From assembly GCF_009914755.1 (NCBI RefSeq), contig NC_060942.1: a DNA stretch of 64,000 nt, one strand, 5' to 3'. The DNA is from the human T2T-CHM13v2.0 reference genome, Homo sapiens. The notes below the pieces were generated by a model. It ran no database searches. It had not been told where the DNA came from and saw only the letters and a program-made list of their open reading frames with translations. Numbering within the stretch: position 1 is the first letter of the stretch; each line of letters starts with the position of its first letter. Positions 1 through 64,000 of this stretch are shown piece by piece. A program made the translations under genes and the position numbers.

Positions 1-563
1 TTTAGCTATGAAGTGTAATTCACAAAGACTATCATTGACTCTAACGGGGGCACCTTTTTTTGTTCATTGCTATAATATTTTATCAGTAATTGTAGGTCTT
101 TTTTGATCACAAGAGACTTCAATTTCATTTTCTTTTCCAAAATATAAGGCTAAAAATGTAGCCAGCAGGGACTGGTCAACCAGGGGCCCACTGGGTGAGC
201 TGCGTCCAGTGAAAACTCATTAATCTGGCAGTTTAGAAATTCTCCCTTACATAGTATGCAGGAAAAACATTTTGGCTTAGATATTTTTCCTCCTTCTCTA
301 GTATCACTCTAACTTCCTGGAAAAGGCAACAAAGAACTTAAGTAAGGCAGTCAGTTAGAAGCTTGATTAGCTTCAGGAAAAGCTCTTAGCTGTGAAGAAA
401 AACAACCACTGGAACATGAAGGCAGAAATGGTGAAAAACATAATTTAAAGGTACATTTCCTGATTTGTGAGGGGCCCTATTCTTGGGGCTCAGATGTACC
501 AGGCACAAGGGACAGCCAGATATGCCTGCCCCCAACCCCCATCTTGGTTGTTTTGGGGCACAG

Positions 564-615
564 GTTAAAGAAGAAGAAATGGCAAATTCTAGAAGTGAGG
601 CCAGAGGAAGTCGAG
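564..615 (+). other. candidate exon E1 of a predicted spliced transcript
   Basis: Acceptor ...gttttggggcacAG|g (moderate) and consensus donor GAG|GTGAGT; purine-rich; ATG at 579. Confidence 0.35.
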
Positions 616-654
616 GTGAGTAATCAATTCTTGTATCAAGGCAGGCTTTTCCTT

Positions 655-990
655 ACAGCAACAACAGTAACAATGGTGGCTACAACGTATTTTTAATTTT
701 TTTTAGAGACAAGGTCTTGCTCTACCACCCAGGCTGGAGCGCAGTAGTGTGATCACAGCTCTCTGCAGCCTCGAACTCCTGGGCTCAAGCAACCCTCTCT
801 CCTCAACCTCCCAAAGTGCTGGGATTACGGGCATGAGCCACCGCGCCCAGCCCGTGGCTACCATTTATTGACTACCTTCTACCGGCCAGCCTTTTTTAGA
901 TGGACAATCTGAGGCTTCGAGAGGTAAAGGAATTTGCCAAAAGCCATGCAGTCATTCAGCTCCTGGCCTCTCTGACACCAGGACTGTTCC
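655..990 (-). mobile_element. MIR, interrupted by an Alu monomer
   Basis: MIR core-like text (ctgaggcttcgagaggtaaaggaatttgccaaaagcc) and tail (gctaccatttattga). Confidence 0.6.
690..852 (-). mobile_element. Alu monomer (FRAM/FAM-like)
   Basis: T-tract, then gagacaaggtcttgctct...gagccaccgcgcccagcc; gtggctac on both flanks as probable TSD. Confidence 0.9.
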
Positions 991-1753
991 AGGGGCATGA
1001 ATAAAATGTTTCCCAGTTTTAAAATACTATCCCCGCAATTTCTTCAGTGTTTCTTTGCTGTCCTCTCCCCCAAAAAATATGCCTCACAACTTTATCCCCT
1101 TAACTATGGGGATACTGAGAGCATTCCCAATGGCTCCGTGGGTGAGTAGCTTGACTTCCCTGTCACAAAAGATTGTACTACATCCAGCAGAGTTACAGAA
1201 GTAGCATGGTCTTTAGATTTTGGAGATTTGGTTTTGAGTATTGGATACTGCATATTCCTTCCTTCCTTTATTCAAGAAATATTTATTATTGAGTGTCAAA
1301 AGTTAACTTATTATGAAGCTAATGGAAATGGTCTTCAAGGCTCTGTACCTGCACAGACCCTCCCCAAAGTCTTGGGAGAGGCTCTATCAATGTACTCATT
1401 TGGTCAGACGTTTTTGTGAAACTTGTAATAAGACCTTTTCACCAGAATCAGTTAAGACCACTGTCTCTTTCCTCTCAGACTTTCCCTTGTGTTTCCTGGG
1501 AATGGAGGGCTGAAGGCGTTGCTGGGGTTCTGGCTGAAGGAAAGCTGATTGAGGACGCATTTAGTCTGGGTTTCATGGGTTCTCTGTGTGTAGTTCCCAG
1601 TCACTTTCGTGGGTGGTCAGGCCATTACTAACCACCCTGGGATAGGAAGGTTTCCAGCAATACTCCTACTGCCTGCTGCATCAATCTACCCAGGGTTTTG
1701 CCACGAAAGTGCAAGGCCAGAGGTCATAGTGGACTGTGAATATGTCCTACAGT

Positions 1754-2116
1754 TGACATGGTTTGGCTGTGTCCTCACCCAAATCTCACTGTGAATTGTA
1801 GCTCCCATAATTTCCACATCTTGTGGGAGGGACCTGGTGGGAGATAATTGAATCATGGGGACAGGTCCCCCATGCAGTTCTCCTGGTAGCAAATAAGTCT
1901 CATGAGATCTGATGGTTTTACAAGGGGTTTCCCCTTTTGCTTCATTCTCATTCTTTCTCTTGTCTGCTGCCATGTAAGACGTGCCGTTTGCCTTCCATCA
2001 TGATTCTGAGGCCTCCTCAGCCATGTGGAATTATGAGTCCATTAAACCTCTTTTTCTTTATAAATTACCCAATATCAGGTTTGTCTTTATCAGCAGCATG
2101 AAAACAGACTAATACA
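1754..2116 (+). mobile_element. THE1B/THE1C solo LTR (ERVL-MaLR)
   Basis: TGACATGGTTTGGCTGTGTCC start, GACTAATACA end, ATTAAA signal, exact 5-bp TSD ACAGT (1749-1753 / 2117-2121). Confidence 0.93.
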
Positions 2117-2974
2117 ACAGTGCTTGACACCATAGGCATGTAGATACTAGAAGGGAAACTAGCCAGAGGCAGCCTTTAGAGAGTTCTTCCAACCACCAGT
2201 CATGTAAAACTGAAAGTAAAAAACGCAGCTTTCATTGACCCCTGGTCAAAACAGAAGTTCACTTTGGTTAGGAATATACTGAAAAATGCAACAGATAAAA
2301 TTGTAAAGGCACAAAACAATGTTTTCTTTTTGATGAGAATACATGAAATATGTTTTAAAAGATTTCTTATTTTTGTAGGGCATAAAGTTGTGCACTAACA
2401 AACAGTGAGTTTGTATGTGAAGCTGCAAGCTTTATCCTTATGAAATACTGATATTGACAAAGATAATATGAAACTCCTATTGGGCCATTACAATGAGGAG
2501 GTCAATGACAAACTGTTGAACGTCATCAGTTCATAGTATTTAAGACTGGTCACTGCACAAAATACTTGAAATGACCTGAATTCCTATAGCTCTGCATGAA
2601 AGAAACCTGGTGATCATGTTTCAGAATTAGACAACAATCCTAATAACATACGTGACATTACCAGTAACAAACTGTAAAGCTGAGCTATTAATACAAACTA
2701 AGCAATAAATTAATCAGTTCCAAAAAGCAAAACAAAACAAAATAAAACTTTCAACTATGCTAGAGGAAAGATTGAGTTACATTTTAATTCTTTGTATAGA
2801 AAAATATATATAAAATTATTATCATAGAAAGAGGTGATTAAAGAGGATATAGCCAAAAATGTGGAGAAAAGGTATTGTAGAAATGAATAGGTAGTTGATT
2901 AATGAACATATTATGTCCTTTTTCTGGACTTTGTGATTTTTTTTGTTAGTGTTGGCTATTTAAAAAATAATTTG

Positions 2975-3198
2975 GGGCTGGCCAAGGTGGCTCACGTCTA
3001 TAACCCAGTCTATACTAAAAACACAAAAATTAGCCAGGAGTGGTGGCGGGTGCCTGTAATCTCAGCTACTCAGGAGGCTGAGGCATGAGAAATGCTTGAA
3101 TCTGGGAGGCGGAGGTTGCAGTGAACTGAGATCACACCACTGCACTCCAGCCTGGGTGACAGAGCAAAAGTCTGTCTCAAAAATAATAATAATAATAA
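2975..3198 (+). mobile_element. AluS-type with internal deletion in left monomer
   Basis: Alu start jumps from taacccag to tctatactaaaa; (AAT)n tail. Confidence 0.9.
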
Positions 3199-3201
3199 TT
3201 T

Positions 3202-3357
3202 GGACTGGGCATGCTGGCTCATGCCTGTAATCCCAACACTTTGAGACTTGAGGCAGGAGGATCACTTGAGCCCAGGAGTTCACAAGGTCACAGTGAGCTA
3301 TGATCGTACCACTGCACTCCAGCCTGGGCAACAGAGCAAGACCCTATCTCTAAGAAA
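3202..3357 (+). mobile_element. Alu monomer (FRAM/AluJ-like)
   Basis: ggactgggcatgctggctc...ggatcacttgagcccaggag...gcaagaccctatctc. Confidence 0.88.
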
Positions 3358-3524
3358 AATTTTTTTAAATTAAAAAAAATAATTATTGTAATTTCTAATT
3401 CTAAGTAAGTATTCACTTTTATACCTAATTTTGTATTTGTACATTTGTGTTCTCTTTTTCTTTAAGCAGATCCTTTGGAAATGTAAGCTTCCCACCTCAT
3501 AAACCTGGATTCATCCCTCTTAGC

Positions 3525-4720
<1,196 letters not shown>

Positions 4721-4727
4721 CATGTGG

Positions 4728-4768
4728 AGAGAGAGAGAGTGTGTGTGTGTGTGAGAGAGAGAGAGAGT
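4728..4768. repeat. compound (GA)n(GT)n(GA)n microsatellite
   Basis: Directly visible. Confidence 0.9.
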
Positions 4769-5789
4769 GCTTTTCTCCAAGGCTGGAGAGGGTGGACAAA
4801 AGAAGGAAAGAAAAGCTAAGCAGAACACTAAGGCTTAGTTTCTGCCATTTCTCTAAAACGTTCACAAAAGTTTGTAAAAGTTCTTAACATTTTACAACAT
4901 TACCTCGACCCTCACATTCTCCACGTGACAAGTACTCCGCTGTTCATGTGCTTTCCTAGGTTTCCAATAAACCAGTGAACTCTTAGGAATGTCTCAGACA
5001 TTGCTGATTTCATCATTTTAAAAGATTTTCAAATACTGTTGGTGTGTGGAACTCCGTGGAAGCCAAAACCTGATTTTGTTTTTTTATTGATTTTTATCTC
5101 ACCATTTCCTGTACACACTGTAGGTTGGGAGTTTATTTTTTATGACTTTTTCTTTGCACAGTTGGTGAGTGCTGGCATTTAAAAAATATTTTTAATAAAA
5201 AACAATTGAGGAAGTTGCACTGAATCCTGAATAGGTTTATGCCCTAGTTCTTTAGAACTTTTGCCATTTTCTGAGAGCTCAATGCTAAATTGATTACTGA
5301 CTGCCTCCCAAAGAAACCCCAGTCAAGCAATTGGTATGTGAAGGGAAATTTTCCAAAGGGCACACCTAACATTTGTCGCATTAGACTTTCCACTGTCTCC
5401 TTAAAACAAGCTAGATCACCTGAAAATTATGCAGGTATCTATTTGCCTCCTGTATGTGTCGTGAGTAAATACATCACGAAGCTTTAAACCTCATCCAAAG
5501 CCTTGCTTTTTAAAGGGCTCAGATGCAGTTTATACAAATCTTCGGAACTGTGGAAATGATTTGGATAATTTTATTACTTTAATTTTTCCAAACAGACAAA
5601 GGGCAGCATTGTGTGCTGGCCTTCGCTACATGAGAACTTCCTGTTTCTCTAATGAGGGTTTAGATGTTTCAGGAGTAAGTCAGGATGTAGTCGGTCTTAG
5701 CGAAGAGTGGAGCAATTGTATACTTGGAGGTGTCCCTTGTCTGACACAGGCTGCTACGAACGGCTGCCTTCCCATCTGTTCCCAGCCTC

Positions 5790-6104
5790 ACACACTGCCT
5801 GGAGTGGTGGTTCCAGAGCCCCCTACAGGGGAGCACTTTCCTGTTGCAAATTACACACTGCCTGGAGTGGTGGTTCCAGAGCCCCCTACAGGGGAGCACT
5901 TTCCTGTTGCAAATTACACACTGCCTGGAGTGGTGGTTCCAGAGCCCCCTACAGGGGAGCACTTTCCTGTTGCAAATTACACACTGCCTGGAGTGGTGGT
6001 TCCAGAGCCCCCTACAGGGGAGCACTTTCCTGTTGCAAATTACACACTGCCTGGAGTGGTGGTTCCAGAGCCCCCTACAGGGGAGCACTTTCCTGTTGCA
6101 AATT
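5790..6104. repeat. 63-bp minisatellite, 5 identical copies
   Basis: Unit ACACACTGCCTGGAGTGGTGGTTCCAGAGCCCCCTACAGGGGAGCACTTTCCTGTTGCAAATT starts at 5790, 5853, 5916, 5979 and 6042. Confidence 0.98.
5816..6081 (-). promoter_or_regulatory. five tandem CTCF-like motifs, one per 63-bp unit
   Basis: Minus strand CCTGTAGGGGGCTC matches 12/14 of CCASYAGRKGGCRS; at 5816, 5879, 5942, 6005 and 6068. Confidence 0.55.
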
Positions 6105-6443
6105 ATCGGGGTTTTCTGCTCTGTACTGAGACTTGCCCTTTGTTGCCTTTGTTCTTTTGGGGCCATCATACACCCAGAGGCAAAAATAAGGAAAGACATT
6201 ACTCCTGCATTTTTACCTACGTTTGGATGGAATGAAATCTGTGAATGCAATCCCATAAATACATGTTTGAACCAAAGCAAGACACTATCACCACAAGAGG
6301 CATGAGGGAAGCATGCCAAGGGGAAAAAAAAGCAGAGAAAAGGGCATCCGCTATTACGAAGTTGTGATAAGCATTGTGAAGTTTCAAAAAAGAAAATAAT
6401 TTAGGAGCTCTAATTAAAACAAAAAAAAGAAAAAGAAAAAAAA

Positions 6444-6740
6444 AGCTGGATTCAGTGGCTCACGCCCATAATCTCAGCACTTTGGGAGGCAGAGGTGGGC
6501 GGATCACTTAAGATCAGGAGTTAGAGGAAGCCGGGCCGAATGGTGAAACCTCGTCTCTACTAAAAATATAAAAATTAGCCAGGCATGGTGGCAGGTGCCT
6601 GTAATCCCAGCTACTCAGGAGGCTGAGGCAGGAGAATCGCTTGCACCCAGGAGGCAGAGGTTGCTGTGAGCCGAAGTCACGCCACTGCACTCCAGCCTGA
6701 GAGATAGAGTGAGACTCCAACTCAAAAAAAAAAAAAAAAC
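6444..6740 (+). mobile_element. AluSx-like
   Basis: Full dimer with poly(A); preceded by an A-rich tract. Confidence 0.93.
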
Positions 6741-7983
6741 AAACCCAAACCTTAGGCTCCCCTGGCTGGTGGCGGCCCCTCATCACATTCTTATAATTAA
6801 GGCAAATAACTGGCTTCATTATTTTTTCTAAGTCACATAGTGCTAAAATAAAGTAATTTTTTAAGGATCTGCTTCAATTGAGTATTTTAGTATTCCATCC
6901 TCACAAGACTCGCTGTTTAAATTGTAGGCAGTGTGTAATAGAAGACTCACAGGATCCTGACATTCACGTGTTATTCACATGCTATTCCTCCCGATAGGAT
7001 TGGGCTGCAAGTACAAGGCTATGCATTGCTCACCAAAACATTTTTAATCTCAAAGCAACTTTGACGTTCTTACTGGCCCCTTAATAGGTACTAAAGGTTG
7101 ATCCCAATTTATCTGAGAGGATGTTTTGGTGTTAAGAAGCTCCCAGTCTGACATCTGAAACCAGCAAGCTGGGGAGCGTCTTTAGGATTTTAGTCCTGTT
7201 TTATTACAATCTCCAAACATACTGGACAGACTTCCTTGCACTGCAGTCTGCGTGTCACCTGAACTGTAATGTTGCCAATCTTTCTCCTCTAGGTTCTAAG
7301 CAACTGGGCCAAGAAACTGCTGAGTCTATATTTGAATCTTTTTTGGGACTTTCCAGAAGCTCAATAAATATTATTAAACTGAAATACACTAAATAAGTAC
7401 TTACAATGCCAAAAACCTTTTCTATTGATGTGCATATTTTGATTTCTTTTGTCAGAACTTCAAATTTATAAATCATATTATTGTTACCAAAGATGAATGA
7501 GAGTTTATCTGTCTTGGAGAGGAACATATGTAAATGAGGATATGAATGACTACTTTTAATTTCATGAAAAAAACGTACATTGCAACCAACAATTTGCATT
7601 GTAAATATTATAATTAGAGCAGAGACAATCCCTGGCAATCTTTGAAGAAAGGCTGGTGAAATCTTTTCAGAGAAAGCTTTTATTTTCCTAAGCAGCCTAC
7701 ATAGAGATTTAATCTGATTATTTAGTTAAGTTCGTAAAGATGAGCTTTTACAAAGCCTTAGCAAAGCCCATTCATCTTGCTAGTCCCTTACCTGAAGAAT
7801 AGAAAAATAAAATGTACTTTATTTTATAAATGTTTACTTAGATTAGATTCCTTTTTCCTGCACATCTTGGTTTTATTTATTTTATTTATTTATTTTTTTA
7901 CGACCTCTAAGGACCAAATCTCCAGCCTGTTAGAAATGATGCTATGTCACCTAACATTTTACGTAAAATTGCTATTGAAATAA

Positions 7984-7997
7984 CCACTAGATGGCAG
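7984..7997 (+). promoter_or_regulatory. consensus CTCF motif
   Basis: CCACTAGATGGCAG matches CCASYAGRKGGCRS at 14/14, in non-repeat sequence. Confidence 0.7.
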
Positions 7998-8229
7998 TGA
8001 ATTGGCATAAAAATGAAGGTCTGGCAAGAAGATGCCCACTAGTAATTCAAAGGGGCAACAAAACAGTCTGTTCATAGATGCTCAACACCTTTCTTCCCCT
8101 CAGCATCCACGTAGCACTGAAGATTACTAGAAACCGTTGCTCACCATCGAGGCGGTGGCTTGACAGGGTCAGTGGATAGGACAATGACGAGCAGGGTGCA
8201 GCTACCAAGCCCTATATAGAGTGAAATGA

Positions 8230-8470
8230 ACTTGAGCTTTGGAATCAAGCAGCCTGAGTTTGGGTCTTTGCTCCCTCACTAGCTAGGTATGGGATCTTGG
8301 ATGAATTGCTTAACTTTGCCAGGCCTCAGTTTCCCTATCATTAATGCAGCAATAGTAATAATACCTCCTTCGTGGGTCAGAATGGAATGAGATGCTGTGC
8401 GTAGAGCACCTTGGAATGAGATGCTGTGTGTAGAGCACCTTGCATATAAAAGGTGCTTCAAATGACTGCT
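8230..8470 (+). mobile_element. MIR with internal 29-bp tandem duplication
   Basis: gctttggaatcaagcagcctgagttt...gcctcagtttccctatc core; duplication at 8383-8411 / 8412-8440. Confidence 0.75.
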
Positions 8471-8472
8471 AG

Positions 8473-8745
8473 TACAGAATTTTCCAGGTCATCCAGAATT
8501 TTTCAAATTTTCAAATAATAAAATAAAACATAAATCATATACTTGGGCTGAGTGAGTGTGGGGCAGCACTCTATAATAAAACACATTTATATTTCTGTAG
8601 CAAAATATATTCATACTAAATGGAATACATAATATATCCAAATATCAGTTCAGGTCAAATGTCACCAAATGAGTTAGAAAAATTCTTGGTGTTTAGAATT
8701 TTGGAGATTTGGGGATTGTAGGTAAGGGATTGTGGGTCGGAACTA
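8473..8745. mobile_element. probable Tigger-type (TcMar) non-autonomous element
   Basis: Terminal ...ttttggagatttggggattgtaggtaagggattgtggg resembles Tigger-family ends; subfamily uncertain. Confidence 0.4.
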
Positions 8746-8766
8746 TCTGTTTATAAACCATGTCTT

Positions 8767-8906
8767 CATGGCCCTATATGCATGGCCCTATATGCATGGC
8801 CCTATATGCATGGCCCTATATGCATGGCCCTATATGCATGGCCCTATGTGCATGGCCCTATATGCATGGCCCTATATGCATGGCCCTATATGCATGGCCC
8901 TATATG
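8767..8906. repeat. 14-bp minisatellite, 10 copies
   Basis: (CATGGCCCTATATG)x10; copy 6 has a single A>G at 8848. Confidence 0.98.
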
Positions 8907-10014
8907 CCTATGAGCATGAATGCCCCAAGTAGGGGTGGGGAGAACATTGAGCTGCCCCTTTTATTTCCACATCGTTCTCATCATCCTGGGTAAACTGCTA
9001 TGCTGACTACTCCCTCTAGACGATTTTGATTTTGGAATTTGTGTCTGACAAAATGACTGCATAAAAAGCAGGGGAAAATAGGTAATTTTCTGTACCCAAG
9101 CATAACTCTTGATGAAGAAAAAGGCTTATATCAGAGCAGGCAGGATGAGCTCAAATTTAGAATAATAGTGTTTACCAAGTAAAATCATAGTTAAAATTTT
9201 TCTCCCAGGCAAGTTTTATCTTAAAAGCATTGATAGAGGCACAATGTTCTAGGAAAGACAACACCAAAAAGATGTTGAAACCTTGTTTTGGGGAACTTGT
9301 TTGTTCCAAGTATGTCACCTTCAAATTTCTTCTTAAAATATCTTTAGCAAAGTGTTTTCAATCATTTTATTTGTGATTGTGCAGCCTCTCCTCCTAGACT
9401 GTCAACCCTCAGGGACAGAAATCAAACTTTCTCCTGTTTTTCTTTCTTTGTAATCTTCGTGAAGCTGATGACTTGCATAGCAAGTTCTGTGTTTAAAGAT
9501 GTTAGAAATATGCAGGCTTTCTTAGCTCTAAATAAGAAAGATTCTTCAATGGTAGTCCAGGTATTCTCAGGGAATAGGTTAGGCACATTTGGGAGTTGCA
9601 TGAACCCTTTCAGAAAACAAATACATTGGATATTACCCAAGAAATGAAATTAATCTTAATGGTTTGAAAGAGCTGGAGGCAGGGATTATACAATGAACAA
9701 ATCTTTCTATATATAATCTGGTGGAGGATTTCTTAGCATTTTGTGCACATAAGGTCTAAAATAAAAACCCATCCTAAAAAGTAATTGCATAAACTAAGAG
9801 CAACTTTAGCTGTATTTCATCAAAATTAGTAGCATGGGGGAACCATGCCCACAGTGCTCTGTAAAAAGCTGCCTATGTTTTTTCTGAATGGGAAAAATAG
9901 GGTCATGTTGGCATAGTGGCTGGCAAGAGCAGATGATCAGTCAATGAAGGTCAATCAATTGATCAATCAGTCAGTCAATTGAATGGAACAACAAACTGAT
10001 CATGGGCTTCCCTT

Positions 10015-10660
<646 letters not shown>

Positions 10661-11769
10661 AAAATTGAGTCAAGCATGGTTGAATTCACTGGCATAAAAC
10701 CTGTGGCAAACATATAAAGAGAAATAACAAGACTTCTTTATCACTCTGTTCTTCCACTCCTGGAGTCCTAAGTTTATAAATGAGGCAAGTCAGAACAGCT
10801 CAAGGTTGCACAGCTAATAAGTAGTAGAATCTTGGCGTTATATCAAGTATCCAAATGCCAACTCAGTGTGCTTTCCATGGTTCTGTCTCTTACAAATGAA
10901 AAGGCATAAAGGCCACTTCACGTGGACATGTCATCATCCCCACGTGGTACCACTTAATGGTTTTCCAAGTTACTCTGTGGATAAATGTAAATTGTGGTAT
11001 CCTCTTCTTTCTTCTTTCTCATAACTGGGTAAGTTAATATCCCAGGGGAATTATTTTGGCATGTGGAAGAACTATTAAAAGAAGTTTCATTTGGCAAACC
11101 TCAGTAGCGATGCAGAGGACTGTTTCAGAGGTTTTGCTTTACAAGCTTCATGCACTTCTAATGGCCACTTTTCAAGAGATTGGCTGGCTGACCGGGGCTG
11201 GGTGAATCAATGACTCCCTTGTATCTGCAGAAATGCAATAGCTTCTCTTGACTTAGAACACATTTATGTCAGGGGTTCATATTTAAGTTCCATTGTGTTT
11301 TCTCTATTAATTTAAAAGGAAACTGTACAAATAAATGTATCTATGTTTTAAAATGTTTGATGGCGCAGATGTAACACAAGATGTCACTTTTTTTTTATCT
11401 ATTTGAGTGACTAGCTTCATTTTCCAGTGTCAGTTTCACTACAGTGAAGATTGTGTATCTTCTTTAGGCATGTGTAACTTGGTAAAAGTCCAGCTTCATA
11501 GCTTGTCATGAATTTTGGCGTATTCAATTCTCTAGTTGCTTTCTGAGGATTTTTCTAAGTGACTTTTTCAAAAAGGCACACAGTTAACATAAACAAAGAT
11601 TTCACTGTCTTCCTTAGAAGCATAAATTTTGTGCACTGTATGGTTTATCACTTCAAGACTCCCATCCTGAAAATCCATCATATTATTCTATGACTATTCT
11701 AGGCTCTGTTATCATTTAGTTAACAATTATTGGTAGTTTATTTTTGGAATGCTTTACGTATAATATTTT

Positions 11770-13720
<1,951 letters not shown>

Positions 13721-16226
13721 TGTATTAGTCCTTTTGCATTGCTATAAAAGAATCCCTGAAACTGGGTAATTTATAAAGAAAAGAGGTTTATTTTGGCTTG
13801 TGGTTCTGCAGGCCAAAGCATAGTATCAGCCTCTGATCCTGGTGGAAGCTTCCAATCATGACAAAAGGAAAAGAGAGAGTAAGCATATCACATGGCAAGA
13901 CAGGGAGGAAAAGAGAGAAGGGGAAGGTCCCAGGCTCTTTAAACCAGCAGTTTTTGCATGAACTAACTGAGCATGAAATCACTCATCACTAAGGGGATGG
14001 CACTAAGGCATTCATGACGGATCTGCCCCCGTGATCCAATACCACCCACTATGCTCCACCTCCATCACTGGGGTTCACATTTCAACATGAGATTTGTAGA
14101 GGACACACACCCAAACCATGTAATTCCATTCCTGCCTCCCACCCCACATCTCATGTCCTCACATCACAAAATAAAATATTCCCTTTCCAATAGTCTCCCA
14201 AAGTCTTAACTCATTCCAAGTATCAACTTAAAAGTCCAAAATCCAAAATCTTACCTGAGACTCAAGGCAAGTTCCTTTCACCTATGAGCCCGTAAAATCA
14301 AAACATGTTATTTCCAAGATACAGTTGTGGTACAGGCACTGGATAAACATTCCCATTCAAAAAGGGAGAAATCAGCCAAAAGAAAGGAGCAAGTTCAAAA
14401 CCCAGACAAGTCCAAAACCCAGCAGGGCAGACATTAAACTTTAAAGCTCCAAAATAATCCTTTTCCCTGAAATATTTTATGAAAAAATAAAGAAAGAAAA
14501 GAAAATGTATATGAAAAAAAAACCCAAAACAAAATAATCTATGACTCCATGTCCCTCATCCAGGGCACACTGGTGCAAGGAGTGGGCTCTCAAGGCCTTG
14601 GGCAGTCTGCCCCTGTGGCCGCTCTTGTGGACTGGAGTTGAGTGCCAACAGCCTTTCAGGTACAGGGTGCAAGCTACCAGTGGCTCTACCATTCTTGGGA
14701 CTGGCAGGCAGTGGCCCCCCACAAAGCTCCACTAGGCAGTGCCCTGGTGAGGACTCTGTGTGGGAGCTCCAACCTCACATTTCCCCTCAGCACTGCCCTA
14801 GTGAGTCTTTCTGCCCTTGTGGCAGGCTTCTGCCTGGGCTTTCTGATGCATCCTCTGAAATCTACAAGGAAGCTGTCCAGCCTCCTTCAGGCTTGCATTC
14901 TGTGTGCCTGCAGACTTGACACCACGTGGAAGCTGCCAACTCTTATGGCTTGGGCCCTCTGAAGCACCAGCTTAAGCTATATCTGGGGTCCTTGAGTGAA
15001 GGCTGAAAGCAGAGCTGCTGGGATGCAGTGAACAGTGTCTCCAGGCTGAGCAGAGCAGCCGGGACCAGGCCTGGCCCCTGAAACCATTCTTTCCTCTTAG
15101 GTCTCTGGGCCTGTGATGAGAAGGGCTGTCTCTAAGGTCTCTGAAATGCCTTCCAGGCTTTTCCCCATTGTCTTGGATATTAGCACTTGGCTCCCTTTTA
15201 GTTATGCCAATCTCTCTAGCAAGTGGTTATTCCACAGCCTGCTGGAATTTCTTCCCTGAAAATGCTGTTTCCTTCTCTATCATGTGGCCAGGTTGTGACT
15301 TTTCTAAATTTTTACACTTTGCTTCCCTTTTAAATATAAGTTCCAAATTTAAGTCATTTCCTTGCCCCCATATTTGATGGTAGGCTGTTAGATGCAGCCA
15401 GATCACCTCTTGAATGCTTTGCTGCTTAGACATTTCTTCTGTCAGGTACCCCAGGTCATCACTTGTAAGTTGGAACTTCCACAGATCCCTAGGGCATGGA
15501 CACAATGCAGCCAAATTATTTGCTAAGGTGTAACATGGGTGACCTTTGCTCCAGTTCCCAATAAGTTTCTTGCTTCCACCTGAGACCTGTCAGCCTGGCC
15601 TTCACTGTCCATATCACTATCATCATTTTGGTCACGACCACTTAACACGTCTCTAAGAAGATTAACATTCTTTCATCTTCCTGTCTTCTTCTGAACCCTC
15701 CAAACTCTTCCAACCTCTGCCTGTTACCCAGTTCCAAGCTGCCTTCACATTTTCAGGTATCTTATAGCAACACCCCACTCCTTGGTACCAATTTTCTGTG
15801 TCAGTAAGTTTGCATTGCTATAAAGGAATACCTGAGGCTGGATACTTTTATAAAGAAAAGAGGTTTGTTTGGGCTCACAGTTCTGCAGGCTTCACAGGAA
15901 GTATGGTGCTGGCATCTGCTTGTGGTGAGGACTCAGCAAGCTTATGATCATGGCAGATGGTGAAGAGGGAGCTGACATATCACATGGCAAAAGAGGAAGC
16001 AAGAGAGAGAAAAGGAAGAGGTCCCAGACTCTTAAATGACCAGATCTTGTGTGAACTGACTGAGCGAGAACAGGAGAACCCACTTATCACCAAGGGGATG
16101 GCACCAAGCCATTCATGAGAGATCCACCCCCATGACCCAATAACCTCCCACTAGGCCCCAGCTCCAACATTAGTGATCACATTTCAACGTGAGATTTGGA
16201 GGGGACAAACCGTCCAAACTATATCA
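13721..16226 (-). mobile_element. complete MSTB-like MaLR provirus (LTR-internal-LTR)
   Basis: Two homologous LTRs (13721-14123, 15797-16226) flank an MST-int region; ORF 15227..15514(-) resembles the MaLR internal ORF. Confidence 0.92.
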
Positions 16227-17353
16227 TTTACTTTGAGGATTTACATTTTTGCTTTGATTGAGCTAAATTTAGTGTAATAGTATATAAAATATCTGCATGA
16301 TTCCAAAGCATATTTAAGAAATTTAGTATTCATCTCTGTCTCCTCCAACTGTTTCTTCCCTCCTCCTATAGGTAACCATTTCAACTGTTTTATTTTATTT
16401 GTATTGGTTTGTTCCATTGTTGTTTTTTAAATATAAGAAAACACTGTTGACACAGCTTTATTTTTATGTCAAATATAAATATATGTCCTTGACATTTTAT
16501 TTGCTCTCTCTCTCTCTCTCTCTGGTGTATCTTTTGATATTTAGAAAGTTGTGAATTAAAAAATTTAGTTATCTCTTACTTTAGTCTTTATTTTCACTGT
16601 TGGCAAATTCTGAACAAAAAAATTTCCCTTAATTTTTGTGGCAGTTGTATTAGTAGTTACTAATTATTTTAGGATTAGTGCAGATTTTTGCAAAATAATC
16701 TATCAATCCTTTTAAGACTATCCATATAGCCACCTGTAAGCAGCATACCTTTTCTTTCTAATGAGACAAGTGTTTATTAACAGCAGGAATAAAACCAACA
16801 GAAACAGAAAAGCCATCTGGTTACTTGGATCTCCATATTATTGAGGATTAAGGAAGAGTTAGCAGACTTAAAGTAAGAGCTACCGGATTTGAAAAAAACA
16901 GTACTAAATTATTTTCTCTAGCATCCTAGTCACTGGCATATGTTTTTCCTTATTGAGTGAAAAATATGCTATTGCCAGGATTCTGTGAGGTAGTGTTTTC
17001 TTAGTCCCCAACTTATCTTCATAACTTTCACTTTGATAATTTACAAGCCAGAGTTATTTTCTTAATTGGCAAAGTTGGTCACACCACTTTGTAAGGTTTT
17101 CAGCAAACCAAGGAAATATTGCCTAAAGAACCACTCAAATTGTGTGAGAACGATATTAACAGGAGTTCACTGACCATCGCATCAGTTTGGTGTATCATAT
17201 ACTACCTTTTGTTTTACTTAAAATTTTTTCCACACTCACATTTTTGGCTAGTGATAAAAACACTAGGTAACATTTATAAAATATGGTAGAGTTTTCTGAT
17301 GCTTTCAGCAACAGCTACCTTATTTTATCTTCACGATGCCTTAACTTTATAAG

Positions 17354-17421
17354 GTGACGGAGTAAATGAAGAAGGTTTTGTTATCCAGTGTGACCTGTAT
17401 GGCTATGGAGTCCCCAAGAGG
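17354..17421 (+). other. candidate exon E2
   Basis: AG-free pyrimidine-rich lead-in ...ccttaactttataAG|g; donor AGG|GTAGGA; in-frame TAA directly before ATG at 17366. Confidence 0.45.
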
Positions 17422-17668
17422 GTAGGACAGTGGCAGGAGCTTTTGAATTCCCCCACTCAGAGCTTCATTTTTCTGCTCTTCAGGCATGTATGGGGTGGGT
17501 GGGAGTTAAGTTGAAGGGTCGGAAAGGTCTTGCAATTTCATACGTAGCAAATTTAATTCAGTTTTTATTCACTATGCAGCACAGAAGCGGCCCTTTCATA
17601 TTTAAAGGATCTGGCTTTCTGCATTGTGACTTGCAGAGTGCCATTTAGGCAGGGCACCAGTCTGAGAA

Positions 17669-18558
17669 CAGTGGCTCTCAACAGAAGCTATATTGACCCT
17701 AGGATCTGCTTTAGAAATATGGGTGGAGTCATTTTTAGTTGCCACAATTAGGGGGTAAACTGGCATTTGTGGGACAGAATGGTAGGCATTTGGCCATGTA
17801 TGGGAAAGTCCCTTGTACCAAAGAATTTTTTTTTTTTTTTTTTTTTGAGAGACAAAGTTTCATTCTGTCACTCAGCCTGGAGTGCAGTGGTGCAATCATT
17901 GTTTGCTGCAGCGTCAATGTCCTGGGCTCAAGCGAGCCTCCCTCCTTGCCCTCCAAAAGTGCTGAAATTACAGATGTAAACAATCACTCCGGCCTGTACT
18001 CATAATTCTTGAATATGATCCAAGACTTCATGTGCAAGTGAAAAATCTGTATTTAATTATCTGAACCTGGAACTTTATTTTATGTGTAGTCACAAGGTAT
18101 ATTTTTTGTATAGTGTAATATACACTAAATTTTTTCAGAGAAGATTGTTTCATTCAGAACTTATCAAGAGTTATTTACTATTCCAGAAAATGACATCATC
18201 AATGTTAATCACATGTTTGAGTTCATGAGTCATCAATACAACACTCAGATTCAGCCTGATTTTTGTAGTTTTTACATTGGGAGTGATTTTACATATGCAT
18301 AAAATATCTACCTACTTCACTATACCCTTTGGTGTAATTAAGCCTAAGCTTTTACACATTGACATGTGTAATTCTTTAGTGTAAATTACTTTTTGTTCTT
18401 TATGTGTATGACCGTCAGAGTAGCATATTGATGGTTTTAACCTCTGTGTTTAGGTTGGTTATGCTAACTATAAATCTTACTTCAGTTTGGTAAAGAGGCA
18501 TTGCAAAATAATTATAGTTAAAAGGAAGCATTTGGTTTTATAGGGTTGAGACCCACTA
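17669..18558 (+). mobile_element. MER20B-like hAT-Charlie element containing an Alu monomer
   Basis: Termini cagtggctctcaac / gttgagacccact; MER20-like 5' body. Confidence 0.65.
17826..17994 (-). mobile_element. FRAM-like Alu monomer
   Basis: T-tract plus right-monomer sequence. Confidence 0.88.
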
Positions 18559-18582
18559 TTCTAGAGCACTTTTATCCAAATA

Positions 18583-18750
18583 CTGTATTTAATCAAATCC
18601 AAAATGCTATCGATTGTAAGATGTACCACTAAAAAAGATTTTTAAATGAGACCAATTAAACTATGAATTGTTTCCAGTTACAAGATGTGTCCTGACTTTG
18701 GAGATGTTAAAACATGTAAAGATGTGAGGCTTAGAATCGTTGAAATATTG
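18583..18750. mobile_element. MER104-like (TcMar-Tc2) MITE
   Basis: Imperfect terminal inverted repeats ctgtatttaatcaaatccaa / ttagaatcgttgaaatattgg. Confidence 0.65.
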
Positions 18751-18759
18751 GCATAATAT

Positions 18760-18980
18760 TAATTATAATAGTAGCAGCTGCTGTTTATTAAGCACCTATT
18801 ATGCTCTGTGAGCTTCACATGCATTATCTCATTTAATTGTTGTTACAACAATGCAAAGTTAGCACACGAAGAAACTGAGGGATACATTATTTGCCCAAGG
18901 TCATGGATTAAGTCTATGGTAGAACTGGGGTTTGAGTCTTTGAGTCTAGGTCTGACTTTATGTTCCAGACCCCTGTCTCT
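18760..18980 (-). mobile_element. MIR
   Basis: tttattaagcacct..., gaagaaactgagg, ttgcccaaggtca core. Confidence 0.7.
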
Positions 18981-19239
18981 AGATCATCTGCTGTCTCTCG
19001 TTGCATGTTTCTCTCAAGATGGGAGGAATCTATGATTCCTCTCAGCTCTTGAGAAAATCCAAGATAGGTAGTAGCTCTTCTTAAAATCCAGCTCCCCTTC
19101 CTTAAGCAGAGTCAGGGCAGGCATGGGAGCTGAAGAAGGAAGGTGCTCTGCTCTCTCCTGCAGGGTGGAAACTGATGGAGACCATCGTAGTTCTGTGCTG
19201 AGAAGACAGGCCACCTGACCGAACATGACCCTCCATTTC

Positions 19240-20190
19240 AATGGATTTCAAATTCTTTTGACTATGACCTAGAAGAGGAAATTTGGTGGGTTTTTTTTTC
19301 CATTTGAGGTGAAGATCATGTAAGATAAAATTAACTATTGTAAAGTGTATAATTCGGTGGCACTCAGTGCATTCACAGTGTTGTGCAACCACCATCTCTC
19401 TGGTTCTATTAACAAAACATTCTCATCACCCTTAAAGGACACCTCATTCCTAGTAAGCTATTACTGCCCATTTCCTGAGCCCCCCAGCTCCTGACAACCG
19501 CTCATCTGCCTTCTGTCTCTATTGATGTCCCTTTTCCAAACGTTTCACATAAATGGAATCATACAATATGTGAGTTTTTGTGTCTGGCTTCTTTCACTCA
19601 GCAAAATGTTTTCAAGGTTCATCCACATTGTGGCTGAATACTATTCCACTGAATGGATACACCATATTCGCGTATTCATTCCCCTGTTGATAACATTTGA
19701 TTTGTTTCCAACTTTTGGCTATTGTGAACTTTTATGTGCAAGTATTTGTTTGAATGCCTGTTTTTAATTCTTGTGGGTGTATACTCAGGAGGGTCATATG
19801 ATAATTCTGTGTTTAACTGTTTGAGGAACTGCCAGACTGTTTTCAACAGCAGCCACACCATTTTACATCCCCACCACCTATGTACAAGGATTCCAGTTTC
19901 TTCACATCCTCACCAACACTTGTTATTTTCTGTTTTTTAAAAAAATTATAGCCATCCTAGTGGGTGTGGAAGAATACATTTTAAAAAATGATTTACATTT
20001 TAAATTACAACCTAGTATACACACATGCAAAGAAAAAATTAACTCAGATAGGAGCTTCACAAAATAATATTGCACTCTGTTATTTTCTATTCTATCATAT
20101 TTCATTTTTCTTTAAAAATTCTGGTTATAATATACTAAATTGATTTCATTATCCACTAAAGGATGGTGGCCCACTGTTTGAAACTCATGG
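19240..20190 (+). mobile_element. Charlie4-like hAT element split by an L1MB insertion
   Basis: 5' piece tttcaaattcttttgactatgacc (19240-19285); 3' piece ending ccactgtttgaaactcatgg (19975-20190). Confidence 0.5.
19290..19970 (-). mobile_element. L1MB-type 3' end
   Basis: Antisense 3'UTR motifs (cacagtgttgtgcaaccaccatc; aatggaatcatacaatatg; gaggaactgccagactgtttt). Confidence 0.88.
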
Positions 20191-20574
20191 CTCTACGTGG
20201 ATGCACAAATTCTAGGAACTTTTTCCGGTTTACATGAAAAATAGTAATAATTTGCCTTTGTGAGTCCAAGAAGACGTCCCAGAAGACTATAAAGTAAATA
20301 AAATTTAAAAGTATAATTTACATTAACAGCAGAGTATTCAGGTGTTGAAGAATTCAGTGTTATTGGAAGAGGGCTGGCCCAAAGGTTATGACTCAGAAAA
20401 TTGCTTTCTGTCCATGAACAAATAAGTTATCCTCTCTGAGATTAATTTTCTGCAGTGAGTAGATGCAGATCCCATGATCAGCACACTCGTTGGAAGGCTG
20501 TGATAAGGATTTGAACAGGATAATGGATGCGATTATAGTTTGAAAATAGTGTAATGATATAAACAGTGAATTGT

Positions 20575-20881
<307 letters not shown>

Positions 20882-20939
20882 CAGTGAATTGTTACTTAAG
20901 TGTGTCTGCAGGAGCCTGCTTGTAGAGCACATTAGTCAA

Positions 20940-21230
20940 TAATAATAATAGTGATAGCCTGGACAGCAACATTCATTAGCTACTTACTATGTGCCAGGCA
21001 CTGTTCTAAGCTGTTTGTCTATATTAACTCGTTTAATCTTCTTATTATAATAGCTGTATAAGGTAGGTACTGTTAATATTAGCCCCTTTCTAAAAATGAG
21101 AAAATCAAGGCACAAGAACTTGATAACGAGTAGTCTGGCCAAAATTACATCTCTATCTGTAATAAATGGCAGAATTAGCTTTGAACCCAGAGGGTCCAGT
21201 TCCTGTTCCTAAATAGTTAACCACTATACT
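20940..21230 (-). mobile_element. MIR
   Basis: cttactatgtgccaggcactgttctaag...atgagaaaatcaaggcaca...tttgaacccag. Confidence 0.8.
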
Positions 21231-21492
21231 ACACTTTCTATTTAAGACTGAAATCAGAATTTTTTATTAGTGTGTTTGAGCATTTATAAAGCTTCCTGTA
21301 GCATTAAGTACTTTTGCAAATCACATGCTTATCTGAGAATAATCAGTGGAAAAAAATGTACATTTTTAATACATTTTCAAGGAAAGAAGAATGTGATCAG
21401 CAAGTCCCTTCAATGAATGATCAGATATTAGCTCTGAAGACTGTAGACTAGCAGAGAGTTTTCTGAACGCATATGTATACATGTAGGAGTGC

Positions 21493-21516
21493 GTGTGTGT
21501 GTGTGTGTGTGTGTGT
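21493..21516. repeat. (GT)12 microsatellite
   Basis: Directly visible. Confidence 0.95.
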
Positions 21517-21840
21517 ACGGGCAGGTGTGCAGGCATTTGCCCGCCGCAGCTTCAAAGAGAGATTGCCAGTTTCCTAGAGGCGCGATTGCTCGGGAACATG
21601 AATGAAAATCCTAAGACAGAAGAGACCAGTGGTTTAGCTGTCAGAATGCAGTGGCCTGCCCTCCTGACCCCTTGCTGACATTAAACAGCCCCTGCCCTGG
21701 AATGCCGCTCCTGGCCTGGCATCCTGGGAGCGTGTGTCCAGCCTGCGGGACAGAGATAAGCGTAAACCTAGCCTCTGATTCTGAACACTAGCTAAGGCTC
21801 CCGACAGTTGACGAGATTGATGATTTTCAGCTGGTATGTC
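21517..21840 (+). promoter_or_regulatory. CpG-retaining candidate enhancer or alternative promoter
   Basis: About 14 CpGs in ~350 bp of non-repeat DNA; AGATAAG motif; donor CTG|GTATGT at 21833/21834. Confidence 0.45.
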
Positions 21841-22932
21841 TCCGTAACTGAGGAGGCCATAGCTTTGATGTATTGGTCAGATCAATTTGGCTTAAGTGCC
21901 CCAGTAAATGAATGCAAATGACTTAAGGAAATTTCTAACTCAAAGGCGAGCCACTAATCCACGTCTTTCAGACCAGAAGCCGAATCATCCAAAGCGGGTG
22001 CAGTATGTGGAGAAAGGGGTGCTTGTCTCCTCCGTTTTCTCCTTAGGAAGACTTCACTGTTGGAGACCTTTCTTCTGAGTGCTGCCCTGGGGTGCTGTTC
22101 AAAATCCAGGCGTCTCATGAATTATGCTGCCAGATCTAGGAGGAGCCAGTCCTCTTTGGAACTAGGTGAACTGGGCTAATGAGAAACAGGCCCATCTCAT
22201 CCGCCAGCCAGTTTGCTCCAGGGCCAGAGGAAAGCCGGGGCCTCTGGCTCCCACATCCCATGTGGCAACCAACCATCAGGTTATGCTTGGCTTTGCAACC
22301 ATCAGGAAAGGCCTCACGTCTGCCTAACTGCAAAACAATTTGGTTGGCTTATAAATTGCTGCCTCTATCATGTGCTTCTGAATTAAAAGGAACCGATGGT
22401 TTTTAAAGGTTTATCTGTTTCATTATTGATGCAGAATGACCTCGTGCTGACAAATTTCGATTTTCACACGGTTTCTTTGCTGATGCAGTATCTCTGCCAC
22501 CCATGCTCTAGGGCAGCGTGGAGCCACTTCAGAGCATGGCTTTTGTGAGCCAGCGCCCAGCAGGGTGTTCTTTTCTGAGTGCAAAGAGAGAATCCACTGA
22601 CCTCATTTGCTTCCATCCTGTGAACCTCTCAGTGTGTTTCAGAACACCAGGGTCTGAACAGAGAAGCTTCAGAATACTTTCTCCGACTAGAGAACTTTTT
22701 TATGGTGGGAGGAAAAAATGTTGCCAGTCCCACTTCACAGACACCTGGAATTCATGAAGTCTGAGGACTTCTTTCATTTTACTTTCAACTAAAAGCTCTA
22801 GCACGAAACAGCAAAGGCTCACAGAACTAAAGATCAGGAGGTGGCCCTGTGAGAGGGTGTTCAGCCTGGATCCCTGGTGAAACTCCATCATTGAGCAGGT
22901 CTGTGATAGCCCTTGTGGTCTTCTTTCTGCAG

Positions 22933-23009
22933 ATAATACTCATAGACTATGCTGCATAAATTCTCAGATTATTCAAAGATGAACAAACAGTTCAAATGGG
23001 CAGTTTTAT
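22933..23009 (+). other. candidate exon E3
   Basis: Acceptor gtcttctttctgcAG|a and donor TAT|GTGAGT; 77 nt. Confidence 0.45.
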
Positions 23010-23452
23010 GTGAGTGTTTCACTCTCAACCCTTTCCTTTTTTCAGTATGTCTCCCTCCTTTTTTCCTCTCAAGCATATCTACTTCAGAAAGCGTGGAAAG
23101 AAAAGAGCCTGGTGGGAAAAGTCTATCAAGTGATAGTGACGTGCCCTTATGGAAAAAATTCTGGGGTAAGCAGAATTGGGGTTTTACTCTTAAGCTAACA
23201 TGAGATGAGATTACTCTATCCTAACAAGATTTAAGCATCTTGTTTTTCTAAATGTTCGGTCATTTGTGTTAAAACAGAGGAAAATATGACATCTAACCTT
23301 TTTTTCCTGAGAAAATAATCACTGTCCTCCATGCTTTGCCAACAACAATCCTTTTTCCTCCCATTTATTGTAAGAGCTACAGTATCTGCAGTTTGGCAGA
23401 ATCACCACCCTCTCTGGGGTGTTTGATTTCGCCTTTCGTATTTGAGCTCTTG

Positions 23453-23545
23453 GTGTGTGCGTGTATGTGTATGTGGGTGTGTATGTGTGTGGGTATGAAT
23501 GTGGGTGCATGTCTGTGTGTATGTGTGTGCTGTCTGTGTATTTGT
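23453..23545. repeat. degenerate (TG)n-rich tract
   Basis: Directly visible. Confidence 0.85.
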
Positions 23546-24179
23546 ATTGAGGTAAGGACACTCTCTGAGATGTAAGAAAGCACTACAACTGTTTATAGGG
23601 AATGAGTTCTTTATTTTTATTCCCCAAGACGTTTTATAATCTTGTGTTTTTCAAGTTTGCCTTAAAGAATAAACAACCTTCTATTTTGTAAGTTTTTTTT
23701 AGATGTGTTCATTAGAAAGATCAGATCTTTCAGTACTTGCCATTAACCAGTTTTCTCTTAAGTTAATCATCCACATATAACTCTCCAAAGAATAGATTTA
23801 CTTTAGTTGTGATTTTTCCAAAGTCTGTTTTTGCTTTCTCTGTTAAAAACAAATAGAAAAAAAAGGAAGGAGGAGATGAGAGAGAATCCTGCCCTTTTAG
23901 CATATAGAGTTCTGAAATAAAAGACTGAGTTGTACAGAAAAGCCGCCAACACCATCATTTGTTTTCTGTGGTTTCTGATGATTCTTTGTGGAGCAGTTTT
24001 CAAATGGAACATTTTCTTGCTATCACAGGAAAACAGCACACTCCAGGGTGGATTCTGATTGCTGTAGCTAAAATCTCTATCTCCTATTTCCAGAAGCAGA
24101 AACACAAATGAGGTCTGATGGTTGAAAACTTAATGGAAGAAAAAAATAGAACATTTATGCATAGAAATAAACACATACA

Positions 24180-24395
24180 CACAAAGGAATACAGGAAAAA
24201 CTGGGAAATCTGAATAAGATCAGTGGATTGTATTAGTGTCAATTTCCTGGCTCTGATATTGTACTACAGTTTTACAAGATGTTATCACTGGGAGAAACTA
24301 GGTTAAAAAGTACATGAGATACCTCTGTATTATTTATTATAATTGCATGTGAATCTAAAATTATCTCAAAATAAAAAAATAATTTTTAAAAAATT
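24180..24395 (+). mobile_element. L1MC/L1MD 3' end
   Basis: tgtcaatttcctgg...caagatgttatcactggg...ttgcatgtgaatctaaaattatctcaaaataaaa. Confidence 0.8.
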
Positions 24396-24905
24396 TGGAA
24401 AAGTAACAAAAGGAAAACTAAATAGTACCTTAAAAATAAAAAACTATTTAACATTTGTATTTTGAAAATAATTAGAAGCACATGAAAGAGATTGTGGCTT
24501 TTTTGTTCATTCTTTTATAAATTACTGGTAACTTATCATAGTACCTAAAACACGAAAGGAAACAGGTATAGTATGCTTCAGTTTGTAAGTTCAGAGGGTA
24601 TTTTTGGTGGATTAAACCAATAACCTAAATTATCATGAGAATTATGAAGCCAAGTTTTTATGTACTTTGTGATAATTTAGGTTGAAGGCACATTATACTC
24701 TGACTGGCAACATCTAGGTAGAATTAAAACTTTATAACTTTGGTTAGTAAAAACGATGGAATTAGATAAATCCATTATCCTTTATGGCTATAATAAAGAC
24801 CTTCGCCAAAACAAAGAATATGAGTATATTTGCTTTTCAGGGATGGGAAAAAGAGGATTCTAGGAATAACCATTAATATTCAGAGTGAAATGTGGGTTGA
24901 GATGA

Positions 24906-25321
<416 letters not shown>

Positions 25322-25750
25322 TGATATACGTTTATGTCATTATAAAACTGAGAGACAGAGTATTTGTAGCAAAAATTTTAGAGACCAGACTTCACAGAAA
25401 AGGAATAACTAAATCCCTTCTGAAAGATATCTTACTACCTAACCACCTGTCAAAGCCTGTGAGATTTACTATATCCCTGCTACAACACAACATAGCTCTA
25501 CAGACAACTTGAACTCGAGATTTCGTTTTGATACGTGATTTTGTCATGTTTGGAGAAAGTGATGATGTTGAAAGAAAAGTGTCTCCTCTTTAAAATACGT
25601 TCCTTAAGCGACTGCCTTGGAGCGGGAGATTAGGTCTCATTTCCATTCAATTCAAATTGGGCTTAAAATGTAATTCCAGGCCCTGGCAGCTACCACAGGA
25701 TAATATGCTCCCTCATTGAGAAAAAACTTGGCACTTAAAACTGATGAGTA

Positions 25751-26129
<379 letters not shown>

Positions 26130-26489
26130 TTATGTCAGCTTGGCTTCTAAGTTTGAGGAGTTAAAAGGAGATTGAGCAAGAGATTTACGGCTGGCTGCCA
26201 GAGGAACACTTCAGGTCACAGAGGCTTATGGAACTACTCGAGTCACAGTATGTGAAACGCAAACAGCTGTCTGCCTTACTGAGGCCAAACCTGAGTGAAA
26301 ACGCATGGTTGTGGAGTGCAGGGGCAGGAACTTAAACACACATGCAAGGTGAAGGAGGGCCTGCAGAGAGTCTTATGAGCGGTCAGCCACTTCTCTGTTA
26401 GCTAAAACCTTCAAACACCTTTTTTCCTATTTCTGATACTGCTTTGGGAAAATAACCAGGCAGTTGGTCTGTGTCCAGTCTACTGTAAT

Positions 26490-26720
26490 AACAGGATTAC
26501 CATTTACTCGGCACCTGATTACCACATGCCAGCCATTTCATGTGGCTTATCTCGGTGTATGATTACACTACCCATAGGCCATAGGTACTATTACTATTTC
26601 CATTTCACAGATGAGTAAGCTAAGGCTTACAGAGGTTAAGGAACTTGCCTCAAGTCACATTCTTAGGAGTAATAGAACCAGTACTGAAATTCGAGCAGCT
26701 GGCCTTAGCGCATGCGCTCA
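26490..26720 (-). mobile_element. MIR
   Basis: ccatttcacagatgagtaagctaaggcttacagaggttaaggaacttgcc core. Confidence 0.78.
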
Positions 26721-26777
26721 CTAAACTCACTACAGTGTACAGCTCTCTCTCTCTGTGGCAGCTGATGAGGCGGGAGC

Positions 26778-27218
26778 TGCTGGTGGAAATTCTTCATGGG
26801 TCTCTTGTGTTTCTACATATCTCCACTTTGCTAAAAGAGGCACTAGCCATCTATGTTCTGGGCTATATCTTCAAGAATGCTTATATAGCAAATAGTCTTG
26901 GAAGACAGAGATGGCACTGTCTCTGAAGCAAAGGGCAGGCATGCTTAGTGCCTACTTTAAAAAGTCCGAGTTCCCTACCTTCAAGTTTCCTCTACCACAT
27001 CATGACTGCTGTGTCTGCACGTGTCTTCTGGCCCTCTTTGCATTGTCCTGTGGGAACTGGGGAGTGGGGAACCAACAGAAGTGCAGAAGTCCCAGCTACT
27101 GTATAGCTGTGAAAAATAAACCATCCTTTTGTCTCTCTCCCAGTAGTCTCATGTCTTCTACCAGCCTCCCTGGGATGTGGCCTGCTAACTTAGTTTGCAT
27201 TTGTTCTATTTCATGACA
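26778..27218 (+). mobile_element. LTR40-like ERVL solo LTR
   Basis: TG...CA ends; aattcttcatgggtctc and ttggaagacagagat...gcaaagggcagg motifs; AATAAA near 27115. Confidence 0.7.
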
Positions 27219-27231
27219 GTAGGAGGGGCTA

Positions 27232-27546
<315 letters not shown>

Positions 27547-27687
27547 GTGGCTAAAATAGCTGATGGACTTTATGGAGACAATTTCATGGTTCCCAGAAGG
27601 AAGACAGAGAAGGATTTAATGCAGAGCAGTGAATCCCCTGGGCTTATGAACCAAACCACTTGTCTACCCAGTTTGTTTTCCTTTGAC

Positions 27688-28140
27688 TGTTAGAGTGGAT
27701 ACTGGGGTGCTCCATCCAGATGTTACCTTCACAGCTGGGACACTCATTTCCCAGCTGCTGGAAGCATTGGCAGTCAAAGATTCTCATCTGAGTCCTTCTC
27801 CGTGAATTATCTTAGGCTACCTTGCCCAAGGATGGCCTCCTTCTACGAGTCTGCGGCTGTGGGTGGGTTGGGGGAAGTGAGGGAGTGCAGAATTTTCTGC
27901 CCTTGCTTCAAAGCAGGACAGCTCTGATGTTAGCTCCAGAGCTTCCTTTGGGAGAGGTTCAGTTTTCTGCCTTGTTTTGTGTGCGTCTGTGCAGACATCA
28001 CAGTTCAGCTCCTTCCTCTGCTAAAATGCACTCCCTTCACTCACAGCACTGACTTAGAGGGGCCTCCGAAAGAAATTTCCAGTGTGTAATCTCAGTGCAC
28101 AAATCTTAGAGAATGTTTCCCAGGGAAGTGACCAAAGACA
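27688..28140 (+). mobile_element. LTR16-like ERVL solo LTR
   Basis: TG start; end tgtttcccagggaagtgaccaaagaca resembles the LTR16 terminus. Confidence 0.6.
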
Positions 28141-28842
28141 GTTCTCTTATAAATCATGATATGCAACAAAAGGTCATATGAAAAAAGTGCTTCCCAAGAT
28201 TTTGTGTGCTTTTAGTCACCATATTTGGTATCCATAGGCTTAAATAGGCCATTCAAATATTACCTATAAGCTTGACAAAATAATATAGTTACCTCAAATT
28301 CTGATAGTTACATTAAAGAAATTATGTTTTTTAAGCACTAAAATTTTGATAATTTTGTAGTATATTCACCGAATTGCTTTTTCTAACACACTATTATACT
28401 AGTAAGTAAAAAGTAATAGAAAAATCTTTAACTTATTATAAAATGCCCTGATGGAAATTTTGGTACAATTGAATTTCTGTTTTCACTTGAGATACAGATA
28501 CTTTGAATGTTTCATAGATTATGTAAATGGAAGAGTGGGAAACAAGTCACACCATTTAATGTGTCCAGGAAAAATAGAATAACCTCCTTTCCTACAGAGG
28601 GAGGCAAAAAGACCGTAAGATTTGTTGGAATGGAAAATTTGGAGCTTTGCACAACCTCTGAAGTATAGATTTGGAGGGGAAAAGTGGTAATGAATACACT
28701 GAAACAACTTCCTCGCTTTGGAATTAACAAGAATAGACCAGTAAGAGCAAGGATAAGATACAGGGCCAGTAGGTCAGTACCAGGCTGATGTGATGTCAGT
28801 AACGTTAAGGAACCCAATCTTTTGTTAAATGATGTCATCAGC

Positions 28843-29120
28843 TTTTTTTTTTTTTTTTTTGAGACAGAGTCTCACTCTATTGCCCAGGCTGGAGTGCAGT
28901 GCTACGATCTGGGATCACTGCAAATTCCACCTCCCAGGTTCAAGGGATTTTCATGCCTCAGCCTCCCAAGCAGCTGTGATTACAGGCGTGCGCCACCACG
29001 CCCGGCTAATTTTTGCATTTTTACTAGAGACAGGGTTTCACCATGTTGGCCAGGGTGGTCTCAAACTCCTGACTTCAAGTGATCCACCGGCCTTGGCCTC
29101 CCAAAGTGCTGGGATAGCAT
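28843..29120 (-). mobile_element. AluSx-like, slightly 5' truncated
   Basis: Antisense dimer lacking the first ~20 bp. Confidence 0.93.
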
Positions 29121-29820
29121 AGTTATTGGTTGTTTCTGATTGGAAACTAAGTGTGGAAATAAGACCTCTCCAGCTCCTGCGGTTATAAGCTTTGTCCCAT
29201 GTGATAAACAAATCAGACTTTTTTTACGCTGGGAGTAGTTTAATTTTCAACCTCTGCTGCAGGGAAGACTAATCCTTCATTATATTAAGGTAAAAGCAGC
29301 ACTAAGATATTTTAAAGTTTTATTTTTTAAAAGAAAGTTTCACATGAAACATGAACATTTCTCATGAATAAATGCATTATATTGACAAGTTTCATTCTTA
29401 TCATGCAACAAGTTGAACCAGTTACTTTTAATCAAAATAATGTTATGCAAGATTTAATAGTCCAATACTCGACTCAGTTATGTAAACAAACAAGACAAGC
29501 TAAATCCTTTGTAGTCTGCTAGACGTTTTGCTTGGTTGGAATGGATCTCCCACATAAGACACAATCTTTAAATTGAAAAAGGAAGTCCTAGCGATAGCAA
29601 ATATACAAACAAAAAGGAGTGTTAGTTTAAATCCTTATTTAGCTTATCTGAAGTTGCATACAATAAACAGAGTTTCATTGTGTTCCAAACAACTCATATA
29701 TTGCTTCATAAACCTGGTATCTTATTATTCAAGACTTCAGACCAAAAATGAGGTAACAGATTGAGCAAGTTTCTGTTTCATCCATAGAGATATTTAAGGT
29801 GACACTACAAAGAAATTTTG

Positions 29821-30127
<307 letters not shown>

Positions 30128-30470
30128 CTACAAGGGTGACGTTACAAAGAATACATAATTGTAAGGGAAACATCTTCCCCATGGGTATGAATAGTTTTTA
30201 AATTTTTGGAATTAGAGATATACAGATTCTTTTAAAATTGTTATCTAAAATCATTATTGCTCAATAATTTTCTAGCAGGTGAAACAGGCACAAAGTTTAA
30301 CCAGTTGAAATCTGGGTGGTAAAAATGCAGACGAGGGGTTATCTCAAGATCAGCATTCAACTCAAAGGCAGTCCAGTCCAGTGCTTTTTGTGTGTGTTTG
30401 TGTGTGAGTATGCATGCATGTGGGTAAATGATCAAAGACTCTTAATGAGACCTAAGATTTCGAAGTTCTC

Positions 30471-30879
30471 CTAAGCAAGCAAATGTACATGAAGTACCTA
30501 ATGCAATGGCTGGAATATGAAAAGACCTCAAAATGTATGTCAGTCTATGACTCTGCATGGATGGAAATATTGCCTGTCTGTCTGGATACCTCAGATAGAT
30601 TTACTCAAGTCAGGCTTGCATTGCAGCTACAGAAAATTCCAAGCAGTTTTTTGATACCTACCTGATTGCTCTTCTAGTCAACACCCCTTACTGACAAATA
30701 CTTCAGAAGCCACTCTTTCTGGCAGTTCTGGGCTATGCTCAGGGATCACTTGGGGGTCTTAAAAGCTGGGCAGAATCACCCCAAAGCTAAACAATTGAAA
30801 ACAATGTAGGAAAACACAGAGGAGAATGAGTATGGGCTTCTTCCACGTGGGCGAAACAAGACAGTCAAGACAGTCATGA
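30471..30879 (+). repeat. left arm of a non-Alu long inverted repeat
   Basis: Colinear with the reverse complement of 32093-32471, roughly 80-85% identical by eye plus indels; 30-bp perfect block 30838-30867 / 32096-32125. Confidence 0.95.
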
Positions 30880-31021
30880 ATCAAATTTTAAAATCAAATC
30901 TACCAGATTTTGATGTCTTTATGACACATTCTATTACTCAACTTTGGAAAAGAATATCTTGAGTCGTGTGAATAAGCCTAGTACTTGCATTTTGAATGGG
31001 TCCTTCCTTTGGTGTTTACAG

Positions 31022-31190
31022 TTCAGAAACAATAGAGATACCAAACAAGATAAGACTAAGCCACAGAGGTATCTGAAAAGCTGCCATCAATCAAAGCTCT
31101 TTGTGAAGCTGGTTAGTGCAGGTTCCATTGTTCTAAGGAGCAGGCAAAAGGAACAAATAAAATCCAGCTGTTTCTTCATTCTTGCACCAG
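31022..31190 (+). other. candidate exon E4 inside the inverted-repeat spacer
   Basis: Acceptor tccttcctttggtgtttacAG|t; consensus donor CAG|GTGAGT; 169 nt; open in the frame of ORF 30944..31372. Confidence 0.5.
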
Positions 31191-32092
31191 GTGAGTCCCA
31201 GTATCAATACTTCATTCATTGTGGATTAAGGGGAAAGTGGCCTTCATTTCCTTTCTCATTCCATTTTGAAACCTCAGATTTCTTTCTTTCTGCCAATGAT
31301 ACCCAGTTGTTGAGTCATAGCCACCTGGGCTCTAGTTCTGGCATTGCTTGCAATGTCATCATGAGAACCTGATAGATGGTGTTAATAGCAGAGTTTAGAC
31401 TTACTGATCAAGAAAAAAATACTTTTAGATTGCTTACCTTTGGAGGGTTTTGCTATGTTTAAAGAAAGTCAGTTTTTGACACTCAAATTTAATTGACTGT
31501 CCTATATAGCAGTCATTTCACATGATAATTTTTTTCACAAAATAAAGGAATTTAGTGCGCTAAAAGTTTCCTGAATGGTGGGATGTTGATAAAAGTAAAG
31601 TTGTGAATTGGGGGGGTCACGTGAACCAGGATTTAATTGCATTTGTGCCACTTGGTGTTAGACCCTTTCTCTACTCATGTTAACTCTACCTCTGTTGTTC
31701 ATAGTTTCCTTACTCGCAAATTAACATAACTGTGTGATTTTTGTGGACTCTAGAAAAACATCTTGTGGGATGGATTTCTAGATTTAGAAATGCTTTTAGC
31801 ATTTATTAACACCCATAACCTAGGAAATGAAAGTAATAAAAATAATATTTTGGTAAGACAGAAAATCTGTTTTCATTTCTCCTTTTTGATATTTGTAATT
31901 GGTTGGGGCAGAAAGTTCTTTTGTGTTCTTGTGTGGGCATGTATATGCTAATGAATTTGAGATGAGGAGCCACTGTCTTTAAGACAACTCTCCCTTATGA
32001 TGTTTTGCATACATGTATATTCTCTTTCACTCTAGATTCAACTTCGAATAAACACCATGCTCTCAGCCAAGGAAGAGTAAATCTAGCATTAG

Positions 32093-32471
32093 TCATGACT
32101 GTCTTGTTTCGCCCACGTGGAAGAATCTCACATCCATTCGTCTCCGTGTTTCCCTGTATTGTTTTTGATCTTTTAGCTTCGAGAGATTCTTCCCAGCTTC
32201 TAGAACTCCCAAGTGATCCCTGAGCATAGTCCAGAACTACCAGAAAGAGTATTTTTCCAACAAGTTTCCAAAGTATTTGTTGGTATGGGGTGTTGACTAC
32301 AAGAGCAATCAATAACTCTGCTTGGAGTTTTCTATAGCTGTAATGCAAGCCTGACTAATAAATCCAACCGAGGCACCCAGACAGACAGGCAATATTTTCA
32401 TCCATGTGTTGAGGCCTTTGCATATTCTGGACAATGTGGGTTAGGCACTTCACGTACCTTTCTTTGCTTAG
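32093..32471 (-). repeat. right arm of the long inverted repeat
   Basis: Reverse complement of the left arm; outer end runs into a MIR at about 32420-32600. Confidence 0.95.
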
Positions 32472-32598
32472 TCTTCATAACAGCTGAGTGAATCAGGTAA
32501 TATAGTATAGTCTCCACTTTGTTGAGAGTTTAGGTAACTTGCTCAAGACCACTCAAACATTTGCCCCTGGTTCCAAATGCTGCAGTCTTAACTACTTA

Positions 32599-32975
<377 letters not shown>

Positions 32976-35159
32976 CTAAGAAGGAAGATCTGAATTCTTC
33001 TGACATGCCTATGTCATGTATTTTCCAGATAACACCCTCCAAAACCCCGCAAGGTGAAGCTCATGTCATCCAAAACCAAGGCATGAGCCAGAGCCTAAAT
33101 AGAGGAAAGAAAATAGAAGAGAGAATTCTAGCGACATATCTGGTCATCATTCCAAGCAACCTGGCTGAACTTTTGCATCGACAAACAATTTTTTCTTGAG
33201 CATTTTTAAATTTACAAGCTGGTTTTCAACAAAGCTTTTCAAAAAGAAGTCTTTATGATGGCAAATCTTTAAAAGAAATGTGTTTTAGACCAAGAAAGGC
33301 AAACCTTTCATGTCCTGTTTAGTCTCTAGCATGCTTGTTTTCAAAACACAAGCTCCAGTCTGCATGTTTCTGCAGTCAACTGTCTGTCTTAGAAAATATC
33401 TCAAAATCAATCTGTCCCCGTGTTTGCTTATGATTCTGCGGTAATCCTCTGTTTGTAGTCACAAGTTGTCAGGAGAACATCATGTAAGGCATGGTATGAA
33501 GACTTAAGAAATCTTGAAATCAAAAACTTCAATTTTCTTTCTCTTGAAGTGTTTCTAAGGGATGAAAAATGAGAAAGGAAATTAGCATCTACTGTTACCT
33601 CATTTAATTCCTTCAACCATCTTCAGGGTATTATTGTCTCCAAAAAGAAACCAAGGTTCAGAGAAGAGGACTCACTTGCCCTGTGACCTATGACCAGGGG
33701 TCCCACGTTGGGACCCAGAATTCTGACTCGAACCCAGTGCTGGCTCCCCTGTGTCCCAGGGATGGGCAGGATAAGATGTTCTTTAAAACTTTGTTTGTTG
33801 GGCACCTCAAAAAACCCTTATGAATTATTGCTTAAGTTATTTTGGCATAATAACGTCACTAAGTCCATGGAAAATTAAACTTTTAGAATCTCTGTTATAT
33901 GGCTAGATCAATACTAAACTACCCCTTTTTTTCCAAGTCCCTGGAAAAAGTGAAATTATAAGTTTTGACTACATGGGAGGGCTTTGGTGCCTCATACACT
34001 TGCATTAAATGCAGTATCCTTGAAAATAATAGAATATGTATTTGTGAGAGTAAAAATTTATACATGCAGCAGTCCATAAGAGAATTAGATCCAGAAAGTA
34101 CAACTTGAAAGAGTTCTAAACTCTTAGAACAAATTGATTTAAATTTGAATAGTACTGAATATGAATTGATGGAAAGTGAATATTTAGAACCCCCTTTTGT
34201 GAATTTCAGTAAGCTGACATTTGTTAGCTCCTGACGCAGTAGCTTTTCTGAGTCAAGAACTGAAGGTACCTTGAATTACCTGACAGATAATCATACAGAG
34301 ATGTGAAGTCAAATGTCATATTCCATTAAGCCTAATCTGCAGTTGCAGGAAGGGTGGACAATCTTGCCTAAACATTTGACAGATTTGGAATGTCTCTTGC
34401 CATAGACATTTAGCATGAACCAGCTTCATTGTCCTAGTATCTGTCACACAGAAATGGTCCCTTGCTCGGCTTCTAATGGATTTGCTGCAAAGGCTGTGAG
34501 GAATGAGTCACACTCAGGGACACGATGACACAGGAACAGCTTCTACAACACAATCCTCTGCAATAGGGAAAGCTGTGCCTCTCCCCAGGGACCTGCCTAT
34601 AAAGTTGGTCTTCTTTCCACTAAGGAGGCATCCCTGAGAGCCCCCCATAAATTAAGGAGAACTTCTCTAGGTAACTACTAAAAAATAAGGCCAACAAACT
34701 AAATCCTTGGGATATGAAATATTAATGTGATGGGAATTACCTTAATAGGAAACAATTGAGTATACACTGTATTACATAAGTGAGGCTTAAAAAAAAAATA
34801 ACATTGAGTTCCGGGCATTTTTTTTCTTCCTTGGAAAATGCCTTGAAATCTTTTCCATCAACACAGTCTAACAGTACAGGTTATGGGTGACATATAGTTT
34901 CAAGGCAAATTGCAGCTTAGTTGGTCAAACTCTTTCAGTAGGAAAAAAAATGACAATTTGAAAGAGTTCTGGAAGGGCTAACACTAAACAGTTCCATCTT
35001 GACCTCAAACCAACGCAATCTGCAAACAAGTCAATATGTGAACCCAAAGGAAGATTCTGCCCCAGCCTAAGAAAGGGACAACTTTTCCTTCTCTGGAATC
35101 GAAATGTTCCATGAAATTAAATCATTGATTAAAAGCTGGGGAGGCAAAGACTGTTGAAA

Positions 35160-35620
35160 TGTCAGTTAAGATACTTTAGGCTGCAAATCTGATTCACCAT
35201 TGCTTAAACGATAAGAAATGGTATCTGCACAGCTGGAAGTCCAGGATGGGATGGCTTCAAGTTTGGCTCTATCCAGGGACTGTCTCTCAATCTTCTGTTT
35301 AGTGGGTGTTGTCCTAGGCTGGCTTCACTCAAGGGGATAAAAATAAGTATGGTCCTCCCAGGCCTTATATCCATCTACACAACATCCTGGGGAAGAGGTT
35401 TCTGGAACCTCTAGTACTAATCCATATACCATGGGAATAACAGGTACTGATTGGCTTCAACCTGAATTCCTTAAATTAATCTTTGTGAAAAGGAGGCTGG
35501 GATGACCTTGATTGAGTTAAAATAGTCAGGGTTCCACCTGTGGAGTGGAGGATGAGATCAGTTTCCTACAATCCACATCCTACACAATGGGTGAGGGATG
35601 GAAGGAATGCTGGAGACTAC
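35160..35620 (-). mobile_element. old MLT1 (J/K/L-type) MaLR LTR
   Basis: tgtcagttaagatactttaggctgcaa...gcttaaac...gaagtccagg start; tgattggc motif. Confidence 0.55.
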
Positions 35621-36580
35621 CACATACCCGCCGATATTCATGATATCTTGGTCTTTTGTGTTTCACAATAAACTCTTAAGAACATTGTGAGTATTTTATG
35701 GATGTGAAGGTTTTTCAGAGGAATTTATTGTAGGGAAAACAAAAAGATCAATGAGTTTAAGCTTTTAGGCTTAAACTCTCTCTGCTCCCCTGCATTACAC
35801 TTTTATTCTTATGCTGTGACAGCAGACCCTCCTCCCCTATTGGCCACCCCCTGTGCCCCTGCTAGTCCTCTGGGCCCTCTGTCATTCCCACTGTGGCCAC
35901 TGTTGAAGTGACTGGCTTCCTACAGGCACTGACCAGCTTTGAGCAGGTGGCACCTGCCGGCCCCTTGCTGCAGGCCACTCCCTGTGCTTCTGGCTTCCTG
36001 CCGTAGGGTTCACTATGGATGCCTAAGGAAATCTGCCAGGCAGTGTAGGAAAGTTCACACCTACAGGACCATGCACCCCGTGTCCTTCAGCACATCTCAA
36101 GAAGCTCCTCAGAAAGTGCAAGGGTCGAGCCCCAGAGGCATCTTGTATCAACTTCCCTTCCTTTCTTCTTCCACTCTCTCTGCCCCTCATGCCAATCCCT
36201 CCTTTACCAAATAAGTGCCTTCCTTCAGGGTTGGAATCAGGCTGTGCTTTCAGGGATGCTCTGGACAGCATTAACTCTTAGGTGACATTTGTGTAGCATA
36301 CATCTACGGAGAATGTAAATGTTACCTCGCAAACACATACATGAGCCCCCAAACTTCTGAAGACTAAAGCAAATTCAAGTCTTGAATTCTGTGCAAAAAG
36401 CCAGATTCGCTATTCATTAGAGTGTCCTATGTAACACCTTTCTCTCTGCACATCCCATCATCTTTCTCCCTAGACAGTAGCTGTCTCGCCATTTTTATCG
36501 TGTCTGGCCCACGAGTTACCTATGTATGTGCATTCTCAGAGAGTTAAAGTGTCTCAAAAGATGGTTAAAATGAAGGTAGA

Positions 36581-36868
36581 GGCCGGATACAGTGGCTCAT
36601 GTCTGTAATCTTGGCACCCTGGGAAGCCGAGGAGGGCAGGTCACTTGAGGTCAGGAGTTTGAGACCAGCCTGGTCAATGTGGTGAAACCCCGTCTCTACT
36701 AAAAATACAAAAATTAGCCGGGCATGGTGGCGGGTGCCTGTAATCCCAGCTAGGTTGAGGCAGGAGAATCTCTTGAACCCAGAAGGCAGAGGTTGCAGTG
36801 AGCCAAGACTGTGCCATTGCACTCCAGCCTGCGTAACAAGAGCAAAACTTATCTCAATAAATAAATAA

Positions 36869-36911
<43 letters not shown>

Positions 36912-36912
36912 A
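36581..36912 (+). mobile_element. AluSx-like with long (AAAT)n tail
   Basis: TSD aa(a/g)tgaaggtaga; tail STR at about 36856-36912. Confidence 0.94.
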
Positions 36913-37092
36913 GTGAAGGTAGAGATGAAGCTACACTGGAGGAACAAACAAAGTGAAGGAATTGGAGAGAAAAGCTCATGCCAGGGATGACCCATGTGAA
37001 AAGAGACGACAGCTGGAAGGCTCACATCGTTACACCCCAGACTCAGTCCTGTGCAGATTTAGCTTTCGTCACTGGCCTGCTGCCCAAGATAG

Positions 37093-37468
<376 letters not shown>

Positions 37469-39699
37469 TATGTTTGGTTGTTTTCTTACTTAGGTCTCTC
37501 TTGCTCCCCAAAGAGTTTAAAGCATCTCTCCTTTAGAATCTCTCAGCAATCTTACACTCCAGGTTGATATTATTGCATGTGAAGCTGGACAAATTGAACC
37601 TCAGCTGGAGCTTTAGGTGCAGCAAGCTAATTTTTACTTCCTTTATTTAAGACAATTTAAGGAAAGTACAAGCCACTGAGCAAATGTTTAGTTGCTCTTG
37701 AGCACACAGCACTGCCTGTGCGCTGGATGGTGGGGGGAAAGAGAGGGAGGGAACAAGGAGCAGAAGCAGCACTACCTGCAACCGGGAGATTTGTTCTGGT
37801 TGCTATAGACGCTATAGAGGCAATGTTCAAAGTCATTGACAGTCTCTCTAGTCTTCTCGTGACTTTCCCAAAGGTTTTAACTCAGTGACTACACACCACT
37901 GTGTGTACTACACACCAGGGTATACTACACACCAGGGAATATGAGAACACTACATACTAACCAATGCTTTCTCCCTGAGAGGCAAACACAGAAAAACCAC
38001 AGTGAGACATTGGGTACCCAGAGGTATTTTTTGCACACGTTTATTTCTACTGAGGGTCATTTGAGCTCCAGTTTGACCAAAAGTATTTTAGATGATCTTA
38101 CATTTTATTTATTTTTTTCAGATCTTAAGCCACATAAATGTGTTCTCAATTTGAAGAGAAAAGTTATTCATTAGCTTATCTTTCAGTCAGCTTGCATGCA
38201 CTTTCTGCTCAACTAATTGTCATGTTTAGTGATTGCATTTACAACATTCATAGAAATAAATGATGCATGCATTTCTTATGATGTAGTAAACTTCAGCTGA
38301 AGGCCTTCAAAATCTGAGAGACACCACTGGCAAAACCTGAGCGTTGCAATTACAGGTCCAAGAAAGACCCATTCTATTTTATCTGTATAGTAAAAATTAT
38401 AGAGAGAATTTCTATTTATTTATAATTCATTAGTGGCTATACCTTGGGATCCCTAGAAGCTACGCATTTGTTTTCAAAGCCTCTCTGGGATTTAAAAATC
38501 CCTTGAGTGAAGAAGGAATGCATCCCAGTTGTATGGAAAAGTTCCTTATCTTGGGTGGTCATTAATGGGATCAAAACAATGCCCAACGCCTGCTTTGTCA
38601 GGAAAAAAAAAAAAAAAAAGACGGTCGTGAGCCACACAGATGACATCGAACTTCAGCATTGTCAGTCAAACCTTGATGTTTCTCACTCTTAAATCTTAGT
38701 AGGAAATGTGAGTTAGTAAATACATGAAAGGAAGTAATGATTCCTTGTTGTTGTTTCTATGATTCAAACAGAAAACTACTAATATTAGTGTTTCAGATAC
38801 TTTTCTCTTTTTTTTCCTTTAATAAATTACCTAGGAGTAAGCTTGAAAGAGTAAGCAAGAGGCTGTCTACAGTGCAAAGTCACCCAGCAAAATGGGAGCA
38901 GCCTTGCAGAAGGAGCAAGGCTCCTTTCAGAGGCACCTGGGTGGATAAGCTCACCCTGTTGGTGGCAGCTAGGAAAAGGGGTCACTAGTGCTCGGTGTTG
39001 TTGGATCATGTAACCTTCCTGGTCACCATCACCAGTCCTGAGCTGGAACTGTAACTTAGGGTGTGGCATAAGAGTGTAGAAACTTGAGCTTTAGGACCGG
39101 ACAGGAAGACATTCCGGGAACCAAAATTGTATAAATCAAGAAGAAAAATGTTTTGGTATGACAAAGCAAAGTAATAGGTAGTACACTCTTTACAATTAAA
39201 TGTCAAATGTCAACAAAATATGGAACCAACAGTAAAAACAAATGGATATACCTCAGCATATACTGTGTACTAGCTTTTTATGCTGACCTATTGCAAACTT
39301 ATTTAGGCCTCTCTCCGCTGCACAGCTGTTGGTTTGTTTTGTTTTGTGATCTGATTCTTAAGCCTCTCCTCTCTCACTCTCTCTCTCTCTCTCCTTCTGA
39401 TTGTTGAATTGTGGAAAATACTGAAACCTATCTATAGTTCTAAAATTCCAGGATAATTGCTTCTCATCTATTCATGCAGATCATCTATTCACACAACTTA
39501 TTATTAACATGCACATAGGGAAAAATATTTCTGATTTACTACTTTTTGACATTCAGCCTTCTGTTCCTCAAATAATCAAGGTAATCATTCCTTTTGAAGC
39601 ATCCCCTATTCCCTTCATCCCTAAATCAATGTGTGTTTCTGTTCCCTTTCCTAGGCCAGTGCCTCTGCCTGGAAGTTCCCAGGCAGCCTGGATTCCACT

Positions 39700-40379
<680 letters not shown>

Positions 40380-40489
40380 CTATCATGAAACTATATTCAT
40401 TATATTTGTAGCAGAGTATGTGATGCACAGTACTTGCTAAGTCAATGTTTATTAATTTCTCTTTTTCATAACTTTATCATATTCCTTAG

Positions 40490-40604
40490 AATTCAACCCA
40501 GCCAGCAAGACGGAGGGCCTCCCAAATGCTGCGATCTGCTCCGTGCTGCTCTGCTGGGCCGTCACTGCCCCCTGTGCGTTCCTGCGGGCGAGGTCTTCTC
40601 CCAG
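40490..40604 (+). other. candidate exon E5
   Basis: Long pyrimidine tract ...ttatcatattccttAG|a; donor CAG|GTAATT; GC/CpG-rich block in AT-rich flanks; open in all three frames. Confidence 0.65.
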
Positions 40605-41906
40605 GTAATTGCTAGTTTACTGCTCTCTCCCACTAGCCTGTAAGTCCATTGAGAACTTATTAAGAACAGCATCTCTCTCAGCTCTGCGCCCTAAATGCCT
40701 AACACATTTTAGGGATTCCACAGAAACCTGGCGAACAAACGAGAGGACATATGAATGTCTTCCTTTGATCCTTCTCCTGGAGCAAGCAGTTTTCCCCACA
40801 TTTCTCCATGAAGCGAGGCTTCTTTCTGAGCATTGGCCTGCTGTCATCTCCTAGAGATCAATGATGATTTTAGAGATAATAAAGATAATAGAGATCTGGG
40901 ATAGTATTTTTTTCTAACCAACTACAAACAAACTCAACATTTTACTAGCAAAGCTCTGCATGTTTTTTGTTGTTGTTAAAGAACCAAACCCTTTTAATGA
41001 TTTTTAAAATAATGTTAAGGAAAACAAAATAGGTCTCTGTAAATGTTTTATCTAAAATGAATAAATTTCTGAAAGTTCACAATCTTTATCCGTGCTACAA
41101 TGTCATCAGGATATTTGTTTTATTGTGTGTTTTGCAGTTTCTGGTAATAACCCTCCCATGTTCTAGTGGTCTATTTTTACAATGTATCTTAGAAAAAGAG
41201 GGAGAACTGTATGTTTCTAGCAGGCAGAGTTGAATACTGTCATATTCCCTAAAATTTTTTCATTTTGTTGAAACAATTCTGAGGCACGCACCATTAGATA
41301 GATTGATTATTAGCTCAACTGTTAGTCATTTGGATGCATGACACCATTGAGCTTAGCAGGAGTTGAGATGGCCGAAAATGACTCAGAATGAATTTGGATG
41401 CAGCCAATCACAAACCAGGTCTCAAGAGCACTGTTGCCTGCTCTCAGTCTGCCAGCCTGGACCACATCACCTCAGTCATCCATCAACTCTGGGATCACTG
41501 TCCTACTCAGTGGCCTGCAAAGTCAGCTGCCCAGATCCTAGCAGGTATGCAAGAAAGAAAATATTAGAACTTCTATTTATGGTTACTTTAATACTTTACC
41601 AAAGAACAAAATTTCAGCAAACTGAGTTTTAAAGATCAAATTGGCTTTTATCAGTGATTCATGAACTGGGCAGCATTCGGTCTACAGAATAGGCAGGCAC
41701 TCTGCTGGGTGTGGCACAGCAGTCATTTTTTGTAAGGTAGTTTGAACAGAAACAAGGAAACAGCAAGTACAAAAAGCGGAATGGTTAACATCAGGTTACG
41801 TTTCTTGAATAAGTTAAAGCAGAGGGGACTCCATCATGAAATGAGTGAGTCCATTTTGGACTAGTTTGTTGGGGTCTAATGCAGGAGCTCAGTCCAAATC
41901 GATGGC

Positions 41907-42806
<900 letters not shown>

Positions 42807-45739
42807 TAAAGTTCCATTTTTGTGTATATTTTTAAATATACACAATATATTCAGAGAGTAATATATATTTATAGCTTATAAATAAATATACATGCATTAG
42901 AGATTCTCAAAACATTTCTATGAGTAGGTTGCATCCCTGATAGAAGAAAAAAAGCAGATCTCAAGCCATGAAGAATGTATGAAAAGCTAGAGGTCAACCA
43001 GAGAACCCAGTGCATTTTATTGGCTAGGTGTGATGTGTGTAATTTTTTCACCACAGGCTCAGGCAGAGTGTGAGACATTTGCAAGTGGAAGAGCAGGAGA
43101 TGGTGGGCCTCAAGTGACTAGGAGAGCGGGGACTGGGCACTTTGACAAGTAAGGAGACTACCTAGGCAAGGCAACTGGGAATCTACCCAAGTTAGTCTTT
43201 CTGAAAGATAATTCTGCTTCCATTTAATTTCCTTTGAAAGAAGAAGAAAGGTTTTCTTGGAAAATCATTGCAGATTATCTATGGAATTAGTAAATCTCTA
43301 TCTTGAGTCCTATCTCTTTAAGTAAATTCCGAAATGGTTTAAATTCCCAAGCTTAATCTTTCAAGAAAATCTCCTGTATTGTCCTCACACTGCAGAATGT
43401 GTCTGTAAGGGGAAGAAATAAACTTGAAAAACCAAATTCTTTTGTAATAATAATCTTGAAACTCTTTATCTCTATTTGATGCCAAGGAGAGAGGGGGTGA
43501 CTGCTTCTCAGGAACCCTAGGGAGATGAGAACTCACAGGTTGTTTTCAGGTTCATTTCTGCTGACCGAACATGAAGACCTAACTCTCTGATCCTACCTGT
43601 GTGGGGATCAGGGAGGGAGGTGTGCTGCAGTGAATGGGATGAAGTGAACTGGATCAGAATGTCACTGGATAGGATGGCTCCCCATTTTCTTTAGAAATAA
43701 TCATTTGGAAAGCTAGTTAGTTGATGTATCAAATATTTTCCCCCGAGACTCAGACTCTCAGCCACTTCTGTATTTCCTTCCTTTTATGCAATCACTTACC
43801 TTGCCTGAAATTCTATTACCTAAGGCAAAATTATTGAATAATAATTACTTACTTGATCTTTACTTTTCAAATAAAATAAGAAAACCTGAAGACCATTGTT
43901 TTCATTTAGGATTTCTGTTTGAAGTGGAAATTTTCTAGGTATATGAAACTAGGTATGTTTTTTATTTTAAAATTGTGTGGTTTATTTTTAAAGGATGGTT
44001 CAGTGTCCCCAGGCCAGATATTTTGAACCTGGTTTCCCGTATTAAGCAGGAAGGAAATCTGCAGTTTAACCTCAAGTTATGCAGCCTCAGAGGTTTGAAT
44101 TGAAATCAGGGCTAAAATAATACATATTACAAATGACAGAAACACCTCAATTGTCTGGGAATAAATCTCAGGGAAAGAGGAGAGAAACAGGGGGTCAAAT
44201 CAACTGAAGAACAATTTCCTCCCAATCTGTTGGACTATCAAAGCTATTTAACATGAAATGGCTAGGGACCTGATCATAATTAGAGCTATTCACTGCTAGG
44301 AAGCTTGCATCATCGTTTAAGACGTGAATAAGTGAGTCTTGGTATAATACCACGCAAAGAAAAATTTTAAAACCTCGACAGCATTTCAAGACAATTAAAT
44401 TTACATTTTATGAATGGACAAAGAGGAAAATGTTAATACAGAAAAGGCCATGGCCACGCATTCACCGTTGGGTCCACTTAGCATTCTGCTCATCAAGACA
44501 CTTGTCTTTGGAAGATTGATGACTGGTTGATATAACGTCAAATAAAATAAGATTTATTGCTGGCTTCTGATAAATGCCTTCGAAATGCACAGGGAAAACC
44601 ACTATTTTATTTGTCTATTTTCTCATACTTAAACAATATAGTTAAAAAACAAAAGCCTGCTATGATAGGAGGAGAAGGAAACAAACAGAGTCCGTTGAAA
44701 CTTTCAAGCTAAACATTCTGCCTTTAAGAGAGTAGGAGTGTTTGATGGTCTTCCAAACACAGGGGCTACAAGGAGAATTGGCTAGAAATGATTAAACCAG
44801 ATGTCTATGCTTTTCAGTCTTAAGAAGAGACCATCCACACATACTTTCCCTGAATTATAAATTTTATTTTACCTTCCTCCATTTCCTAAGGCTTTGATCT
44901 ATCCTCTACACCTCCTAAAAATCATTTAATATGTATCGAGGAGCATGCAGGTACAAAAATGGACTGGCTGAGTGGCAGAGAGATGATAGCAGCTCCCAGC
45001 AGAAATGGCTCTATGCTTTCTGAGATCAACATTTAACACATGAATAAGAAGGCTACAATCCATGACAGGATGAGTCTAGAGGGAATAGAGGCTTTCACTT
45101 ACCCTGTTCCATCATGCATGGGCAATTTTATAGCCACAGACTGTGTTTAAAACTTCTAAGCTTATCTCCACATTAGTAGTTAGAAGATCCATTATTTGGC
45201 TGCTTCTAAAAATAGGTGTTTTGTTGTCTCTCAACTATAAACAGGTTAGCCTTTACAGGGGAAAGCACTGTGATAGAATGACCCTCTCTGAACTTCCCTG
45301 GTGTAGAACTAGAGCAGCTGAAATAGAAGAAAGCACCACTTAGAACCACATGTCAGGAGCACGTCAATATTCTGTCCATATTTTCAGAAATGCAGCTCGC
45401 CCTTTGACAAGCTAAGGAACTTAGCTGCGTGTTTTTACTTAAACTCTGTCTTCCGAGCCATCCTTGTTCCCTCTTCCTCTCTGAACAAAGATTTAGTGAG
45501 GGTATATTATGTCCCAAGCAATGTGCCAGGGACGAGAAAGGTCATATGCCCTAATGCCAAGTGAATGGGAGCATATTTCAGGTCGTCCTTATTGCCATCT
45601 GATGCTCCACATCACTGGTGGGTTAGGTATGTTTGTCCTTGTTTACATGGAAGGACATAGTTCCAGCTGTATTGCTGAAGTTATGGAATAGGAAAGCATT
45701 CTGAAGCCTGGGCTTTTACTACCCACACCTCCTACTTTA

Positions 45740-46330
45740 TGCCCTCGTCCCATCAAGTCAGGCATCAAAGGTTGCCTATTCACACCCTTTAAGTCTCCCT
45801 CCAATCCATTCTCTCTTCCCTGCCAGTCTTGAGTTTCGTTTCTTATTATTGATTCTGGAGACTGAGTATCTCCCGTTCCATCTCCTCTCTCTCCTTTAAT
45901 CGGCCTTGCATATGACCACCACAGCAATCTCCCATTGGCAGCAATGGAGGAGGCATTTCTTTTCCAATTGTCCAGATTCTCCTTGATGTGGCCTAATTTA
46001 TCATTCCAGTAGAAACTCTGACTGCCCTCTAACAGGCAACACAATGCTTGCTTTATCTTTAATCACATTGTCTTTTTTCCCTTTTCTGTGCCTTTCTTCG
46101 TTGGATTCCTATCTTCCAGTGACTTGCCCACCCAAGTTAGTGCATGGCTTCTGGTCTCCCAGAATCCTTCATACAGACCTCTCTTACAGCACTTAGCACA
46201 AGGAATTATACATGTTGTTCGTGTTTCTGTCTCCCTATTAATGCAATATCAGATTTTTAAGAATAAGAACTTTCTATTACCAGCCAATGACAGGGTCCCT
46301 GGTTTAGAGCGGCATTCAGCGTATGTGAAG
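45740..46330 (+). mobile_element. L2 3' fragment (very diverged)
   Basis: Pyrimidine-rich with L2 motifs (catcaagtc...tgcctattc; cttacagcacttagcaca). Confidence 0.5.
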
Positions 46331-47719
46331 AAATCCCCCAATATACTAACTGAGGAGTCAGAACTCAGCCAAAACAGCATTGTTTTTGTAACAATGGGTG
46401 CTTTAAAAAATACCACTTCTGAGGACTGGGGACAAGATGGCCAACTAGATGCAGCCAGGAAGTGCTGCTCCCACTGAGAGAGACCAAATTATTGAGTAAA
46501 CCACCATAATTTGAGCAGATCTTTGGAGAAAGATGTTGAGAGTGGATGAGACGGCAACACTGAAGGTGAGGCTAAAAAGGAAGGAAGCTGGGATCTCTGC
46601 ACAAGGTACCTGGATGCCAGGGCCAGTTCCCGACCCCAAATGTAACCTGGGAAAGGGGTGAGTGAGGGAACTGAAGGATGACTCACTCTCATCACAGACC
46701 TTTGGGATCCTAGCTATAGGTGACCCTGCCTCCCCCCATGGATGTGTGAGCTGGCAGGGGTTTCTCCCAGGAAGCAGGCAGAGACAGGCCTTTGGGTGGC
46801 ATGGAGCCTGGAAGCTCTTGCACACTGGGCAACTCCAGGGGAGAGTGGCCATAAATGCTCATCCCCCAGGGCTCCCCACTCCCATCAGGGAGGCATGGAC
46901 CCCAGCTGACCTCAGAGCCGGGAAAGAGTGGGGCCAGCTTCCCTGTGGGACTGGGGTACAACTGCTCTGAAAGGCCACCTGCCTGCCGGCCCCTCCCAGG
47001 GTTCATACCTAGCCACCTTGCAGAAGCAGATGCACAGTGCAGTTCCTGCAGCTCTGCCGGTGTTGCTGCACTTGAGTATTTTCCTGGTGGCTCAGGAGCA
47101 CATCAGATTCCCTAGTGCAGCCAGAACCCAAACCCAAGCTACAGGACATCCTGGTGCCTCCAGGGCTGCAACACGCAATGTGGGAGTACAAAGCAGAGAT
47201 CTGTGGCTGGCACTTGAGTGAGCGAGGAGCTCCCCACCCTCAGAGCACTTAGAGGGGTGAGATGCATCGGTTCCTAGGCCAGGGCAGGAGCAGGGCATGC
47301 CTGTCTCCACATGGTGGTCTAGAAAGAATGTGGCATATCTCCCTGCTGCAGCCTCTGCCTCAGAGGGGCCTGTGGCTCAGAAAACCTAACAAAAGAAACA
47401 GAGGCATAGTGTCGGGGATCAGAGGGGCTCCCTAAAGGCTCAGGAGTGGACCTGGTGAGCACACCTGTGAACGTGAAAAGGACAAAAGAGCTGCATGGCT
47501 GGGTATTAACCTAGCTACTGGCCACTATTCTTAAGCTCCATTGACTAGATCACAGGCCAAACTACAACACGAAAAATTTATCTTGCTAATATATACAGCC
47601 ATGAAACCAAGTGCAAGAATTCACACATACATGAAGATCCTGTACAGAGCCGTGACCCTCTGAAAGCATCCAGAAATGAAGCCAACAGACTATACTCAAC
47701 TTACACCACAATTAAAGGA

Positions 47720-48770
47720 ACACCAATACCCCCCACCCCAGATAAGAAAGAATCAGCACAAGAACTCTGGCAACCCAAATAGCCAGAGAGTCCCCTTACC
47801 TTCAGGTGAGTCCACTAGCTCCCCAGCAATGGTTCTTAACCAGTCTGAAATGATTGAAATGATAGATGTAGAAGTCAGAATCTGGATGGCAAGCAAACTC
47901 ACTGAGATTCGGGAGACAGTTGAAACCCAATTCAAGGAATCCAAAGAACCCATTAAAACAATCCAAAAGCTGAAAGATGAAATAGCCATTGTGAGAAAGA
48001 ACCAATCTGAACTTCTAAAGCTGAAAAACTCACTATAAGAATTTCATAACACAATCAGAAGTATTAATAGCAGAAGATACAAGCAGAGGAAAGAATCTCA
48101 GAGCTCAAAGACCAGTTATTTGAATCAATTCAATCAGACAAAAATAAAGAAAAAAGAATTAAGAAAAATGAACAAAACCTCTGAGAAATATGGGATTGTG
48201 TAAAAAGATCAAACCTATGATTCACTGGCATAGCTGAAAGAGGAAAGAGAATAGGCAACTTGAAAAATATATCTTAGGATATAGTTCATGAAAATTTCCT
48301 TAATCTTACTAGAGAGGTTGATATGCAAATCCAAGAAATACAGAGAACCCCAGCTAGATACTATAAAAGATGACCATCCCCAAGGCACATAGTCATCAGA
48401 TTCACCAAGGCTAATACAAAAGAAAAAAATCTTCAAGGAAGCTATAGAGAAGGGTCGGGTCACATACAGAGGGAATTTTGTCAAGCTAGCAGCAGACCTC
48501 TCAGCAGAAACCTTACAAGCCAGAAGAGATTGGGGGCCTATTTTCAACATCCTTAAAGAAAAGAAATTTCAACCAAGAAGTCTATATTCTGCCAAACTAA
48601 GCTTCATAAGTGAAAGAGAAATAAAATTCTTCTCAGACAAGCAAATGCTGAGAGAGTATATCTTAACTAGACCAGCCTTACAAGAGGTCCTTAAGGAAGC
48701 ATTAAACATGGAATCCAAAAAAATGATACCTGCTACCACAAAAACACACCTAAGCACACAGCCCACAGGC
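47720..48770 (+). pseudogene. L1 ORF1p remnant
   Basis: ORF 47676..48038 (IRKNQHKNSGN...KLKDEIAIVRKNQSELLKLKNSL) is the L1 ORF1 N-terminus/coiled coil; stops and frameshifts follow. Confidence 0.85.
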
Positions 48771-48822
48771 ACTACAAAGCAACTATGTGATCAAGTCTAC
48801 ATAACAACAAGCTAACAACACA

Positions 48823-51800
48823 ATGACAGGACCAAAATCACAGATATAAATACTAACCTTGAATCTAAATGGGCAAAATTCCTCACTTAAAAGACAAAGT
48901 ATGACAGGTTGCATAAAAAACAAGACCCAACCATCTGTTGTCTTTAAGAGATCCATCTCACATGTAATGGCACCCACAGGCTCAAAGTAAAAGGAAGAGG
49001 AAAGACTTACCATGCAAGCAGAAAACAAAAAAAAAGAGCAGACATTGCTATTCCTGTATTAGATAAAACAGACTTTAAAACAATAAAAATTAAGGACAAG
49101 GAAAAGCATTCCATGATGATAAATGGCACAATTCAACAAGAAGCCTTAACTATCCTAAATATATATGTACCCAATATTGGAACACCCAGATTCATAAAAC
49201 AAGTTCTTCTTAGCCTACAAAAAGACTTAGACAACCACACAACAATAGTGGGAGACCTCAACACCCCACTGGCAGCATCAGACTGATCATCAAGGCAGAA
49301 AACTAACAAAAAAAAATGGGACTTGAACTTGATACTTGACCAATTTGACCTAATAGAGATCTACAGAACATTCCACCCAACAACCACACACATTCTTCTT
49401 ATCTGCACACAGAACATATTCTAAGATTGACCACAGGCTAAGTCATAAAGCAAGTCTCAATACATTCAAAATAGTTGAAATCACACCAAGCACACTCTCA
49501 GACCACAGTGCAATAAAAATAGAAGTTGATATCAAGCAGATCTCTCAAAACTATAAAAATACATGGAAATTAAACAACATGCTCCTGAATAATTCCTGGA
49601 TGAACACTGAAATTAAGGCAGAAACAAAAAGTTATTTGAAATCAATGAAAATAGATACACAACTTACCAAAATCTCCAGGATGCAGCCAAAGAAGAGTTA
49701 AGAGGAAAGTTTACAGCCCTAAATACCTTTATCAAAGGGTTAGAAAGATCTCAAATTAACAATTTAATTGTGCACCTGAAGGAACTGAAACAAAAAGAAT
49801 AAACCAACTTCTAAGCTAGCAGAAGAAAATAAATAACTAAAATTAGAGAACTTAATAAAATTGAGATGCAAAAATTTCTACAAAAGATCAATGAAACCAA
49901 AGTTGATTATACAAAAAAAGTTGATAGACTGTTAGCTATATTAACAAAGAAAAAAAGATAAGATCCAAATAAGTACAATCAGAAATGACAAACATGACAT
50001 TACAACTGATTCTACAGGTATACAAAAATCCTCAGAGAATACTATGAACTCTATGCACACACATTAGAACATTCAGAGGAAATGGATAAATTCCTGGAAA
50101 CACACAATCTCCCAAGATTGAATCAAGAAGAGACTGAAATACTGAATAGATCAATATTGAGCTCTGAAATTGAGTCAGTAACTTAAAAAAACCTACCAAC
50201 CAAAAGAAGCCCTGAACCAGATGGATTCACAGCCTAATAGTACCAAATATATAAAGAAGAACTAGTATCAATCCTCCTGAAACTATTCCAAACAATCAAG
50301 GAGGAGGGACTCCTCTCTAACTTATTTTATGGAGCCAGCATCAGCCTACTGCCAAAATATGGCTGACATGACAAAGAAAGAAAACTTCAGGCCAACATCC
50401 CTGATGAACGTAGATGCAAAAATCCTCAACAAAATGCTAGTAAATTGAATCCAGCACCAAAAAGTTAATTCACCATGATCAAGTAGCTTTATTACTGGGA
50501 TGCAAGTTTGGTTCAACATATACAAATCAATAAATATGATTCATCACATAGCAGAATTAAAAGCAAAAACCATGTGATCATCTCAATAGATGCACAAAAA
50601 GCTTGCAATAAAATCCAATATCCCTTCATCATAAAAACCCTCAACAGACTGGCTATAGAAGGAACGTACCTCAAAATAGTAACAGTCATCTATGCCAAAC
50701 ACACAGCCAACATCATACTGAACAGGCAGAAGCCACAACCATTCCCCTTGAGAACTGGAGCAAGGCAAGGAGCCCACTCTCCCCACTCCTATTCCACATT
50801 GTACTGGAAGTCCCAGCTAGAGCAATCAAGTAAGAGAAAGAAACAAAAGGCATCCAAATAGCAAAAGAAGTCAAACTATCTGATATGGTTCTATACTTAG
50901 AAAACCCTAAAGACTCTATCAAAAGACTACTAGAACCAATAAATGATATTAGCAAGATTTCAGTATACAAAAGTCAATGTACAAATATCAGTAGCATTTC
51001 TATACACCAAAATGTCCAGGCTGAGTCAAATCAAGAACATGATCCCATTTATAATAGCCACAAGGAAAATGAAATATCTAGGGATATAGCTAACAAAGGA
51101 GGTGAAAGATCTATACAAGGAGAACTTCAAAACACAGCAGAAAGAAATCAGAGATGACACAAAAATATGAAAAAATATCCCATGCTCATGGATTAGAAGA
51201 ATCAATATCTTTAAAATGGCCATACTGCTCACAGAAATGTACAGATTCAATGTTATTCCTATCAAACTACTAACATTATTCTTCACAGAATTAGAAAAAT
51301 CTATTCTAAAATTCATATGGAACCAAAAAAGAGCCTGAATAACCAAAACAATCCTAGGCAAAAGGAACAAAACTGGAGGCATCACACTACCTGAGTTTAC
51401 TCAAGGCTTCAGTAACCAAAATATCATGGTATTGGCACAAAAACAGACCCACGGACCAATGGAACAAAGTAAACAACTCAGAATTAAAGCCACACACCTA
51501 CAACCATCAGGCCTTTGACAAGGCCAACAAAAACAAGCAATGGGGAAAGGACACCCTATTCAATAAATGGTGCTGGGATAACTGGCCAGCCATATGCAGA
51601 AGAATGAAACTAAACCCTTACTTTTTACCATATACAAAAATTAACTTAAGATTGATCAGGCTGGGCATGGTGGCTCATACCTGTAATCCTAGCACTTTGG
51701 GAGGCGAGGTGGGCGGATCACAAGGTCAAGAGATTGAGACCACCCTGGCCAACATGGTGAAATCCCATCTCTCCTAAAAATACAAAGATTAGCCTGGCGT

Positions 51801-52700
51801 GGTGGCACACTCATGTAGTCCCAGCTACTCAGGAGTCGGAGGCAGGAGAATCACTTGAATCCAGGAGAAGAAGAGGTTGCAGTGAGCCAAGATTGCACCA
51901 CTGCACTCCAGCCTCGGCAACAGAGACAGACTCCATCTCAAAAAAAAAAGAAAAGATTGATCAAAGATTCAAATTAAATGTAAGACCTCAAACTATAAAA
52001 ATTCTAGAGGAAAAGCTAGGAAATACCCTTGTTAACATTGGTCTTGGTTATGAATGTATGGCCAAGTGCCCAAACAAGATTGTTACAAAAACAAAACTTG
52101 ACAAGTGGGACCTAATTAAACTTAAGAGCTTCTGCACAGCAAAATAAACCATCAACAGAGTAAACAGACAACCTATAGAAAGGGATAAAATATTCACAAA
52201 CTATGCATCTGACAAAGGTTAATATCCAGAATCTATAAGAACTTTAAACAAATCAACAAGCGAAAGACAAATAACTCCATTAAAAAGTGGGCAAAAGACA
52301 AGAAAAGACACTTCTCAAAAGAAGACATGCTAGTGAACAACAAATATATGAAAAATGCTCATCATCACTAGTAATCAGAGAAGTGCAAATAAAAACCACA
52401 GTGACATTTCATCTCATACCAGTCAGAATGGCGATTGTTAAAAAGACAAAAAACAGCAGATGCTGGCAAGGCTCCAGAGAAAAGGGAAGGCTTATACACT
52501 ATTGGTGAGAATGTAAGTTAGTTCAGCCACTATGGAAAGTAGTGTGGAGATTTCCCAAAGAACTTAAAACGGAGCTACCATTTGACCCAGCAATCCCATT
52601 ACTGGGTATATACTCAAAGGAGTATATGTAGATCATTACACCAAAAAGACGCATGTACTTGTATGTTAATCGCTGTGATACTCGCAATAGCAAAGACATG
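48823..52700 (+). pseudogene. L1 ORF2p (endonuclease/reverse transcriptase) remnant
   Basis: MTG start at 48823; RT motifs IISIDAQKA and [10 protein letters not shown]; [17 protein letters not shown]; many stops; Alu insertion. Confidence 0.9.
51659..51952 (+). mobile_element. AluSc-like inserted in L1 ORF2
   Basis: Exact TSD AAGATTGATCA (51648-51658 / 51953-51963). Confidence 0.95.
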
Positions 52701-53310
52701 AAATCAACCCAGGTGCTCATTAATGGTGGATTGGATAAAGAAAATGTGGTACATACACATCATGAAATATTATGCAGCCATAAAAAAGAATGAAATCATG
52801 TCTTTTGCAGCAACCTGGATGGGTCTGGAGGCCATAATCCTAAGTGAATTAATGCAGAAATGGAAAACCAAATACCATATGCACATGTGGACATAAACAT
52901 GGGAACAATAGACACTGTAACTCCCAAAAGTAGGGGGAGAGAAGAAGGCATGGATTGAAAAACTGCCTATTGGGTACTATGCTCAGAACCTGGGTCCAAC
53001 ATACTCATGTAACAATTCTACACATGTACCCTCTGTATCTATAAGTAAAAACCGAAATTTAATTTCAAGAACATTTCTTTTAATATTCATAATAACTCAC
53101 AGGAAGTGTGGTATCATAAAGTACAGAAAATCAATGGTATATTTCCTGAAAACATAGAATTATTCATCCTAGCTCCTAGACTGTAAATATCACTTGAGTT
53201 TTGGCTCAAATAAGTTTATCTTTAATCAATAACAAGCTGTTGGAAAGAAAGAATGGATAAATGAACATGTGGAATTTAATTACTTGAGATGTTTACTTTC
53301 CTCAAAATAG

Positions 53311-53367
53311 AAGCGAGACAATGAACAGGACAGAAGTGAATTCATTGGCCAGACCCTCAAACTGTTG
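53311..53367 (+). other. candidate exon E6
   Basis: Acceptor tttactttcctcaaaatAG|a (NAGNAG); donor TTG|GTGAGT; 57 nt. Confidence 0.6.
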
Positions 53368-53395
53368 GTGAGTATCACCACCAAAGATCTGCGGG

Positions 53396-53560
53396 CAGTG
53401 TGTGTTGGGGAGTGTTTAATAACCAGCTCACCAGGATAAAAAAAAAAGCCCAATTTGTGGTATTTGCCAATTTCCAAAGTGTAAATACTCCTGCTATGCT
53501 ACCAATGCAGTCACTGAACATGGAGTTGGGAACTGGATCCAGCCAACTCCAGCATACCAG
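53396..53560. mobile_element. MER63A-like hAT-Blackjack element
   Basis: tgtttaataaccagctc...tttgccaatttcc...gtgtaaatactcc...ctccagcatacca. Confidence 0.7.
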
Positions 53561-53669
53561 GCCTAGTACTGCAATGGCCAGTATTGCTACAGTCTGCTGT
53601 GCACACATTGGAAGCTCCAGAAATCCTCTTTTTCTGCGTGTTGTCATTGTCATTATTTGTTTGTTTTGG

Positions 53670-53910
53670 TTAAGAGGTTGGAGTTTAATGTCAGACCAAT
53701 CTGGCAGGAACACTGGCTCTGCCATAGAGGTTTGATGCTGGGTAAGTTGCTTTAAACGCTCTAAACCTGGGCCTCCTCATCTGCAGATAAGACTGGTAAG
53801 TCTAGTGGCAACCTTATAAGGTTGTTAGAGAAACACATAATACAAGCAAAGAGTTTTACTAGTACCTGGCACTTAGTGAGTGTTTAGCAAATATTATCTG
53901 TTGATGATGA
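53670..53910 (+). mobile_element. MIR
   Basis: ctgggtaagttgcttt...cctcatctgcaga...gtacctggcacttagtgagtg. Confidence 0.65.
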
Positions 53911-53946
53911 TGATGCTAATAATAACATTCCTTGGTTCTCATGCAG

Positions 53947-53975
53947 GTGAAGAGGAACGTTTCCTTGGAATTAAG
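53947..53975 (+). other. candidate micro-exon E7 (29 nt)
   Basis: Acceptor cattccttggttctcatgcAG|g; donor AAG|GTACTG. Confidence 0.5.
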
Positions 53976-55034
53976 GTACTGAGTTTTGGTGTTAGTGTCA
54001 TTTGGTAGCTTCCTGGCTTGTTCCTTTTGGCCTCTCCATGCTGCCTGTTACTGTTTGTCAGACTAATCCTGAGATCCCTTTTGTCTCATTCTTCATCTCT
54101 ACCTTCTGTGGATCTCTGGGCACTGATTTGTTGCACCGATTTTGTACAACAAACTTTTGTTATATATATTTTCTTAGTTTTGACTTTCATTCACTTGGCT
54201 AGTCTCATCACTGCCCAAATCCCTTGATTTGGAAGAGTACTCTAAACATTTTATCAAAAATATACAGCTGATCATTTTTTTCTGAAAAAAAGTCGTTCTC
54301 AGTGGTTATCATCATTTTCCATTTTTATCAACTCTAATCTTTAGAGTTTCTATGCTATCTCATTTAATCTCTAGGTAGGTACGACTATTCTCAATATATA
54401 GTTGAAGACACTGAGGCATACAGATGTTAAGTAATTTGCAATAGGTCACACAGCTTGTGGGAAGTTGAAATGTTTAAAATGAGATCAGAACCTTGGTAGA
54501 CTTGCCTCTGCAGCCTGCACTTCCTTCGTCTGAGCTCTATTCAGCCCCTATTTATAACTGTGGTAAAATAATTCCATTCTGAAATATGCTTCACATTATA
54601 TGGATTCAATTAACTGCAATCTGATGTAACTCTAAAATCTTCTATTATGATATTTTCCACTTAGAGTTTGTTCTCTAGCATTTTGTTAGAGTTAGAATCA
54701 TCAAGCAGCTTATTAATGATATAATGAGTGACTAAGTGGTGAAGGAATGGTGAATAGAAAGTAAAAAGAAATTTAAACCATGTTCTCATCAGTAGACATC
54801 AAAGGTCTGTATCTTATCCATAAATTGAGTTGAAGATACAATAAAAGTATTAGCCACAGTAGACATTAGGTAGACTGAACTTAAGATGTTCTTGTGCTAT
54901 GTAAAACATGCTTAATTTCAAAACTCAGAAATTGCCTAATGAAAAACATACCCAGTAAGAGGTGGGGAAAGTCCATTTCTATTATTGGAGAGGAACAGAA
55001 TACAACTATTAGCAATATTCTTGTTTCTTTGCAG

Positions 55035-55140
55035 CTGCCGCTAAGTAAAGGTCAAGGCACGGGGCAGCTGGATGTCCGTGTGGATCCTGCAAATGGAGAG
55101 GCTCTGCTGTGGAAACAGAATGGAACTTAACCTCAGCTAA
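55035..55140 (+). other. candidate exon E8 (3' end undefined)
   Basis: Strong acceptor attcttgtttctttgcAG|c; GC-richer segment follows; TAA at 55042-55044. Confidence 0.5.
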
Positions 55141-55267
55141 AACAGTGGTGGAGAGCAGAGTGATTTTCTAAATAATTAAGTTTTTTCTTTTACATACATT
55201 AAGCCATACACACAGCCTGAGGCATTGACATTTTAATTATTTTAATCAGTCTTTGATGACCTCCTAG

Positions 55268-55542
<275 letters not shown>

Positions 55543-55659
55543 GTTTGAGCTTTTTTGAGGAACCCAGTCATGAGTTCCAACTGCTCATCTTTGCCTGACC
55601 CTCCAGCAAGGTCCTGCTGTGCTAGTTCTTTTTCCCCCTACATTTTCCCCAGAAGACTC

Positions 55660-55850
55660 AGAGCCTACTGTGTAGCAGGCACTGCACCAGGCACTTTGCT
55701 ATGTTTCCTCTTTAAATCTTCTCAGTAACCCTATGAAGGAGGTCTCCTTTTACAGTAGAGACAGCAGAGGTGCCAAGAGATTAAGGAGGTTGCTTAAGGC
55801 CAAGGAGCAAGGACCTGGCAAACTTGAGATGGCTCTTTGGATCTGTACAT
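55660..55850 (-). mobile_element. MIR
   Basis: gagcctactgtgtagcaggcactg...aaccctatgaagg...ttttacag. Confidence 0.65.
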
Positions 55851-57343
55851 CTGTGCACTTGTCTTTGCAAAAATGTTCATTGGCCACCACCAATTTTCTT
55901 ACCTGACTATAGGCCAAAGAATGCACGTTTTGCATATTCTGCATAAAGTTTACATTCAATTTCTTTTCCAAATTTTTTTTAAAAGACCTTAGGGAAACAT
56001 CACAAATTTTATTTCTTTTACGTTTTTCTCTCATCGAATCTCTTTCTTTCCCTCTTTGACAGCTTTATTGCATAGGTTTAAGTAGTCTCACTACCTGCGA
56101 GAATTTGATAAGAAATCAGAGATAATAAATCTCAAATTGAGAAAGCATTCATGGCCCATTAGTCATTTTCTAAGTACATAGTTACTCCTGGAAATGCCAT
56201 CATCCTGGAACCTACTTCTTCACAGATGAGACCATATGAGCGAATCCATAAAAGCATTTTTGGCCCTGAACACTCAGAGGAGAAGTATGATGGGGTGATG
56301 CAGAAATGTTCTTAGAATTATCAACATTTGTTACTGTAGAATAGCCATAGTTTTTTACATTGGGAATACTCATGTGCCAGAAGAAAAAGAATGGTTATTA
56401 TTGTACAACACAAGAAAGATATTTAAAATAGAAGGGGATCCGACTATATCTTCTATACATTATCTTGGCTACTAATGCAACTTCATGGTTGGGTTGTGAG
56501 AAGCTATGCTTGGTCTTGTTCTTTAATATTTAATAGAACTCAGATTTTTAAAACTGAGGAGTTAAAATGGGTCCAAGTAAAATAAAATCAAATAGAGTAA
56601 CATCTTTATTGCAAAAGATTATTTGTAATGCAGACACATGCACGTGCACGCGTACACACACACACACATACATTTTTACAGCTTTATTAAGTGGGAAATG
56701 TTATCAAGGCATGACTAGATCCTTGTTGTGACTCTTTTGGTTTTAATCTTACACTGTTAAACTCACAAGAAACTCTCTATGTGCCCATTTTAAAGGAGGG
56801 GCAGTGGTGAAGGTGAGAGGGGTTGATAGTCACTGATTGCTAACTGGCAAAGTTGCGTGAATTCTCTGTTTACATTTTCTAAATGTCAGCAATGTGCCCA
56901 ATTCTCTGTTCTGAATGCTGCTCCCAGCTGGCTGCTTTACAAGCACAGGGTGTACATGAGTAACAGAGACAATCTCAGAAAACCTTGGGAAGTCCAGTTC
57001 CTCCAGCTGGCCCTCAGGGTCATTGAAAGTGAAGGCTATAGAGCCAAGGGCAGAAAGCAAGGGATGGAGAAGGCTGATTCAGTGCATTCTGGGAAATTCA
57101 CAGGGGTGACTTACTAAATGTGGTACTCTGTCTTGTAGGTGCCTTACCAAAAAAATTAAGTAAATCTAATCCCTTCCACCTCCAAGGTCACCAGCTTATT
57201 GTAATGCCAGTCACCTGTACTTGTGTTTTATTTACTTCCTTCTTTCAAGTGTTCCCATGTTGAACAGTGTACATATCTTGATCATGCATTTCTTCACTGG
57301 TTTAAAAAGCAGGTGTTGGGAACCAGGGGCTACATGCCTTTTA

Positions 57344-57425
57344 TTAGGTTGGTGCAAAATGAATTGTGCTTCTTGCCGTTACATTTAATGTCAAAAATCG
57401 CAAAATTACTTTTGCACAAACCTAA
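57344..57425. mobile_element. MADE1 (Hsmar1-derived MITE)
   Basis: TTAGGTTGGTGCAAAA...TTTTGCACAAACCTAA inverted termini with TA TSDs; ~80 bp. Confidence 0.92.
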
Positions 57426-58557
57426 TACAGTCTTGCAGTATAAGTCCAAGGTAGCTCATGTTCCTCTGTGTGTGTGCGCGCACGCGTGTGCGTGTGTGTT
57501 GGAGGTGCATGTGTGTGTGTACCTACAAATATAAGAGTTTGCTAATACAGCTTTGGAACAACCAAAGAGAGTTCTCAAGGCCATTTAAACCTCAGGGAAG
57601 TGAATTTCCTCTGCAAACAGGTAACCAAAACAAATCTGAACTTCCAGAGTTGCAAATGCATAGAGTGGAAGGCAGCAATTTAGTTAAAAATCCAAGCCAT
57701 TACCTTGTGTTTCTGTTTCCTAAGGAATGTGTGCTCCGGAAGAGAAAACATTAGTATCCTATCCATCAAAGTAGGGAACACATTGTTTTATCTCTTTCCC
57801 TAGAAGTTTTAGGAATTTCCATTATATCCTGTGGGAATTGAAATATCCTTCAGAGATAATCTGCTGCGTGTTTTATCCTCTATCTTATCGACCATACATT
57901 CTTTATGCATTTGCTTATATCATGAAAGGCATCTTTATTTAAAAGTGATATTGTTTAGAAATGAATAGTTGGACATCAGTTGACATCTTTTCTCTCACTT
58001 AAAATATTTATAGCCAGAAAAACTTGTGTTTCATAACATCTGCTTGGACTTCTGATTCATAATGATTTAAATATATGATTACTACAAGATTAGCTGCAGA
58101 AACTAATGGCTTATCCATCTGATCTGATGTATTTTAGGCATGAATGGCTCCCCTCCCCCAGTCATGTGTACCTCTGAGTTATACCCTTTTATACTTGATG
58201 AGACAGATCTTATGTGTGTGTTAAAAGTGTGGGTTTGGGGAATGCTGATGTGGGGACTGCAAATGCTAGTCAGTCCAGAGTGGCTTAACAATAGGCAGAA
58301 AAGGGGTGGGACCCACATACTGTAGTCACATGGTGCTGGGGGGTCAGGAGAAGGAACCAGAGTCAGTGTGAGTACAGAGCAGAGAGAATCTGGAGTTAAT
58401 CAGAGTAGAAGTTATCTGGGTAGTCTGTGGATATCTACCTTGCTGGGGGCAGTGTCGGGGGTTTTATACTCAGGGAGGCAAAGAGTCCAAAAATTCTGGA
58501 TGTGGATTATTTTCCTCTGTCTTGTGCCTGCTGGTATAATCTTTGGCTGACAATATC

Positions 58558-58936
58558 ATTATTAGTCCATTCTTGTATTGCTATGGAGAGCTACCTGAAA
58601 TTGGGTAATGTATGAAGAAAAGAGGTTTAAAGACTCACAGTTCCACAGGCTATACAGAAGCACAGTTGGGGAGGCCTCAGGAAACTTACAATCATGGCAG
58701 AAGGCAAAGGGGAAGCAGGCACATCTTACATGGGTGGAGAATGAGGAAGAGAAAGAAGGGGGAAGCGCTACACACTTTTAAAACAACCAGATCTTGTGAG
58801 AACTCACTATCATGAGAACAGCAAGGGGGAAATCCATCCCCATGATCAAGTCACCTTCCACCAGGCCTCTCCTCCAACACTGAGGATTATAATTTGACAT
58901 GAGATTTGAGTAGGGAAACAGAGCCAAACTATATCA
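58558..58936 (-). mobile_element. MSTA solo LTR
   Basis: tattagtccattcttgtattgctat...ggaggcctcaggaaacttacaatcatggcagaagg...gccaaactatatca. Confidence 0.9.
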
Positions 58937-58990
58937 TTCACTGGAGATAACTAGTTTCAAAACAAGCAACTCCCTTAAAAAATAAGTGTC

Positions 58991-59405
58991 TGTCTTAGTC
59001 TGTTTGTGCTGCTATAACAATATATCTGAGACAGGGTAATTTATAAATAATACGTATTTATTTCACAGATCTGGAGGCTGGGAAGCCCAAGATCAAGGCA
59101 CTGGCAGACTTCATGTCAGGTGTGGCCTGCTCTCTGCTTTCAAGATGGCGCCTTCTTGTTGTGTCTTTGTTTGGCGGAGGGGTGGATGCTGGACCTTCAC
59201 ATGGCAGAAGGGGCGAACGTTATACCCGCTCATGGGGAAGGCAGAAGGGCAAAAGGGCCAGTTAGTTAAGGGTACCAACCCCATTCATGAAACTGGAGTC
59301 CTCATAACTTAATTACCTCCTAAAACCCCCTCCTCTTGGTACTACCATATGGGGCCTTAGGTTCCAACATATGAATTTGGTGGGACACCCATTCAAACGA
59401 TAGAA
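58991..59405 (-). mobile_element. MLT1A-type solo LTR
   Basis: tgtcttagtctgtttgtgctgctataaca start; exact TSD GTGTC (58986-58990 / 59406-59410). Confidence 0.88.
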
Positions 59406-59868
59406 GTGTCCATGCTCAACATTTAAAAATCTGTATAATGCATTATTGAAGAGTTTAAATATTCTAGATTTATTTTCTTTTCAAAACCTGGAAAAATTGC
59501 TCAACATATTATTGGGTGTTTTGCCATTTCTATTATCTAGAATGATAGATTCAATGAATATATTTTAGTATATTATTTTGGTATCACAGGCTAAGAAACA
59601 CCAACTTAGGAAACCTATCTTTCAAAAAAAATCACGTTCACATATAGGATGGCCTACAGACAAAATATGACCCGTAACATTTGGCAACATTTGTTCTTTG
59701 ACCACTCAGTGTTTTCTTTCTAAACATTGAATATGAATGCCTTTAGGCAGGGCACGTTTTCTCGTTGCTGCAAAGGTTCCTCTGCTCCCAGTCAGTTTAA
59801 TCTTTGCAGAGTCACACATGTATCTGTATCTGTATATCCAGATCTATCTCTCTAACTCATCTACGATT

Positions 59869-59908
59869 TGTATGTATGTATGTATCTATCTATCTATCTA
59901 TCTGTCTG

Positions 59909-59940
<32 letters not shown>
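59869..59940. repeat. compound tetranucleotide STR [TGTA]4[TCTA]4[TCTG]2[TCTA]8
   Basis: Counted directly. Confidence 0.95.
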
Positions 59941-59943
<3 letters not shown>

Positions 59944-59999
59944 CTACATCTTAACTCTCTGGCTCCAAGACTTTTATAAATGTTCAATAAATGTATAAA

Positions 60000-60190
60000 A
60001 ACAGCTAACAGGTATTGAAGGCTTACCATGCTGCAGACACAGCCATAGGATGCAAGTACTATTTTTACTTCCATTCTAATATACAGAGGAAATCTAAGAA
60101 AATTGCCCAAGGTAACACAGATGGTAAATGGCAGAGGCTGGGATACAAACTCAGGGGGCCAGCTCCAGAGCTGTTACTCTCCACAACCTT
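60000..60190 (-). mobile_element. MIR
   Basis: gaggaaatctaag...ttgcccaaggtaacacagatggtaaatggcagag. Confidence 0.7.
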
Positions 60191-60418
60191 CTCAGCACAG
60201 TAAACAGCCAGCGGCAAACTCTCCTTTCACTGTGTGAGCGCTTCCACGTCCAGGCTGTGATCCCAGCACAGCCCAAGCTTTATCTACTTCTGAAGTTCAG
60301 ATGCAGAAACATCTGAAAACCTCACATGCACATGTGGGGGCACAAGGACTGAGTGTTCTGGGATCTGACGGACTGACAGGAAAAGACACTCATCTGCTAA
60401 TAAGGCAGCCTCTATAGC

Positions 60419-60667
60419 CAGGACCAGCTATCAGATTTGCAGGGCCCAACGCAAATGGAAAATGGAAAATGTAGGGCCTTTGTTCAAAAGGCAGAAACAA
60501 AGCGCTGTTAAAATGCAGAAATAGACAATGTTTTGCTTTCTTCCCGGCCACTCTTAATCTGTGATGGCACTTTTTGTTTGTTATTAAATGTGCTCCCTCA
60601 TGGACTCAGAGCCATCCAGAGGCCAGCACAGGCTGCTGGTGCCCATGGCCCTGCCCTGCAAGGCCTG
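60419..60667 (+). mobile_element. MER45-like hAT-Tip100 element
   Basis: caggaccagctatcagatttgcagggcccaacgcaaa...gggcctttgttcaaaa. Confidence 0.65.
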
Positions 60668-61242
60668 CTCATATCTACATCTATACACAGGTGTGTTATG
60701 TACATTTTCTCTGCCTCAATTCCTTATTTATCACATCAGGTTGGAGTAGAACAACCTCATAAGCTTATTGTGAGGATTAAATAAGTAGACATACATAAGA
60801 ATGCTCACAATAGTTTCTGACATGTAGTAAACAATATGCAAGGGCTAGGCATTTTTCCATTTATTATTTCTTATTATTTTTGAACCCGAACTAACACTTG
60901 GATGTCTAGTCAATATTTAGTAATCAGGAACTAATTCAAGGATTTCAAGATGTCTGAGACTTTGTAAGGCAAATAAGAGTGTTGACTCAATACTGTATCT
61001 ATCCTGTGCAAGGCATAGGGCTAGGAGTTTCAAGGGCATCCAGGATTCCACCAAGTGGTCAGTGATCTTCGGGATGATGGTCTATTGGGGAGGTAATGCA
61101 GGAACAAAGATGCTAGGATGAAGCCATGGACCTAAAGTGTTGTAGGGACAGTAAGAGCTTCTGGGACTCAGTGAATGAAACCAAGGAGGGTTCCTCCAAG
61201 AAGTTCGTGTGAGCCAAGTTCTGCAGGGTAGGAGGTCCCTAA

Positions 61243-61960
<718 letters not shown>

Positions 61961-62419
61961 TTAGTAATCTTTTACGCCCATTTTAAAGTTTTGGACAAAT
62001 TTTCTGGACACCACTGCAGTAATGAATGCGTGGGAGCGTGGTGGAAAGGTGCATAGAGGCCGTTTGTTATCAAAGATGCACAGGGAACAGGAATCTCAGA
62101 GGTGAAGCTGGCGGCATCACCTCTCCTGGCTTCTCTTTCAGACAGCTGGTAGGTCCCAGCAGGGCTTGGGGCAGCTCAGGTCCTGCCTGGTACTTCAGGG
62201 CTTTGGGGAAAGAGATCCAACTCTTTCTGCTAAGGGGTCTCAACAGCCTCTGGCTATTCAAACACATTAAGCTTTATCACTTATTTGCACCTTGCTGAAG
62301 GTCAAACGGGCTGTGAGTTCTTTTATCACAGTCATTTCCTACTTAATATAACTGAAGGCAAGACAATGAAGACGTGGGACTTGGTGGAGGAGGGGAGACA
62401 CTGCCTGGTATGTATCTAC

Positions 62420-62580
62420 AAAGTCATAGGAAATTCTCTCATTTCATTTATTGTGGACAGCAACACAGCAGCTTTACAAGGTTGGTAGCATTATTCCCAA
62501 TTTTGCAAAGGAGGAAACTGAGAGATGAAGGAATTTTCCCAGGGTGAAGCTTGGAGAGGCAGAGATTGAACTCTGTACTT
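62420..62580 (-). mobile_element. MIR
   Basis: cattattcccaattttgcaaaggaggaaactgaga core. Confidence 0.65.
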
Positions 62581-63827
62581 TGTCCTTAGACAAGGAGCCA
62601 AGAAAGGAGGGCAACGTTGGGCCTCAGGCCAAGGACCATGATCAGGGCTCTGGGGGCTTGGGGCTGGAGGTGGAGAAAGATGAGGAAAGGTGGTAGAACC
62701 TGAAGACTATGCCTGGCCTTGGCTTTCAAGCAAAGACACCTTATATCTAAGTGTGGCTTCATCCCTGGGTGACAGATGGGGCTAATATATTCATCAGAAG
62801 GCCCATGGACCATTCCTAACTGTCATCGCTTACAGGCTACAGAGTGAGTGCTTCACTTTGCTGAACTTCCGCTACCTTATCTACAGAACAAGGGGTCTGG
62901 GCAAGAATCCCTCTCAGGTCTTCTTCAGCACCAGTGCCATGTGACTAAGAAACTCAGAAGGTAATTAACAACAGTAACATGCGAGGGAAAACAGCTTGTT
63001 ACAAGCACTAGAGAGAGAAAAAATAAAAACCAAATTCCACCCAAAGAGAATTTCAAATCAAATGTAGGTAAATCTGCCAAATAACTCTGCCTGTTAAATG
63101 CAATCTTTCTGGCCTCTACTCCCCCTGGTCGGTAAATATCCAAAATTGTGATGCTGTCCGGCTGCAGCTCTTTCCTAAGCTTTTTAAGGACATTAGCTTT
63201 GGTCCTTTGCATGACTGAGAGATGAAAGGGTTACGCCCTGGTTCTGTGGATGCCACAAACCTAGGGGTTATTTACGGTTCTGCTGTCTTTTCTGGTTGCT
63301 GGGACCTTCTGCGTCCTGGTGCCATTAGCCTGCCTTCCGCTGTCTCTCCAGGCTTGCTCAGGCTTTTCACCTTCACTGTTGATTACAAAACCTCAGCTGG
63401 ATGCTGCCGAATGTAAACCTACAGCTCAGCCTAAAATAAAAGGAAAGTCAGCTCGGGAGATGGGGTGAGCACTTGAAACACCTGGGGCTGGATTGAGGTT
63501 GGCTTTTAACCACATTTCTAGGAGTAAACCCTCCAGCCAGCGCTGGCCAGTGTCACACAGTGTGACTGTTCCAGCCATCCTGTCCCACCCTGATCAACTC
63601 TGGGTCTCCATTCCTGCATCTTGTGCTTAGGCCATTGGGGAAGAATGGGCGATAAATGCATCAATTGACAAGTCCGAAGCTCCAAAGCAATCCTTACTGT
63701 TAAAAGCCCTCTCCCAAGTCACAGCCTACTGAGGGCACGTTATCTAATAACCCCAAGGCTTTTACCAAATAGAGTTAGTCTTATGAAGTGAACATAATAC
63801 TCAATGAGAAACTGGAGATTTGTTTTT

Positions 63828-64000
63828 CCATTCAGTAAATATTTAAGGAGTACCTATGTGTGTCAGCCACTATTCTAACAGCATTAACACAATAGCAAAA
63901 GTCCCTGACTTCATGGAACTTACATTCTAATGAGCAGACAGTAGCAATAAACAAATAAGTATATGATATAAAGAAATATGCAGAAAATAAGATAAGGAAA
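63828..64000 (-). mobile_element. L2 3' end, truncated by the window edge
   Basis: cattcagtaaatattta...tacctatgtgtgtcagccactattcta...gtccctgacttcatggaacttacattcta. Confidence 0.8.

What the first reader, a model, noticed from the sequence alone, without database searches (positions are those of the whole stretch)
30471..32471. ~400-bp non-Alu inverted duplication with a 1.2-kb spacer
Seen: 30471-30879 aligns along its full length to the reverse complement of 32093-32471 (about 80-85% by eye, a few indels). Examples are aatattgcctgtctgtctgg / ccagacagacaggcaatatt and ctatgctcagggatcacttggg / cccaagtgatccctgagcatag. The arms are not Alu or L1. The right arm continues into a MIR while the left copy holds only the MIR tail, so the left arm looks like the derived copy. 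Inference: an old local inverted duplication (template-switch/fold-back type) that could form a long pre-mRNA duplex on either strand, or mediate inversion of the 1213-bp spacer.
Basis: partly seen in the sequence, partly recalled or inferred. Interest (0 to 1): 0.8.

Follow-up and report, generated by a model that had tools for sequence, protein, structure and literature searches.

The report
Old non-Alu inverted duplication in intron
A 400-base stretch of human chromosome 18 was copied backwards about 1.2 kb away tens of millions of years ago; the two copies have since drifted apart like junk DNA, so this is a real but ordinary relic.

Summary
30471-30879 is the reverse complement of 32092-32471: 83-84% identity over 366 aligned bases, 7 indels, a 1212-nt spacer, E 1.7e-70 in a whole-genome search.

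It is not a pair of transposon copies. Each arm finds only itself and the other arm in the T2T genome. A control repeat of similar pairwise identity gave 15,824 candidates.

A MIR-like dispersed repeat runs unbroken across the outer end of the right arm. Both arms stop at the same position of a profile built from 62 other copies. So the copied unit is about 300 nt of non-MIR DNA plus a MIR end, and the left arm is the truncated copy. This is a local inverted duplication.

Per-arm divergence (about 0.09) equals that of the median Alu in the window. That suggests very roughly 35-60 Myr, using recalled rates.

RNA from either strand is predicted to fold into a hairpin of about 320 bp. However, transition differences give 23 G:U against 23 A:C, large indels interrupt the arms, and the rate looks neutral, so I see no sign of selection for pairing. 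The longest perfect match is 30 nt, so inversion by recombination is unlikely today.

Low interest: a new member of a known kind.

The parts
30471..30879 (.). Left arm, the derived and truncated copy. Its outer ~70-90 nt (30471 to ~30540) are the end of a MIR-like repeat; 30860-30877 is a 9-nt tandem duplication.
   Evidence: alignment; the reverse complement of the outer 92 nt scores 5.2 bits on the MIR profile at positions 57-129, and 0 of 300 shuffles reach that score. for the 9-nt tandem duplication.
30880..32091 (.). Spacer (loop) of 1212 nt. No similarity to the arms and no transposase remnant.
   Evidence: One search listed 11 stop-to-stop ORFs of at least 40 aa; the 5 longest were scanned against Pfam and none reached significance (best E 0.11, below cut-off).
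31022..31190 (+). Alternative exon of the predicted lncRNA LOC105371972. It lies inside the loop, 143 nt after the left arm and 902 nt before the right arm. It is preceded by ...tttacag and followed by gtgagt.
   Evidence: Hub annotation for the exon; splice-site dinucleotides and context read.
32092..32471 (.). Right arm, the likely source copy. Its outer part (at least 32438-32471) is the end of a MIR-like repeat that continues outside the arm.
32472..32556 (-). Rest of the MIR-like dispersed repeat, contiguous with the right arm and absent beside the left arm. Assigning it to the - strand rests on my recollection of the published consensus orientation.
   Evidence: the 18-mer 32531-32548 with up to 2 mismatches has 1493 genomic matches against 56 for the reversed control; profile hit 32432/32438-32555/6, E 3e-10 in the window.
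30455..30470 (.). Candidate target-site duplication. It matches 30905-30920 at 11 of 16 positions, with an A/T-rich 25 nt in between. Not significant.
   Evidence: empirical p about 0.06 against 5000 random places in the window.

Best explanation
This is a relic of one local inverted duplication. A ~380-nt piece of chromosome 18 was copied in reverse-complement orientation to a point about 1.2 kb upstream. The piece consisted of about 300 nt of non-MIR DNA plus the adjoining end of an old MIR SINE, now at 32092-32471. The copy is now 30471-30879. This happened at about the time the middle-aged Alu elements of the region inserted, very roughly 35-60 million years ago. The likeliest mechanism is a replication or repair template switch. 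The nascent strand left its template at about 30470, copied the opposite strand from 32471 back to 32092, and returned at about 30880. That is the '1-4-3-2' order of the four-point template-switch model, at a larger scale than the events described for that model. Since then both copies have decayed at the neutral rate. Both arms lie in introns of two + strand lncRNAs, so the primary transcript can in principle fold into a ~320-bp imperfect hairpin around a 1.2-kb loop that holds one alternative exon. That would make it a likely ADAR substrate much like the many inverted Alu pairs in the same intron, but nothing indicates it has been kept for that. Shown: the repeat, its uniqueness in the genome, the MIR continuity, the divergence, and the fold prediction. 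Inferred: the mechanism, the date, the direction of copying, and any RNA consequence. The confidence given (0.85) is for 'local inverted duplication decaying neutrally'; for the specific template-switch mechanism it is about 0.45.
For: (1) Only two copies exist. A DNA search of the 3.1-Gb genome with either arm returned 2 candidates, the arm itself and the other arm. A 30-mer shared by both arms, with up to 3 mismatches, occurs only at the two arms, with 0 control hits. As a positive control, a non-Alu repeat at 52080-52623 gave 15,824 first-look candidates; 40 were scored, and all 39 other than the query itself were 82-85% identical. So the search does see families at the arms' level of similarity. 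(2) The arm is a composite that crosses a repeat boundary. The 18-mer at 32531-32548 is dispersed: 1493 matches against 56 for the control. A profile built from 62 other copies, with the repeat region masked out of training, aligns 32438-32555 to profile positions 98-233 at 32.5 bits. Shuffling the 92 nt inside the arm drops this to 20.5 +/- 0.9, and 0 of 300 shuffles reach the real score. The left arm's outer 92 nt alone aligns to positions 57-129 at 5.2 bits, and again 0 of 300 shuffles reach it. Both arms end at profile position ~130. (3) Age. K2P distance between arms is 0.198, or 0.185 without CpG-type changes, which is about 0.092 per arm. The 17 near-full-length Alus of the window lie 0.063-0.224 from their majority consensus, median 0.095. 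(4) Neutral decay. The 46 transitions give 23 G:U and 23 A:C in + strand RNA (the numbers swap on the other strand). There are 7 indel events, including gaps of 22, 12 and 10 nt. (5) Hairpin potential. The minimum-energy fold of 30421-32520 pairs the arms with each other, 319 pairs on + and 329 on -, with longest helices of 34 and 30 bp. Cofold energy is -474 kcal/mol against -202 +/- 5 for 20 shuffles of one arm. (6) The four-point model's 1-4-3-2 type creates an inverted repeat (PMC5453318, passages read).
Against: No outgroup genome could be examined, so the ancestral state (right arm only) and the date are inferred, not seen. No microhomology is visible at either junction (read), though after this much decay none would be expected to survive. 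The described short template-switch events involve tens of bases (PMC5453318, passages), so a 380-nt copy over 1.2 kb is an extrapolation. The right arm's in-arm MIR piece (32380-32471) gave no reportable hit on its own; it counts only as part of the continuous alignment. A later deletion beside the left arm could also explain the truncation, which would leave the direction of copying open. The ~300 nt of non-MIR sequence might itself be part of a very old repeat. The DNA search missed the MIR at 32400-32608, finding only the query itself, so families about 70% alike are invisible to it. The arm profile found nothing in only 188 kb of other sequence. Three arm 18-mers gave forward+reverse against control counts of 317/92, 252/528 and 226/104, and the 22-mer gave 14/11. 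These show no clear excess, but the reversed-pattern control is crude.
Confidence: 0.85

Rival explanations
1. The left arm is an L1-mediated retrocopy. A fragment of an antisense (- strand) transcript covering 32471 to 32092 was reverse-transcribed and inserted 1.2 kb away, leaving a decayed A-rich tail and a target-site duplication.
For: The 16 nt directly before the left arm (30455-30470) match 30905-30920 at 11 of 16 positions, and 4 of the 5 differences are transitions. The 25 nt between the arm end and that match are A/T-rich. Truncation of the copy at one end fits 5' truncation.
Against: The match is not significant (empirical p about 0.06). The intervening 25 nt include T runs and are not a convincing poly(A) (output). 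No AATAAA lies within 30 nt upstream of the would-be 3' end at 32092 on the - strand (read). No - strand transcript is annotated across the right arm: LOC107985176 ends at 32872 (hub annotation).
Confidence: 0.08
2. The arms are the long terminal inverted repeats of a single, very low-copy DNA transposon (for example Mutator-like), and the spacer is its decayed interior.
For: The geometry fits: two ~400-nt inverted arms around 1.2 kb, with only these two copies of the arm sequence in the genome.
Against: The outer end of the right arm lies in the middle of a MIR-like repeat that continues outside it; a transposon terminus cannot do that. No direct repeat flanks the outer ends...GTTCTC before 30471 against TCTTCA... 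after 32471 (read). There is no transposase remnant: the 5 longest of 11 spacer ORFs were scanned against Pfam and none was significant. No other copy exists anywhere in 3.1 Gb.
Confidence: 0.03
3. The arms are two independent insertions of one dispersed repeat family that happen to lie close together in opposite orientation.
For: This is the commonest cause of inverted repeats in human DNA: 23 of the 25 listed inverted pairs in this window are Alu-Alu.
Against: Arms that are 16-17% apart would each lie about 8% from their family consensus, so sister copies should be as similar to the arms as the arms are to each other. None was found, although the same search finds thousands of candidates for a control family at 82-85% identity. 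The arm also contains part of a MIR that is contiguous with flanking DNA.
Confidence: 0.02
4. The origin is the same, but the hairpin is functional. The intronic duplex is kept because it loops out exon 31022-31190 (favouring skipping or back-splicing into a 169-nt circular RNA) or serves as an ADAR-edited dsRNA element.
For: The arms bracket an annotated alternative exon with good splice sites (hub annotation). One annotated isoform skips the exon and the other includes it. The predicted duplex (~320 pairs, longest helix 34 bp, -474 kcal/mol, 1.2-kb loop) resembles the medians reported for edited human dsRNAs: 297 bp, 31 contiguous bp, -411 kcal/mol, 84.7% paired, 2035-nt loop (PMC11838218, Table 1, as seen in passages).
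Against: G:U against A:C is 23:23, there are large indels, and the rate is neutral. The same intron holds many inverted Alu pairs of equal strength, so this hairpin is not special. A review of chr18 lincRNAs, which covers LINC01387 but not LOC105371972, reports none of them in two circRNA databases (PMC10968066, passage). Both host genes are poorly characterised lncRNAs.
Confidence: 0.1

Closest known systems
Template-switch mutations (four-point model, type 1-4-3-2; Loytynoja & Goldman 2017, PMC5453318) and larger replication-based inverted duplications (fold-back / MMBIR; PMC3907307 and PMC10766186, seen only as search listings and abstracts)
   Same: A nearby segment is copied in reverse complement and placed in cis, which creates a new inverted repeat able to form a hairpin. 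[quoted passage not shown]
   Different: The events described for that model are tens of bases long and were found between human and chimpanzee. This copy is ~380 nt, jumped 1.2 kb, and is tens of millions of years old. Its junctions no longer show any microhomology, so the mechanism is inferred from geometry alone. The fold-back inverted duplications of the clinical literature are kilobases to megabases long.
Inverted Alu pairs (IR-Alus) in introns, the main source of long dsRNA and A-to-I editing in human transcripts (PMC11263572, search listing only; PMC11838218, passages)
   Same: Two ~300-400-nt inverted arms about 84% complementary, 1-2 kb apart, inside one transcription unit. Predicted duplex length, longest helix, energy and loop size are close to the medians for edited human dsRNAs.
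   Different: The arms are not members of a repeat family, so each has exactly one possible partner in the genome. They arose by one duplication, not two insertions. Editing was not tested.
Inverted low-copy repeats that mediate inversions by non-allelic homologous recombination
   Same: Inverted arms flanking a unique spacer.
   Different: The arms are short and 16-17% diverged, and the longest perfect match is 30 nt. As I recall, recombination substrates need hundreds of bases of near identity. Inversion was plausible only soon after the duplication.

Membership tests
Pair of copies of one dispersed transposable-element family | Further copies elsewhere in the genome at similar identity | tested here: not met
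   2 candidates each (the arm itself and the other arm); the shared 30-mer with up to 3 mismatches occurs only at the two arms. Control family: 15,824 candidates.
Pair of copies of one dispersed transposable-element family | Arm ends coincide with element ends and do not cut through another repeat | tested here: not met
   A MIR-like profile aligns continuously across 32471, and both arms end at profile position ~130.
DNA transposon with long terminal inverted repeats | Target-site duplication flanking the outer ends | tested here: not met
   By eye...GTTCTC before 30471 and TCTTCA... after 32471, with no direct repeat. No formal scan was run.
DNA transposon with long terminal inverted repeats | Transposase remnant in the interior, or related non-autonomous copies elsewhere | tested here: not met
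   The 5 longest of 11 spacer ORFs have no significant Pfam match. No other copies found.
Template-switch / replication-based local inverted duplication | Reverse-complement copy of a nearby single-copy segment, in cis | tested here: met
Template-switch / replication-based local inverted duplication | Ancestral state without the derived copy in outgroup species | not testable with these tools
   No other mammalian genome is held. Inferred only from the truncated MIR in the left arm.
Template-switch / replication-based local inverted duplication | Microhomology at the switch points | tested here: inconclusive
   None visible at 30470/30471 or 30879/30880 against the source flanks, but with ~9% decay per copy it may have been erased.
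Intronic dsRNA of the inverted-Alu kind (ADAR substrate) | Both arms in one transcript and a long, largely paired duplex | tested here: met
   Both arms lie in introns of LINC01387 and LOC105371972 (hub annotation). The fold gives 319 arm-arm pairs with a longest helix of 34 bp. This is in silico only.
Intronic dsRNA of the inverted-Alu kind (ADAR substrate) | Clusters of A-to-I editing on both arms | not testable with these tools
   No editing database or RNA-seq is at hand.
Inverted repeats that drive exon circularisation | Complementary intronic sequences on both sides of an exon | tested here: met
   Exon 31022-31190 lies between the arms (hub annotation).
Inverted repeats that drive exon circularisation | Observed back-splice junction | not testable with these tools
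   No RNA data available. The review PMC10968066 (passage) found no chr18 lincRNA in two circRNA databases, but it does not cover LOC105371972.
Inversion-mediating inverted low-copy repeats | Long stretch of (near-)perfect identity between arms | tested here: not met
   Longest perfect match is 30 nt and overall identity is 83-84%. The threshold of hundreds of bases is recalled, not taken from a call.

The most novel reading that the evidence does not exclude
A primate-specific, single-partner (non-Alu) 400-nt intronic hairpin that brackets the alternative exon 31022-31190 of an uncharacterised lncRNA. It would control that exon's skipping or its back-splicing into a 169-nt circular RNA, and would be a heavily ADAR-edited non-repeat dsRNA. 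If so, it would be a clean natural case, free of the partner ambiguity of Alu pairs, of a template-switch duplication creating a new RNA-processing element.
Probability: 0.08. Interest if true: 0.45.

Novelty: new member of a known kind. Interest (0 to 1): 0.15.

Why it matters
It matters little in itself. It is a well-delimited example of how a local inverted duplication, rather than two transposon insertions, can create a long hairpin-forming repeat in a human intron. The truncated MIR gives the direction of copying from one genome alone. Each arm has only one possible partner in the genome, so the locus could serve as a simple test case for how a ~16% diverged 400-bp intronic duplex is edited by ADAR or affects use of the exon it encloses. 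Nothing found here suggests a selected function.

Tried and rejected

(2) A sequence-only covariance model of the arms (R1) could not be run on the human genome. On the window it found only the two arms. On the 12 loci picked up by the 22-mer pattern it gave only short matches around the seed. The best, L013, showed no homology beyond the 20-nt seed when realigned: score 16 against a shuffle maximum of 15.

(3) Single-sequence nhmmer with 32380-32620 found no other MIR copy in the window or in those 12 loci, and the whole-genome DNA search with 32400-32608 found only itself. The MIR had to be established through an 18-mer pattern and a profile built from its hits.

(4) An arm profile run with all filters off over 188 kb (the window plus 41 other loci) found no further copy. 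This is too little sequence to exclude an old low-copy family.

(5) Candidate target-site duplication: not significant.

(6) Pfam on spacer ORFs gave nothing. Rfam at E up to 1 over 29500-33500 gave only sub-threshold Alu-related hits outside the arms and one chance hit in the spacer.

(7) Literature: 'LINC01387' gave 10 papers, none about this repeat judging by titles and abstracts plus passages of one. 'LOC105371972' gave 0 papers. A search for the Warburton-type inverted-repeat survey failed on term length and was not repeated.

Full report
**1. The observation**

- The repeat finder reports five collinear inverted blocks between 30556-30871 and 32092-32406, each 39-88 nt and 82-92% complementary.
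- A gapped local alignment joins them into 30471-30871 against the reverse complement of 32092-32471: 308 matches, 58 mismatches (43 transitions, 15 transversions) and 49 gap columns, which is 84% identity over aligned bases.
- A MAFFT alignment of the full arms gives 304 of 366 identical, 46 transitions, 16 transversions, and 7 indel events covering 57 columns.
- The extra 8 nt at the inner end of the left arm (to 30879) come from a 9-nt tandem duplication, 30860-30868 / 30869-30877.
- The spacer is 30880-32091, 1212 nt.
- In searches of the whole 3.1-Gb genome the arm-arm match has E = 1.7e-70 and 6.2e-70, so chance is excluded.

**2. Not Alu**

An Alu query finds 23 Alu-like stretches in the window, none in the arms. 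The repeat finder found 32 inverted pairs within 5 kb and listed the 25 longest. Of those 25, 23 are Alu-Alu and the remaining 2 are pieces of this repeat. Rfam finds SRP/Alu-like sub-threshold matches only at 29822-30103 and 32610-32893.

**3. Not a dispersed family**

Each arm, used as a DNA query against the whole genome, produced exactly 2 first-look candidates: itself and the other arm. The tool warns that it skips very common words and scores only the best candidates, so I ran controls.
- Negative control: the MIR-containing stretch 32400-32608 found only itself. The search is therefore blind to repeats that are only about 70% alike.
- Positive control: the non-Alu repeat at 52080-52623 gave 15,824 candidates. 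Forty were scored, and all 39 other than the query itself were 82-85% identical. Families whose copies are as similar to one another as the two arms are (78% by the tool's count, 83-84% by mine) are therefore found readily.
- Pattern scans do not depend on word filters and agree. A 30-mer identical in both arms, with up to 3 mismatches, occurs only at the two arms, with 0 control hits.
- A 22-mer with up to 3 mismatches gave 14 hits against 11 for the control. The 12 foreign loci showed no homology beyond the seed.
- Three more 18-mers with up to 2 mismatches gave 317/92, 252/528 and 226/104, forward plus reverse against the reversed-pattern control. The MIR core 18-mer gave 1493/56.

Two independent insertions that are 16-17% apart would each be about 8% from their family consensus and would have many equally similar sisters. 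None exists.

**4. The decisive anatomy**

The 18-mer at 32531-32548, just outside the right arm, belongs to a highly dispersed repeat: 1493 genomic matches against 56 for the control. I recognise it from memory as the MIR core; no call supplied that name.

A first profile from 29 of those loci found 14 other copies in the window and hit 32432-32556. I refined it to 62 copies, with 30301-32700 masked out of training. The refined profile gave these results:
- It aligns 32438-32555 to profile positions 98-233 at 32.5 bits, running straight across the arm's outer end at 32471.
- When the 92 nt inside the arm are shuffled, the score falls to 20.5 +/- 0.9, and 0 of 300 shuffles reach 32.5.
- The reverse complement of the left arm's outer 92 nt aligns on its own to positions 57-129 at 5.2 bits. 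Again 0 of 300 shuffles reach it (maximum -4.0).
- Both arms therefore end at profile position ~130.
- One result goes the other way: the right arm's in-arm piece alone (32380-32471) gave no reportable hit.

The duplicated unit is thus about 300 nt of non-MIR DNA plus one end of a MIR. On the right that MIR continues for at least 85 nt more. On the left it stops dead at 30471, where unrelated sequence follows, with a GT-rich microsatellite at about 30388-30425.

A transposon terminus cannot lie in the middle of an older repeat that continues outside it. This excludes the terminal-inverted-repeat reading as well. That reading also lacks a target-site duplication, a transposase remnant (the 5 longest of 11 ORFs scanned, none significant) and any other copy. 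The left arm is the truncated copy and so the derived one. The exception would be a later deletion that removed its outer part, which I cannot exclude.

**5. Age**

The K2P distance between arms is 0.198, or 0.185 after removing 4 CpG-type differences, which is about 0.092 per arm. As an internal clock, the 17 near-full-length Alus of the window lie 0.063-0.224 (non-CpG K2P) from their majority consensus, median 0.095. The duplication is therefore as old as a middle-aged Alu of the region. Using recalled ages for the AluS and AluJ expansions and recalled primate substitution rates, I put it at very roughly 35-60 million years, in early anthropoid primates. That conversion is inference. The mixed-subfamily consensus also inflates the older Alu values.

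**6. Mechanism of origin (inferred)**

The geometry is a reverse-complement copy of 32471 to 32092 placed between about 30470 and 30880. This is the 1-4-3-2 order of the four-point template-switch model, which 'creates an inverted repeat' (PMC5453318, passages). The scale here is 380 nt over 1.2 kb rather than tens of bases. No junction microhomology survives.

A rival is L1-mediated retrocopying of an antisense transcript fragment. The 16 nt before the left arm match 30905-30920 at 11 of 16 positions, with an A/T-rich 25 nt in between. The match is not significant (p about 0.06), the 'tail' contains T runs, and there is no polyadenylation signal or annotated antisense transcript.

**7. What it can do now**

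Both arms lie in introns of the + strand lncRNAs LINC01387 and LOC105371972 (hub annotation).
- The minimum-energy fold of 30421-32520 pairs the arms with each other: 319 pairs on the + strand and 329 on the - strand, with longest uninterrupted helices of 34 and 30 bp.
- Cofolding the arms gives -474 kcal/mol, against -202 +/- 5 with one arm shuffled (20 shuffles).
- These values sit close to the medians reported for edited human dsRNAs: 297 bp, 31 contiguous bp, -411 kcal/mol, 84.7% paired, 2035-nt loop (PMC11838218, Table 1, as seen in passages).

If the intron lives long enough to fold, ADAR editing is the expected consequence. The loop also contains the alternative exon 31022-31190, which has an AG acceptor after a pyrimidine tract and a CAG|GTGAGT donor. 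That is the classic layout for exon looping or back-splicing.

**8. No sign that the pairing is maintained**

- The 46 transitions split 23 G:U to 23 A:C for + strand RNA, and the mirror image for the - strand.
- Indels of 22, 12 and 10 nt interrupt the arms.
- The arms evolve at the Alu (neutral) rate.
- The same intron holds many inverted Alu pairs of equal length and complementarity.
- A review of chr18 lincRNAs found none of them, LINC01387 included, in two circRNA databases (PMC10968066, passage). LOC105371972 is not covered there and appears in no paper.
- The longest perfect identity between arms is 30 nt. From memory, that is far below what homologous recombination needs, so the repeat is unlikely to invert the spacer today.

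**9. Comparison and verdict**

It works like an inverted Alu pair, an intronic hairpin-forming repeat, but it is not one. It arose like a template-switch inverted repeat but is larger and older than the described events. It is one more small inverted segmental duplication. Its one useful feature is that a cut MIR shows the direction of copying without an outgroup.

No paper on this repeat was found. It may be listed in the unread supplements of PMC11838218.

Novelty: a new member of a known kind. Interest: low (0.15).

Confidence: about 0.85 that this is a local inverted duplication decaying neutrally, and about 0.45 for the specific template-switch mechanism.

Noticed in passing
window 52080-52623: A non-Alu dispersed repeat of about 540 nt. 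A whole-genome DNA search gave 15,824 first-look candidates. Forty were scored, and all 39 other than the query itself were 82-85% identical over nearly the full length. It looks like a middle-aged, high-copy family (LTR-like size). It was used only as a positive control and was not identified.
   Followed up: no
window, 14 places (e.g. 20923-21211, 26543-26714, 18777-19037, 8229-8488, 55660-55831): MIR-like copies detected with the profile built from 29 genomic loci. 39716-39804 (-) and 39826-39980 (+) lie next to each other in opposite orientation.
   Followed up: no
window 20581-42795: A dense set of inverted Alu pairs within 5 kb of each other in the same lncRNA introns, for example 37205-37463 / 40020-40278 (85%) and 40025-40266 / 42545-42786 (88%). 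These are at least as good dsRNA formers as the repeat under study.
   Followed up: partly
window 30388-30425: A GT-rich, (GT)n-like microsatellite followed by (GCAT)-like repeats, about 45 nt upstream of the left arm's outer junction. Such tracts can stall replication, so it might be relevant to a template switch. This was not tested.
   Followed up: no
window 30022-30081, 32812-32871, 29954-30005, 32744-32795, 29872-29932: Sub-threshold Rfam matches to mir-3135, mir-1268 and mir-1285 inside the two Alus that flank the structure. All are below the gathering scores, as expected for Alu-derived miRNA families.
   Followed up: no
window 30860-30877: A 9-nt tandem duplication (GACAGTCAA / GACAGTCAT) at the inner end of the left arm. 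It is absent from the right arm, so it arose after the duplication.
   Followed up: yes

What the first reader, a model, noticed from the sequence alone, without database searches (positions are those of the whole stretch)
31022..31190. Candidate exon inside the inverted repeat: possible structure-controlled skipping, circularisation and frame switch
Seen: the spacer holds a 169-nt segment bounded by a pyrimidine-rich acceptor (AG 31020-31021) and a consensus donor CAG|GTGAGT (31191). Established: complementary intronic flanks promote exon skipping and back-splicing. Inference: 169 is not a multiple of 3, so the exon toggles the downstream frame. With E3 skipped, inclusion (E1-E2-E4-E5-E6-E7) gives an uninterrupted 149-codon ORF from ATG 579 (MANSRSEARGSRGDGVNEE...ARPSNCW*). 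Skipping allows an 88-codon ORF from ATG 17366. A unique-sequence duplex acting as a splicing or frame switch would be unusual.
Basis: inference. Interest (0 to 1): 0.7.

Follow-up and report, generated by a model that had tools for sequence, protein, structure and literature searches.

The report
Annotated lncRNA exon inside inverted repeat
The 169-base segment is an already annotated, non-coding alternative exon that happens to sit in the loop of an old single-copy inverted duplication, an arrangement of a well-known kind that may favour exon skipping or circle formation but shows no sign of encoding a protein.

Summary
The sequence observation holds. 31022-31190 is 169 nt, with AG at 31020-31021 and CAG|GTGAGT at the donor. 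It lies in the 1220-nt spacer of an inverted repeat, 30556-30871 / 32092-32406. The arms match at 256 of 303 aligned bases and occur nowhere else in the genome. As RNA they are predicted to form a 266-bp duplex of about -266 kcal/mol, stronger than the neighbouring inverted Alu pairs.

The hub's RefSeq table already lists this exact exon in a second predicted transcript of lncRNA LOC105371972. The listed transcript skips it, so it is a known predicted cassette exon.

The coding and frame-switch reading is not supported:
- The 149- and 88-codon ORFs reproduce arithmetically.
- They need two unannotated exons and unannotated junctions.
- 351 of 1310 comparable upstream pseudo-exons would also supply an in-frame ATG.
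- There is no Pfam match.

The arms decay as neutral DNA, with no bias that preserves pairing (16 G.U against 20 A.C). Loop-out skipping and back-splicing driven by non-repeat complementary introns are established (PMC8052449, PMC5052039). This would be a plausible, untested new instance, of low interest.

The parts
31022..31190 (+). 169-nt alternative (cassette) exon. RefSeq-predicted exon of a second LOC105371972 transcript. No ATG; open in one of its three frames only.
   Evidence: hub annotation in the finding
31002..31021 (+). Acceptor: polypyrimidine tract (14 of 18 pyrimidines at -20..-3) ending in CAG
31188..31196 (+). Donor CAG|GTGAGT, 9 of 9 matches to MAG|GTRAGT. One of 3 such sites in the window.
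30556..30871 (+). Left arm of the single-copy inverted duplication, in the intron upstream of the exon
32092..32406 (+). Right arm of the inverted duplication (reverse complement of the left arm: 256 of 303 aligned bases identical, 25 gap columns), in the intron downstream of the exon
30872..32091 (+). 1220-nt spacer (the loop of the predicted hairpin). Unique in the genome; holds the exon.
23074..23165 (+). Upstream annotated LOC105371972 exon. Its donor joins 33029 in the skipping transcript.
   Evidence: Hub annotation; splice contexts printed
33029..33893 (+). Downstream (last) annotated LOC105371972 exon
   Evidence: Hub annotation
28834..29120 (-). Alu opposite in orientation to the Alus at 27267-27555, 29813-30125 and 32609-32916. 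It is the only Alu partner that could pair across the exon, and it has two nearer partners in the same intron.
   Evidence: I1-I4, I7; net duplex energies
32609..32916 (+). Downstream Alu (SRP-like Rfam matches on the + strand), a possible cross-exon partner of the Alu at 28834-29120

Best explanation
31022-31190 is a genuine but non-coding alternative exon of the predicted lncRNA LOC105371972. That gene is nested in intron 2 of LINC01387.

The exon lies in the 1.2-kb loop of a single-copy inverted duplication of about 316 nt. The duplication is tens of millions of years old and is decaying like neutral DNA.

Every + strand primary transcript that crosses the region carries both arms. They are therefore likely to fold into a long imperfect duplex of about 266 bp. 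That duplex draws the distal splice sites (23165 donor, 33029 acceptor) together, and also the exon's own acceptor and donor.

Inferred, not shown: the fold lowers inclusion of the exon, giving the annotated skipping isoform, and permits some back-splicing into a 169-nt circle.

The fact that 169 is not a multiple of three has no consequence, because nothing here is translated.
For: Exon quality:
- The donor is 9 of 9. It is the best of the 6 annotated donors scored in the window (the others score 6-8 of 9).
- The acceptor pyrimidine fraction of 0.78 lies within the annotated range of 0.67-0.94.
- The hub's RefSeq table lists 31022-31190 as an exon of another LOC105371972 transcript, and lists a transcript that skips it.

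Inverted repeat:
- 256 matches, 47 mismatches and 25 gap columns; 36 transitions against 11 transversions; K2P 0.179.
- In the whole genome only the two arms match each other: 2 of 2 candidates scored.
- The spacer matches only itself: 1 of 1 candidate.
- The best-conserved 30-mer, allowing up to 3 mismatches, occurs only at the two arms, and the control pattern gives 0.

Predicted folding:
- Net dimer energy is -266.0 kcal/mol with 266 of 316 left-arm bases paired to the right arm. Thirty shuffles of the right arm give -9.6 +/- 3.5.
- The two inverted Alu pairs nearby give -226.2 and -200.2.
- In the global MFE of 30500-32460 the same 266 of 316 pairs form. They contribute 316 of the 739 kcal/mol.
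- No other partner for either arm exists. The upstream Alu that could pair across the exon has two nearer partners in its own intron.

Mechanism in print:
- Looped-out exons have lower inclusion, more so with more stable structures, and circRNAs are circumscribed by such pairs (PMC8052449, passages).
- Engineered non-repetitive complementary sequences induce circles, including a single-exon circle (PMC5052039, passages).

Non-coding status.
Against: - No RNA evidence of any kind was available here: no junction reads, back-splice reads or editing sites. The exon rests on a predicted (XR) model that I could not inspect.
- The arms show no sign of selection to keep pairing. Transition differences give 16 G.U against 20 A.C on the + strand RNA (p = 0.62).
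- One review reports that the 65 chr18 lincRNAs it covers, including LINC01387, have no entries in CircInteractome or CircBank (PMC10968066, passages). LOC105371972 itself was not among those genes.
- From recall, not checked in any call: single-exon circles are usually longer than 169 nt, and helicases and ADAR can oppose such duplexes.
- The strong splice sites could make the exon efficiently defined before the right arm, 901 nt downstream, is transcribed.
Confidence: 0.6

Rival explanations
1. The exon is an ordinary alternative lncRNA exon. Its use is set by the alternative start (22279 against 21970) and by ordinary splice-site competition. The inverted repeat is a neutral relic with no measurable effect on skipping or circularisation.
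For: - Neutral-looking decay of the arms: 36 transitions against 11 transversions, 16 G.U against 20 A.C, and CpG count 2 against 6 in the two arms.
- The including transcript has a different first-exon start in the hub's table.
- No circRNA is reported for the chr18 lincRNAs in two databases (PMC10968066).
Against: The duplex is predicted to be stronger than the inverted Alu pairs beside it, and it dominates the global fold. Genome-wide, more stable flanking pairs go with lower exon inclusion (PMC8052449).
Confidence: 0.35
2. The exon is a frame switch in a protein-coding chain: a 149-aa protein when it is included, and an 88-aa protein from ATG 17366 when it is skipped.
For: - Both ORFs exist as computed.
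- For the fixed chain, shuffling each exon gives a first-ATG ORF of at least 149 codons in only 5 of 20,000 trials.
- The core 31022-31190 + 40490-40604 + 53311-53367 is open in one frame. Only 564 of 50,000 random triplets of the same lengths have any open frame.
- LINC01387 carries the old name C18orf64, with protein existence rated 'uncertain' (PMC10968066).
Against: - The exons ending at 615 and at 17354-17421, and the junctions 17421>31022 and 31190>40490, are not annotated. NR_120518.1 has its first two exons outside the window.
- The chain was picked after the fact, with one exon dropped. 1310 pseudo-exons of at least the second exon's quality lie upstream, and 351 of them supply an in-frame ATG into 31022.
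- The exon has no ATG, and 9488 of 50,000 random 169-nt pieces have an open frame.
- The open frame ignores the splice sites (30914-31372, 152 codons without any Met). It is one of 6 stop-free stretches of at least 150 codons in the window.
- No Pfam match at E <= 1 for the exon parts. The 152-codon frame gives only a chance-level hit: E 0.11, 12.1 bits against a cut-off of 25.
Confidence: 0.03
3. The segment is a pseudo-exon: a chance pairing of good splice signals, with a gene-prediction model that is rarely or never used in vivo.
For: - Consensus donors occur at the chance rate: 3 against 2.77 expected.
- Exon-like segments with 8/9 donors occur on both strands: 4 on + and 6 on -.
- The model is predicted (XR), and no paper names LOC105371972 (0 papers).
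Against: It is the only 9/9-donor segment with a good acceptor in 128 kb of both strands. Its boundaries coincide exactly with an independently produced RefSeq model exon (hub annotation).
Confidence: 0.12
4. The arms are the terminal inverted repeats of a decayed non-autonomous DNA transposon, and the exon was recruited from its interior.
For: The overall shape fits: two inverted arms of about 316 nt around a 1.2-kb interior, with sharp outer ends.
Against: - No other copy of an arm, the spacer or the conserved 30-mer exists anywhere in the 3.1-Gb genome.
- The 8 bases outside the two ends match at only 3 of 8 positions, so there is no target-site duplication (read).
- Neither of the 2 long open stretches of the element that were scanned has a transposase-like Pfam match.
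Confidence: 0.05
5. The main consequence of the repeat is the double-stranded RNA itself, as a substrate for A-to-I editing or for hairpin-derived small RNAs. Any splicing effect is incidental. This is not exclusive of the best explanation.
For: The predicted duplex has 266 bp with perfect runs of up to 30 bp. Long-range pairs overlap A-to-I editing sites genome-wide (PMC8052449, Discussion passage).
Against: No editing or small-RNA data could be consulted. No Rfam family matches the arms beyond chance: the best is 16.1 bits against a gathering score of 50, E 0.76.
Confidence: 0.2

Closest known systems
Exons looped out by pairs of complementary intronic regions (PCCRs; Kalmykova et al. 2021, PMC8052449, passages read)
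   Same: Complementary non-repeat sequences sit in the two flanking introns. The exon lies in the loop. The expected outcome is lower inclusion, and such pairs also circumscribe circRNAs.
   Different: PCCRs are short and are defined by conservation across species. Here the pair is about 316 nt long, arose by a local inverted duplication, shows no pairing-preserving bias, and sits in a lncRNA. I did not open that paper's PCCR tables (Supplementary Data 1-2), so I do not know whether this pair is listed.
Intronic complementary sequences that drive exon circularisation (inverted Alu pairs and engineered non-repetitive pairs; PMC5052039, passages; Zhang et al. 2014 and Liang & Wilusz 2014 as recalled)
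   Same: Reverse-complementary arms bracket the circularising exon. Competition between alternative pairs decides the product. Here the unique pair has no competitor and is predicted to be at least as stable as the local Alu pairs.
   Different: The arms are single-copy, not Alu. The exon is short at 169 nt. No back-splice junction has been seen, and none is reported for LINC01387 in two circRNA databases (PMC10968066).
Mouse Sry circular transcript flanked by long unique inverted repeats (recalled; no call)
   Same: A single exon is bracketed by long, locus-specific, non-transposon inverted repeats.
   Different: As I recall, the Sry arms are many kilobases long and nearly identical, and the circle there is the main product. 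Here the arms are about 316 nt at 84.5% identity, and the product is unknown.
Inverted intronic Alus that turn a constitutive exon into an alternative one (Lev-Maor et al. 2008, recalled; no call)
   Same: A duplex across an exon is associated with skipping.
   Different: That case concerns repeat-derived arms in protein-coding genes.

Membership tests
Alternative (cassette) exon of a lncRNA | AG acceptor with a polypyrimidine tract, and a GT donor close to consensus | tested here: met
   CAG acceptor, pyrimidine fraction 0.78, donor 9 of 9
Alternative (cassette) exon of a lncRNA | Transcripts both with and without the exon | not testable with these tools
   Stated only by the hub's RefSeq table: one predicted transcript skips it and another holds 31022-31190. 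No RNA-seq was available.
Exon looped out or circularised by intronic complementary sequences | Reverse-complementary sequences in the upstream and the downstream intron | tested here: met
   arms 30556-30871 and 32092-32406, 256 of 303 aligned bases identical, E 1.4e-70
Exon looped out or circularised by intronic complementary sequences | The cross-exon pair is stable and is not out-competed by pairs within one intron | tested here: met
   net -266 kcal/mol, and 266 of 316 pairs kept in the global MFE; no other partner for either arm. This is prediction only.
Exon looped out or circularised by intronic complementary sequences | Back-splice junction reads, or a change in inclusion when pairing is disrupted | not testable with these tools
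   No transcript data were available. A review finds no circRNA for LINC01387 in two databases (PMC10968066).
Conserved functional RNA structure | Substitutions biased towards keeping base pairs | tested here: not met
   16 G.U against 20 A.C among 36 transitions, p = 0.62. This compares the two arms within one genome only; cross-species covariation was not testable.
Protein-coding exon | An open frame bounded by the exon, joined to annotated coding exons, with homologues or a known domain | tested here: not met
   - the frame runs through both splice sites.
- no ATG, and 19% of random pieces have an open frame.
- no Pfam family.
- The hub's table lists lncRNAs only.
DNA transposon with terminal inverted repeats | Other copies in the genome and a target-site duplication | tested here: not met
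   no other copy. Flanking 8-mers match at 3 of 8 positions.

The most novel reading that the evidence does not exclude
A primate-age, single-copy 316-nt inverted duplication acts as a structural switch on this exon. In transcripts that cross LINC01387 intron 2, the duplex decides between three outcomes: inclusion, skipping, and release of a very small 169-nt circular RNA. Such transcripts include those from the LTR-associated alternative promoter that is switched on in melanoma cells after NIPBL loss (PMC12283374).
Probability: 0.15. Interest if true: 0.35.

Novelty: new member of a known kind. Interest (0 to 1): 0.2.

Why it matters
If the duplex were shown to control this exon, it would be one more natural example that locally duplicated, non-transposon sequence can do what inverted Alus do in circRNA biogenesis and exon skipping. 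The arm pair has no competitor, which would make it convenient for minigene work. It would not change current understanding. The host genes are poorly characterised lncRNAs, the mechanism is established, and the more striking part of the proposal, a protein frame switch, does not stand.

Tried and rejected
- Transposon origin of the repeat: rejected. The arm, the spacer and the conserved 30-mer have no other copy in the genome, and there is no target-site duplication.
- Known RNA family in 30000-33000: only Alu-type matches (SRP, mir-3135 and mir-1268 models) in the flanking Alus, plus two chance-level hits.
- Protein domains in the exon frame, the following LINC01387 exon frame, the 152-codon genomic frame and the 119-codon minus-strand frame over the right arm: none above chance.
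- Selection for pairing, tested by G.U against A.C among the arm differences: none seen.
- The 30-nt perfect run at the inner arm ends, which holds CCACGTGG and two CpGs. A run of that length is roughly expected once per three such alignments at 84.5% identity (my own arithmetic, no call). I did not pursue it as a binding site.
- Locating the published LINC01387 intron-2 alternative promoter in the window: not achieved.
  - 21900-22900 is single-copy.
  - 20800-22000 holds only an 82-nt end of a common repeat and one weak match.
  - The paper's supplements gave expression values but no coordinates that I could use.
- A search for the length distribution of single-exon circles returned one irrelevant paper. 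That point is therefore marked as recalled.
- Earlier findings of this scan were not open.
- Not done:
  - No homology search of the ORF against the large protein databases, which I judged not worth the cost.
  - No MaxEntScan or SpliceAI, because they are not installed.
  - No cross-species comparison, because no other mammalian genome is held.

Full report
**The observation**

- AG lies at 31020-31021 behind a tract with 14 of 18 pyrimidines at -20..-3.
- The segment runs from 31022 to 31190, which is 169 nt.
- It ends in CAG, followed by GTGAGT from 31191.

I scored the splice sites with a simple count of matches to MAG|GTRAGT and a pyrimidine fraction.
- The donor scores 9 of 9. The five other annotated donors in the window score 6 to 8.
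- The acceptor tract, at 0.78, falls within the range of the annotated acceptors (0.67-0.94).

A full-consensus donor is not rare in itself. MAGGTRAGT occurs 3 times on both strands of the window against 2.77 +/- 1.66 expected, and 52 of 100 shuffles reach 3. Of those 3 donors, only this one has a YAG acceptor with a good tract and no intervening AG 50-300 nt upstream. With donors of 8 of 9 there are 4 such exon-like segments on the + strand (of 15 donors) and 6 on the - strand (of 21). Splice signals alone therefore do not prove use.

**What the annotation adds**

It lists 31022-31190 with exactly these boundaries as an exon of a second predicted transcript of the lncRNA LOC105371972 (21970..33893, + strand). 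The listed transcript XR_007088562.1 joins 23165 directly to 33029.

So the 'candidate exon' is already an annotated, predicted cassette exon.

LOC105371972 is nested in intron 2 of LINC01387, whose first two exons lie upstream of the window. LINC01387 primary transcripts therefore also carry the exon and both repeat arms.

No paper in the library names LOC105371972 (0 papers).

**The inverted repeat**

The repeat finder on 27000-35000 gave 11 inverted pairs.
- Five of them (I5, I6, I8, I9, I10) are collinear blocks of one repeat, with arms 30556-30871 and 32092-32406.
- Five (I1-I4, I7) are Alu pairs.
- One (I11, 26 nt at 77%) looks like chance.

A global alignment of the left arm with the reverse complement of the right arm has 328 columns: 256 matches, 47 mismatches and 25 gap columns. 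Identity is 84.5% over aligned bases. There are 36 transitions and 11 transversions, and the K2P distance is 0.179.

Three searches of the whole 3.1-Gb assembly show that the repeat is single-copy.
- The left arm finds only itself and the right arm. Both of the 2 candidates were scored; the partner gives 78% identity with gaps counted and E = 1.4e-70.
- The 1220-nt spacer finds only itself.
- The best-conserved 30-mer, allowing up to 3 mismatches, is found only at the two arms, and the control pattern gives none.

The 8 bases outside the two outer ends agree at only 3 of 8 positions (read). Neither of the 2 long open stretches of the element that I scanned has a transposase-like domain.

I therefore read this as a local inverted duplication, not a transposon. 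With a recalled neutral rate of about 2.2e-9 per site per year, the K2P distance suggests an age of roughly 40 million years. This is an inference, and it assumes no gene conversion.

**Would the arms pair?**

- Co-folding the two arms gives -411.5 kcal/mol, against -78.0 and -67.5 for the arms alone. The net is -266.0 kcal/mol, with 266 of 316 left-arm bases paired to the right arm.
- Thirty shuffles of the right arm give a net of -9.6 +/- 3.5, with a minimum of -17.4.
- The two inverted Alu pairs nearby give -226.2 (28834-29120 with 32609-32916) and -200.2 (28834-29120 with 29813-30125).
- In the minimum-free-energy fold of the whole stretch 30500-32460 (1961 nt, -739.0 kcal/mol) the same 266 of 316 pairs form. 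Forcing the right arm to stay unpaired costs 316.3 kcal/mol.

The exon sits 150 nt after the left arm and 901 nt before the right arm.

The only Alu that could pair across the exon is 28834-29120, which is opposite in orientation to 32609-32916. It has two nearer partners in its own intron, at 27267-27555 and 29813-30125 (orientation supported). By the published logic of competing pairs (PMC5052039, passages), the unique repeat is the dominant cross-exon pair.

All of this is thermodynamic prediction. Nothing here shows that the duplex forms in cells.

**Is the pairing under selection?**

Among the 36 transition differences, 16 leave a G.U wobble and 20 leave an A.C mismatch in the + strand RNA (p = 0.62). 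The arms hold 2 and 6 CpGs, a pattern typical of CpG decay. I see no evidence that the pairing has been preserved by selection. The arms look like neutral DNA that still has physical consequences.

Rfam holds nothing for the arms or the exon beyond chance. There were 7 matches at E <= 1 in 30000-33000. Five are Alu-type hits in the flanking Alus, and the other two score 22.8 and 16.1 bits against gathering scores of 55.8 and 50.

**The coding and frame-switch claim**

The arithmetic is right.
- With exons 579-615, 17354-17421, 31022-31190, 40490-40604, 53311-53367 and the start of 53947-53975, a 149-codon ORF runs from ATG 579 to a stop just inside the last exon.
- Without the 169-nt exon, an 88-codon ORF runs from ATG 17366.
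- For the chain taken as fixed, this is uncommon. Shuffling each exon gives a first-ATG ORF of at least 149 codons in 5 of 20,000 trials, and any such ORF in 14 of 20,000.

But the chain was assembled after the fact.
- The two upstream exons and the junctions 17421>31022 and 31190>40490 are not annotated.
- One exon ('E3') was left out to keep the frame.
Of these, 351 would supply an in-frame ATG reading openly into 31022.

Further points weigh against a coding exon.
- The exon holds no ATG.
- 9488 of 50,000 random 169-nt pieces of the window (19%) have an open frame.
- The exon's open frame belongs to a 152-codon stop-free stretch, 30914-31372. This stretch runs straight through both splice sites and contains no methionine. 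It is one of 6 stretches of at least 150 codons, and one of 15 of at least 130 codons, in the window.
- The one mildly unusual fact is that 31022-31190 + 40490-40604 + 53311-53367 stay open in one frame. Only 564 of 50,000 random triplets of those lengths (1.1%) have any open frame. The 115-nt LINC01387 exon is open in all three frames.
- Pfam finds nothing for the exon's frame or for the next exon's frame at E <= 1. The 152-codon frame gives only a chance-level hit: E 0.11, 12.1 bits against a cut-off of 25.
- The longest ORFs of the annotated LOC105371972 chains are 75 and 73 codons, with or without the exon.

A review notes that LINC01387 once carried the name C18orf64, with protein existence 'uncertain' (PMC10968066, passages). 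It is the only paper holding that name.

I put the coding reading at about 3%.

**Comparison with what is known**

- In the catalogue of conserved complementary regions, exons looped out by such pairs have lower inclusion, more so for more stable pairs. The pairs are depleted around exons and enriched just outside circRNAs. The Fig. 3D legend counts 73,366, 13,974, 1,877 and 374 looped-out exons in the four energy groups (PMC8052449, passages).
- Engineered non-repetitive complementary sequences in the flanking introns induce POLR2A circles, including a single-exon circle, and competition between pairs selects the product (PMC5052039, passages).

This locus fits that kind on every feature I could test: arms in both flanking introns, a stable predicted duplex, and no competitor.

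It differs in four ways.
- The arms are long and come from a local duplication.
- There is no sign of selection on the pairing.
- The host is a lncRNA.
- The exon is short.

The decisive features, which are back-splice reads and a response to disrupting the pairing, could not be tested. One review reports that none of the 65 chr18 lincRNAs it covers, including LINC01387, appears in CircInteractome or CircBank (PMC10968066). LOC105371972 was not among those genes.

**Verdict**

The exon and the flanking duplex are real. Structure-favoured skipping or circularisation is plausible: I put at about even odds that removing an arm would measurably change the exon's fate. The frame-switch and protein idea is not supported.

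The exon is already annotated and the mechanism is textbook for circRNA and loop-out splicing. This is at most a new, untested member of a known kind, and I score interest at 0.2.

**Limits**

- No RNA-seq, editing, small-RNA, conservation or repeat-library data could be consulted.
- Splice-site scoring used a crude consensus count.
- The genome search tool warns that very common words are skipped and that counts are lower bounds.
- The PCCR tables of PMC8052449 were not opened.

Noticed in passing
window 5790-6105: A tandem array of 5.0 copies of a 63-bp unit at 100% identity. The period is a multiple of three, which explains the cluster of long stop-free frames on both strands at 5465-6400. 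GC rises to about 0.52 there.
   Followed up: partly
window 30838-30867 and 32096-32125: The inner ends of the two arms share a perfect 30-nt run containing the palindromic E-box CCACGTGG and two CpGs that are intact in both arms. Elsewhere the left arm has lost the CpGs that the right arm keeps (2 against 6). A run this long is not clearly beyond chance at 84.5% identity.
   Followed up: partly
window 30853-30870: The left arm carries a 9-nt tandem duplication (AAGACAGTC twice) at its inner end that the right arm lacks. Allowing for it, the complementarity extends a few bases further inward (read).
   Followed up: no
LINC01387 intron 2 (window <1..40489), exact place not found: A published LTR-associated alternative promoter in LINC01387 intron 2 is activated in melanoma cells after NIPBL knock-down and splices into the existing downstream exons (PMC12283374 and its preprint, passages). 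LINC01387 rose by log2 fold changes of 3.6 and 2.9 in a supplementary table. Transcripts from such a start could run through the exon and both arms. I could not place the promoter in the window.
   Followed up: partly
window 47803-47811 (+) and 43794-43802 (-): These are the two other full-consensus donor sites of the window. The one at 47803 has no acceptable acceptor 50-300 nt upstream under my filter.
   Followed up: partly
window 30385-30412: An imperfect (TG)n microsatellite lies about 150 nt upstream of the left arm.
   Followed up: no
window 32872-33893: According to the hub's table, the last exon of the - strand lncRNA LOC107985176 (32872-33554) overlaps, in antisense, the last exon of LOC105371972 (33029-33893). 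The - strand gene ends 466 nt short of the right arm, so only read-through on that strand would carry the repeat.
   Followed up: no
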